The notes: generated by a model not told the origin, from the sequence alone. Shown: positions 1-64,000, counted from the stretch's first letter. The stretch is 64,000 nucleotides of DNA from Ginglymostoma cirratum (GCA_024137785.1 JAHRHZ010000038.1:7516444-7580443), one strand, 5' to 3'. A program made the numbers and translations.

Positions 1-750
1 TTAGCAGATAATATTGAGCTAAACAAAGGGGTTGTCTTTAAAAAAGCGATTATTTGGACACAGTCAACGAGTATTCCCAAAAAAAGGACAAGGTGAGATA
101 AACAAATTCAAAGCTCCTTGGGTGACAAATAACGTAGGATTCAGGTGAAGAAGAAAAAGTGGATAATACAACTGAGAACCAAGCTGAATATAGAAGATTC
201 AGAAGGGGATTTAAAGGCAAATAAGTATCGAAGAGAAAGTATGAAAAGAGACTGACAACACAATAAAAGGGAATTCAAAAGTCTTTTCGAAGCATATAGT
301 TAAAGGATGGTAAAAGAAGCATTGAGGCTGATTAAGAACCAATAGAGGAACTTTGTTTAGAAACAGGGGCATTGATAAAGTGTTAAAAGAATACTTTAAA
401 TTTATCTTTACCAACAAAGAAAATATTATGCAGATTATAGTGAAACAAGAGATAATTCGCATATTTGAAAGGTTTAATATTGACAAGGACAAAGTAAAAG
501 ATAAGCTGTCTACGCTCAAAGTTGATATGGTGCCAGGACCAGGTGAGATACTTCCAGAAATGCTGAGCAATGTAAGAGTGGAAATTCCAAAGGCACAACC
601 ATGACTTTGCAATCTTCCTTAGACTTGGGGTTCCAGAGAATTGCAGATTTTAAACTCAGTTCAAAATAGGGCCTATAGATAAACCCAGCAACTACATGCC
701 AATTTGTTTCACCTTAATAGAGGGAAAGCTTCAAGGGGGAAGCTATCTGC
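1..750 (+). mobile_element. Highly decayed CR1-like LINE ORF2 fragment (EN-RT linker/RT start)
   Basis: Broken frames with KGNSKVFSKHI- and GPGEILPEML-like motifs and 'gataaacccagcaactac' (DKPSNY), typical of CR1 ORF2; many stops. Confidence 0.65.
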
Positions 751-2909
751 AAAGTATAAGCTTTATTGAAAACTGTTTAAAAAAAATACAGTGGATGCAT
801 TTTTAATTGCAGACCATTATCGTGTTTAATGTATCTTAGTTGCTGTGGTAAGGGCCATTACCACTTGTAACAAATAAGAGCGTGTCACAAATCATGGCAT
901 GTAACAGGTCATAACTTGATTGTGAATATCCTGTTTTACTAAAGTCAAGCTTTAGGAATATCAACATAGTTTGTTGCTATGGACAGTGCTGTCAGCAATT
1001 CTTTCATGGTTAAATTGTGCTGACAATCACATTTAGCATGCCAATGACAGCACATTGCACCATTCGTATGGGGAGCAAATTTACTCTTTGCCTTAAAAAA
1101 TTCAAGGAATGGTAATTATTTTTAATGGATTTTCATGAAAGCAGTTCAAAAATGAAAAGTGATTAATTTACTGGTGGGAGGGAGAATTTTACTGATTGTT
1201 TTCCATTCTCCTTTACAATGGTTAACATTGTATCTAAATCATTTGGATATATTTCAGTATCACAAGTAATAGATTGGATAAATAGGAATTAAAGCAGCTA
1301 TTATTTATTTTAAGCGCAAAGGAAACCTTGACAAAGGCTTGACTGAAAGAAAATAGGTTAGTGAGTTTTATTATCTATATTTAATATGACAATTGTCATC
1401 TGTGTTTAGTACAGCAAAGAACAAATTTTGGAGCATGATTTGATTTTAAAATTTAAACGTTTGTGATCATAATGATTGATATCATTTTCAGATATGGTAT
1501 TATATCTGCAGTCTTTAGTGGTATACATCTTCAGGAGTTTTGTGGCCATTGGTTGGATTTTATGGTTGCAAATCAGCTGGCTGCTCCCCAAAAACGTATG
1601 TAAGATGCATGGTAATGATACAGCTTGGAGATTCAACATCATCACACCAGTGTCCAGTATTACTGAAGGCAAGAAGACACCAAAATCAGTCACTTTTTAA
1701 GGAGCTAATCAACACGCTATTGTTCATCTCAATTGTTAGGATTTTTTGTTGCTAATTCCATTTTCTAAGTGCTAAAAAGGAAAAGATTTGGGACTACTTT
1801 ATGCCTTGTATGAGGAGGTGTCACGTGTAAAAGGAAAGATTTGCCAACAGACTATGGCTGAGTATAGCAATAGATTCTGCTGGTGAAGGTGATAGCATTT
1901 GGACGCCATTTGATCTCACTGCTCCAAGCCTGCCATGTGAAGTGAGGAGAGATTGAGATAACAAGGGAACTTTAAATTGGTGGCTGTGACTGACTTCCTA
2001 TTCCCAACTGATGCCCCAGTCTATATGCGTAAATAGGTGTGGAGCTGCCCCTCCTAACTGTAATTAGTAACCTTCCTTCCGGGGTCAGTTAATTGGCTGT
2101 CCAACACTTGATATGACAAGCTGAGGCAGGAGTGAGCAGGTCACTTACTTTCCAATCCAACTCCCTTACCCTGCTGAGGACCATTACATCCAGCTCCACA
2201 TTTGCAGTGATGAAATGAAGATTTGTGAGTTTACGTTGTTATGTTGGACCGTTCAAATAAATGATGGCGAAATGAAATTGAATACTGTAAATACTTATAA
2301 GATACGGTTGATCCATTTTAATATATTGAACAAGACTATTTAATAAATAAACCTGTTGAACAGATTACCAAGTCAGCGTGAGAAAGCTTAGTGTTTATGT
2401 ATCTTACCTTTTTCATTTGGATGTACTTGGTTTAATAATCTGGCAGAAATATCTGGATTGCTCGTGTAATTTCTGGCAAGCTATTGTTTACTGTTGGAAT
2501 GATGACCCTGCAGGCAAAATTAAGAAACCAGTTGATCATAATCATTGTGGTTTTGTGAATAATCCGTTTGTTTTCAACTTGCATTGTATAATTCAGTTGT
2601 TCTTTCTGGACACTCCTCTTCCCTACATTCTTACAATGTGGAAATCAAGAATCATTAAGACACAAAATCTGGCTTGCCCTGTCCAACTGTTGACCTCCTT
2701 AGCCTTTTCAGATTTTTCTTTAACCCACAATCTTCACAATTCAAATCCAAAATTTAGCATCGTCTCTTCCTATTGTAGCTTGTATTTCTAGTCTTTGCAG
2801 CCCCTGATAATGTTCTGCATTATGGGTTGCGACTTTTCGGCTTGATATTTCTATAAAACCTCTTACTTGACAGAATGTGTTCTAGAACATTATTATTATA
2901 CTTCCAAAA

Positions 2910-3040
2910 CAGAAAGATCTGCATTTGTATAACATTTTTAATCATTACCAGATGGTTCAAAGTGCTTTACAGCTAATGAAGTACCACTGTGGTAATGTAG
3001 GAATTGTGCTGGTAATATGCACTCAGCATATTCCCACAAA
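2910..3040 (-). mobile_element. Deu-SINE (SacSINE1/AmnSINE-like) 3' remnant
   Basis: 'agaaagatctgcatttgtataac...aaagtgctttacagctaatgaagtac...gtaatgtaggaa' is the reverse complement of the Deu-SINE 3' end; matches the copy at 23.3-23.5 kb. Confidence 0.6.
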
Positions 3041-3338
3041 GGGAGGTGTTGTGATGATGTTACCTTGAAGACCACAATATTGTTGCAGAATTTGCAGCTT
3101 TTCTGTGCTGTTATTTTAGATAGACCTCTATTGGAATGGGTACCTACTAATCTGGATTGTATTTAGTGGTTTAACTCCATTTTGTAAGCAGTAAGAATTG
3201 CTGAGGTAGTTGATGCTACTGCACACTCCATTTGTAGGCTGTCATCTTAGCAGACTGACCATTACTTTGCAACTTATTCTCTTTAAGCTATGTTTATATG
3301 TATACATTGAACTAAATCTTATTTTGTTTCATTCTCAG

Positions 3339-3370
3339 GTAAGATGAATATAAAGAAGGTAACAAAGCAG
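3339..3370 (+). CDS. MICU2: MICU2-like internal coding microexon (32 nt; xKMNIKKVTKQ)
   Basis: Polypyrimidine ttttgtttcattctcAG acceptor and CAG|gtaagt donor; resembles human MICU2 RKTSVKKLTKK; ends in phase 0 and joins the next exon in frame. Confidence 0.8.
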
Positions 3371-4269
3371 GTAAGTCATGCATACATATGACAATTCAAG
3401 TTTTAATTAATGCAATTGTCCATAAAATAATAAACTCTGTTCCTCAATCATCAGCAAATTCTTCAAGTTTAAGAGATTTTTTGCTGTGACTGGTATTTAT
3501 TCTATGTGGGGTTTGGCCAAGTATTTGAATTACTTCTTATTTAATGGGAATTGGGTGCCACATGTATGGCTAGCGTTTGTTGCCAATCCATTTTGCTCTT
3601 GAACTGAGTAGCTTGAGACATAATTTGAAATGGGTAATTCAAGGGCATACTTGAATTGAAGATGGCCGATTTCCTTCCCTAAAAGATATTCATGAACCAG
3701 GAACTGAATATAATTGAGCTCATAATTGAAATTGGCAAAATTATCAAACCATTTTCCATGCTGCTGTGCCTTTAAAAAGGTGATCTCATTGAACAGTAAA
3801 TGTGGACATGATTCAATGCTTTAAGTAGTCACAAAACAGATCTTGAGGTGCCTGCAATGGCTCAATAGGTAGTATTCTTCCTTCCAAGTCAATAGGTTGT
3901 AGGTTAATTTTTTTTTAGTTCAGAAACTTCCAATAGCCTCACTATTGATCTGGATTTAGATTGAAAGGGTAGCACCAACTTCTAACGCATCGATGTTCTC
4001 AGTACTGTAGTTGATCATATTAGCTGATGCACTGCTGGTCTGGAACCAAGTTAATACATAATCGTTTTACGTCCTGCAGATGACTGAACCAAAAATTATT
4101 CAAGTACATTTATACTTAGCATTACGTAATTTTCATTGTGTTCACTGGGAAAGGTCCCATCAGATTTGAAAATAATGAATATAATCCTCTATTCAAGACA
4201 AAAAAAAGCTACTGCCCAATTAACCTCATACCTGTCACGTGGACTTCTTCAAATCCGTTGTAACAGAAC

Positions 4270-4985
4270 ATAATAATAAGGCATTTAGAAAATCTTAAGC
4301 AGGTGGAGTCAACATGGTTTTATGAAAAAAAAACTATATTTGACTAATTTATTCAAATTTGTTGAAGTAACAAAAAACGTGGCCAGAAAGGAACTTGTAG
4401 ATGCTTGGATTTTCACAAGACATACAATACGCAAAGATCACTACATAAAATAAAAGCTTAAATTGCAGGGAGTAATATATTAGCATGGGTAGCTAAGAGG
4501 GAACAGATTCTGGACAAGTGAGTCATAATGCGTTAGCAAGCTGTAGTAAGTGCCACAAGGGTTAATGTTGTGGTCTATTTACAGTCCATATCAATGACTT
4601 AGATGAAGGGATGAAATGTATGTTTGCTAAATTTCTTTTTTACACAAAGATATATAGCGGAATAAGTTATGAAGAGAGCCTAAGGAGTTTATGAAGCAAT
4701 ATAGTCACGTTAAGTAAGTGGGCAAAAATGGTGATTGGAGAAATTCAGATGACATTTAATGTGGGAATATGTGAACTGTCCACATTGGCAGGAAGAATAG
4801 AAAAGCAGTATACTATTTAAATGGAGAATGATTGCAGAATGCTGCAATACAGAGAGATCAAGGTGCCTTGATTCGTTCATTATATAACATTAGTACACAG
4901 ATACAGCAAGTGATTAGGAAGACAAATATGATGATATTTCGTGAAAAAGGAATGGGACATAAAGATAGCAACGTTTGCTACATTT
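4270..4985 (+). mobile_element. Decayed CR1 LINE RT fragment
   Basis: 'agtcaacatggttttatg' (SQHGFM), 'atcaatgacttagatgaaggg' (INDLDEG), 'cacattggcaggaagaatag' CR1 RT motifs; frameshifted. Confidence 0.75.
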
Positions 4986-4989
4986 TTTT

Positions 4990-5335
4990 TTGTAAATTCG
5001 TTCACGGAAAGTGGGCATCGCAAGCTAGACTGGCATTTGTTGCCTGTCCATAATTGCCCTGGAAAAGGTTGCTGCCTTCTTGAAACATCTTAGTTTTTGG
5101 GGTTTGGGAGCACCCACAGTGCATCAGGAACGGAACTCTAGGATTGTCACTCAGCAATAGTGACAACAATGTATTTCCAAGTCAGGATGGTGGGAGATAT
5201 GGAGGGAATCCTGCACGTGGTATTGTTTGAATGTATCTACTGTCTCTTGCCCTTGTCCTAAATGGTAGAAGTCATAGGTTTGGAACATTTTGTTAAAGGA
5301 ACCTGGGTGAGTTACTGCAGTGCATGTCTTTCCAG
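4990..5335 (-). mobile_element. 3' end of CR1-group LINE family 'X' (the tRNA-headed family)
   Basis: Reverse complement of the tail GGGCAATTATGGACAGGCAACAAATGCCAG..GATGCCCAC..GAATTTACAAAAAAAA shared with copies at 12.2, 13.1 and 47.6 kb. Confidence 0.75.
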
Positions 5336-5371
5336 GCGTCAATAGGTTTAAGTGAATTGCACAGGAAGCCA

Positions 5372-6677
5372 ACCATTTGAATCTGTTTACATTTGTAATA
5401 TTCCCTACCATTGAAATGAAAAGTGTTAATGGATGTGTTTCCAAGTCTTTTACAAGCAAAGACACCATAGAGAAACACTAGTGAGCTCATATTGATCAAA
5501 AAGTAATGAACTTATCATCCACATTGAATGTGTTTCCCAATCTTACAATACCTTTTATTGTAAGTATGCTAGTTAATTCGTCAATTTATCCCTTGTAGGA
5601 GATGGACAAGTATATTCTGGCACCTGTGTCTTATTTGTTAATATAACATGAAAAAAAACATGGAATATAGTGGGATAGAGTTTCCACGTTTAGAGCTCAC
5701 AATAACGCTGGTCAGTTTACAAAACAAGATTCTAATTAAATAATTAACATAATCACGAAAGTAAAGTCTTCCATAAAAAAGCGCATGCACAGTACAACAT
5801 AATTGTTTTTTTTAATTAAGAAGTATTTGTTAATATATTTAAGTGTGGTAGTTTGGTGTAAATGTATTAATACAGCTGAAAATGTTTCACAAAAGTAGCA
5901 TTTGGAGCAATGCGTCCAGTCCTCCACTCCCACTACAATTACAGAATTTAAACAAGAACTATACTGAACTGATCTACAGTCTGGTCTACTCTTATCTCAA
6001 AAGGGCTAACTATTCTTGATACAAAATGTTCTAAAAACAGACCGTCCAGTGCACCTACAACGTCAATACAAATGTTTTCGGCAAAAGCTGTCATTTTCAA
6101 CTTGTTTATGTGGCCAGTTTTGTGGATGGCACATGATTTGATTGAACTGATCTTGAACTAGCATAAAAGGTCTCATATGAATGGCTTTGGGAATAACTTG
6201 CATTTTAAAATTTTCCAATATTAGCATTGATTCAGCCAACTCCAGCAAATCACACTGATTTCTCTTGGATTGTTTTACAAAGCTGCTGGGAGATTGAGCC
6301 AGATTTGGTCATCTCCCAGCTCTTCTGAGGAGGTTAGCAAACATGTGACGCTGTCAACATCAACTGTCAACTGACGCCCAGGAGTTGCCTTACACATGAA
6401 CCCATCACCACCCATAACTGCTCCACTCCCTTCGTTTTATGAGAAATGCATGGAGTTCAGTGTATTTATTGCTTTTTTTTATTTTCCAACAATTAAATGT
6501 AAAAACATTCGAAGTGTAATCTGCCAGATAATAAATATCTGACCCACTCCTAACAGGATTTTCTGTTGACATTTCAAGTCGAGTGACTTCATTTGTAAAA
6601 GACATGGAAACACATCCATTAACACTTTTCATTTCAATGGTAGGAAATATTACAAAATTTAAACAGGTTGGAATGGT
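5372..6677. repeat. Long inverted repeat pair (core 5392-5455 / 6593-6656), candidate non-autonomous DNA transposon
   Basis: 62/64 identity between 5392-5455 and the reverse complement of 6593-6656; degenerate extension to ACCATT...AATGGT ends. Confidence 0.7.
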
Positions 6678-6679
6678 CA

Positions 6680-6795
6680 CTGGGCTCAAAATGTTAACTC
6701 TGTCTTCTCTGCATAGATGCTGCCAGATCTGCTGAGTTAATCCAATTTCTGTTTTTGTGTGCTTCAGATCTCCAGCATCCACAGTTCCTTGTTTT
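6680..6795 (+). mobile_element. Penelope-like 3' tail remnant
   Basis: 'aaaatgttaactctg...gatgctgccagatctgctgag...ccagcatccacagttcc' matches the tail at 52690-52760. Confidence 0.65.
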
Positions 6796-7234
6796 AGTTT
6801 AGGATTTTCTATTTGTTTCTTTGACCAGTTTTTGTTGTTGTGAGCCCAAGGTCCCATAAAGCACAGGCAAAGTGTTTTCCATGTCATGTAACTCCATCTT
6901 CCAGATCTTGGTAGTTAGAGACTGCCTTGTTGCTGTAGCCCAAAAGCTCCTGTTCCGGGGAAACCAGCAGAAAGCTGCTTAAAAACTTTAAAAAGTGACT
7001 GAAAACCCAGACAGTAGCAAATGTGAATCAGTGGAGACGCAAGTATGAGACCACAGTACAGACAGGAGTTGCTGCCTATTCCACAACAACAAATTGTAGA
7101 CACGTTATGCTTTTAACATAATGAAAAGTGCACAGGCACTTTGTAAGAACATTATTAAGCAAGATTTGATACCAGTGCACATAAAGCAATATTCTGGCAG
7201 ATGACTAAAGCTTGGTCATCACGGAATACCTTGC

Positions 7235-8330
7235 CTCTGTTCTTTTTTTGTAGGTACTGTTTTATATGGCTAGTTCAGTTCAGTTTCTGGTCAAAGGTAA
7301 CCTCTGGGTTATTGGTAGTGGGGAATTCTTTAATGCTAATGCCTTTACACACCAAAGGGCAATATTTGTCTCCCTTCTCAAAAGTGCATGTTACTTGCCA
7401 CTTATCAGTCAAACCTGGATGTTATCCACGTCCTGCTGCATATGGACACGGACTACTTCAGTTTTTAAGAGTCACAAATGGAGCAAAAATTTTTCAATCA
7501 TCAGCAAACATCCACATTTGTGACCTGGTGATGGAAGAAGATCGTTAATGAAGGATGGTGAATCCCTGAGGAATTCCTGTAGTGATGTCTTGGAGCTGAG
7601 ATGATTGACCTTTAACAACTACAACCATCTTTCCCAAACAGAATGCATTGGGCATCCACCAAGTGGTATTCAGTATGCAGGAGTAGTTGAGAGGCAGTGG
7701 GATATGTGGCAATCAATAGGAAGGCTTCCTTGCCCATGTTTGACTTGATGCCATAAGACTAATCGAAGTCAGGAGTCAATGTTGAGGAATCCCAGGGCCA
7801 ACTCCTGACCTTGTATTACTCGTCTGCCTCCTCTGATGGATCTGCCCAGCTGGTGGTGTCTGAGACATTGCCTGAGTCTGACCAAGTCAGGTTTTTGCTT
7901 GACAAGTCTGTGAGACACTCCCCAATGTTTGGCACAGCTGTGAGATGTTAGTAAGAGAGTATTTTGCTGGAATGTACGGGGTAATTGTTATTTTTGGTGC
8001 CTGGTGGATGATAATTCTTCCAGTTTCTTTCCTTTCCTTAGACTTCATAGTGGTTTGATGCAATTGAGTGGCTTGCTCAGAGGGCAGTTAAGAGTCACGC
8101 ACGTTGCTGTGAGACTGGAGTTACATATAGGACAGATTTTCCTCTTAGTGAACCAGATAGGTTTTTATACAATTGGCACTAGTTACATTAAGCTTGCTTT
8201 TAATTCCAGATTTTGTTGAATTCAAATTCCCCATCTGCCATTGTAAGATTTGTACCCATGTCCCCAGAATGTTAACCTGGCATTTCGAATTGTCATTCAG
8301 TCATACTATTACAATGTCAGTGCCTCCCCA
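7235..8330 (-). mobile_element. Internally deleted copy of tRNA-headed CR1-group LINE X
   Basis: Reverse complement of 8330-8050 is the tRNA-like head and body; 8000-7740 is the EN start (cttgtcaagcaaaaacctgac, LVKQKPD); 7640-7235 is the RT region. Confidence 0.7.
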
Positions 8331-8502
8331 ATTAGATGAGAAAAACTGAAAAAGCTTCTCCTTTTCTAATTGATGAAGTCCTTAAGTAGTTGATGACACG
8401 TTTCAATATAAAATTAAAATTAAATTTAGAGAACTATAATAAGTATGCATACAATTCTTGTTAAAAATATCCTCACCAGAAATATCTATCTTTTTCCAAT
8501 AG

Positions 8503-8578
8503 GATATTGATACATTGGTGGCACAAGCAGCTACTGTGAAGCAGAGTACTAATCTTTTCAGAGACCTTGGAGATAACG
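8503..8578 (+). CDS. MICU2: MICU2-like coding exon (76 nt; DIDTLVAQAATVKQSTNLFRDLGDN-G)
   Basis: tttttccaatAG acceptor, G|gtatgt donor; FRDLGD motif matches MICU2 (FFRDLGDKG); phase 0 to phase 1. Confidence 0.92.
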
Positions 8579-9489
8579 GTATGTTTAAATGTTTTTAAAA
8601 TGCTTACCCTTTAACAATTCACACAGAGTTCTAAGCTCATAGACCTACTATAAAACCATGTAAATTGTTTTCATTGATTGCTCTGAATATATGTTTAAAA
8701 TATGATTATAGTTAAAGTGATTGCATTTGTTTCTTGAGCATTTACTCTAGATGTTGACATCTAAGTAGACCTTTGAAGTCTCAAAGCAATCCCTCCAAAA
8801 ATAGAGGTCTGCTTATACTCCTAGTGTAAAATAGGAAGCCCCCGGTGTTGGTGGCCACCACCTTTGTCATTCACTGCCTGGACTCTGTTCTTTATGGGAT
8901 GTCTTAAATTCTCTCACATCTTTGCAGAACGATCCATATCACTGCTTGCTCCCTTTGGGCTCAGTTTTAAGGCATCAGTAAGGAAAACATCCATTTGTGG
9001 ACTGAAAAATTTAGACTGATTTGTAATGTGAGTACAGCATGTCAAGGCTGGAGTTGGCAGGTGGCGGGGTCAACTTCTATGACAAATTTACCCAGACATT
9101 TTACTTCTGGGCTAATAAAGTGGGCTCATCTTACAGGCCAGGTTGGCTTACACACCATATACCTGCTCCAGGTCAGTATTCCAATGTATACACAATTAAT
9201 CTCACATTTATATTGACAAATCAAAAGAGACCCAGGTCAAACTAAGCACTGTTAGCACACACATGTATAGTAGAATGTAACTGAAATCAAATAGTTTGTC
9301 CCAAGGGACAGATCCTCAAGTTAAGGCTTTCAATTATACTATAACATACCAAGTCAGCAATTCTGAATTGATTTTTTTTTAAAAGAGCATTTAACTGTTT
9401 AGTATTCTTTTTTGAGGTTTGTAGCACTAAGCTAATATAGTCACATCATTGACTCTAACAGCCTTAATATAAAGGATCCTGTAGGTAAG

Positions 9490-10360
9490 AGTGATCATGA
9501 GATCATAGAAATTCATATTCTGTGAGAAACGAGGTTCTGGAACTTTGATAAGACAGTTATAAGGAATTGAAGATCGGTGGCTGAAGTAGGCAAAGAAAAT
9601 AGATTAGCAAGTAAGCAGTGACAAACATTTAAGGAGATGGCCCATAACCCCCTTGATTAATGTATTCCATTGGAAAAGAAAAACTGCAAGTAGAATGCAC
9701 CGTCCATGTGATCCACTAAGAAGTATGTGGTGGTATAAAGGAAGAATAGGAGAAAAGGAAATGGAGGTGGGATATTACCATTAATAAGAGATGGGATCAG
9801 TACAGTAGTGAAAGTAGATCTCCAATTGAGAGAATAAGTTGTAGAATATGTTTGTCTCAAGCTGAGAAACAGCAAGGAGCAGCAAACATTTATATGTTTG
9901 TTTATAGGCCACTAAGTGATAGAAATGCAGAGGACAATATAAATCAGCTATTTTGTGGTGCCTCTATCAAGGGTAATGCTGATTTCAATCTACGTGTGAA
10001 TTGGGTAATCTAATGAACACTAATGCTGTGGGGGACAAATATCTGGAACGTACACAGTGTTTTTCGTGGCAATGTGTTGAGGAGTTACCTGTGGGACAGG
10101 CTAATCCAGATGTGGTAATATGCAATAAGAAGGGCTAATGAATAATCTCGTTGCAAAACAGTACATAAGGAAGTGACCATAACATGAGGAATGGTCCACT
10201 AAGTTTGCAAATTTAATTCAGCAAAGGAAGACTGAGAAACTGATAAAAGGAGAATAAAATGTAAAAACAAGCAAGAAAATTTTAAAAAAAAACTTCTATA
10301 GGTATGAAAAAAAGAAATAATTAGCGAAGATGAAAGTCCATTACAAGCAGAGACATGGGG
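9490..10360 (+). mobile_element. Decayed CR1 ORF2 fragments (endonuclease region)
   Basis: 'aagagtgatcat', 'ggaggtgggata', 'tttataggcca' (GGG / YRP motifs); heavily mutated. Confidence 0.5.
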
Positions 10361-10364
10361 ATCT

Positions 10365-11135
10365 TTTATTAGTCATTTTGGGGATGTGAGCTTCACTGAC
10401 TGATTCAGCATTTATTGCCTATCCCTAGTTTTCCTTGACTGGCTAAGGTCCATTTGGAGTAGGAAGACCAAAACTGCTATCACTGGATAAAAACTTTGAT
10501 CCAGCGACACTGAAGGAACGATGATATAATTCTAAAACAGGGTGGTGAATGGCTTGGTGGTGGTGGTGGTGTTCCCATGTGTCTGCTGCCCTTGTTCTTC
10601 TGAATGATGGTGGTCATGAAATAGCTATTGCAGATTCATAGCCTTTGACCTGTTCTTGCAACCACAGTATTTATATAGCTGATCCAGTACACTTTGTGGT
10701 CAATGGTAACCGTCAGGGTGTTAATAATGAAAGATTCACTGATGGAAGTGCCATTGAATTTCAAGGGGCAGTGGCTGTATTCTGTCTTGTTAGAAATGGC
10801 CATTGACTGGCACTTGTATGGCAAGAATGTTATTAGCCACTTATCAGACCAGACTTGGGTACTTTCCAGGTCTTAGTGCACTTTGACACGGAATGTTTCA
10901 GAGCAGGTCAGAGGCTAAGAATCTAGCAGTGAGTACCTCACTTCCAAACTCCCCAAAACCTGTCTCCATCTATCAGCTAGAAAAACAAGGGTAGCATTGT
11001 GGGTGTACATACACCAAATGGATTGCAGCAGCTCAAGAAAGCAACTCATCACCACCTTCTCATGGGCAACTGGGGATGGATGGTAAATGTTGGCCCAGCT
11101 AGTGATGCGCACATTCTGTGAGCAAATAAAATTAA
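10365..11135. mobile_element. Two LINE X 3' fragments in opposite orientation (- 10365-10900, + 10900-11135)
   Basis: Shared tail 'gggcaactggggatggatggtaaatgttggcccagc' on + and its reverse complement at about 10380-10435. Confidence 0.6.
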
Positions 11136-11329
11136 GAATTATTTTTAAAGACTAAGCACAACCTCCCAAGCCCTTAAACAACATGGGCATTGGTGAGAAA
11201 GTTTGGAAAATATGCTAAGATCACTGGTAATGGGCCTCTTGGCACTGAGAGCAAGAAGTTCAATTCTCATTTCCCAAAACCCAGGTTTTGAACAGAGAGA
11301 AGAGAATTTCACTGGTAAGTGGTGAGGAG

Positions 11330-12278
11330 CCAGTTTGCATCAGGGTGGTGTCCAAGGCCCAACCGTCTTCAGTTGCTTCATTAATAACCTTCCCTCCATC
11401 GTAAAGAAGTGGGGATGTTTGCTGATGATTGCATAATACTCAGCACTGTTTATAACTCCTCAGATACTGAAGCAGTCTGTGTTCAAATGCATCAATATCC
11501 AGGCTTGTGATGACGTGTGGCAAGTAAACTTCACACGACACAAATGCCAGGCAATGACCACCTCCAATAACAGACAATCTAACCAACAATGTTACCATCA
11601 CTGGATCCCCCATTATCGACATCCTGTGGATTACCATTGACCAGAAACTCAACAGGACTCATGATATAAATACAGTGGCTATAAAAGCAGGTCAGAAGCT
11701 AGGACTACTGTAGCAAGTAATTCACTTTCTGACTCCACAAAGTCTGTCCACCATCTACAAGGCACAAATCAGGAGTGTGATGGAATACTCCCCACTTGTC
11801 TGAAGGAGTGCAGCTATAATAACATTCAAGAAACTTAACACCATCTGGGACAAAGCAGCCCGCTTGATTGGCAACACATCAAAAACTATCCACCGTCTCC
11901 ACTACCGATGCTCAGTACCTGTAGTGTGTACTATCTACAAGATGTACTGCAGAAGATTGCCAAAGAGCCTTAGAAAGCACCTTCCAAACACACAACCATT
12001 TCCATCTAGAAGGACAAGAGCAGCAAATATATGGGAACATCACCACTTGTGTTTCCCTTCAAGCCACTCTCCATCATGACGAAAGTATATCACTTTTTCC
12101 TCACTGTGTCAAAATCCTGGAATTCCCTCCCTAATAGCATAGTGGGTCTACCTACAGCGCAAGGACTGCAGCAGTTCAAGAAGGCAACTCACCACCACCT
12201 ACTCGAGGCCATCTAGGGATGGGCAATAAATGCTGGCCAACAAGCAACACCAACTTCTCATGAGTGAATTTAAAAAAT
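11330..12278 (+). mobile_element. 5'-truncated LINE X (RT C-terminal half and 3' tail)
   Basis: 'atgtttgctgatgattgc' (MFADDC), 'tacaaggcacaaatcaggagtgtgatggaatactcc' (YKAQIRSVMEYS), tail ending gaatttaaaaaa. Confidence 0.85.
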
Positions 12279-12389
12279 TACATATAATTGGTATGTGATT
12301 ATTATTTCATTTATATGCAGTTTCCTGTTCTTCCACCTCCCAGACAGAAACTAGACAGTGACAATTCCCAACATGAAAGTTGGAGCTCA

Positions 12390-13133
12390 CAGCTGACTCC
12401 TCTAGCTCTTATCTTCATGCTATCCAAGACGCAAATGCAGCAAAACCTGGATAATGTCCAGGTTTGTGCTGGCAAATGGCATGTGGCAAGAAGAACTCAG
12501 GCCAGATAATGACTGAACATCCATATAAATACAGTAGCCACAAGAGCAGGTCAGGCTAGAAATTCTGCAGTGCATAATTCACCTCCTGATTCCACCAGCT
12601 ACAAAGCACAAGTCTGGAGTGTGATTCAGTATTCCCCACTTGCCTGGATGAGTACAGCTGCAGCAACACTCAAGAATCTTGACACTATCAAGAATAAAGT
12701 AGCCTGCACGAATGGCATCTCATCCACAAACATCCACTCTCTCCACCACCAACACTCTGTAAGAGCAATGCATATCATATAAGATATGCACTGCACAAAT
12801 GCACTAAGGGTCCTTAGACAGCACTTTTCAAATACACAACCACTACCATCTTGAAAGACAAAGGGCAGCAGATACATAGGAACACCATCATCTGCAAGTT
12901 CCTCTCCAGGTCACTCACTGTCGTGACTTTGAAATATATTGTCGTTCCTTCAGTGACACTGGATAAAAATCCTGTAAGTCCCTCCCTAACAGTATTATGG
13001 ATGTTACCTACACCAAATGGACCTCAGCAGTTTGAGACTGCAGCTCACCACCACTTTCTCAAGGGAACCTGGGGATGGGCATCAAATGCTGGTCCAGCCA
13101 GCAATGCCTGCATCCTATAAATGAATAAAAAAA
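12390..13133 (+). mobile_element. Second tandem 5'-truncated LINE X copy
   Basis: YKAQVWSVIQYSPLAWMS peptide; same 3' tail ending atgaataaaaaaa. Confidence 0.85.
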
Positions 13134-13204
13134 GTCTTAGACAGCATTTTCAGGCACACTCGACAATCAGTGACCACCTATACCTCCCAGGTGTTGTTCT
13201 TCCA

Positions 13205-13862
13205 GCTTACGTTAGACAGAGGTTCACTTACACATCCGTCGATGTGGTTTATTGCATCTGCTGCTCCCGAAGTGGCCTGCCCTACATCGGCGAGACCAAG
13301 CAGAGGCTCAGAGACTGATTTGTAGAGCAACTGCGCTCTGTTCATGACAAACAGCATCGCTTCCCGGTCACAAACAAGTTCAACTCCCCCTCCCATTCCC
13401 TGGGCAACTTGTCCATCCTGGGCCCCCTCTAATGTCGCAATGGAGCCACCCAAAAACTGGAGGAGCAGCACCTCGTATTCTGCCTCAGGAGCCTACAGCC
13501 CAATGGCCTTAATGTGGATTTTACCAGTTTCAAAATCTCCCCACTCCTGGCCTCATCCCATGAGTAATGCTCCCTCTCTTCCCCGCCTCCTTTACCTGAC
13601 ACAACCTGTCCATCTTCTCTCCCACCTTTCCGCTCCTCCCACCTCACTGACCAATCCCCAACACTCCCAACCTGCACTCACCCATCATCATCCCACCTAC
13701 CTTCCCCAGCCCCACCCTCCTCTCCCTATTTATTTCTGAGCTCCCTTCCCCTTCCCCATTTCTGAAGAAGGGTCCTGACCCTAAACGTCAACTTTCCTGC
13801 TCCTCTGATGCTGCCAGAACTGTGTTGTTTCTGACTCCAGAATCTGCAGTTCTTACTATCTT
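13205..13862 (+). mobile_element. Penelope-like element 3' fragment (GIY-YIG endonuclease and tail with degenerate hammerhead)
   Basis: FTYTSVDVVYCICCSRSGLPYIGETKQRL; C-rich tail; CTGAAGA-AGGGTC-CT-GACCC-TAAA-CGTC at 13762 (GAAA mutated to TAAA). Confidence 0.88.
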
Positions 13863-16800
13863 TGAAGATATCTGAAGTTGTTGTCTTAGGTCTGGTTCAT
13901 TGTTCCTTTCAGGCTAAGGTGTGAATAGGACTTCTAACTGAACCATGGTTCCAGACAGCTATCCCTGTTAAAAATCCAAGGTTTTGGTCCAGTATTCTAA
14001 ATGACAGGGATTTTTGCTGACTCCTACAAAGGGCAATTAGGGTGCTGTTCTTTAATCTATAATTGTACATCTAATGCAAAGTGATCACACCCCATTGATT
14101 CCTTGGCTATTATCAACAAATAGCCTTTTACCAAACTCACTATCCTACATTCTTCTGCTTCCTGCATCTTACTCAGTTGCAAAGAAAAATCTGTTGCACT
14201 GTCATTGGAAAACAATCAAAGTTCTGCAAACACACAACAGAAGCAAAACATTAGAACTTCTATTACAGTGTTTATCGCTTCAAATTCTGTCAGCCATCAA
14301 ATGATCCCTCCCTTCAGTGAGCATCTAAACACTAAGCACCTGACGGCCAATCATAATTTGCATTTCTGTGATCTTTTACCCTAAATTTAAAAATATAATA
14401 GAAGCAAGCCTTGCTCACAGACTGGCCTGGTCACTGCCCACCTCCCCTTTCCTCGACCCAATGAACCATGGGTGAATTAATCACCATTGGCAGTTCGTGC
14501 TAAATGTACTCATATGCAGGCCCTTCCAGGAACCTGCAAAAATTAACTAAGCTGGATCCTTTGGAGGCACAGGTTCAATTGGTACTCAGAGTTTTGAATG
14601 AATTAATTCTAAATTTACTGAGAAAATGACCACTATATCCCAATCTAAGCAGAAAATGCTCCTAGTTATTTTCCAAAAGTCAGTTTCAGTTGCTTAAATT
14701 CAAGTTACTCACACGTGGTGCATTGACACTGACTTAAAATGCTTATTTTTGTAATAAATTCTATTTCAGCTTTTTTATTTGAAGTTTATCAAGCCATCAC
14801 TGTTAAAGGTGTCAGAATATTGTTTTAAACTTTCTTTTTAACAATTACGTTCAAAAGTGCTGCCCAATAACGCTTTTAATGGCAAATTTTGTATTTGAAT
14901 AGAAACTTGAGAGTTTCAGAAACTCAGCCCCTGTGTATTTAAACTGCTTTTTGTTTTCTGAAATTTCAGACTCTTCCAAAACATACAAATATCTACTTTT
15001 TTGGACTCACCACAGATAACCTTAAAAGATAAGCCACGAGTTCCTATTTAAATCTGTACCAATTCGTTGCTACTGAAGCTTGTGAGCACAAAATGTCATT
15101 AAGCACAACATGCAAATATTATTGAATATAAAAATATGTATTATCTGCCATCTTGTGAGAGCTTGTGGGTACTGCACATGTGAATGATACAGATAATTAT
15201 ATATTTACTGCATTGACTTCTTTGGAACCAATGTAATTGATTAGGATATATTCAAAGAAACTTATTTCAATCTGAAGGTTTTATGAAATAAAAACCAAAT
15301 GAATTAGAAGTGGACATAATAGTTGTTTGTAAATTTGTTTCGTTATTAAACACTTATCAAGAATACTACAGGAATTACTCATTTCCTTGTTCAGAGGAGT
15401 TTGTGGTTCATTGGGTGTGTGTTCATGTGACTTTGTATAAAGAACACCTCTATTATGTATGTCATGTGGAGTGACGCAGAATTACACAAACTGGAATAGT
15501 TCCAGCTTTGAACGCTGGTGTGCGGTGAGATAGCTGCATTGGCAGGGAGACATTGCATTATGCCTCTAGCATGAGACTGCACTTGGAAAATGCAAATGTA
15601 TGGATGTCGGGAAGGATGAAAACCAGCTCAGTTATGATGCCCCATGGGTTATCAGTTCATCAAAAGTCAATTTAGGCATGTAAAAAGTCATTTACACCAA
15701 GTACTTTAGTTTTAACCACATTTAAGCAAACGTACGGGGTGCAACATGCTGACTTAAGAATGGAGTAAGAAAGAGAATGGTAAGAATTAGAAAGATGTAA
15801 TGTTTACTACTTGCTTGTTTGGCTTCCAACTTCAGATATCCTTTTACCTTCTCTATCATTCAAAATAAATGGTTCAGACTAGAAAATATATTTCCTTATC
15901 TCACACTTGCTCAGTTGACTCCCATTAATTGCTTATGTTGACTTTTGTTTTTGATATTACCAAAACCCGTATTAAATTGCAACTGCAGGTCAGCATACTA
16001 ATATGATCTTGATTAAGTGGTGTTCCTGTTTCTATTTGCATATACGCAAGCATAGTCAAACAAGCATTATTTAATTTTAGTAATTATTTGTAATTGAACT
16101 TGTATGGTTTATTGTTTATTAAATTAATAAACAATACAATGGATGTATTGTTGAAGACTGAATTAGAAGTATAGTTTAATGTTGACTGACACCTTGCAGT
16201 TAACTAGTCTAACTTAAAATAAATAATTCTGAGCCATCAATTGGCTGAAATGATTTCTGTGAAAACAGGATCTTGTCTGTCTGTGAAAACAATTAGCAAA
16301 AGGTTAAAAAGAATAATTAGATTATTTCAAGAAGATATGCAAAGAAAATTGCATTCACCTTGTGGAGAGGACAGGTTTCCTAAAAAAAGCAATGGCACTT
16401 CTTGGCACAGGGCCTAGGAGTACTATTAATTCAATCTAGCGGCTTGGCAGCTTTGCTTGTTGCCAATTCTCAGGAAAATTATATGCAGACTATTCTGTGG
16501 AATTCGGGGTTGCCTGATTTGGCAAAGATATGAAATACTTGCATCATTGTAAGTAATATATTTTTTAATCATGGATGTTAAATTTTGCAAATTAATTTGA
16601 AATATTCTGCATTCAAATTAACTTTAGCAAAATTGGTGTAACTGGGCAAATCCTCCAGGCTCAAATATTTATAAATCATGCTAACATAACGATGCATTGA
16701 ATCAATATTTAACTATTGTCATATATTTGATGGTTTAGGTAATCATAATGCAGGAAATTGATATTAACAATAGTTTCTTTGCTAATTACCTTTCAATGAA

Positions 16801-17049
16801 ATCTAGTCATTTTTCATCTTTTCATCATATATGCAAATACTAGCCCTGTTATTTAGTACAATATTTTCTAAGCTTTGACCAATATAACAACTATTTTTGG
16901 TAACTATTCAGCTATTCATGAATGCAATTCATCTTGTCTTATTCTGGACTTTTTTACACCATGTACCTTCAGGGAAGAGGAAGAAAAGGATAATGTATTC
17001 ACAAACAATAATTACAGCCAAAGAATCAGTTTAGTTGAAATTATTACAG

Positions 17050-17210
17050 AAACAGAGAAACATGGAAAACAGGTGCAGGAATAGGCCATTTGGCCCTTTG
17101 AGCCTGCACCACTTACATGGTTGATCATGCAGTTTCAATTTCCAGCTTTCTCTCTATACCCCTTGATCCTTTAGCCGCAAGGGCCATGTCCAGCTCCCTC
17201 TTGAATATTA
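17050..17210 (-). mobile_element. CR1 3' tail remnant
   Basis: 'aggaataggccatttggccctttgagcctgc' is the reverse complement of the CR1 3' stem-loop. Confidence 0.65.
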
Positions 17211-17869
17211 ATTAGAATTAATTGCATGAAATGCCTCTGGAAATCTCTCACACGCGGACTCAAAAGCAAAGGGAGAAAATGAGATTAAGACAAATACCCT
17301 CTGTCTCAGGAGTTGATACAGAAAGATACAGTGAGTGTAAACAAAGCACTAAAGGTAACAGAGATGGGTTTCAGTGCAGAACCACGGATTGCCATCAGTT
17401 TCTGGGATGTAGGATGTGATTGGTACTGCAACTCCTTCCCAATCCCACTCATTGACCATCTCGTACGCGTGATTCTCCCTCTCCTATTCACCTTCCCACT
17501 TGCTTCTTTCTCCTAAACCCCACTTTGAACAAGAGCTCATTGAGAGGGATGGTAGAGATATGAAGCAAGCAAAAGAGCAAGGACAGCTGTAAGCGGAGAG
17601 AGTTGAAATGGAAACAGGTCAGGGTGTGGGGAGCACGTGAGAATGTTTCAGGATTGAAACAGTGAGCAAGAGAGAATCAGGAAGAGAATCAATAGTGGGA
17701 GAATCCAGGAGGAAAGGATCAAGCTGGAGAGGGTACTCAAAGCAAGCAATGAGAATCATAGAGCTGCTGAACTTTTTACTGTCTTTGTCGAAACAGTTTG
17801 ATGCTTGCTCATCTTTGAATCTGCACCAGATCAAGTAGAATATTCACACATTTAAGCAATTTGCACAGA

Positions 17870-19970
17870 ATTACAGAAGTCTTACACTGGGGTGGGGAGA
17901 TGGCGGAGGTGGGGACATGCAGCCATCATGCTTGCATTCACTGTTCATGTGAGCATCATTATGTAGTGCCAATTTCCTGCTTTATCCCCACAATCTTGCA
18001 AACTTTTTATCCAAGTAACCATCCAATGTCCTCTTGAAGGCCTCAACTGAACCTACCTTCACCACATTTGCAGACAATGTTCTCTATACCCTAAATTCTC
18101 ACTGAGTGAAAACGTTTTTCTCCTATCACTATTGCTTCTTTTGCAAACCACTTTAAACCTATGTCCTTTCGTTCTTGTTCCTTTTACAAGCAGGAACAGT
18201 TTCTCCCTATGTACTCTAGTTAGCCCACTCATCATTTTGAAGGCATTTTATCAAATTTCCTCTCCAACACCCTCTCTCTAGGATGAACAATCTGAATTTC
18301 TTCAATCTATCTTCGTAACTGAAGTTTCATATCCTTGGAAACATTCTTATAAATCACTTCTGCACGAACCCTGATGCATTCACATCCTTCTATGGTGTAG
18401 CATCCAGAACTGTACACAATACTCCAGCTGAGATCTAACGAGTTCAACATCACCTCTTTCTCTTGTATTCTGTGCCTCTATCAATAAAACACAGCATACG
18501 TTATGCTTTACTCTCCACTTCCTCTATCTGTTCTTTTACTTTTAATCATCTATGCACAAGTACATTCAGGTCCCTCATGTCCTGCACATCTTTTAGAATT
18601 ACACCCTGTGTTTTATACTATCATTCAATGTTCTTCCCACCAAAATGCACCACTTCAGATTTCTCTGCAAACTTCACTCGGTGTCGATGTTGTTTTTGGG
18701 TTCTGTATTGTCGTCCTCACAGTTCACAGTGCTTCCAAGTTTCATGACATCTGCAAATTTGGAAACTGTACCCTGCACTCCAAGGTCTGGATCATTACTA
18801 TGTATCAGAAAAAGCAAGGATTCCAATATTGACCCCTGCAGAACCTGACTACAAATTTTCGTTCAGCCTGAAAAATGTCCATTGACCATTGTTTAGAGTT
18901 TAGAGCCATAATGCAAAGAAACAGACCCATTGGTCCAACTTGTCCATGCCAACCAGATATCCCAAACTGATCTAGTCCCATTTTCCAGCATTTGGCCCAT
19001 TTCCCTCTAAACCTTTCCTAATCATGTACACATCCAGATGCCTTTTAAATGTTGTCATTGTACCAGGCTCCACCACTTGCTCTGGCAGCTCATTCCATAC
19101 ATACACAACCCTCTGTGTGGGAAAGTTACCCCTCAGGTCCTTCTTAAATCTATTCCCTCTCACCTTAAACATATGCGCTCTAGTTTTGGATTCCCCTACC
19201 CTGGAGAATAGACCTTGGTTATTCACCCTATCTATGCCCCACATGATTTTATAAACCTCTATAAAGTCACCCCTCAGCCTCGGACATTCCAAAATTAAAT
19301 CCTCCACCACAACCCTCCGTCTCCTACTTTTGAGCCAATTTTGTATCAGTAGGCTAGCTCCCCCTGGATTCCATGTGGTCTAACCTTGCTAACCAGTCCA
19401 CCGTGCAGAAACTTGTCAAATACCTTGCTAAAGTCCATATAGACAATGTCCACCACTCTGCCTTCATCAGCCTTCTTTCTCACTTCTTCAAAAAACTCAA
19501 TCAAGAGACATGATTTCCCAAAGCCATGTTAATTCTTCCTAATCAATCCTTGCCTTTCCAAATGCATGTAAATCCTGTCCCTCAAAGTCCCTGCCAACAA
19601 CATACCCACCACTGAAAAGGTTGCCTGTCATTCTTCTTAACTCCAATGAGTACAGGGCCAGCCTATCAGCCTCTCCTCATAACAGTCCCTCCGTACCTGA
19701 CATCAGCTCAGAGAACTTCTCTGAACTGCCTCCAATGCTGGCATATCTTCCCTTAGATAAGGGCCCCAAAACAGTATTCCAGCTTTGATCTGACTAGTCC
19801 CTTGCTTAGATTTAGCAAGACCTCAATATTTTTAAATGCCATTTCCTTTGAAATAAAGGTCAACATTTCATTTGGCTTCTCTATTAATGGATGCATTTGT
19901 ATGCTAGATTTATGCACCTGGTCTCCCAAGTCTCTTTGTGCTGCAGCTTTCTACAATATTTGCTCGTTGT
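17870..19970 (-). mobile_element. Cluster of nested CR1 LINE fragments, including a younger HER1-like 3' end at about 18895-19285
   Basis: ORF 18972-19310: RLRGDFIEVYKIMWGIDRV...TQRVVYVWNELPEQVVE...FKRHLD (CR1 ORF2 C-terminus); flanking older CR1 RT pieces. Confidence 0.85.
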
Positions 19971-20759
19971 TTCCTATCACTCAGGAAATTTTGTATATAT
20001 GTTGCGACTGACCATTTTATTTTATGACCAATAACTTTCCTCACAAGTCCGTTATGTTATGGGTTGTTCCAGAGCTTAAAATATAAGACATCGAAAACAG
20101 GAAATCAAACAATCCAACCATTGTCTAAACCCTTGCAACTCATGTAATTGAAATAATCTTAGCCCAATGTGGGACCATTGGTCTTTTCAAGTTTCCTGAT
20201 CTGACAATGACCTTCCTGCTCAGAGCTCACCTCCAAATTAAAATCCAGGCCAAAATATTAAAGCTTGGTTCATAGACCTTATTATATCAGCCAGATGTGA
20301 CCGTTTTCCTGCAAGCATAAACTGGAAAGTGGTGAAAGAGAAATGAACAGTCAAAATCAATGAATTAATAAACTAGACTGAATACCAACCATTTGGTGCA
20401 TCAGTGTATTTTTAGGGAGAAAACTGGCTAGTTCATTGGTCACCACCCATCCTTTGATAAGAGGATTGTGTATCACAATGGTGGGCATGGCTAAGCTGAA
20501 GGATCAGGCTCAGGGAAATGTTGAGAGATCAAGACTTTAATGAAAGAATTTAGAGGGAACATGCAGAAGCTCAAATAATGGTGTTGATGGGGAGTTCAAG
20601 GAAGAAAATCAAATAAAGATTTTGGGGTTGGGAGGAGTGACCCATTGATTACCAGGATGAGGCAGTGACTCATTCTGTGAAACGTTACCTGTGTTACTTC
20701 CATCTTCATCCAAATTGCTAATGTGCAATGGCAACGAAAAATGACTGCTACCACACCTT

Positions 20760-21410
20760 GGTTTTCTTTCATGGGACGTGGGTATCCCTGGCTAAGCCAG
20801 CATTTATTGCGATCCCTACTTGCCCTTGAGAAGGTGGTGGTGAACTGTCGTCTTCTACCACGACAGTCCATTTGGCGTAGGTAGACCCACAATACTGTTA
20901 AGGAGGGTGTTCCAGGATTTTTACCCAGTGACAGTGAAGGAACAATGACCTATTTCTAGTCAGGAAGTTGAGTGGTTTAGAGAACTCACAGGTGGTGCTA
21001 TTCCCATGTATCTGCTACCCTTGTCCTTCTAAATGGAAATGATCATGAGTTTGGAACTTGCTGTCTAATGAGCACAAATGAGTTGTTCTAGTGTATGTTG
21101 TAGATGGTATATACTGCTGCTACTGTGCATTGGTTGTGGATATGGTACCAATCAAGCAGGCTGCTTTGTAGCAAATGATGTCAGCCTTCTTGAGTGTTGT
21201 TGGAACTGTAATCGTTCAAGCATATGGAGAGTATTCCATCACATTCCTGATTTGGGCCTTGTAGATGGCAGGCTGGTTATGAGGAGTCATAAGGTGAGTT
21301 ACTTGCTGCATGATTCCTAGCCTTTGATCTCCTCTTGTAGACACAGTATATATATATGACTAGGCCACTTCAGCTTCTCGACAAACGTAATCCCCTGGAT
21401 GTTGATAGTA
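20760..21410 (-). mobile_element. 5'-truncated LINE X copy
   Basis: 'catgggacgtgggtatccctggctaagccagcatttattgc..cttgcccttgagaaggtggtggtga' is the reverse-complemented tail. Confidence 0.8.
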
Positions 21411-22468
21411 TTGAAAGTTTTCTGTACCTTTGTTGCACAGTAACAATCTGCCCTTTGTAGCTGGATCCCTTAGTCGTGGTTCCAATGGACCTGTGTGAGG
21501 ACTATCAGATAACAGAACAAGTTGCTAGTAAACCAGACTAATATCACACATAAATGAAAGTTCAGCATAATTCTCAATACAATGGGACACGGAGGACTCC
21601 CACAAGAAAGACTGTAGAATACCTCTACTTAGACCCTTGACATGGTGGAAAAATTGAGGAAGAACATGGTTGGCAGCAATTGACCTGTTGCACAACAAGG
21701 TTACATGTGGTGCCAGTGGAGCAAATCTCAGAAGGCCTTAGCCATGGCAAGTACTTCCAGTGCTGGTGAGCACGCAATAGTGCAATTGCAGTGCCATAGA
21801 GTTGTGATGTATGCACAATGAGGTGAGCAGTATAAAATTGCACGTGAGAAGTGGCTAGAGCTCATGCAGAGAAATTTTCCTTGAAATTGGCACTTGCCTG
21901 AATTTTGGTAAAATTCAACACAAAATTCTAATATAAATTATACTTTTTATACATGAATATTAGTGGCAGTCTTGTACAAGAGACCTCAGTCACTTCATCT
22001 CTTGAGAATGCTGATTAATATTTAATTTTTCCCAACCTTTTAGCATTACTTATTTCATGTACAATCATTGTCTGGTTCATGATTGAAGTTCTTGTTGAGA
22101 ACAAAGCTTTTTGAATTATTTTCCAGCCTGAAATACCATTCTTTAATTTTGATTAAAAGTAGAAAATAACATAGAGCTAGAAGAGTTGCATGTTTCTAAT
22201 AGTCCAAACATTTGTTGTGATTTAACTATCAGTTTTCCACTGATTCAGGAGTCCGTACTATATTACTTGTTTGTCAGTGCTTGCCTTGCAATTGAATAGT
22301 TCATTGTTAGTCTGTTTTCATATTAAAGATTGCTGCTTGAAAAATTCAGTTCACTTCAGTAAGTTTAATATCTGCTTTTTGCATAAACTGTTGTTAACAA
22401 CTTCAAGTATTTATTATTTAATAGCTGCAATAAAGAAAAATTAATAATGGCTTTTTTTTTTCCAATAG

Positions 22469-22516
22469 GTTTGATATCATACACTGAGTACTTATTCCTT
22501 CTTGGTATTCTGACAA
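22469..22516 (+). CDS. MICU2: MICU2-like coding exon (48 nt; G-LISYTEYLFLLGILT-K)
   Basis: Long poly-T tract then ccaatAG acceptor; A|gtaagt donor; GLISYTEYLFLL is the MICU2/3 signature; phase 1 to phase 1. Confidence 0.96.
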
Positions 22517-22737
22517 GTAAGTTGGGTTAAAGGGCAGGGAACCTTTTGGCGTCCCGTGGTTATTGATACAAAAACTGTTTTCTTTCTTAAATAAGCTTTT
22601 TTTTTAATAATAACTTCAAATCAATTATCTTTTGATGTTTAAGCTCATTAGTGAATACAGAATAGATTACTTATCACACTCCGCCACCAATTTGTAGAAG
22701 TGGTATTGGTCCTAGTTGGGCAGCTTTGCTGAAGTCT

Positions 22738-22842
22738 ACAGGAACAAAGATAGAAGATTTTGGAAGCACCCACCAGCTCTGGAAGCATCTGTGGAGGGAG
22801 CAGAGAAGTTGATGTTTCAGGTGTTTACCCTTTGTCAAACTG
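22738..22842 (-). mobile_element. Penelope-like 3' tail remnant
   Basis: 'ctggaagcatctgtggagggagcagagaagttgatgtttcagg' is a reverse complement of the hammerhead/tail segment, decayed. Confidence 0.5.
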
Positions 22843-23274
22843 CACTTGAGGTCCGCCAACAAACCAGTCTGTCCGGCAGTACTGCTATGTAATTCCAGAT
22901 TGTTCTTATTTTTTCCATGTTTCCCGATGCACAATGTTTATTTTTTGCTTTTGTTCCTTGTTGAGTACAGAGAAACATTTCACTGCATGGTAGAAACAAC
23001 CAGGGAGCATTCTAGATATATAATGAGCTGCAATAGATTTAAAAAGCTAAGTTGATTTAGGCAACGGGTTTTGAATGGAAGCATTAAAATGTTTTAAAAT
23101 GTTAAGTTTTAAGACAACTTGCCTAAAATTTGTCAAGTTTCTGGTCCAGCAGAGGCAGCACTAGGAGCAACAACCGATCTGCTTTCAAGTTAGCTAAGGT
23201 TCAGATGGTAGAATTTTTACCTAAGTTTGTGCGTTCATATCATTCCTCAACAAAGGAGTTGAGTATGAAAATTT

Positions 23275-23532
23275 GTATTCTCTAGTGCAGAAATGAGGAA
23301 GTGCTACAATGTCAAAGGTGTTATCTTTCAGATGAGATGTTAAAGTCCCATGATAGTATTTTGAAGAAGACTAGCTGAGATATCTCCAGTGTCAATATTT
23401 ATCTCTTAATGTGCATCACTGAAACAGTTGTCTGGTTATTATCATATTACTTTGTTTGTTATAGTTTGCTGTGCACAAATTGTTGTCTTCTTTCCGGCAT
23501 TACAACAATGCCAGTGCTTCTAAAGCACTTTG
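23275..23532 (+). mobile_element. Deu-SINE remnant
   Basis: 'gtgctacaatgtcaaaggtgttatctttcagatgagatgttaaa...ttttgaagaaga...aatatttatc...tgctgtgcacaaattg...cattacaaca' follows the Deu-domain consensus. Confidence 0.7.
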
Positions 23533-24799
23533 AATTACTTTTATGCAAAATGCATAGTATAAGTTTTTCAGGAGAAATAAGGTCAATCATTAAAACATCG
23601 TAAGGAGGCTACATATCTCCATTATGACATAAGTTCTATTTTTAACAAGTCATTCAGATTTTCCATGTGTCAGCAAGCCCAGTAGATCTATAAGGTGAAC
23701 TCACTGAAAGTGGATCAGGAGGAGCAGCAATGTTACCTCTAGGCCATCAGTCTCTAACATTTTTAAGCAAAAGATCACTTTTGAATTAAAGTGACATCAA
23801 GGATCTACATCTGAAAAAACAAGTTTATTTTTAGTAACATGTAAATCTAAAGCTGAATGTATACGAATATTAGTTTTGTCCTCTGCTCACCAAGTCTCAT
23901 TATGACACCTGTGACTGTACATTATTCCAGCAGCACATTGAAGTCAGGGCTGCAGTTTGAGTCTGCTAGTCATATACAATCCATCAAATGGCTACCTATG
24001 AGGCAGGTACAATACTTGGATTTGATTGTCTTATTTTGTTTTAATTTTAACCATGAGAATGGTGCCTCACAGAAGTATGTGGAGCCAAAGTAAGCTTTCA
24101 TTTTGGTAGTTAGATTCCTTAGCTCTGACGATAGCCTGCTCTATCAATGTTTATAACCTATGTGAGCCCCTTCTAGTAGCGTCATCAAGTTGGTTCCCTA
24201 TTTTTATGTATGACTTACACTATACCTTATATGTTGTCTTGTTTGATCCCTGGCTTGATGGTTATAGTAGATTAAGGGATTTACTGGACCATGAGGTTAC
24301 ACTTTGTGTTTGGATACAATTCTGCTACTACATTGATGGTCTGCAGTACCTCATAAATGCCCAGTTTTGAGCAACTACATCTATTCTAAGTCTGTTTCAT
24401 TTAGCATGGTATTATCGCCATCCAGTGCTATGCGCATTATTCTCAGCTTGAAACTGGGACTTGGTCTCCATTTATCTATTTCTCAGAGTGCTTGTTGCTC
24501 AGAGCAACCTTTAAAATGACCTGATCCAGAATCACCACCAACCTTGTTTGAACTATTTAGATTTTTGCAAACATTTGCGGCTGTTTTACATTCCACATAT
24601 AATATCAACCTTGACATTTTCCACTACAGATTAATGACAGTGTGTGACTACCTTTGCCAGATTAGCATAAATTCACATCAAAATCTTCAATCAGGCCCAG
24701 ATTTCCAAATAAAACTTTTGCAGAATTATAGCAGGATAAAAATTAACATTTTTCAAAGTGGTGCCATGGAAACTTTTGCATACACCTGAAACTAGTAGG

Positions 24800-24960
24800 C
24801 AAGGCCTCAGTTTGATATCACATTTGAAAATGGCATCGCGTTCATGCAATATACCCTCAGTAGTGCACTAGAATATTGGCTTAAATGTTCATATCTCTGG
24901 AGTGAGACTTGAACCACAATCTCTGGCTCAGGCAAAACTGCTACTAACTCCCCCATGGCT
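24800..24960 (-). mobile_element. Deu-SINE head remnant
   Basis: Reverse complement gives a tRNA-like head (gtggttcaagtctcactccagaga) and the start of the Deu domain. Confidence 0.55.
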
Positions 24961-26084
24961 AATACCAGCATAGTATTAGAATTATCTTTAAACCTTCCAA
25001 TGTTATGCTGCTGAGAATTGCTGAATATTTTTCAGTGCGGATTCATTTTCTATTCAAGATATTGGTGCTATTTGTACCTCCTAATCCTAACTCTCACATC
25101 TGAGGAGGAAATTTCAATGATATTGCTAAAAGCCCACAAAGTGCATTAATAATGTCCACTGAAGGAGCAGAATCTGACAGTGAATACCACCTCACTCCCA
25201 TTCAGGCATACTATCGAAACCTGTAGTAGCATGGAAAGTACCTCACACTGTGAGGAACCTGACAGAAGGAGGTACTACATTAATTCTCCTCTAACCCTTT
25301 TGTCACTGTGTACGAGGAGTGATTTGTTGTGATTGAGACACTTTTGTCATCAAGATGATATAATGGAAGTAAACTCTTCAAAACTATTGCCTAGGGTCAC
25401 TACACACCTGCACACACAGAAGGGAAGGGTTGAGTTACTCTGGGCAGAGCTGAAGCTACTGATCCATGTCCTCTTCCTTCTCTGAGTAAGCAGCATCCCA
25501 CAAAAGTGAGATCAAAGGAAAATCTCGTTGGTTCCTGAAACCTGCCTGCAAGATTAAATTTAAAAATATTATTTTAGAAAATGTATTTTTTAAAGAAAGG
25601 TATACATTTAAGAAAATGTAAGAACTGTGTAGAATATTTGAAAAGGGAAGCTTAAACAGCATTGTGGAAATTTGCTAAAAACTTCCAGTAAAGTTACTAA
25701 ACTAATAAAAATTAAGTAGTAAAATTCCGTTTTGCCTTTAGCAACTGGAGACCCACATTACCTAAGGCACTGCCTGTTACTCATAATCATTGGGCAATCA
25801 CAGAAGTAATTGTAGGCCAGTAATAAACCTTGTCTGCTCTGTCAGTTACAAGGATGCAACTCTGATGATTGTCACCCACGTAGAAAAAGTAATTACTTAG
25901 GATGGATTCTTGATGTTAGTCAGTGTATCTCCCACCCCTTATAACTGTGCCGTACGCATTCCCAGTTTTGCACCTTTGATTAGTTTGGATACACACTGGT
26001 CTAAGCACCAAACACAGAGGAATCCAACTCATAGACTTCTGCTTACAAAATAATGTTAATGAGAGGACTTTCTTATGCTTACAG

Positions 26085-26167
26085 AGCCACACACTGGATT
26101 CCATATTGCCTTTAGTATGCTGGATACTGATGGAAACCAACAAGTGGAGAAAAAAGAATTTCTAGTG
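26085..26167 (+). CDS. MICU2: MICU2-like coding exon (83 nt; K-PHTGFHIAFSMLDTDGNQQVEKKEFLV) containing EF-hand 1
   Basis: cttacAG acceptor, GTG|gtaatt donor; canonical EF-hand loop D-T-D-G-N-Q-Q-V-E-K-K-E; GFH and MLDTDGN favour MICU2 over MICU3. Confidence 0.95.
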
Positions 26168-26604
26168 GTAATTTATTCATATGTTGTTAAAATTAAGTTG
26201 GTGTTAACAATATGCTTCATGATTGCACCCTTCTCTTATCTGGCTTCAGTATTACACCAAGATATGGAGGAAGGCAGTATTTATTCCACAGTACAGTTCA
26301 AAAATGCACATAATGTATTAGACTCAGAAGCAGGGTCACATGTCGTCAATGCTGATGTTGATACTTCAAATGAACCTGCTCCAATTTAAAATACTTCATC
26401 CTATCTACGGTCTCATGTTTCTCTATTTCTTTCTTCCTTGTGTATGTATCAGTCTTAACTGTGAATGTATCTCTCCTTGAGACACGTCTCCAGGTTTATG
26501 CGAATCAACCATTCCATGTGATTGCAAGTTCCACATTGCCACCACATTCTTCAAAATCCAATTCCAGAATTTGATTGCATAATTTAGACTGCAACTTCAC
26601 TACA

Positions 26605-26700
26605 GCACTATCAAATGTGTCTCCTTTTGGCTGAGATGTTGATCTGAGACTCCATCTGCTTTCTCAAGTGGGTATAAAAAATCCAATGGTACTTTTTGAC
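26605..26700 (+). mobile_element. Deu-SINE central fragment
   Basis: 'ggctgagatgttgatctgagactccatctgctttctcaagtgggtataaaaaatccaatggtact' resembles the Deu domain. Confidence 0.5.
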
Positions 26701-27607
26701 CACAGGCAAGGTTCCAGAGGAGTGAAGATTAGCTAATGTTGTTCCCTTGTTTAAGAAAGGAAGCAGGAATAATCCAGGAAATTATAGGCGGGTGAGTCTG
26801 ACTTCTGTGGTGGGAAAGCTCTTGGAGAAGATTCTGAGGGACAGGATATTTGCACATTTGGAAGAAAATGGACTACTTAGCGACAGGCAGCATGGTTTCA
26901 TGCAGGGAAGGTCATGTCTCACCAATCTGATCGAATTTTCTGAAGAGGTGACAAAGATAATTGATGAGGGAAGAGTTGTGGATGTAGTTTACATGGACTT
27001 TGGTAAAGTATTTGATAACATCCCACATGGCAGGTTGGTTCAAAAACTAAAATTACATGGGATTCGGGTTGGGCTGCCTAGATGGATACAAAACTGGCTT
27101 GGTCACAGAAGACCGAGGGTAGCAGTGGAAGGGTATTTTTCAGAATGGAGACTGGTAACTAGTGGTGTTGCACAGGGATCAGTCTGAGGTGCTCTGTTGT
27201 TTGTAGTATATATAAATGATCTGGAGGAAAATGTGGGTGGTCTGATTAGTAAGTTTGCAGATGACATGAAGATTGGTGGAGTTGCTAATAGTGCCAACGA
27301 TTGTGAAAGGATACAACAGGATATAGATAGATTGGCGACTTGGGCACAGAAATGGCAGGTGGAGTTTAATCCAGACAAATGAGAGAATTTGCATTTTGGA
27401 CGAACAAATTTAGGTGTGAATTATACTCTAAATGGCAGAACCCTTCGGAACATTAACATACAGACGAATCTGGGCATGCAGGTTCACGGTTCCCTAGAAG
27501 TGGCAACACAGGTGGCCAAAGTGATTGTAAGGGATATGGCATGCTTGCCTTCATCGGCCAGAGCATGGAGTACAAGAGTTGGCAAAACATATTGCAGCTA
27601 TATAAAA
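26700..27607 (+). mobile_element. CR1 LINE RT segment, relatively young
   Basis: ORFs FKKGSRNNPGNYRRVSLTSVVGKLLE...QHGFMQGRSCLTNL...SGVAQGS and YINDLEE..SKFADDMKIGG; cut off at 27608 by a PLE insertion. Confidence 0.93.
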
Positions 27608-27706
27608 GAGATAAAAGGTACTGCAGATGCTGGAGAATCCGAGATAACAAGCATGGGGCTGGATGAACACAGCAGGTCAAGCAGCATCATAGGAGCAGGA
27701 AAACTT

Positions 27707-27734
27707 GACGTTTCGGGCCTAAACCCTTCATCAG
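27707..27734 (-). ncRNA. Minimal hammerhead ribozyme motif (PLE type)
   Basis: Reverse complement reads CTGATGA-AGGGTTTAGGCCC-GAAA-CGTC. Confidence 0.7.
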
Positions 27735-27817
27735 AAATGGGGGAGGGGAAGAGGGTTCTGAAATAAATAGGGAGAGAGGGGNNNNNNNNNNNNNACCCTT
27801 CATCAGAAATGCCATTT

Positions 27818-27845
27818 CTGATGAAGGGTTTAGGCCCGAAACGTC
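27818..27845 (+). ncRNA. Minimal hammerhead ribozyme motif (PLE type)
   Basis: CTGATGA-AGGGTTTAGGCCC-GAAA-CGTC; intact core, palindromic ACGT stem III, GUC cleavage triplet. Confidence 0.72.
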
Positions 27846-27944
27846 AAGTTTTCCTGCTCCTATGATGCTGCTTGACCTGCTGTGTTCATCCAGCCCCATG
27901 CTTGTTATCTCGGATTCTCCACCATCTGCAGTACCTTTTATCTC

Positions 27945-30635
27945 TGATACATCTTCCTCCTTGTCTGGTATGACCCTAACCACCAGAGATTTTGCCCCCG
28001 ATACCCATTGATTCCAATTTTGCTAGGGGTCCTTGATGCTATACCCAGTTGAATGCAGCCTTTATATCAAGAGCTTTCACTCTCACCTCCGCATTGGAAT
28101 TCAGCTCTTTTGTTCATGTTTGAAACACGACTGTAATGAGGTCAGGAGCTGAGTGCCCCTGGCGGAACCAAAACTGGGCATCACTGAGCAGGTTATTGCT
28201 GAGCAGGTGCTGCTTGATGGCACTGTTGATGATTTCTATCACTTTACTGATGTTTGAGAGACTGATGGGGCAGTAATTGACCAGGTTGAATTTGTCCCAC
28301 TTTTTATGTACAGGACATACTTGGGCAATTTTCCACATTGTCGAGTAAATGCCAGTGTTGTAACTGTACTGGAACAGCTTGGCCAGGGGAGTGGCAAGTT
28401 CTGGAGCACACGTCTTCAGCACTATTGCCGGAATTTTGTCAGGGCCCATAGCCTCTGCAGTATCCGGTGTCTCCAACTGTTTCTTGATATCACTTGGAGT
28501 GAATCGAATTGGCTGAAGACTGGTGTCTGTAATGCTGGGGACCACTGGAGGAGGCCAAAATGGATCATCAACTCGGCACTTCTGGCTGAAGGTTGCTGCA
28601 AATGCTTCAGCCTTAGCTTTTGCACAGATGTGCTGGGCTCTTCCATCATTGAGGATGGGGATATTTGTGGAGCCTCCTCCTCCAGTGAGTTGTTTAATTT
28701 TCCACCACCATTCACACCTGGATGCGGCAGGGTTGCAGAGCTCAGTTGGATCTGTTGGTTGTGGGATCGCTTAGGTCTGTCTATCACTGGCTGCTTTTGC
28801 TGTTTGGCATGCAAGTAGTCCTGTTTGGTGCTTCACCAGGTTTGCACCTCATTTTCAGGTATGCCTGGTGCGGATGGTCACTCTTGCCGATACTGTCATG
28901 GACAAATGCAACTGCAGCTGGCCAATTGGTAAGGATGAGGTCAAGTATGTTTTTCCCTCTTATTGGTTCCCTCACCAAGTGCTGCAAACCCAGTCTAGCA
29001 GCTATGTCCTTTAGGACCTGACCAGCCTGATCTTTAGTACCGCTGCCAAGCCACTCTTGGTGGTGGACTTTGAAATGCCCCACCCAGAGTACATTTTGTG
29101 CCCTTGCCATCCTGAGTGCTTCCTCCAAGTGTTGTTCAACATGAAGAAATATTGATTCATCAGCTGAGGGAGGACAGTATGTGGTAATCAGCAGGAGGTG
29201 CCTGTACTTAACCTATTGCCATGAGACTTCATGGGGTCCACGGTCAATGTTGAGGACTCCCAGGGCAACACCATCCCGACTGTATACCACTGTGTCGCCA
29301 CCTCTGCTGGATCTGTCCTGCCGGTGAGACAGGACATATCCAGTGATGGTGATAGTGGTGTCTGGGACATTTTCTGTAAGGTATGATTCCGTGAGTATGA
29401 CTATGTCAGGCTGTTGCTTGACTAGTCCGTCAGACAGCTCTCCCAATTTTGGCTCTAGCCCCCAGATGTTAGTGAGGAGGACTTTGCAGGGTTGACAGGG
29501 CTATTTCTGCTGTTGTCTTTTCCGGTGCCTAGGTCAATGTCAGCTGATCCATCTGGTTTCATTTCTTCGAGATTTTGTAGCCGTTGGTACAACTGAATGG
29601 CTTGCTGGGCCATTTCAGAGGGTAATTAGGAGTCAAACCACATCACTGTGGGTCTGGAATCATATTTAGACCAGACCAGGTGAGGACAGCAGATTTCCTT
29701 CCCTGAAGGCCTTCCCCACCCTTATCTGACTTCTGTACGGACTTCTCTCTCCGCAACTTCCTCGTCCGCACCACACTCCCCACCGGCACCTTTCCCTGAA
29801 ACTGCAGGAAGTGCTACATCTACCCCTACACCTCCCCCCTCACCTCCATCCCAGGCCCCAAAAAAACCTTCCACATCAGACAGATGTTCACCTGCACATT
29901 CGCTAATGTGGTCTATTGCATCCGCCGCTCCTGATGAACCGCAGAGGCTCGGAGATCACTTTGTAGAGCACCTGCGCTCTGTTCACGACAAACGACAACA
30001 CCTTCCGATCGCCAACCATTTCAACTCCCCCTCCCACTCCCTGGATGACATGTCCATCCTGGGCCTCCTCCAGCGTCACAATGACGCCACCCAGAAACTG
30101 GGGGAGCGGCACCTCATGTTCCACCCTGGGAGCCTACAACCCAATGGTCTCAATGTAGACTTTAATAGCTCCAAAATCTCACCACCCCCAGCCTCATCCC
30201 ATGACCAACTTTCCCTCTTATCCCCGCCTCCTTGACCTGTCTGTCTTCTTTCTCATCTACCCACTCCTCCCACCTCATTGACCAATCCCCACCACTACTT
30301 ACCTGAACTCACCTATCACCATTCCACCTACCTTCCCCAGCCCTGCACCCCTCCCCCATTTATTTCAGAGCCCTCTTCCCCTCCCCAATTTCTGAAGAAG
30401 GGTCCCAACATCAGCTTTCCTGCTCCTCTGATGCTGCCTGGCCTGCTGTGTTCCTCCAGCTCCACACTGTGTTATCTGTGAATCAGATGGGTTTTTCTGA
30501 CAATTGACAATGATTTCATGGTGATCAGTAGATTCTTAATTCCACCATCTGCTGTGGCGGGATTTGAACTTGGGTCTCCAGAATGTTGGCTGAGCTTCTG
30601 GATTAATAGTCTGGCAATAATGCCATGTGGTTGTC
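27945..30635 (-). mobile_element. 5' half of tRNA-headed CR1-group LINE X (head, EN and RT start), interrupted by a PLE at 29710-30477
   Basis: ORFs LVKQQPDIVILTESYL (APE endonuclease), NILDLILTN..SDH, LFQYSYNTG..WKIAQVCPVHKK..QFWFRQGHS; head with B-box GTTCAAATCC (reverse complement at about 30560). Confidence 0.9.
29710..30477 (+). mobile_element. Penelope-like 3' fragment nested in the LINE X 5' region
   Basis: Zn-knuckle (CRKCYIYPY), QRLGDHFVEHLRSV...LQPNGLN GIY-YIG C-terminus, C-rich tail with partly deleted hammerhead. Confidence 0.88.
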
Positions 30636-30851
30636 TTTCATCCGTGGGTAGTGGGACAAACTCCATTTCTTACCCACCCCAACCTACCATCAAACCCAGT
30701 GTGGTCTGAAGATCCCACCGTTTGAGAAAGTTTCTCCTGAGGCAGATGCAGTGCTCTGGTAAATTTCCTCACTTGAGGTCTGGGAATGAAAATTGGAGCA
30801 GCTACAAAGGTTTTTTTCTCAAATTCCACATTAAAAAGACTTTTTGTATAG

Positions 30852-31199
30852 ACAGAGGTATAGATAGAGTGGATAGCCAGAGACGTTTTCCTAGGGTGGT
30901 GGTAGCTATTACGAGGGGGCATAGTCTTAAAGTGAGTGGAGGTAGATATAGGGGAGACATCAGAGATAGGTTCTTTACTCAGAGAGTGGAAGGGGCGTGG
31001 AATGCCTTGCTGGAGAGGGTAGTGGAGTCGGCCTCATTAGGGGCATTTAAGTGGCTATTAGATAGGCATATGGATGATAATATAAGGCAAGGGTATAGGT
31101 TAGATAGACCTTAGGTTTAGGGTAAAAAAGTTCGGCACAACATCGTGGGCTGAAGGGCCTGTACTGTGCTATACAGTTCTATGTTCTATGTTCTATGTT
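30852..31199 (+). mobile_element. CR1 3' end with (TTCTATG)n tail
   Basis: RGIDRVDSQ..TRGHSLKV..FFTQRVEGAWNAL; ends gttctatgttctatgttctatgtt. Confidence 0.9.
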
Positions 31200-32564
31200 G
31201 AGGCTTCCAGCGGTTTTGAGGAAACAATGTTCCAGACATCTTCTGGCAGTTGTTACTGGATATCCTTAATAAAGGCTAAAATCACTCTTAGAATAACAAT
31301 AATTGTATCAAAATCATTTTTAACATTCAACATTAGGAATTATATCATTGCTATGAAGAAATGTTTAAATCGGCAATCTGTGATGACCTTTTTGAAGACC
31401 ATTTTTGAAGACTCTGGTATTCGGATTTGTACTGTAATTAATTCTGGGCAATTTGAAGACCCAATATTTCACTATGATAAAAACTGTGAAGCCATTTTCT
31501 TTACAAGTTTTGCTTTCTATTCGCACCCTTTGAAAATCATTCCTAGATTCTTCAGCAAATTCAGATTACAGCATTGTAATATAATATATGCTTTAGGCAC
31601 ATTTGAAATTAAACAAAAATTAAATGACATTTTAACAGTAAAATGTGTTTGTCTGATTTTCAATGAGGATTCCATCAAAATTACTAATGTTAATTTTCTG
31701 TGAAACAGTAGGTCAAATAACATACGAACATCAGTGAAGACACCTTCACCTCAGGCAATAACAGCAAGGACTTGATGTTTGTCAAAGGCAAGGATTGTTT
31801 GCTAGAATTCCAGGGTTTTAAGAATGGGGCGATTTATGTGAAATGTGTTTATTCTGTCAGGTATGAGGAAGACTTTATTGTATGACCTTTAGAGGTTACA
31901 TAAGTCAAATTTTTGAAAGCACTGTCATTGTAAATTTAAAACAATCATGTTTCAGAAACCAGCAAATGCTAGTGCTCAATTGTTTTAAAATGCCAGCTAG
32001 GCACAGCTAAAAGTGAGAAATGCTGCTATGCCAAGCTGTAGAGCTGTGCATTTGACCTTGACTTCTGTAGTTGCTTTTAAAATTCAGTTCTTCCTTCCTT
32101 ATCTCAAACACCACTTCCAGCAAAGCTGTTGTCGCCATGCAGTCCCCTTTGGCCTGAAGGAGGAAGGTGTTCGTATGAACTAATTTCCCATAAAACCTGA
32201 CCATCTTGAACACGTGATCATTCAAATTCATAATCATAATAAATATCAACTTTCCATTCCGAACAAAATTGAAGTCTTCAGCTGGAATTCTGTGCTGCTA
32301 CTGGCAGTGTGAAGTGAAGTGGATGGGTATAAGATGCAAAACGGCAGGCTCCCAACAGCAGGATGAAAATAGAGAATGAAGGTTGCGACAGAGCAAGCCA
32401 TGGGAGCCTCTTTTTCATGCATCAGGGTATCCTGTGTATTCATTAAAACAACATTTTGTCAGATTATTTGGTACCTTTTCAATTCTCTCTGCAGCAAGTT
32501 AGAACTACAGGCCTTCAGATTCATAACTGCTTAGAGATGGTATGTAGCAGGCAAGGTAGTCATG

Positions 32565-32750
32565 CTATAACAAAATATTGTGGAAGCTGGAGATGCAAAA
32601 TAAGAACAGAAAGTGCTGGAAAAACTCAACAGTTCTGGCAGAAAGAAACAGAATTAATGTTTTGAGTCCAAACTGACTGTTCTTCATTCCGAGCAGAACC
32701 ATTGGGCTCTAAACATTAACTCCATCTCTCTATCCACAGATGCTGAGGTC
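32565..32750. mobile_element. Old, decayed palindromic PLE-tail element
   Basis: Left arm 'gctggaaaaactcaacagttctggcag..cagaattaatgtttt' and right arm 'aaacattaactccatctctctatccacagatgctg' are opposite-orientation tails. Confidence 0.55.
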
Positions 32751-34844
32751 ATCTTCCTGATGGTTTTAGATTAAGTAGGATCTTCTTTTCTTTCACTTGT
32801 TGCTTTGTTGAAAATTGTGAGAGAAACCATTAATGCATAGGAATTGGTTAAACTATATGCAAGGGGAGCAGGGCATGGCTGACTGAGGGAGAAAGGATGC
32901 AGGGTGATGGCTGCGCAAGTGTGACCTGGCATGGCTGATCGAGGGAGGGAGCAATGACTTGTGGTGGACATATTAGGGCTTAGGGCTCGTCCAGGACAGA
33001 AGATAGAAACTAGAATATACAGGAAAGTCAATACCTACAAATGGGTGGTCAAGTATGCCAGTAGGGAGATGCAGGGTTTCAGGTGTACCAGATGGACGAT
33101 ATTGGGGAAGCTCTAGGGTAAACAAAGGCTGAGCATGTGTGATCATGGGTAACTCAACTGCAATGAAGGCAGGATGTGGAAGGTGAAGTGGGGGTCAGGG
33201 ATAATGCAGGAAAGATCAAGAAGGATGGTCTCAATCTCAAGGGTCAATCTGGGACTGCCTAGCAACATAGCTGCGACAACACTAAGAGTCATCTCTACAG
33301 ATCAGAAATGGAGATGTCCATAATGGAGTTGGTAGAGACCAGGGTGATGATGATGCAAAGAATAGTGTTCCCCATTTATCAAAATTTCCCAGGTCAGAAG
33401 TGACATCATGAAGATTGTGCTGGCCAGATTTTTACCATCTCTGCAGTTCACTTCAGATGGTTAAGGGCATCCAGAGTCTGCTATCTCTGGCATATCCTGA
33501 AGAAATCAATAGAAGGTGACCTGATGTCAGGCTCAACAATAACAGAACACCAAAAAAATGGATCATGCAGCTCAGGAGGATAACAATTTGGAGCCGGTGA
33601 GATGCCAGGCATTAACATCAAATTAAATGCACCACAGATGGACAGGCAAAGTCAGAGAGACTGAAGATGTCAAGCCTATTTGCACAACTGCAGGGGCAGT
33701 GATTTTGGCCTTACCTGCAGTGGGGGATGGCATCATTGGCAGAGGGGAGGAGGATAAGCAGCACTCTCTTGATGTGCCCTGAGATGACCCTCTGGTAGCT
33801 AGCTGGTGTTGCCCTAATAAGGCACCTCAATGATTTCAGGAGGAGGAGGGGCACTTAAGGGAAGTTGTGGTGTTTCATTCCCCTTTTGCCTTTGTAGTCC
33901 ATGGTTAAAGTGATGGAAGACAAATCTGAGCACATAAGCAACAGTCACAGAGTATTCTGTTAAACCTGGCTCTCTATCACAATCACCAATTTCTTCATGG
34001 AGTAAACTATACCCTCAAATGTTAGAGCCATTGACAGACCTCAGGACTTGTGTGGACTGTTCTACTTTTCTGTCAAGGCTGCACATGGCCTCTCACATTT
34101 CTGCCAGATGGTTCCTGTCCCTGCCCCCAAACTTCCATAAGATTTCTGATGGCTATTTCCAGGGGCAATATCACCTGCACAGAAATGTGAATGGTTTGCT
34201 ATACAATGTTCGGCAGTCAGAGACTTTAGTTTTCACAACTTCATCAAATGCAAAGATGTGTCTGTTTTACGCTCGCCAGATTGTGACTTAAAGTCTAATC
34301 ATGAAACCATGGATGTGAATACATCTGCACTGGTTCAGGGTATGAGGTGATGCTGTGTATAGCCTTGGACTGGACAGCTTCTTGCTTCCCAGAGGTGGAG
34401 TTTAGGCCTGGTGCAGGCTGATTTTATTATTTTTTATGAGTTTAAGTACCTGTAGTGGAGAACACATAGCATCAGCTGACAGTTAAGCATGTTCCCTTTC
34501 CCCATCACTACATTACACCTGTATCTTATATGCCCAGTCCTGAACACCAGGCTAGAGACACCATCATGCATGCTGGGCATGGATTAAGACCCCCTCTTGT
34601 GTCTGGTAGTTCCCAGTAGTTTGAAATAATCACACTGTTTGCAAAGATACTGGAGATAACATTAAATACATTTCTCGGATCTCACTGTGAATGGCAGGAT
34701 GACACAATGCTGGTCTGATACACTACTGTAATACAATAGTAAGTGATGTGGCATTTTGGATATACATGCATACATGTACGAAACAATATAGTCACCAACT
34801 ATTTTTGAATAATGTAACAACCTTCCTTTAAAATAATATAATTC

Positions 34845-34965
34845 TTCTTTTTAATTCATTCATGGGATGTGGGCATTTAGGCTGGAATGTATTTGTTGCC
34901 CGTCCCTAGTTGCCCTTGAGAAGGAGGTTACGAGCTGCCTTCTTGAACCACTGCAGCCCACATGC
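34845..34965 (-). mobile_element. LINE X 3' tail
   Basis: 'ttcattcatgggatgtgggcatt..ctagttgcccttgagaagg'. Confidence 0.75.
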
Positions 34966-35087
34966 TATATATCACTATAAATGTATCAATTATTAACTAT
35001 TTTGTAATATAGCAAACACAAATTAACAATTGCAGAGAAGCTTGTATTTTGTTGTATCCATGGGAAAGTGTATGCTGTCATCTGCTT

Positions 35088-35445
35088 TGATTTATTACTG
35101 TCATGTGTACCAAGGTACAGTGAAAGGTATTGTCTTACATTCTTTACAGGCAGATCGTTCTATGCAAGTACATCAGGGTAACAGAATGGAGTGCAGGAAA
35201 CAATGTTACAGCTGCTGAGAAGGTGCAGTGAGAAATCAACATGAATATTAAAGAGACCCATTCAAAAGTCTGATAACTGCAGGGAAGAAGCTGTTCTTGA
35301 ACCTGTATGTACATGTATAAAAACTTTTCTTTCTTTGCCTGATGGAACAGGGTAGAAGAGGGTATAACCAGGGTCGGAGTGGTCCTTGATTACGTTGGTT
35401 GCCTTCCCGATGCAGCGTGAGATATAGATGAATGGGAAGCTGGTT
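35088..35445 (-). mobile_element. Rex1/Babar-like LINE 3' end
   Basis: Reverse complement encodes ..KATNVIKDHSDPGYTLFYPVPSG.. and 'aacagcttcttccctgcagttatcagact' (NSFFPAVIR); tail 'tcactgtaccttggtacacatgacagtaataa'. Confidence 0.7.
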
Positions 35446-36480
35446 GTCTCCACGGAAGGCTTGTCAGATACCCTGGTTGATGCATTTTAGTTTTGATGCC
35501 TTTTCTTTCCCTAAATGAAAATAAACCAAAATTTCTAGTGTCTGCAAAAGAGCTTTGGTTTCTGCCTCATCGTCAGAGGTGGAGTGAGCAGATAATAGGT
35601 AAATCGCAGCTGACTTCAGCAGTAATACTTCCCCTTCCCAGGTAGGCCAGCATTACATCACAGGCATTAATAGGATTCAGTCTTTATCTTGCCTGATATG
35701 GTCAGGAGTGTTTGGGGTAATGGTGTTGGACTGCACGTAAAGACTAATACCTAAGGCGTACAGGGAATGTCAGGTTTACAGGGAATGTAGTGCTCATGGG
35801 TGCATTTCAGCTTCAGTGTACCGATGTCTGTGTTGTAGAGTTGCCTTTTGAAGAGTCTCACATTGCTTGAAGCATCCTCCCTCACAAAGTGAAGTAAGTG
35901 TTTTGAAACCCACAGTTTTTGGGTTGATTCTTCCCAGACTTTGTGAGAACTTGGAAAGAATTGTCTGCAAAGTTGAATGAGGCCTTTCTCAATTTCAGGA
36001 GCAAAAAAAAAATAACATTTTCCAACTAAATTCCAGATGTCAAGCTATGATTCTTGCAAAAGGCCAATTGGCAAAGATTATTGCTCATTATCGGCCTTAT
36101 CATTACATAATTTAGCATCATATAATATACACTCTTACAATCTACCACATATCAGATAGAAACTAGACACAGAATTCGACTTGACAACTGCAGCTCATCA
36201 CTTCCTCCTCCAGCCCTCCACCTTGGACACTCAGCACCAAGATCTGGAGGCACACTCCACGGGCAGTGCCACATATACCTCATATTGACGGACACTGGCA
36301 TTTGACATGTGCCAACCTCTTCACACAAGCATGACCCATCTCTGATCCTCTTACGGTATACTTCTGCACTGCCATGTTGTACTTTGGAACACATCAGCAA
36401 CTATCATTGAAAGGCTGCTGCAAGGATCATTTGAACACAGGGACAGACACCCAGCTCACAGATTGGGCTAGGCTGCATCT

Positions 36481-36797
36481 CATAGAACAAAGAACATAGA
36501 ACAGTACAGCACAGTACAGGCCCTTCGGTCCACGATGTTGTACCAAACTTTTTTACCCTAAACCTAAGGTCTATCTAACCTCCACCCTTACCTTATACTA
36601 TCATCCATATGCCTATCTAATAGCTGCTTAAATGCCCCTGATGAGGCCGACTCCACTACCCTCTCCGGCAATGCATTCCACGCCCCTACCACCCTCTGAG
36701 TAAAGAATCTACATCTGACGTCTCCCCTATATTTACCTCCACTCACTTTAAAACTATGCCCCCTTTTAATAGCTACCTCCACCCTAGGAAAAAGGCT
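36481..36797 (-). mobile_element. CR1 3' end, same subfamily as 30852-31199
   Basis: ORF 36588-36803 is nearly identical to the 30.9 kb peptide; catagaac repeats at the end. Confidence 0.9.
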
Positions 36798-36974
36798 GAC
36801 CACTTGTTTTCTTAGAGCTTACTCACTTAGTACCTACCTGAATGCTTTCAGCATCCTTGTCTTACCATGCCTTTTATCATTTTGCCCCCTCAACCAGAGC
36901 TAAAAGGTGCACAGTATTTCTGTCTTAACTTGGCTTTTTGGTGCAGACACAATACCAGAAGCTTGCCATTTTTG

Positions 36975-37358
36975 CAGCATTGGAGGCTGAGGGGTGACCT
37001 TGTCAATGTTTATAAAATCATAAGGGGTATGGATAGAGTGAATAGCAAAGGTCTTTTTCCTAGGGTAGGGGAGTCCAAAACTAGAGGATATTGGTTTAAG
37101 GTGAGCGAGGAAAGATTTAAAAGGGACACGGGCAACATTTTCATGCAGCGTTGTTTTTATGGAATGAGCTGCCAGGGGAAGTGGTGGAGGTTGGTACAAT
37201 TACAACATTTAAAAGGCATTTGGATGAACATATAAATAGGACAGGTTTAGAGGGATATTGGCCAAATTCTGGCAAATGGGACTAGATTAATTTAGGATAT
37301 CTGGTTGGCATGGACAAGTTGGACGGAAGGGTCTGTTTCCATGCTTTACATCTCTATG
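36975..37358 (+). mobile_element. CR1 (HER1-like) 3' end, same subfamily as 18895-19285
   Basis: RLRGDLVNVYKIIRGMDRVNSKGLFPRVGESKTRG; shared 3' UTR. Confidence 0.88.
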
Positions 37359-38244
37359 GCAACATGGTTATTAGCAGTTATCAGTCAAGGGGATAGACCT
37401 GGTGTTACATATCACCATGCTGTGTAAATCTCATACCTGTACTGTATGGCAGTACTGTATGTAGCACACTGCATGTGCTTCAAATGGGTGGCACAGCTGT
37501 TAGTGCTGTTGCAAGTGAGGTATTGAGTGAGTGAATGAATGAGTAAGCAGGCAGCACAAAGGCCAAACAGGTTTGGTTACGTGAGGTAGTTGAGTGAGTA
37601 AGAACAAGTGAGGGAAGAAGTTGCACGCACTAGTGAGAGTGATAAGTGTGTGAGCCTTGGTAGGAGGTGTTATAGCAGCTGAGATAGAGTGAGTGTAGCT
37701 TGGCATTGCTCCAGGCTTCTGGGCATTCTTCCAGTTGACTGAGACTGCACTGAACCTCCATAAAACTCAACAAAAATGACACTTTGCACAAACAACATTG
37801 TATTCCTTTGTTTCTCAAAGTGGTATTATAAGTGTCAACGGAGCTGCCAGTACGCCTGTCAGATCGATCTCTGATGTAGCACCTAGTTAAATTCTGACTT
37901 GTAGTTTGTATTGAATATAATTTGACTGTTAATTCATATTTAAATGATTTTGATTTTTGCTTGCTTATGTTGCATTTTATATTTCCTCTTTTAAATATTC
38001 CAACATTTCACACAGTTTAATATGAGTCTCTAGGAAATCATTCTCTGACTGTGATGCCATATTGAGCTTTGTTTGCAGTACACTAAACTGCTGCCTGAAC
38101 TCAGCATGGTCATTCTTTTCATCTCATGTTCTTCTCTATTTAACACACATGCTATTGAGGTTTGTACTGAAGGTTGAAGATCTGCCTCCTGGATGTCTCC
38201 TCTGCTAACTGCTTGCTGTTTCTGTCCCAAATGTTCTTTTTGTC

Positions 38245-38320
38245 CCATACCATAAGACCATAAGACCATAAGACATAGGAGTGGAAGTAAGGCCATTCAG
38301 CCCATCAAGTCCACTCCGCA
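38245..38320 (-). mobile_element. Short CR1 3' tail with (CCATAAGA)n
   Basis: ccataagaccataagaccataagacataggagtggaagtaaggccattcagccc. Confidence 0.7.
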
Positions 38321-38464
38321 ATACCACATTATGTCTTACTCAACCCTCAGTATTTCCCAGATAGAATTTACTCTCTTGTGCTAGATTTTCATCTTAGAGT
38401 GCTGGAAGGCTCTGGAAATCTTTACTTCCTTGAACTCTCTGAACTGTTTCTCTTTCCTTTTCTG

Positions 38465-38805
38465 TCAATGGTTTGCACTGCTGCTTCACAGCATCAGGGA
38501 CCTGAGTTTGATTCCACCCTCGGAGTGACTGTCTTTGTAGAGTTTGTACGTTCTCCCTGTGCCTGCATGGGTTTCCTCCAGGTGCTCCAGTTTCCTCCCA
38601 CGCTCCAAGGATGTGCAGGTTAGGTAGATTGGCCATGCTAAATTGCTCAAGTGTCCAGGGATGTGCGGTCTAGGTGGGTTAGCCGTGAGAAATGCAGGGT
38701 TACAGGGATAGGGTGGGGGGTGGGTGTGATGTTCTTCAGAGGGTCGGTGTGGACTTGATGGGCCAAATGGCCTGCTTCCACACTGTAGGGATTGTATGAT
38801 TTATG
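38465..38805 (+). mobile_element. HE1-like V-SINE
   Basis: tRNA-like head (gcactgctgcttcacagc..gagtttgattcc), V-domain (gagtttgtacgttctccctgtgcctgcatgggtttcctcc..gtttcctcccac), CR1-type tail (gggccaaatggcctgcttcc). Confidence 0.85.
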
Positions 38806-39459
38806 TGTTTCAATATAGGACTTGAGGGTTTTAATAATTGACTGCAACCCGTTCCTTTGACTTCTCAAGTTTTTTCTCACAGTCCCAGAATTTACCCAAT
38901 CTGTATGGCCCCTGTTTCATTCAATCAATTACCTTTCTTCCATACCTAGGAGCACTTTTCAATCTGTCCTTTGACCTCTGTTAGTACTTTACATGGAGAA
39001 GATTTTGTCTCTAGACCAATAGACATGTGATACTCAACATCGTCAAAGCATCCCAAGAGCTCATCAAAACTCTCTGGATACCTTTACAGAAGATATTTCT
39101 TGCTTCTGATTGGAGGGCAATTTTCAGTGGGCTTTCTGCCTTTAACCCTCAGTGTCGCCTTCTTCATCTCATGGTTTACTGAGATAACTTGCAGCTCTTT
39201 CCAACTGCTTAATGCCAGGATAGTAGGACTGTTTCAATCATGTGGAATGTACAATTCCTTTGTCCCTCTGATTTGGATCAGTCCTAGCTGTTGAATGTCA
39301 GTTGCAATTTACACCATTAGCATGATGTCACTTGTTGTCTTTCCTTTGCTAAGCATTTTACTCCAGATTTTCGGGGATGATTTTACCGCACATTTTGAGT
39401 AGGATGATAATATTTTGCTTGTAGAATATTTTTAAAGCACAGATAAATTGGCAAGATAT

Positions 39460-39598
39460 TTAAAGGATATCAGGGACAGATGAGAATGTGGAATTGGAAC
39501 ACAATCAGATCAGCCATGACATTTTAGAATGGTGGACTGGGCTTGAAGGGCCGAATGGCCTACGTTTGCTCCTAAGTCATATGTTGATATGTTCGTAT
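39460..39598 (+). mobile_element. CR1 3' tail remnant
   Basis: 'gatcagccatga..gaatggtggactgggcttgaagggccgaatggcctac'. Confidence 0.7.
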
Positions 39599-40019
39599 TA
39601 GCTCCAGTTTCAAGCTTCCACTTCAAATTTATGGTTGTTGACTTATTTCTCACCTACTCGATCTGAATGGTTGAGTAAATTTCTCTGTTTTGGTATATGA
39701 TGCATTCAGACATTTTTTTGTGGATGAACTTGCATATCATTCTCCATGTCTGGTGCGCATTATTTTGTTGCTATACCATGACATCAATCATGCTGCTTTT
39801 CTCCTGAGTTAACAAAAGGCTAGCTGTTTGGATCTTTGTTTGTGTATTCATGGCCTTATGTGTACTGGCATTGTTAATAGAAAGTAATATTGTAAACTGG
39901 TCTTTTCCAATTAGAGCTTTTTGTACAGATTATGCAGAGTTAGTGGGCTAGTTACTCATTTTATATTATGGGTCCCTCCACCTTCAAATACACCAAATGG
40001 GTCAGTCTTATAATTGCAT

Positions 40020-40170
40020 ATTCAAGAAAGAGATTGATAAAGTTTTAGCTATTGAAGACATCAAGGTGTATGGAGAATAAATGGGAATATAATGTTGAAT
40101 TTGTTGATCAGCAATTATCATTTTGAATGCTGGAGCAAGCTCATAGAGTCAAAAACTCCTAGTTTCTATA
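40020..40170 (+). mobile_element. CR1 3' tail remnant
   Basis: 'ttcaagaaagagattgata..catcaagg..gatcagc..gaatgctggagcaagctc'. Confidence 0.6.
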
Positions 40171-41590
40171 AGAGGTTTGCTCCTCACAAACTCCACCCAC
40201 ATGAATTGAAGCTGGAGGACTAGGAAACAAGCTTGCTTGGGTCTGCTAAGGAGGCCTGAGGAGGAGGCAGACAGCAGTCAGTTTAAAAGTAGAGGCAGGT
40301 GTTGTATTGTTACATTATTGGAAAATATTTAGGAACTGTATTGTTATGCACATGTATACATCTAAATGCATGCCACATCACTCACCACTGCAGTACAGTC
40401 AGTGTTCAAAACAATAACGTATTATTCCACAGTATATTGTGAGTTCTGAGAAATAGATTCAACGACAGCCTCAGAGTCTGTGTGAAACAGTGTTCATTCT
40501 TTTAAAAATTTGTGAACATAAAACATTACAATGTGGCAGTAGGTGATTGTGACAAAATAAATTAAGTGATGAATTAGATTAAAAAAGAATTCAAGTCAGT
40601 GTCAGAGGAAGAGGAAAGGTCAATCAGACAAACATAAAAATATCAGAACCACAGCAATGACTGTTCAGTTCCAGCCCGCGGTGAATTGGGAGGAACTAAC
40701 ATTCTTAAAGATGCAAGTAGAAAGGAAAGGGTCGTCTACATGTTTTTATGGACAGGAGAGAAATGTTTAGATCTTTCCTATAGCTGGGAACAAAAGGAAA
40801 ACAGCAATAAAAATCCAGAAAAATAGTTCAAGAATTTCAATTCACATCTGCAACCCAAGTCAAAACATTGGACTCACCAATATGAATTTCTGAACTTGAG
40901 GTTGGAACTAGATAAGACTGTTGACAATTTCTTAGGGAGAGTGAGAAAATAGCCAGCAATGGTAAATCTGAAGAATTTGAGTGAGTGACTGATGAATCTC
41001 AACAACGCATGAAAATATGACAATGAAGAAATTCTTGGTGTCTTTCTAATATCAAAATACATTGTGTTTTACTTCAAAAAGGGATAAAATACGTCCCTAC
41101 CCCATTGCCTTTCGGTCTATTACTGAGCTGCCATTGGGTGAATAAGATGTCAATCAACCACCCTCCCTTCAGCCTGTTGGGGCCCTTAAATTGCCAGTTG
41201 ACGAGCTGCCGGCTTCTGGTGGGACATCCACTCCACACAAGGATTTTCAGGGGAAATTTCTTTCAAAAAAGCGGAGAAGCCTGACAGCAGGAAATAGACT
41301 ACCAGATTGTCTGTAAATCCCATCAACAGGCTCCCTTGCTGCAATCACCCGTGGTTTTATCACAGCAAATTCAGGTCTTTTGTCTTGATTGCTGCATCAG
41401 ACATGATCAACTAACTTGGCACAAAGAAAGGCCTGGGCCGGGGATCATTTGAACTATGAGGTTCAGCTGAGACTGTTGCTGGCAGAGACTTGTACCCACT
41501 AGGACAATGAAGGAATATATATGGAGATAACAAGGTGTGGAGCTGGATGAACACAGCAGGCCAAGCAGCATCATAGGAGCAGGAAAGCTT

Positions 41591-41618
41591 GACGTTTCGG
41601 GCCTAGACCCTTCATCAG
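41591..41618 (-). ncRNA. Minimal hammerhead ribozyme motif
   Basis: Reverse complement reads CTGATGA-AGGGTCTAGGCCC-GAAA-CGTC. Confidence 0.72.
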
Positions 41619-43018
41619 AAATGGGGGAGGGGAGGAGGGTTCTGAAATAAATAGGGAGCGAGGGGGAGGCGGATAGAAGATGGATAGAGGAGAGGATAGG
41701 TGTAGAGGAGACAGACAAGTCAAAGAGGCGGGGATGGAGCCAGTAAAGGTGAGTGTAGGTGGGGAGGTAGGGAGGAGATAGGTCAGTCCGGGGAGGACGG
41801 ACAGGTCAAGGGGGCGGGATGAGGTTAGTAGATAGGAGATGGGGGTGCGTCTTGAGGTGGGAGGAGGGGATAGGTGAGAGGAAGAACAGGTTAGGGAGGC
41901 GGGGACGAGCTGGGCTGGTTTTGGGATGCGGTTGGGGGAGGGGAGATTTTGAAGCTTGTAAAATCCACATTGATACCATTGGGCTGCAGGGTTCCCAGGC
42001 TGAATATGAGTTGCTGTTCCTGCAGCCTTCGGGGGGCATCATTGTAGCACTGCAGGAGGCCCAGGATGGGCAGCAGCAGGAACAGCAACTCATATTCAGC
42101 CTGGGAACCCTGCAGCCCAATGGTATCAATGTGGATTTTACAAGCTTCAAAATCTCCCCTCCCCCAACCCCATCCCAAAACCAGCCCAGCTCGTCCCCGC
42201 CTCCCTAACCTGTTCTTCCTCTCACCTATCCCCTCCTCCCACCTCAAGACGCACCCCCATCTCCTATCTACTAACCTCATCCCATCCCCTTGACCTGTCC
42301 GTCCTCCCCGGACTGACCTATCCCCTCCCTACCTCCCCACCTACACTCACCTTTACTGGCTCCATCCCTGCCTCTTTGACTTGTCTGTCTCCTCTACACC
42401 TATCCTCTCCTCTATCCATCTTCTNNNNNNNNNNNNNNNNNNNNNNNNNNNNNNNNNNNNNNNNNNNNNNNNNNNNNNNNNNNNNNNNNNNNNNNNNNNN
42501 NNNNNNNNNNNNNNNNNNNNNNNNCAGGGTTCCCAGGCTGAATATGAGTTGCTGTTCCTGCAGCCTTCGGGGGGCATCATTGTAGCACTGCAGGAGGCCC
42601 AGGATGGGCAGCAGCAGGAACAGCAACTCATATTCAGCCTGGGAACCCTGCAGCCCAATGGTATCAATGTGGATTTTACAAGCTTCAAAATCTCCCCTCC
42701 CCCAACCCCATCCCAAAACCAGCCCAGCTCGTCCCCGCCTCCCTAACCTGTTCTTCCTCTCACCTATCCCCTCCTCTCACCTCAAGACGCACCCCCATCT
42801 CCTATCTACTAACCTCATCCCGTCCCCTTGACCTGTCCGTCCTCTCCGGACTGACCTATCTCCTCCCTACCTCCCCACCTACACTCACCTTTACTGGCTC
42901 CATCCCCGCCTCTTCGACTTGTCTGTCTCCTCTACACCTATCCTCTCCTCTATCCATCTTCTATCCGCCTCCACCTCTCTCCCTATTTATTTCAGAACCC
43001 TCCTCCCCTCCCCCATTT

Positions 43019-43046
43019 CTGATGAAGGGTCTAGGCCCGAAACGTC
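43019..43046 (+). ncRNA. Minimal hammerhead ribozyme motif
   Basis: CTGATGA-AGGGTCTAGGCCC-GAAA-CGTC; stem II GGG/CCC, ACGT palindrome, weak stem I (TTT/AAG). Confidence 0.72.
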
Positions 43047-45276
43047 AAGCTTTCCTGCTCCTATGATGCTGCTTGGCCTGCTGTGTTCATCCAGCTCCAC
43101 ACCTTGTTATCTCGGATTCTCCAGCATCTGCAGTACCTATTATCTCTGAAGGAATATATATGTTTTGATAACAGAAATGAGGTTTAACAAAGGCACCTAT
43201 AGCAAAACATTGGAATCAATTGTAGCTTGTCACCAGTCCTGCCATTTGATACCAGCAAAGCATTTGAAACAATTCTTTTTTCAGACCATTGAGTTAAGTC
43301 TGGGTACCTTATTCACAACTCACTGTCATAGTGAGTCTGTGACTTAAGGTGTGGACAAGGGCTTGACTTGACTGAAATATAAAATAAAAGTTTTAAAAAC
43401 TGACAATTACAATGAACATCCCATGTACAAAAGACATTTGCAGCGATATCCCATTTTTTATTCATTTTTTTTTTCTATTATCAGAATACCCAAATTTAAC
43501 AAATGAAGGTTGATTTTTCAATGAAGATCAATTATTCAGAAACCTACTTTATCTGACATATGTCTCCTCTTTATTAACAGTTAAACTGAACATCTAAAAC
43601 TTCAAACATTTTTTATTGCTTAGAGTGATGATTCAGTAAAATTTATTCAGATATAAAATTCATGACAGCGTTGCCTCTTGGAGTTTATTGGTCTTTGCAC
43701 TATGTTGCTACACAAATAAATATAGAAAGAAAAAGTCTATACCGACATGAAATTGACTTGAACAATTTTGCTGAATTATGATAGAGAACTTATAACAAGG
43801 TACGATTAAAGAACTAGTACATGAGAGAAGAGTAAAGCAACACAAGAAGGCAGTGAACATCAAGCCAACAATTTTTTTTTGCACATGAGTTAAGAAGCCT
43901 GTTCACTTGAGGAATAATTGCTGAGGCCACAGCAATGCAAGCCTCAAGCCAGCTTTGATTAAGTAAGCCAGATCACTTCACTGTACCCTCTACATAACTC
44001 AACATGTATTTTAGCAAGAGAAATGGTTATTAATACCTCGACAATGAGCCCTTTGTCTGACAAAAAAGATGCTCCGGCAATTATGAGTTATTTCATCTTC
44101 CGTTGGCCTTGCCAACAATGTATCTTTGTTCTTCAAAATAATATACTTTGCAGATTCTTATAGACAGGACATTTAACACTGAAAGCCTTTTGCCATCAGC
44201 TTTTAAATAAGGATGACAACATCATATAACTGATAAGGCCCTAGGGACCCCCACACTATTCAAGCAGCTGACAGTTCCTTTGTTATTGGTTGTAGCGATA
44301 GTGATGTTGATTCTGGTTTTGGGGCCAGGAACAGACGGAGAACGGTAAATTGATCTGCAGTTCCTGCTACGGTATGAGAAACATTAAATCTTTCGAGGTC
44401 TGTAAGAGACTCATTTCAGTTAAAGGAAATCATTCAACAGTTCCAAAAAGTTCACGAATTGTATTGGGATGTGTTACATGGTTGAGTTAAATGTCTCAGG
44501 TGTCTATTGATCTCTTATAAGTTTGAAAGACGACGTATAATTTATGACTTAGTGCAATTTTAGTCATGGGTGCTTAAAAAAATGCCTTTTTGTAAGGCTT
44601 AATGAAAAATGTCAGACGAAACAACTTTTGAGTATTTACTAGTAAATGGTTTGTATTTATAAATAATGCCTCACAATCTTGTCCTACAACTATAGCTCGG
44701 TTTGTACTCTACTACAATATACCATGAAGTTATTAGAGGTGGAATTGCACTGGGATTCCCCAATAATTAGATTTTAATAGCTGTGCAATAGTGAGGGAAC
44801 CATTGTTCAGAGTTCAATCTATCCCCATGAGAGGATGCAGAATATCTTAGGTGTTCCTTTTTCAGTTTATGGTTGCTGTTTCAATATCTTGTTAAATGAC
44901 AGTCTTCTAATCACTCCCAATTATCAAATAAACACATTCCAATTGCTGTCAGAAGATACTATGTATTATTGGGTTGGATTAGAATGCTTACTATGAGGAA
45001 TAGAATATTCTTTATACAGCATTCCTAAATAATGCATGCAAGCATACGCCAACTGACTTCTTGGTTTAAAGACAAAATAACATAATTCAAACCACTTTTT
45101 TTTAAAGCTGCAGAGAATTAGGGGATTAAGAGCCATAGTGACAAAAGGCAATTGTCATCGCTCTCCAGTTGAGAGACATTTGGTTAATTGGAACCTGAGG
45201 ATAAGCCTTCCACAGGCATGGGTTAGGGCTAGGAATCATACCCTCATGGCACAGGATTAACGTTGTCTTTAATACA

Positions 45277-47607
45277 GGGAGGTGATGGTTTTGTGGTATT
45301 GTTGCTCCACAATAGATACCTGGTAAACCTTTGGGTCCCTGAGTTCAAACCCTACTGCGGCAGACAGTAGAATTTGAATTTGATAAACAAATCTGCAATT
45401 AAAAGACTAATGCTGGCTGTGAAACATTGCCAATTGACATTTTACAAACTGGTTCCCTACTGTGCTTTTGGGAAGGAAGCCTGCCATCCTTACCTCATCT
45501 GGTTTTGTCTCCAGGCTCACATAATGTGGTTGACTCTTACTTGCCATCTGAAATGGTGTCACAAGCCATTCTGTTGGAGCAGTTGCTAAAATGCCTCAGA
45601 TGGACTACATGGAAATGACACAGGCAAGCTTAGCTATGTCATCCCTGCAAAGCCTCCATGATCTAGCACCAAAACTAAGAGTGCTGTCTCACAACCTGCT
45701 TATGCATTAGCCTGAATCATCATAATGAGTCAGACCTCCCACTCAATATTCCCAGACAACACTATCAACCTCCCTGGAAATGTCCTGTCCTTCCTTCAGG
45801 ACCCGGGATCATTCTTGTAAACTTCCTCTGGACTCCCTCCAAGGCCAGCAAATCGTTCCTTAGATATGGGGCTCAAAACAGCTCGCAATTTTCCAAATGT
45901 AGTCTGACCATAGCCATATACAGCCTCTACAGTAGGAGGAGGCCGTGCAAGTTTCCTCATCCTCAACGATGGGGAGCCAAGCACTTCAGTGCAAAAGATA
46001 AGGATGAAATATTTGCAACAATCTTCAGCTGGAGGTGCCAAGTGATGATCAATCACAGCTTCTAACAGAAGTCCCCAGCATCACAGATGTGACTCTTCAA
46101 TTCAGTTCACTTTACACGATATCAAGAAATAACTGGAGGCACTGGATACTGCAAAGGCTAGGGGCCTTGACAACATCCTGCCAATAGTAATGAAGACATG
46201 TGCTTTAGAACTTGCTGTGACTGGAGCCGAGCTGTTTCAGTATAGCTGCACTGCTGATAACCACCTGACAGTGTGGAAAATTGCCCATGTTTGTCCTTTA
46301 TACAAAAAGGAGGACAAATCCAACCTGGCTAATTACTTCTCCATCAACCTACACGCGATTATCAGTGAAGTGATGGAAGTTATCATCAACAGTGCTATTA
46401 ATCAACATTTGCTGACTGATAAGCTGCTCAAGTGATACCCAGTTTGGGTTCTACCAGGGCCACTCAACTCCTGACCTCATTATAGACTCGATTCAAACAT
46501 GGACAAAAAAGCTGACTTCCAGAGGTGTGGCAAAAGCGACTGCCCATGGAATTACAGTCATATTTGATCGATAGTGACATCAAGGAGCCCTAGCAAAATT
46601 TAAGTCATTGGGAATTGGAAGGGAAATTCTCCACTGGTCGGAGTTATATGTGGCGCAAAGGAAGAAGGTTGTGGTTGTTGGAGGTTAGTTATCTCAGCTC
46701 CAGGACAGCTCTGCAGGGGCTTCTCATGGTGGTGTGCTCCTTCACGAGGTCAGAAGTGGAAATGTTCACTGATGATTGAACAATGTTCAACGCCAGTGGT
46801 AATTCCTCTGATACCTGAATAATATCAAGGCTTAGGATGATAAGTAGAATGTAACATTTGTGCCACACATTGCCAGGCAATGATCATCTCCAACAAGAGA
46901 GAATCTAATCATTGACTCTTGACATTTTCAACAGATTTACCATTCCTTATTGTGAACATCCTGCAGATGACCATTGACCAGAAACTGAACTGGATTAACT
47001 ATATTAATACAGTGGCTATAACAAAAGGTCATAGGCAGGAATCCTGCAGCATGTAACTCACCTCCTGAATCTTCAAAACCTTTCCAATGTGTACAAAGCT
47101 TAAGTCAGGAGAGTGATGGACAACGTCCAACTTGCCTGAAAGAGTGCATTTCCAACATCACTCAAGAAGCTTAATGTCATTCTGAACAAAGCAGACTACT
47201 TGATGGGCATCACATCTATAAACATCTGCTTCCTCCACCACCAATGGTCAGTAGCAGCAATGTGTGCCAACTACAAGATGCACTGCTAAAATTCACCAAG
47301 GTTTCTTAGAGATCATCTTCCAAACTCATGACTACTCCCATTGAAAAGGACAAGGGCAGCAGATACATGAGAATACCAACTGCAAATTCCCCTCAAAATC
47401 ATTCACCATTCTACCTTGGAAATATACCACTGTTCCCTTGGTGTCACTGGGTCAAAATCTTGGATCTCCCTTTCATGACAGCATAATGGGCATAGTTACA
47501 GTAAATGGACTGCAGCAGTTCAAGAAGACTGCTTACTATCACCTTCTGATAGACAACTAGGGCGCACAATAAATGCTGGCCCAGCGATTGATGCCCACAT
47601 CACATGA
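45277..47607 (+). mobile_element. Head-to-tail but decayed copy of tRNA-headed LINE X (part of EN/linker replaced by a CR1 fragment at 45795-45930)
   Basis: Head 'gggaggtgatgg..gagttcaaaccc..gaatttgaatt', EN start, MKTCALELAV..WKIAHVCPLYKK, RT 'atgttcactgatgat', and the shared 3' tail. Confidence 0.85.
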
Positions 47608-48691
47608 TGCCCAGAGACCAAGGAGCCTGGGTGAGAGGAGTTAGGATTTATTTCATAATCACACATTATACATTTATTGAGCATTTGATAAAACATGACC
47701 GTGCCTTTAATATTAGTTGCTGTCACATGGTGAGAAAACCAGACAAAAACAATAATATCCTACCATACTGCATGTGGAAAAAGTGGTGACAGGAACAAGT
47801 GGGAGGGAATTAGAAATGGTACAGTGTTCAAACATCGCAAATAAAATATATGTTGCATAATAAAAATCGATAGGAATCTATTGAAAACACCTGAGCTTTG
47901 TTCTTGTGATTCCTAATTCCAACTGAGAGGATCAGTGCCTGTGTCTGTGGTTATACCATGTGTAGGTGCTACTTCCAGCAGAGAGCAACTAAAAAGAGCC
48001 ACACAATGAATTCTAGATCTCAGAACACACATTCTTTAAAAGAAACTTAAAATTTGAACAGTCTGCTTATATTTTCCCTTTATGCTTCCCTGGGCTGAGA
48101 AAGCATGGCTTTGCAATAAGCTTTTCCATAGGAAATCTTCCTTATCACTCTGTAGCAGGATCCTTGATCTTTATGACTGTAATAAATTTACATCAAAGGA
48201 GCTTCTGTTCCTGTCTGAAGTTAAGTGAATTCCATGAAACCTATTGCCAATTATGTGTTAAAACAAATTTGGCGCTAACTTTGCTTTTCCCTTAAACCAA
48301 AACATCAATGTCTAACCAGAGTATACTTACAACTGAAGACCATTTAACAGTTTTCAGTTTCTTTTAGATCTGTTGGTTTAAGTTCAAGGGTCCATATACA
48401 TTTTAAGTAAAAATGCCACATTTAAACTTGGCTTTTAAATGAGGTAAGACTACATTTGAATTTGCAGCAGTAAATGCATGGATAGTAACTTAAAGTATGT
48501 TTCTGAAAAAGGACAGAGGACATGAAATGTTGCAAGTTCTAAATTGCTATTGCAAGAATAGTGACTTCAGAATTTCAGTGCATTTCATTTAGAATGTTCT
48601 TTGTTACATGTCAGTATTGCTTTGCAACATTTCACCTGCTTTGCCGACATTGTGCAATATTTTTTCATTTCACAGCTTATTGATCCAATAA

Positions 48692-49038
48692 GGAGGCAAT
48701 GGCCTGGTTGTATTATTGCCAGACTATTAATCCAGAGATCCTGCAATGCTTTGGGGAACCGGATTCAAATCCCACCGGGGCAAGAAATGAAATTTGAATT
48801 CAATAAAAACCTGCAATGAAAAGTCTAACGATGACCATGAATCAATTGTCAGGAACAATCCATCTGGTTCACAAATAGCCTATTGGGAAGGAAATCAGCT
48901 GTCCTTACCTGCTTTGGCCTACAAATGGCTCCAGACTCACAGCAATGTTGCTGACTCTCAACTGCCCTTTGGGCAGTGAGGGATGCACAATGAATGCTGG
49001 CCCAGCAGCAATGCCCTTATCGTGTGAGTGAATAAAAA
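48692..49038 (+). mobile_element. tRNA-derived SINE made of the LINE X head joined to the LINE X tail
   Basis: 'ggaggcaatggcc..ggattcaaatccc..catctggttcac..ggaaggaaatc..actgccctttgggcagtgagggatgcacaatgaatgctggcccagcagc..gaataaaaa'. Confidence 0.85.
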
Positions 49039-49154
49039 GAAGGTCTGACATGGAAAATAGGGCAGGACTAAAGTCATCATAAGCCTTCAAAATAGATTCA
49101 AGAGCCACCTCTTGCTGATTGTTATTAGATTTCTAAATGGACCTCTCAAATTTT

Positions 49155-49332
49155 AAATTTAAAGTTGATGTTGTTCTATGTGCACCTTCTCTGCAGCTGT
49201 AACACTGTATTCTTCGCTCTGTTCTATTACCTTCATGTACTTTGTATGGTATGATCTGTCTGCACTGCATGCAAAACAAAACTTTTCACTGTACCTAGTT
49301 ACATGCGACAATAACATATCAACTCAAATCAA
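49155..49332 (+). mobile_element. Rex1-like LINE 3' tail
   Basis: Same tail as 35088-35260 in the opposite orientation. Confidence 0.65.
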
Positions 49333-49729
49333 GTCCACTTTCCCAACCAAGTTCTGAACTCCCGCTCTCCCCTCCTACTCTTTTACATCTTTAGCTTCTA
49401 GAAATCTGTTTTTAACTTAAATCTATTCAGTGGCTTTTTCTCCATACCTTCCTGTGGTGGAGAATTTCACAGGATCGCCACCCTCTCAATGAAGTGGCCT
49501 GCAGCATGTCGGATGATCTTGACCTTTTTTTTCTGGATCCTGAGCGCAGAGGTAACATCATGCCTCATTTCAAACTCCATCAAAATGGCAAAAAGATCTG
49601 TAGTAGTAAAACAAAAATCAGTTCCTTTTTAAATCATTAATCACATAACTGGTATAAGAAGACTAAATCTGTTTGAAAAGACATTTCTTAAACTTCAGTC
49701 TGTAATTTTATTCTAATTATTGGAACCAG

Positions 49730-49965
49730 CAAGCTTGCCTCCAAGCCACTCACCACTCTGACTTGGAAATAAATCACTGTCCCTTCAGTGTTGCTGGGTC
49801 AATATCCTGGAATTCCCTCCTTAATGGTATTTTGGGTCAACCCACAACACGTGGATTGCAACGGTTCAATGAGGCAGTTCACCATCAACTTCTCAAGTGC
49901 AACTAGGATGGACAATAAATGCTGGCCTGCCAACGATGCCCATGTCCCACAAGTAAGTAAAAAAC
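49730..49965 (+). mobile_element. LINE X 3' tail
   Basis: 'ccaagccactcaccactctgacttggaaa..gcaactaggatggacaataaatgctggcc'. Confidence 0.8.
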
Positions 49966-50809
49966 AAAATTATTTTTGCAATAGTATATGCATATCCATC
50001 ATATACTATTCTCCCTCAGCACATATTAGGCTTTGGAGCTGACAGAATTGCATGCTACAATTCCACAAGATATGGTCCATTTTTCTATTCACCTGTGTAT
50101 CATGTTGCAATTATATAGGACTGATGGCATTCTTTCATTGTGAATTAAGTGCTAATTTTAACTGTCACAATATCATTCTTGTCATTTATTGTGAATATAC
50201 GCTCTGTATAATTAATAACTTGCGCGTGGAACATGTCTGTAAGGCATGGGAAGTGTCTGTCACACTTAGGAGTGCTGTTCCTGAAAAATGTCCATCATAC
50301 ATGAAATTTTGAATGCCTCAATTATATCAAGAAAAGGCTGAGCTTGTGACATCCAGGAGCATGCGCATTGGCAGTGATATCTCTAAACCTATTTGTAAAA
50401 AACAGTGGCAAATACCTTATAAATAACTAAAAGTAATTTAAAAATAATGAAAGAGCACATAGCGCAATAAAATAAAGTGCAAAACAATTTGTATTTTTAA
50501 TTTAACTTTTAAAAATCAGCAGAATGTTGTGCATGTGTATGTGCATGCAATCCGAAGTTATTGGAAGTGAGCATGCACTGTCAACAACCATCATTAGATC
50601 ATTGGTATCAGTGATCCCATTGTTTAAAAGCAACACTGATAATAGCATTGCAATAAACCCAACTGATTAAATTCTGATTAAATAAATGAAGCCAGTTAAA
50701 ATATGTTGCAGTGCTTTCAATGTCTACTTCTGTTTCTTAGTAAATTTAAGATAGTTGTTGGACAATTAATTTTCGCAAAAAGAATTAAAGTTAAATAGTT
50801 TACTGTCCA

Positions 50810-52759
50810 AAAAGTCCAAAACTGTCCAAAACTACCTCCTGCCAAAAGTCCACAAACAGGACTGTCCAGGTAGACCCATTGTTTCAGCCTGCTCATGCCC
50901 CACAGAACTCATCTCTTCCTACCTTGACTCAGTCTTTTCCCCTCTGGTCCAATTCCTAATCACATACATCCATGTTTCATCTGACACCTTATGCCAGTTT
51001 CAAAGCTTCCAGTTTACTGTCTCCAGCCACCTCCTCTTTACCATGGATGTGCAATCCCTTTACACATCCATTCCCCACCAGGAGGGTCTTAGGGCTCTCC
51101 ACTTCTTCCTGGAGCAAAGACCTGAACCATCCCCACCCACCACCACCCTCCTCCGCTTGGCCGAGCTTGTCCTCACCCTCAACAACTTCTCTTTCAACTC
51201 CTCTCATTTTCTTCAGGTAAGAGGGGTTGCCATGGGTACCTGCATGGGCCCTAGTTATGCCCGTCTCTTCATGGAGTACGTGGAACATTCCTTGTTCCAG
51301 TCCTACTCCGGCCCCCACCCACAACTCTTTCTCCGATACAACAATGATATCATTGGTGCTGCTTCCCTCTCTCGTTTGGAATTGGAAAACTTCATCAATT
51401 TCGCCTCCAATTTCTGCCCTGCCCTCCCTTTCACCTGGTCTATCTCTGACTCCTCCCTTCCCCTCCTTGACATTTCTGTTTCCATTTCTGGGGATAGACT
51501 GGCCTCTAATATCCATTACAAACCCATTGACTCCCAAAGTTACCTGGTCTATACACCTTCACACCCCACTTCTTCTAAAGACTCCATTCCATTCTCTCAG
51601 TTTCTCTGTCTCCGTCGAATATGTTCGGACGAGGCCAACTTTGACAAGGGAGCATCCGAAATGTCCACCTTCTTCCTCAACTGATGATTCCCCAGCTCCG
51701 TTGTTGACAGAGCCCTCAACCAGGTCCGACCCATCTCCCACACTTTTACCCTCACCCCCTCTTTCCTCTCGCAACAGCGATAGGGTTCTCCTTATCCTTA
51801 CCTACCATCCCACCAGCATCCACATCCAGAAAATCATCAGACGCCATTTCCACCACCTCCAGCAAGATGCCACCACCAGACACATATTCCCCTCCCCTCC
51901 CTTGTCCGCCTACTGCAGGGACCATTCCCTCCAGGACACCCTGGTCCACATTTCCATCACCTCCAACACCTCCCCACAGCCCTACAGCACCTTCCCCTGT
52001 AACCAGCGAAGGTGCAACACCTGCCCATTTACCTCTTCCCTCCCCAGAATCCAAGGGCCCAAACATACTTTCCAGGTGAAGCAACACTTCACCTGCACTT
52101 CCAAGAATCTAGTCTACTGCATTCGCTGCTCACAATGTGGTCTTCTCTACATTGGGGAATCGAAGCGTAGACTTGGCGACTGCTTCGCAGAACATCTACG
52201 TTCTGCTTGCAAAAAAGACCCAGAACTACCTGTTGCCTGTCACTTCAGTGCACCACCTTGCTCCCTGGCCAACATCTCTGTCTCTGGCTTGCTACAGTGT
52301 TCCAGTGAAGCCCAACACAAGCTGGAGGAACAACACCTCATTTTCCGCTTGGGGACCCTACAGCCCTCCGGACTCAATATTGAGTTCAATAATTTTAGGG
52401 CCTAAACTCTCCCATGTCCCAGGCCCCACCCCACATACCAGACCTTGTTACCACGTAGCTTGCCATTACAAACCCCCTGTTGTTAGTCACTAACAGTCCC
52501 CATTAACAACTATTCACTCTCCCAGCCTGATCATTAGCAACTCCTTTGTCTGTCCAACTGTCTTTCTCTCTCTTTGGGCTCTATCCTATTATTTACTCCC
52601 AATCCCACCCACCTCCCTATTTTCTGCATATAAACAGACATTTTCCCAGCCACCATCAGTTCTGAGGAAGGGTCACCGGACCTGAAACGTTAACTCTGTT
52701 TTCTCCTTCTCAGATGCTGCCAGACCTGCTGAGCTTTTCCAGCAACTTTGTTTTTGTTC
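50810..52759 (+). mobile_element. 5'-truncated Penelope-like retroelement (Neptune type): RT, Zn-knuckle, GIY-YIG and hammerhead tail; pseudogenised
   Basis: YLLPKVHK..PGRPIVS; MDVQSLYTSIP; GVAMGT.MGP.YA.LFM; catalytic YIDD changed to YNND; CNQRRCNTC; NLVYCIRC..CGLLYIGE; 15-bp TSD ATA(G/A)TTTACTGTCCA at 50795-50809 and 52760-52774. Confidence 0.95.
52662..52691 (+). ncRNA. Minimal hammerhead ribozyme motif in the PLE 3' tail
   Basis: AGTT-CTGAGGA-AGGGTC-ACCG-GACCT-GAAA-CGTT-AACT; stem I AGTT/AACT, stem II GGTC/GACC. Confidence 0.75.
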
Positions 52760-53787
52760 ATAATTTACTGTCCACTGGGCAATAAGCACAGATCAGAGCC
52801 CTGGATTACCTATGCACAGATCAACCTTTCAAATTCCAACTTATGTTTTTATGAAGAAAACTAATTTAATCAAAATGACTGTCCACGTCTGTCTAGAGAT
52901 GAACTCTGGAATGTCACAACTGCAAGAGACAAAGACACTCCAAAGGGAGGAAATGCACTACATACTGAGCTGTAATCTCAGGAATTATGTCAGACTGTGA
53001 ACATTGCAGGTAAAAAGGCAACAGTTTGGGTGAGAGAAATGTTTTGAACTTTTCTGTTCAAGAATACACAAGAATGGAGGTTAAAAACTAATAGACTCCT
53101 TGCGTGGGCATGCCTGTGGAAACAGGTGTGCTACTGAACCGAGGTACCCATGTGCATTAGCCAGGGTTTGAGCATGAGTCAAAGGATTAGCCACTAGTTC
53201 ACCCCTGTGTTGCAGATTAAAGATTCTCTTGATCAAAGCACTAAAATTCAGCTCATTGGCAAGCTATGTCAACAGCAAACGCGACAAAATGAGGACTTTC
53301 TTGATCTGAGTGCTGTCAGACAACCATCGTCAAAAGGAACCGGCACCAAAAATATTCAAATAACCCGCAAAGTTAAAAATACTGAAATTAGCTGTTCAAC
53401 TATCAATGTTCCACCATCTACACTTCACTAATGACCCACAGACATTGGTCCATGTATATCTTTTAACTTTTTTTTTCACTCATTTCTCATTTCTAATGTG
53501 CGTATGTCTGCTGTGTTACTATTTTTTCTTGCCTTTAACAGCCAGTTACCCACTTCAACTCAAGCTTAATTGGCTCCTTCGAGAACAAAAATTAATTCAG
53601 TCAAGGAGAAAGGTCTCCACAAGGGAGGGATCCTTTGGCAATTAACCATGTTCTGATCAATAGAGAGGGCGGGTCAATATAGAAGCGAACCAATTCACCC
53701 CTCCTCACTGGGAAGATTGACAATTTGGGGAATCTTATCTCAAACAATAATAACTTGGGAACCATTGTCTGGGCTCTGGTTATAACA

Positions 53788-54005
53788 AAGAATGTTGGAA
53801 ATCACGGCAGGTCAGGCAGCTACCATGGAAAGCAAGCAAGCTAATGTGTCAAGTCTAAGATGACTCTTGATCAGAGCTGTGATGAAGAGTCATCTAGTCT
53901 CGAAACGTTAGCTTCCTCCATCTCTATGGATGCTGCTGACCTGCTGTGATTCCAGCATTTTTTGTTTTCAGCACAGATTCCAGCATCTGCCGTAATTTGC
54001 TCTTC
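53788..54005. mobile_element. 218-bp palindromic PLE-tail mini-element with 14-bp TSD
   Basis: Symmetry centre AGCT (53875-53878) between two opposed degenerate hammerheads; CTCTGGTTATAACA at 53774-53787 and 54006-54019. Confidence 0.85.
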
Positions 54006-55584
54006 CTCTGGTTATAACAGTTGCCCTTCTTTGCTCCCTTAACCATCTTTTTTTCTCCAGCTGAAGGTGTTTTGGTTCCAGCAATGGATGCATTTTAGCT
54101 CAAACTATAAGAACAAGTTCACCTTTTGAGTGATTGCTCACCTGCTTGATGTTTAACTTGCCATGTTCTTGTCCATTACTCAGTACTCACAGTTACTTGT
54201 TTGTGTGTTGACTGTAGTATTCAATCTTGGAAACTTCTGCATTCATCAGAATTATGCTGCCCTAACAGGTTGTATTGGCTGCAGAGGTTCTGCTCTGCTA
54301 ATCAATCACTGTATGTCTTAGAGAAACATTATCTAGCTTTCAACTCATCTTTCATTGGCTCCAAGGCCTATTTTAATTTATTCTCCCTTGAATGTTTTGC
54401 CCTAACTCCTTACTACCTAACCCATATTTTAGCTATTTTACCTTCCCCTACTCCACGGCCTGACTCCCTCTCAGCCCAATAGTTTCCTTTTTGGCTTAGC
54501 AATCTCTGAAGGTGCCCCGCCAAGGCACCTATCACTGCCTTTTAGTGAGCCACAGTCCCAATTGTCCCATCAGCATTCTCACCAACTCTCCCTTTCAGCT
54601 TGTTTGCTGGAAGTTAATCTTGCCATCCTCCTGTACAGTCCTTTGATCTCTCCCACTGCTCATTCCATGCATATAATCAGTCAATGAAGCAACAATCACT
54701 GCCCCTCCTGGAATCTCCCTCCAGAATCAGTTCATTGCTAAACAAAGCCCTTGCCATCCATGACATTGTAGTTGATTGCATTAACATTATGGTCTTGACA
54801 GAAACTTGGTCTGTGATCTTTCCCTGACTGAAAAGTCTGTGACCTGTCTATTTTCCATCACCTGACCCATGCAAACCATTGTAGAGACGGCGAAATCCTC
54901 ATTACCAAATCTCGCCTTATTCTTTCTAATTACTCCTCTAGCATCTTCACCTTGAGTATTTGTTCTGTACTTCACACTGAAGCTGCACATAACTTTCTTG
55001 CTGAGATGCCCTTTCCCACCTTGTTCTTTGCACTGAATGAAATAATCTCTAGATTAGGACATGTGTATACAGGGCAAAATGAGTTTGGAACTATTTGAGG
55101 GGTAGAACATTCATACCTAGAAGCTTTACTGTAGAACATGGAGAGCTAAAAAGGCATGCAGAGCTGTCATAGGCCTGCATAGGCTTGTCAAGGTATCCAG
55201 TGGAGCTGAGGAATGGCCTGGATCAGTACTGCAAACCAATAGATCAAATAAGGCGGTGGAGGGAAACCTGCTCCCCCTTGCTAACTGATAACATTGGGGT
55301 GGTTTCTCCTTAGATGATCCCCTTTTTCACATCTACAGTTGTAAAAGGTTAATGCTGAGGGGTGCCTTAAGTACCACGTATTATGATGGTGTTACTTGGT
55401 TTTGATGAGAGAACAGCTTAGGATTTCAAAGGAGTATGACCTACTCTCCGAGTCCTCCTCGTAGTCTTTGTAATTTATTTAGGCAACTGAGTAGAAAATT
55501 AACAAACAAGACCTCAATTGTAATAACCTCTTTGACAGCTGCTGTCAAACCATAAGTACATACTCTAAATGTGATTGTTAGCAT

Positions 55585-56130
55585 GCTGTAAGGTTAGGAT
55601 GCCAAATGGGTTTTGAAGGATAGTGGCAGGATGGCAGGGTACCAAGCAAATAGGATACCATCTGGGAAGGATGCCAGCTGTGGGGAGGGTAGAGTGCAAG
55701 GAGTAGGATGTAAGATAGGGTGTCAGATTTGTAGGCTGCCAGCTGGGTAGCTTCCAGTTAAGGAGGAGGCAGGTGGGTAGAATGCCAAGAGGGAAGGGTG
55801 TAGGTTTCCAAGTGGGTGGGATACCAAGGTGCAAGGTAAATGATCCAATATTTAGAACAGGTTAGGATGGGAGGGATAAACTGAATCCAGCAGGAAGGGT
55901 GGGTTCCATGTCTGGCGTGGTTAGGCTTGGTTGGGTTGGGTTAGGTCAGGTCTGGCTGGGGAGGGTGTTGATGGTTGACGTCCAGGACAGGTAGTGAGAT
56001 GAGATGGGAGAGTTGACTAGGGTCTGATAGCAGCAGGTGAGAGGGGTGTATGTTGTGCCCTCTCCCAGGGTGAGTGGTGCTGAGTCCCACTTGTGGGGTA
56101 TGTTGAGTCCCTGAGTTGGGGGGAGAAGTT
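55585..56130 (+). repeat. G-rich strand-biased low-complexity tract
   Basis: Degenerate GGGTAG/GGCAGG/GGATGCCA units; 'ggttaggcttggttgggttgggttagg'. Confidence 0.65.
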
Positions 56131-58034
56131 ACTCAGGTGTCAAACTATGCATTTAATAGTTTAATATATCCTGAGTAACTATTTTGCTTAATGTAGTTGG
56201 AACCCACCAAAATCTTCAATTTAAGTGGTGTCTTTTGGAGGTTTCCAGCTTAAAGGAATTGCCTGGTGAAAAATTCAATCTCCTGAGCAATTCCCTGGGA
56301 ATGTGTTGTGATAAGGATTCTGCAGGTTTCCTTTGTTCACCTTTGATCTATGCCAGAATAACTACTTTCTGGCCAATGCAACATCTGGGCCAATGTGAAA
56401 AGCCATAAGGAAAAGGCAGGAAAATGACACAAATTCATTTTGCATATTGGATACCCATTGCAAAAACTTAATTTTCACTTAAAGCCCAAAGTTGTGCAAA
56501 TGTTGCTAAAATTCATTGAATGATCACAAGTTCATAAACAGCCAAAAACAAAGCCATTAGACAGTTGGACTAGCTGTGAACGTGCCACCTATACCTAATC
56601 ATGTTGTAGAGAATTGAATTTTACTTTGGTCTACCTGATACTTCCTTTAAATGAAATGCTGTATATGCAAAGTCCTGAGGGGCTAATATTGGCGTCAATT
56701 CTGAAAATAGAACACAATTGTAGCATATTTAGTTACGGGAATCGAACTTGAATTGCGATTTGACAGATACTAAAGCCCTCTGTATTCATGCAGTCTTGTG
56801 ATATATGCAGCTGACTAGCATAAAACACTAGTAGCTTGGCAACTGCACATAGCAACTCATTTTGCACAAATGTGATATGTAGCACTCTGTGCAATAAATT
56901 TTCTTTTCAGGTGAAATCTGATAATGCCATCCCTTACTCTTCAGCTCATATTTCAATGTAGATTGAATTGTGACAAATCTGGAGAGTTATGTTCTGAGGT
57001 AAAGCATGGATTTTCTAGTAAGACAATTAAAAGCAACTGGTTGGATACTTCCTTTCGTTTTTCTCCATTTATTGGGCACAGGTGAGTGGTACATTACTTA
57101 CATTACCCCATGTATGAATCCACGTTGGTAAAAATGTCTGACACTGAGTTGTTTTAAACAACATGCAGGGGATGTGGAAAAGCGAGAAACTTGTCAACAT
57201 GAAGACATTGCAGAAGTCACTTGGTATTAGATTTCAGTCTGTTTCGTTTTCATAATTTTTTTAATTAACTGAAAAACATGATATGCCAGTGAGAGCTTAT
57301 TCTGGCAGTAGTGAACATCTATTTTCAATTTAATCAAACCAGGCGACAGGATGTTTTGGTTTATGGCATTTGTTGGATTATCATTCTTAAAGCCAAAGAT
57401 TCTTTTGAACCAAGTTGTTACTGATTATCTCCTGTCTATAGATTGCATAAATGTTTGGGTGTACCTCACAACTCTGACCTGTACCAACGAGAAGGACGAA
57501 CATAGAATCATCATCGCTACGGTGGTTCTTCTCATACCATCCTGATAAAGTCGCATTTGGCTGTCTCTTCATTATCCATGACCAAAAACTTTGAATTTCC
57601 TACCTAACACCAACCACAGTGAGAATATAAAGACTGCAGACAGCTCCACAATCAACTGTTAGGGGTAACTACAAAAAAGCAATTGATATTGTCTTGCCAG
57701 AATATCCAACATCACAACAAAAATAAAAATGTAGGCTAAAAGGTTTTACCTCTACAGCACCTCTAGAACCAGAGTTACAGAAGCTGGAGGCTTTCGAAAT
57801 GGCAACTACAGTCCTCCCAGCCCCACTAGTTGGGCAGGAAGAAAGTTAGTGAGCAAACTCATAAATCGGTCAAAAGACAAAATGTTTGGATTTGAGAAGT
57901 ACCTCATCTACATCAAATTACCCTGCAAAATATCCTAAAAATTTAAACAACAACTATGGTATGCAGGAGATATTTTCCACAAATATGATGTTGCTGTAAG
58001 TCCAATAAGTTGTTCTGCTTCAAAAACTCTCATA

Positions 58035-58162
58035 AGTTCTGAGGAAAGGTCACTTGACCTGAAAGGCTAACTCTAATTTCTCTCCACAGATGCTGCCAGA
58101 CCTGCTGAGCTTTTCCACAATTCCCATTTTTGTTTTTGATTTACACCACTTGCAGTTCTTTC
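58035..58162 (+). mobile_element. PLE 3' tail with mutated hammerhead
   Basis: AGTT-CTGAGGA-AAGGTC-ACTT-GACCT-GAAA-GGCT-AACT followed by the same tail as 52690-52760. Confidence 0.75.
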
Positions 58163-59009
58163 AGCTTTTCGGATGTTCTGCTTCCTGCACAACTGAACAA
58201 TCTTGCGTATGAATTTCAGTGATGATGCAATATGGGGCATATGGGGCATATATCTCAGAGAACAGCTGATCAATTTAAATAGCATGTTACTTTGGTTGTT
58301 TGTAATAGGTAGAGAGCAGACTATACTCAAACAGTTTGTACTTGCAAATTCCAAAATGTCTACTCTTAGATGTTGTTCTGCAATGGGGCAGCACTTGGTG
58401 AAAATCATGAATCCGTACAAGCTGTGCTAACAATCAATTTAGGATAATCAGTCAAGCTCATAACTGGCTCATTTATACCTGCTAAAAGTAACAGAGATAG
58501 CAATGTGAGGGTCTGTTCTTTGCAAACTAAAAGGAGGATGTATAAGCTTTGCATATTTTGTGGATTACCCAGGACCTTTGAGGGTCTATAATTCCCTACA
58601 ATTTTGTCTATTGCAGCACCTTAACCAATCAAAGTCAATCTCCCAAATCATCACCCTTTTCTCCTGTTGTATTAAATTGCCGTGGATCATTTCAAATATT
58701 GCGCTCTTGCTTTTGTCCTGATGAGTGGAAGACAGAATTCTTCAACACCATGTCTCTTTTCAGTAATATACAACCAAATAACCCGTGGTTCTAATAATTT
58801 TAGAAGAGAGACAAAATTGGCAAAGAATACTTTGCAAACTCTCCATACCACTCCTTTTGTTTATAAATTTTGATTGACCTGCACTTCCTGTTTATTTCCC
58901 ACATTTTATATTTTTATTTCAGATTTCCATGATTTATAATATTGTTCCTTCTTATAAAGCTGATTACAGAGAACGAGTGAATGTAATGTATTTGTATTTT
59001 GAATATGTT

Positions 59010-59290
59010 TGATAAGCTGTCACATGAAAGGGTACTACATGAGCTCATCATGTTGGGTTTGCTACATTAGCAGGGTAAAGGATTGGTTTAGCAACAACTA
59101 ATAGAGATGTCAGATAATTATTTATTTTCAGGTTGACAAACTGTAACTAGTGGACTAATGCTGGTATCAGCTTAAATTATTTGTATTCTATGCTCATGAT
59201 TTAGATGAAGAGACATTCTGTATTGTAGCCAGATTTGCTGATGACACAAAGTTGGGTAGGAAAGCAAGTTGCAAGGAAGATATATTAACT
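59010..59290 (+). mobile_element. Decayed CR1 RT fragment
   Basis: 'gtaactagtgga', 'agatttgctgatgacacaaagttgggt' (RFADDTKLG). Confidence 0.7.
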
Positions 59291-59564
59291 CTAATCTTCT
59301 AATTTAGGTTGGAATCCTTATTTCTGAACTAGATCAAACAGAAGTTAACCTTTTTACATTTATTGGACAATTTAGGTTATCTTCCCATTCAGGATTCATC
59401 CCAACAGACTCAATCCAGAAAAACCACTCAGGTGGCATTAGTAAGAATCTTCCCAGAAGCCACATCCCCTTCTTGGCAGCAATAGATGCTGCATTCTATA
59501 AAGTAAAATTTTCAAATATTCTCAGAGCCTTATTGACAAGCTACTGAGAAATGGCCGGAGTTTA

Positions 59565-60430
59565 CGCTAGGAGTAGGGTGAGGGTGTAGATTGACAAGTA
59601 AGTCAGTGAAGGGCTAATATGGCAGTTGGTTAAGGAGGTACAGTACAAGGTACGTTAGGGTATAGGGTACCAGATCGGTTGATGAGGGGGTAGGATGGTA
59701 GGTAATTGGCGAGGGGATCGAGTGACAGGTTATTTAGAGAATATGTTAACAGGTGGGTGGGTCCGGGGATAGGGTGCTAGCTGAGTGTGTGAGGCTACAG
59801 GCTGTCAGCTGGGTGGCGGATAGTATGGTAGTTAAGTGGGGGAACAGGTAGGGTGGCAGCAGAATAGTTTGGTAGGTGGACAATGTGGCAGATGGGTAGG
59901 GCATCAGGTGGGCAAGATAGCAGATGGGTAGGGAAGTGGGTGGGTAAGGAGAAAGGGTGGCAGATGGGCTGGCTGGCAGATAAGCCAGATGGCAGTGTGG
60001 CAGCTTAGTGTTTGAGGAAGTTAGAATAGCAAGCAAGTAAAATGCTGGGTTGTGAGGGGATATATTGGTGGGTAAGTTGGTAAGGGATAGAGCAGCTGGT
60101 GATGGTGAGGGTATGGTGGGTGGTGGTAGGGTGGGAGTTGGGTTTTTGGATGGGGGAATGTAAGTGGTTGCTTGGGTGGTGTTGTAGATGGTCGTGCAGC
60201 AGGTGAGTGTGGTGATGAGTCAGGTTGTTGGGTGGCTGCTAACTGGGTGAGAAACATCAGTAGGAATGGCTGGTTACGATGTCTCTGTGTGTCAGAGGGT
60301 TTAGACACCTGGTATCAGGGCTGGGAAGGGAATCAGCTGGAAGGGAGTGCCAAGTTAAGTGTGGGGAAGGAGGCTGGTCTGTGTGATGGTTGGAGGATTC
60401 ACTTTCACTGATTAGAGGGTGGGTGGGGTG
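59565..60430 (+). repeat. G-rich strand-biased low-complexity tract
   Basis: Repeated GGGTGGCAG/GGGTAGG/GGTGGG-like units over about 870 bp. Confidence 0.7.
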
Positions 60431-60709
60431 ATTGCTGGGGAAACCTACAGTTGTATTGTTGACCAGCAGTTATCAATTTAAGTTTCCTGAGTACCTATCG
60501 ATGTAAGTAATTAATTTATAACATTCTGAAACCTCTCTATCAAGAGACAACAACTTTTTCAGGTGTTTCAGATTCTGGGTAATTGCTGACTGAACATTTA
60601 AATTTTCAAATCAAGCAATTACTAGAACCTCCAATAGTGTCCTGACATGAATGTGACACCTGACATGGTGTGTCTGATCTCTGACCGTCTAGAGATTGGA
60701 AGGTCTGGG

Positions 60710-61090
60710 CCAATGAGTGTGTAAAGGGATACAGCTAGGGTACATGAACGAGCAAGGCTTGGCAGATGGAGTATAATGTGGAAAATATGAGGTCATCCAC
60801 CTTGGCAGTGACGATATAAAAGGAGAAGTTGGCATTCATTGGAAATAGACTACAGGACTCAATGGATTCTCAATGGCCTTGTCTGTGAATCTCAAAATGT
60901 TACAATGTAGTACAGCTTCAGGAATGTTGCTATTTATTGTAAGGGAGGTGGAGTATAAAATAGGGAAGTCATGTTACAACTGCATCGGACATTGAGGCTG
61001 CATGTGGAGTACTGTATACAGTTTTGTTCTTGTTATGAAAGAAGGAACATGCTGACATTGGAAGCAGTTCAGAGTTGGGATGAAGGATTG
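60710..61090 (+). mobile_element. Decayed CR1 fragment
   Basis: 'tggcagatggagtataatgtgg' (WQMEYNV), MLQLHRTLRLHVEYCIQF. Confidence 0.7.
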
Positions 61091-61535
61091 TGTCATGATT
61101 CACTCAAGTGGTGCACTGGAATCAAGACTCACCAAGTCCCGAACTTGCTGATTGACAAACTCAAGTTAAAAGAAAACATTGACTTGACTTTTGTACATAA
61201 CAAGAAAATAACTATTTATTATGCACAAATTGCCTTTAACCAATTAGGAAATATGAATGACTAATTTATAAAAAGTTAAACTTCATCTTTTTGTAAGTTT
61301 TTCCCCTTCCTAAATAGATAGGTGCACAAAGACATACAAGACATGGATATTAAACATGGTAAGCAAAAATAATTCAGTGAAGCTCAGTTTGACAGCCTTT
61401 GTCTAGGCCACAGGATGCAGTCTCTTGAATTCATTTTAGCTGTTCATTGTTGACACAAGCTGTTTACACAACAATACCCTCTTGCATTCATTGGGTGAGA
61501 AACTGTCATTAAAGCCATTGTTGAGTTACCATAGT

Positions 61536-61735
61536 CATTCCAGACCATAGGGCTGCTCTCTCATGAGAGAGATGACTGGTGGTGCTTTAACCTGAGTGCC
61601 ACTATATCTCAGGCAACGGGAGAGATTGAGGAGGAGAGTCCTTCGTGGTAGCATCAGCCAGCGTGTGGATTGAACCGATGTTGTTGGTATCACACTGCCT
61701 CACAGACCAACCATCCAGCCAACTGAGCTAAAGCA
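61536..61735 (-). mobile_element. tRNA-derived SINE
   Basis: Reverse complement begins 'ttagctcagttggctggatgg' (A-box) and has 'ggttcaatcc' (B-box); a related remnant lies at about 45160-45260. Confidence 0.7.
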
Positions 61736-61869
61736 ACCCTGAAAGAATGGGCGGTGACAAATCTACATTCCAGTGGTCAATAATACAGAATTCATACGAT
61801 ATGTTGAGCTGCACTAGGAATTGCTCTTATAACTGGATATTTTGTCTTCTGAAGAACTAGGGAAAGCAG

Positions 61870-62155
61870 TCTTGAAATAAGGGGTCTTCCGTTTAAGATG
61901 GATTTAAGAAGGAAGTTCTTTTCTCTATGTCATTAGTTTGGAATTCCTTATCAGAGAGCAGTGAAGACCGAGTTATTGAATATGCTTAAATTTAAGTTGA
62001 ATAGATTTTTGATCAGCGATGGTTTAAGATGTTTTCAGGGGAATAGGCAGCTAAGTGGGGTTAAGGCCATAAGGAGATCAGCCATGATCCTATCAAACAG
62101 CAGACCAGGCTTGAGGGTCTGAGTAATCTACTCCTGTTCCTGTTTCTTCTTATGA
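61870..62155 (+). mobile_element. CR1 3' end remnant
   Basis: 'tttggaattcctta..gatcagccatgatc..ggcttgagggtctgagtaatctactcctgttcct'. Confidence 0.7.
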
Positions 62156-63504
62156 TCTTTCTTGTGACTTAGAAAAGGTTAGAATTTGTTCTTCCTATAA
62201 ACATTCAAAATAGTTGCGCTATAACAGTGTATGAGGCTACTTAAAGCTGTGGTCTACAAACCACCCAACCCTGGAGAACCATAACATCTATGGCAAGAAG
62301 TGCTTTCCTGATACTTTCCTTATTGTTTTATATGTTTGTTTATTAATATTATTGAATCTGTCAGGAAGTGTGATGAAATACTCTAGTTATGCATATTCAA
62401 AGTCAGGTTCAATGAATGTTTATTTCAAGACCCCTGCAAAATGATATCATTTAACTGAAATTTTCTATTAAAACAATATCCTAAAGATCCTACTATTTGA
62501 TGTGTTTCCTCTTTAAGTTCAATGAATGACCTAAGTGTGTATGTGCCTTTTGCATGTGTCTGGGGAGATTGTCTGGAGAAATTTCTTCCTCTTAGTCAAA
62601 CGGACCCAGCTCAAATGATCAGAAACCCAATTCAGAAAGGTTCTTTTTTAATCCGATGAGCAATTGTCTGTGCTGTCAGCAGTACAGTGCTGTAATAGTC
62701 CTGATAACTCAATAATTGAAGCATCTTCCTGCAGTGTTTAACATGGGGAGAGCATTACAGGGTCTGAGTACAAAGGGGTCAATTTTAGGAGATGTAATGT
62801 CCCTTCTGAAAGATAACTATTCAAAACTGGTTGATCTAATCTAAAATGGGAAAAGATCCAACATAACAATTCAACAAGTGCTCCTGCAACACAAGGACCT
62901 TGAATGTTCAATTCTCTTTTATGGCCTGGTCTACATCAGTTATTTGGGAACCGAGACTAATTTAGCCAATTCGTCTTTCAACATTGGTCTAAAGGTTTTT
63001 CATCAGATGGGTAAAGAGTAAAGGCTCTGTGCAACTGGGAAGAAAATGGTGATGACCTCAGTTTGCTTTAATCGTTTGATCTGATCTACTGTAATTATAT
63101 AGAGGCAAGTTTCATACAGTAGAGTTTGTTCTTGTTCTCTTGATGGAATGATATATTACTGAGACATTTTCAGATTAAACAGCCCTCAGTGCATTGAATT
63201 CACACAAGACTGTTTTTTAAAATTAAGAATCAGTAAGTACTGGCTGAAAAAAAGAACTGATCATTCAGGTGGAGGTGAAAGAGAGTTTACAAGGAAATAT
63301 TTGGCATTTTCATTCATACAAAAACTAAGTTATTGTTTGTATAAAAGGCATCTGATTGCTTCAAATGTTATGTTTTACAACAGTCAATAAATTATACATA
63401 TAATGTGCATGAAAATGTATGTGCAAAATCTGAAGCTATGTCTCATGTCATGAAATTGGGTGAGGAAATTATGTTTCCATACCAGGTACAGCTATTCATA
63501 CATT

Positions 63505-63960
63505 TGGGATGATGGACACCTGGATAGCCGAACTAGGATATTTATGGCAACTTGTGAATTTGAATTCAGCATAAAAAAAGACACAATATCTTAAAAAAGC
63601 TGAGAGCAGCAAAACTGACCATGATTCTGTCAGATAGTCATAAAAATCCAATGGTTCGCTAAGGCTCTAGAGAGACTGCATTTGGGATATTATGTGTAGT
63701 TTCAGGCCCTGTATCTAAGAAAGGATATGCTGGACCACCTCCAAGGATAGACCCCGAAGGGGTTTCAGAGGGGGTTTACAAAAATGATCCGGGGTTGAAG
63801 GGCTTGTCATATGAGAAGAGGTTGAGGACCTGAGTCTGTACTTGATGGAGTTTAGAAAAATGGGCGGTGTTGGGGTGTGGAATCTGATTGAAACTCGCAG
63901 AACACTGAGAGGCCTGGATCGAGTGGATTTAGAGAAGATGTTTCCACTCGTAGGAGAGAT
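63505..63960 (+). mobile_element. LINE X/SINE head remnant followed by a CR1 fragment
   Basis: 'gaatttgaattcagcataaaa..gaccatga..aaaaatccaatggttcgctaa' then 'ctgtatctaagaaaggatatgctgg..ggcctggatcgagtggat'. Confidence 0.6.
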
Positions 63961-64000
63961 TGCCTCTCTGGGAAGTGAGAAAGCTAATTTCCAGAGTGTG

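Follow-up and report, generated by a model that had tools for sequence, protein, structure and literature searches.

Head-to-head, 5'-truncated copies of a Penelope-like element in Ginglymostoma cirratum, probably primed from both strands of one target site

Insertions of canonical EN+ Penelope-like elements (PLEs) are described by Craig et al. 2021 (PMC8557442) as having an inverted 5'-truncated copy that adjoins the 5' end and a tail that is often present at one end only. Two earlier papers report inverted PLE units with 8–10-bp target-site duplications (TSDs; Arkhipova et al. 2013, PMC3846280) and inverted repeats whose size differs from copy to copy (Schostak et al. 2008, PMC2377424), and inverted copies and tails are counted among the peculiarities of PLEs (PMC8969392). 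For the lizard element PAc (Poseidon of Anolis carolinensis; Frangieh et al. 2024, PMC11167929), both strands are reported to undergo cleavage and extension in vitro, with an RT start site at either end of the tail and no need for ribozyme cleavage; a dimer was predicted. Animal retrozymes are likewise hammerhead-bearing, non-autonomous PLE derivatives but are built as direct tandem repeats, and MITEs and fold-back DNA transposons resemble the locus described here as short non-coding hairpins with a TSD. In L1 twin priming, a further cDNA is started from the other target strand, giving a head-to-head junction within one TSD, and its primer anneals internally, so that the pieces do not overlap. 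Here, in contrast, both cDNAs appear to begin at the 3' end, which makes inverted repeats of the arms.

The locus lies in a 64,000-nucleotide stretch of G. cirratum DNA, referred to as the window. It shares with canonical EN+ PLE insertions an inverted truncated copy, a one-ended tail of 30–40 bp, a TSD, size-variable repeats and trouble in assembly, and it differs in that both arms are heavily truncated; the TSDs of its family, moreover, centre on 14 bp. A sequence-only reading had proposed a span of 41508–43162 in which two Penelope 3' ends were inserted as one unit. A repeat scan of the window bore out its inverted arms of about 500 bp (41524–42026 and 42611–43113; 503 nt each, 98% identity, different at 8/503 sites). 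An exact 16-mer flanks the unit on the plus strand, at 41508–41523 and 43147–43162, and has no further copies in the 64-kb window; the 3 nt that open the right copy are also those that come next in the element. A contig of a related organism (X2 record 9) joins 40500–41507 directly to 43147–44200 and holds a single copy of the 16-mer. This orthologous empty site, which had been suggested as a check, together with the exact 16-mers, upholds a 16-bp TSD and a single insertion event.

The boundaries of the span were confirmed, but the reading had overlooked a 100-N assembly gap at 42425–42524 and 438 duplicated bases. The sequence at 41987–42424 is printed again at 42525–42962 with 98.6% identity (6 differences in 438 nt), and the head-to-head junction therefore appears twice in the printed sequence. 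Compared with the first print, the second has 0 mismatches in the 85 nt of its left-arm part and 6 differences in the 352 nt of its right-arm part. Similar overlaps occur at 4 of the 23 assembly gaps examined. The inner 438-bp duplicate is likely an assembly artefact, possibly of two haplotypes, while a real inner duplication is possible. Collapsed, the focal unit is likely to measure 549 + 503 + 33 = 1,085 nt.

The left arm (41524–42072, minus strand) is a 549-nt 5'-truncated 3' end of the element, terminating at the tail-minus RT start site and 97.3% identical to positions 2008–2557 of the natural copy L036. The right arm (42611–43113, plus strand), delimited by the repeat scan and the family alignment, is a 503-nt 5'-truncated 3' end that together with its tail corresponds to L036 2054–2590. 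The right arm is printed a first time, incompletely, before the gap (42073–42424, plus strand; repeat scan), and the junction-proximal part of the left arm is printed again within the 438-bp overlap, at 42525–42610 on the minus strand. The unpaired centre of the fold-back, previously read as a 52-nt spacer, does exist (42027–42072, minus strand; 46 nt, or 52 nt with one mismatch excluded). It is element sequence, however: because the left arm aligns to L036 2008–2557, these 46 nt are the left arm's extra 5' reach and no foreign spacer, and the head-to-head junction is blunt, between 42072 and 42073. The right arm has a 33-nt extension of its own (43114–43146, plus strand), absent on the left and rightly likened to the PLE tail; its terminal 7-nt word is the same as that of the tail-minus end, and by analogy it would mark a second RT start site. 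Arm alignment and the parent family described below both support two Penelope 3' ends joined head to head.

Translation of 41891–42070 on the minus strand gives the final 59 codons of the parent ORF, stop included, confirming a GIY-YIG C-terminal remnant in the left arm; these codons match the C-terminus of the parent protein P0001 (RVT_1 + GIY-YIG). One minimal hammerhead core per strand can be read from the sequence, at 41591–41618 (minus strand, left arm) and 43019–43046 (plus strand, right arm), both without a helix III loop. The earlier description of an intact hammerhead on each strand holds for the presence of a core, but these are predicted minimal motifs, and an Rfam gathering search of the window gave no match. 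The MFE fold of 43005–43146 does not form the hammerhead core (z −0.22). Minimal motifs of this type, according to PMC4209133, do not cleave as monomers and need a dimer.

The parent ORF in copy L085 scores above the Pfam cut-off for both RVT_1 (30.5 bits) and GIY-YIG (24.0 bits). Both domains were above cut-off in 1 of the 8 copies whose ORFs were scanned, the other ORFs being broken or partial. P0001 consists of RT followed by a C-terminal GIY-YIG domain with two cysteines within the motif, and has a CX4CxxC linker. A CX2-5CxxC linker between RT and EN is, according to PMC8557442, a mark of Neptune and Nematis that is absent from Penelope and Poseidon, and P0001 has both this linker and the GIY-YIG cysteines of the Neptune clade. 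Our first label, Poseidon-type, was dropped because the linker zinc finger is present in P0001. Judged by its protein sequence, the parent is probably a Neptune-type RT + GIY-YIG PLE, an assignment made by the linker, which is common to Nematis. Unlike the Neptune clade, it shows no microsatellite targeting in the insertion flanks. A PDB search with the parent protein returned no PLE structure and two chance-level matches. The family, a very abundant one, has further features of EN+ PLEs besides RT and GIY-YIG, namely a pLTR, the 33-nt tail, a minimal hammerhead motif in the pLTR, 5' truncation, an inverted adjoining copy and a variable TSD. In tandem copy L078, a 3'-end copy with tail continues into the 5' region of the ORF, which is the pLTR or partial tandem structure.

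The family was surveyed in 58 query-selected 10-kb loci and in three unselected stretches that total 684 kb, one of them including the window. This yielded 76 candidate head-to-head pairs. Both 3' ends could be classed in 52, and before filtering these comprised 48 tail-plus/tail-minus, 3 plus/plus and 1 minus/minus pairs; the 4/52 same-sign pairs all had N runs or low identity, and one is a demonstrated misjoin. Exclusion of 14 pairs for N runs or an arm below 84% identity left 38 (26 selected, 12 unselected), a set to which the focal unit, being split by a gap, does not belong. All 38 gap-free two-armed units pair a tail-plus with a tail-minus arm (38/38; P 3.6e-12 vs 0.5), a pairing that the available text on canonical EN+ PLEs presents qualitatively and that is counted here. 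Unpaired arms, in contrast, are 45 tail-plus and 43 tail-minus, and this difference counts for twin priming.

A tabulation of the surveyed fold-backs, of the kind that had been proposed genome-wide as a check, gave variable TSDs, arms and junctions. TSDs of 10–19 bp, with a mode of 14, were called in 28 of the 38 two-armed units, as against 0/400 mismatched flank pairs, and the remaining 10 gave no call. A wider search, run with no null, found TSDs in 19/88 unpaired arms, of which 6 hid a short inverted end. The shortest arms in the 38 units measure about 35 nt and the longest more than 3 kb, and the junctions, all different, extend from an 8-nt overlap to a 54-nt insert. The 5' reach is greater for the tail-minus arm in 17/38 units and for the tail-plus arm in 15/38, the two being within 10 nt of each other in 6/38. 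In 22/24 comparisons an arm resembles its partner in the unit more than it does the median outside arm (95.2% vs 93.2%), a similarity that could also come from gene conversion or equal age.

The 5' ends of the arms are concentrated at one point. Of the 71 arms in the unselected stretches, 20 begin at 2457–2463, that is, −2 to +4 of an initiator-like site, with 1 start at 2451–2456, 6 at 2301–2450 and 12 at 2464–2471. This wall coincides with an initiator-like word that has a TATA-like word at −31 and lies 4 nt before the ribozyme; we take both words to be promoter-like from general consensus rules. In the right arm of the focal unit they occupy 42984–43018 on the plus strand, with a candidate transcription start (+1) at 43015. 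Head-to-head joints at the wall position are frequent in contigs of relatives, and one short junction at the wall recurs 43 times in the assembly. We infer that the wall marks the start of the transcript: cDNA synthesis primed in the RNA's 5' pLTR copy would run off there, just before the ribozyme, and give many 100/133-nt arms and short hairpins. The promoter mapped for Penelope of D. virilis also lies inside the pLTR, but it is internal and TATA-less according to PMC2377424, which counts against a run-off promoter here.

Other accounts of the wall were rejected. Ribozyme-cleaved RNA was dismissed as the template, as 0/71 arms in the unselected stretches begin at the cleavage site. A splice acceptor was discarded since the sequence before the wall looked, by eye, unrelated among copies, and divergent subfamilies since the wall is the junction itself in the TSD-bounded units L047, L057 and L071. 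Cap-templated bases were considered for the recurring short junction and dropped, a blunt join explaining it equally well.

The focal unit is probably a single dead insertion of a Neptune-type PLE, in which two 5'-truncated copies lie head to head and were primed from both nicked strands. The latter had been suggested from the sequence, and the empty site and the 38/38 tail-plus/tail-minus units, all of them finished insertions, make it the likeliest route. The GIY-YIG endonuclease would nick both target strands about 14–16 bp apart, and each target 3' end would prime a cDNA on the element RNA. One cDNA would begin at the tail-plus start site and the other at the tail-minus site 33 nt upstream. 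The two cDNAs would stop at independent points, host end-joining would join their ends, and fill-in would leave the TSD. The main rival is self-priming or template switching, or an extrachromosomal head-to-head intermediate, resolved by the endonuclease with the tail left on one side, as proposed by the authors of PMC3846280 (Discussion) and PMC8557442. Such a route would likewise give a one-sided tail and near-identical arms, and some junction inserts look copied from other parts of the element (L041, L051). A simple snap-back, however, needs nested arms, and 17/38 units hold private sequence in each arm, as does the focal unit: its left arm alone carries the 46 nt and its right arm alone the tail, so neither could simply have been copied from the other. 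Both outer ends, moreover, are at fixed start sites adjoining the TSD. We consider self-priming unlikely.

Two further explanations concern the palindrome itself. The sequence-only reading had seen an undescribed class of ORF-less MITE mimics, and had suggested that unique or shared junctions would distinguish formation at each insertion from mobility of the palindrome. Among 40 places scored of 983 candidates, a 141-nt junction query matched in full at the focal locus only, and 38 other scored places had the sequence of one arm only; an exact pattern for the focal junction found 2 matches in 4.36 Gb, both at the focal locus. The focal junction thus exists at one locus, and the focal palindrome was made anew at insertion and is not itself mobile. 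A non-autonomous palindromic element moving as one unit could account for the short junction beside the ribozyme that recurs 43 times and for similar junctions in relatives' contigs, but for the focal locus it is refuted in this assembly by the unique junction, and elsewhere we judge it highly improbable. Many copies with the same junction and size would be expected of it, whereas the 38 clean units have 38 different junctions; symmetric ends and a fixed TSD would be expected too, whereas 38/38 are asymmetric with TSDs of 10–19 bp. Likewise, in contrast to MITEs, there is no fixed size and the arms are derived from a retroelement. At least two subfamilies have the recurring short junction, each time with both arms subfamily-matched (judged by eye in 30/43 matches, with 24 gap-cut and two loci counted twice), in keeping with convergence on one fixed stopping position. 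Equally improbable as the source of the fold-back is an assembly artefact, or a pair of unrelated insertions that happen to be neighbours. The 100-N gap and 438-bp duplicate within it, and a misjoin in the 27.6-kb example discussed below, point in that direction, but both flanks adjoin in the relative with one 16-mer, the arms differ at 8/503 sites, and 38 gap-free analogues obey the same rule; an artefact fits the inner duplicate only.

Since arms range from about 35 nt to more than 3 kb, continuously up to near-full-length ORF-bearing copies, the units are not an ORF-less class. Nor is the design undescribed, as an inverted 5'-truncated copy, a one-sided tail and a TSD are all found in PMC8557442, PMC3846280 and PMC2377424. 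The focal insert is an ordinary footprint of its PLE family and not a new kind of mobile element, and the locus is routine, one of very many dead insertions.

Twin priming may also be obligately asymmetric, using each RT start site once, one per strand, in combination with 5'-pLTR run-off 4 nt before the ribozyme. We propose this extended form tentatively and rate its chances slightly below even. PAc is similar in that two start sites bound the tail and cleavage is not needed, but it is a Poseidon and not a Neptune element, and in PMC11167929 its start sites are the same on both strands in vitro, with no bias between them; the text on PAc cited here deals with neither inverted units nor TSDs. 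The one-of-each rule therefore goes beyond that assay and is not explained by it. If true, asymmetric twin priming would provide one model for the tail, the inverted pLTR and the TSD, testable in the published in vitro system, and would imply that the genome has hairpins in numbers of the order of 100,000 (a rough figure, from 43/79 arms paired in 656 kb). The population counts (38/38 tail-plus/tail-minus, TSDs of about 14 bp and a sharp 5' stop) bear on the origin of inverted pLTRs and the one-sided tail, and are a modest addition to PLE mechanism that an in vitro PLE assay could test. A search of the openly accessible literature turned up neither the strict pairing rule nor the run-off idea; the PMC11167929 supplements and the 2005/2006 reviews may show similar patterns. 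On such architecture as a named class, or on Penelope twin priming, the search yielded only the PLE papers already mentioned. It is possibly unreported that start-site use follows a strict one-of-each rule and that short arms end at the initiator-like site 4 nt before the ribozyme.

A hairpin of this kind can be taken for a MITE or a microRNA precursor. In short-read assemblies it causes breaks and misjoins, of which the window has examples at 27.8 kb and 42.4 kb. The same design had been reported at 27.6, 32.6 and 53.8 kb, and one of these three examples is sound. At 27.6 kb, the sequences on the two sides of a 13-N gap form a chimera, a plus/plus pair without a TSD. Its true partner arm and TSD are on contig C264, upstream of the next MICU-like exon, earlier exons of which lie at 22.5 and 26.1 kb. 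This next exon was absent from the window and from the surrounding 284-kb stretch and was found on another scaffold. With both the partner arm and the next exon on C264, the window must be misjoined near 27.79 kb. The supposed location of the focal unit in a host intron accordingly loses its support: the MICU-like exons lie beyond the misjoin, and a search for host exons, in which 121 stop-to-stop ORFs were compared with Pfam, found a weak EF-hand match (the MICU-like exon), one DUF far below cut-off and no gene around 41.5 kb. The 32.6-kb example is weak, scoring 40 vs a shuffled maximum of 31, and a TSD search there found none. The 53.8-kb example is a true fold-back, from another family and with a 14–15-bp TSD.

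The two kinds of element 3' end that make up each two-armed insertion, one with the 33-nt tail (tail-plus) and one lacking it (tail-minus), were compared across the 38 gap-free units of the family survey. Tail-minus ends are more ragged than tail-plus ends. In many units the first flanking letters at the tail-plus end are those that would come next in the element, namely T, G and A at positions 1, 2 and 3 (29, 21 and 21 of the 38 units, respectively), which hints at short primer–template pairing at the tail-plus site. At one surveyed locus, L076, a near-full-length arm starts at the first tail bases (about position 5353, oriented coordinates), a start point that suggests a monomer unit whose 5' end is the tail. 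Junction inserts at two other loci (L041, 54 nt; L051, 14 nt) both resemble the far 5' region of the element, and they resemble templated end-joining inserts.

The fold-back at 27594–27945 is a scaffold misjoin at a 13-N gap (27782–27794). The true partner of its left arm (140 nt, 100% identity) lies on another scaffold, where it is followed by a 14-bp TSD matching 27594–27607 and is positioned 17.8 kb upstream of the next exon of the MICU-like host gene. Within the window, this MICU2/MICU3-like mitochondrial calcium uptake gene is represented on the forward strand by an exon at 26074–26167, identified by PDB search matches (E 6e-11), and by an upstream exon end at about 22486–22503. Spliced contigs containing the exons were present in all four runs.

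A short fold-back at 53774–54020, with a one-sided tail and a 14–15-bp TSD, belongs to a second, older hammerhead-bearing family. At 32560–32780 lies a decayed candidate fold-back with weak arm similarity, and a search for a TSD at this locus found none. Older Penelope-like fragments, 68–85% identical to the focal family, occupy 13214–13822, 29710–30477 and 50832–52388. Another repeat family is represented by several copies, about 70% alike, at 10400–13130, 20764–21407, 46821–47607 and 49735–49949, and an inverted pair of 74–85 nt is located at 5372–5465 and 6583–6677.
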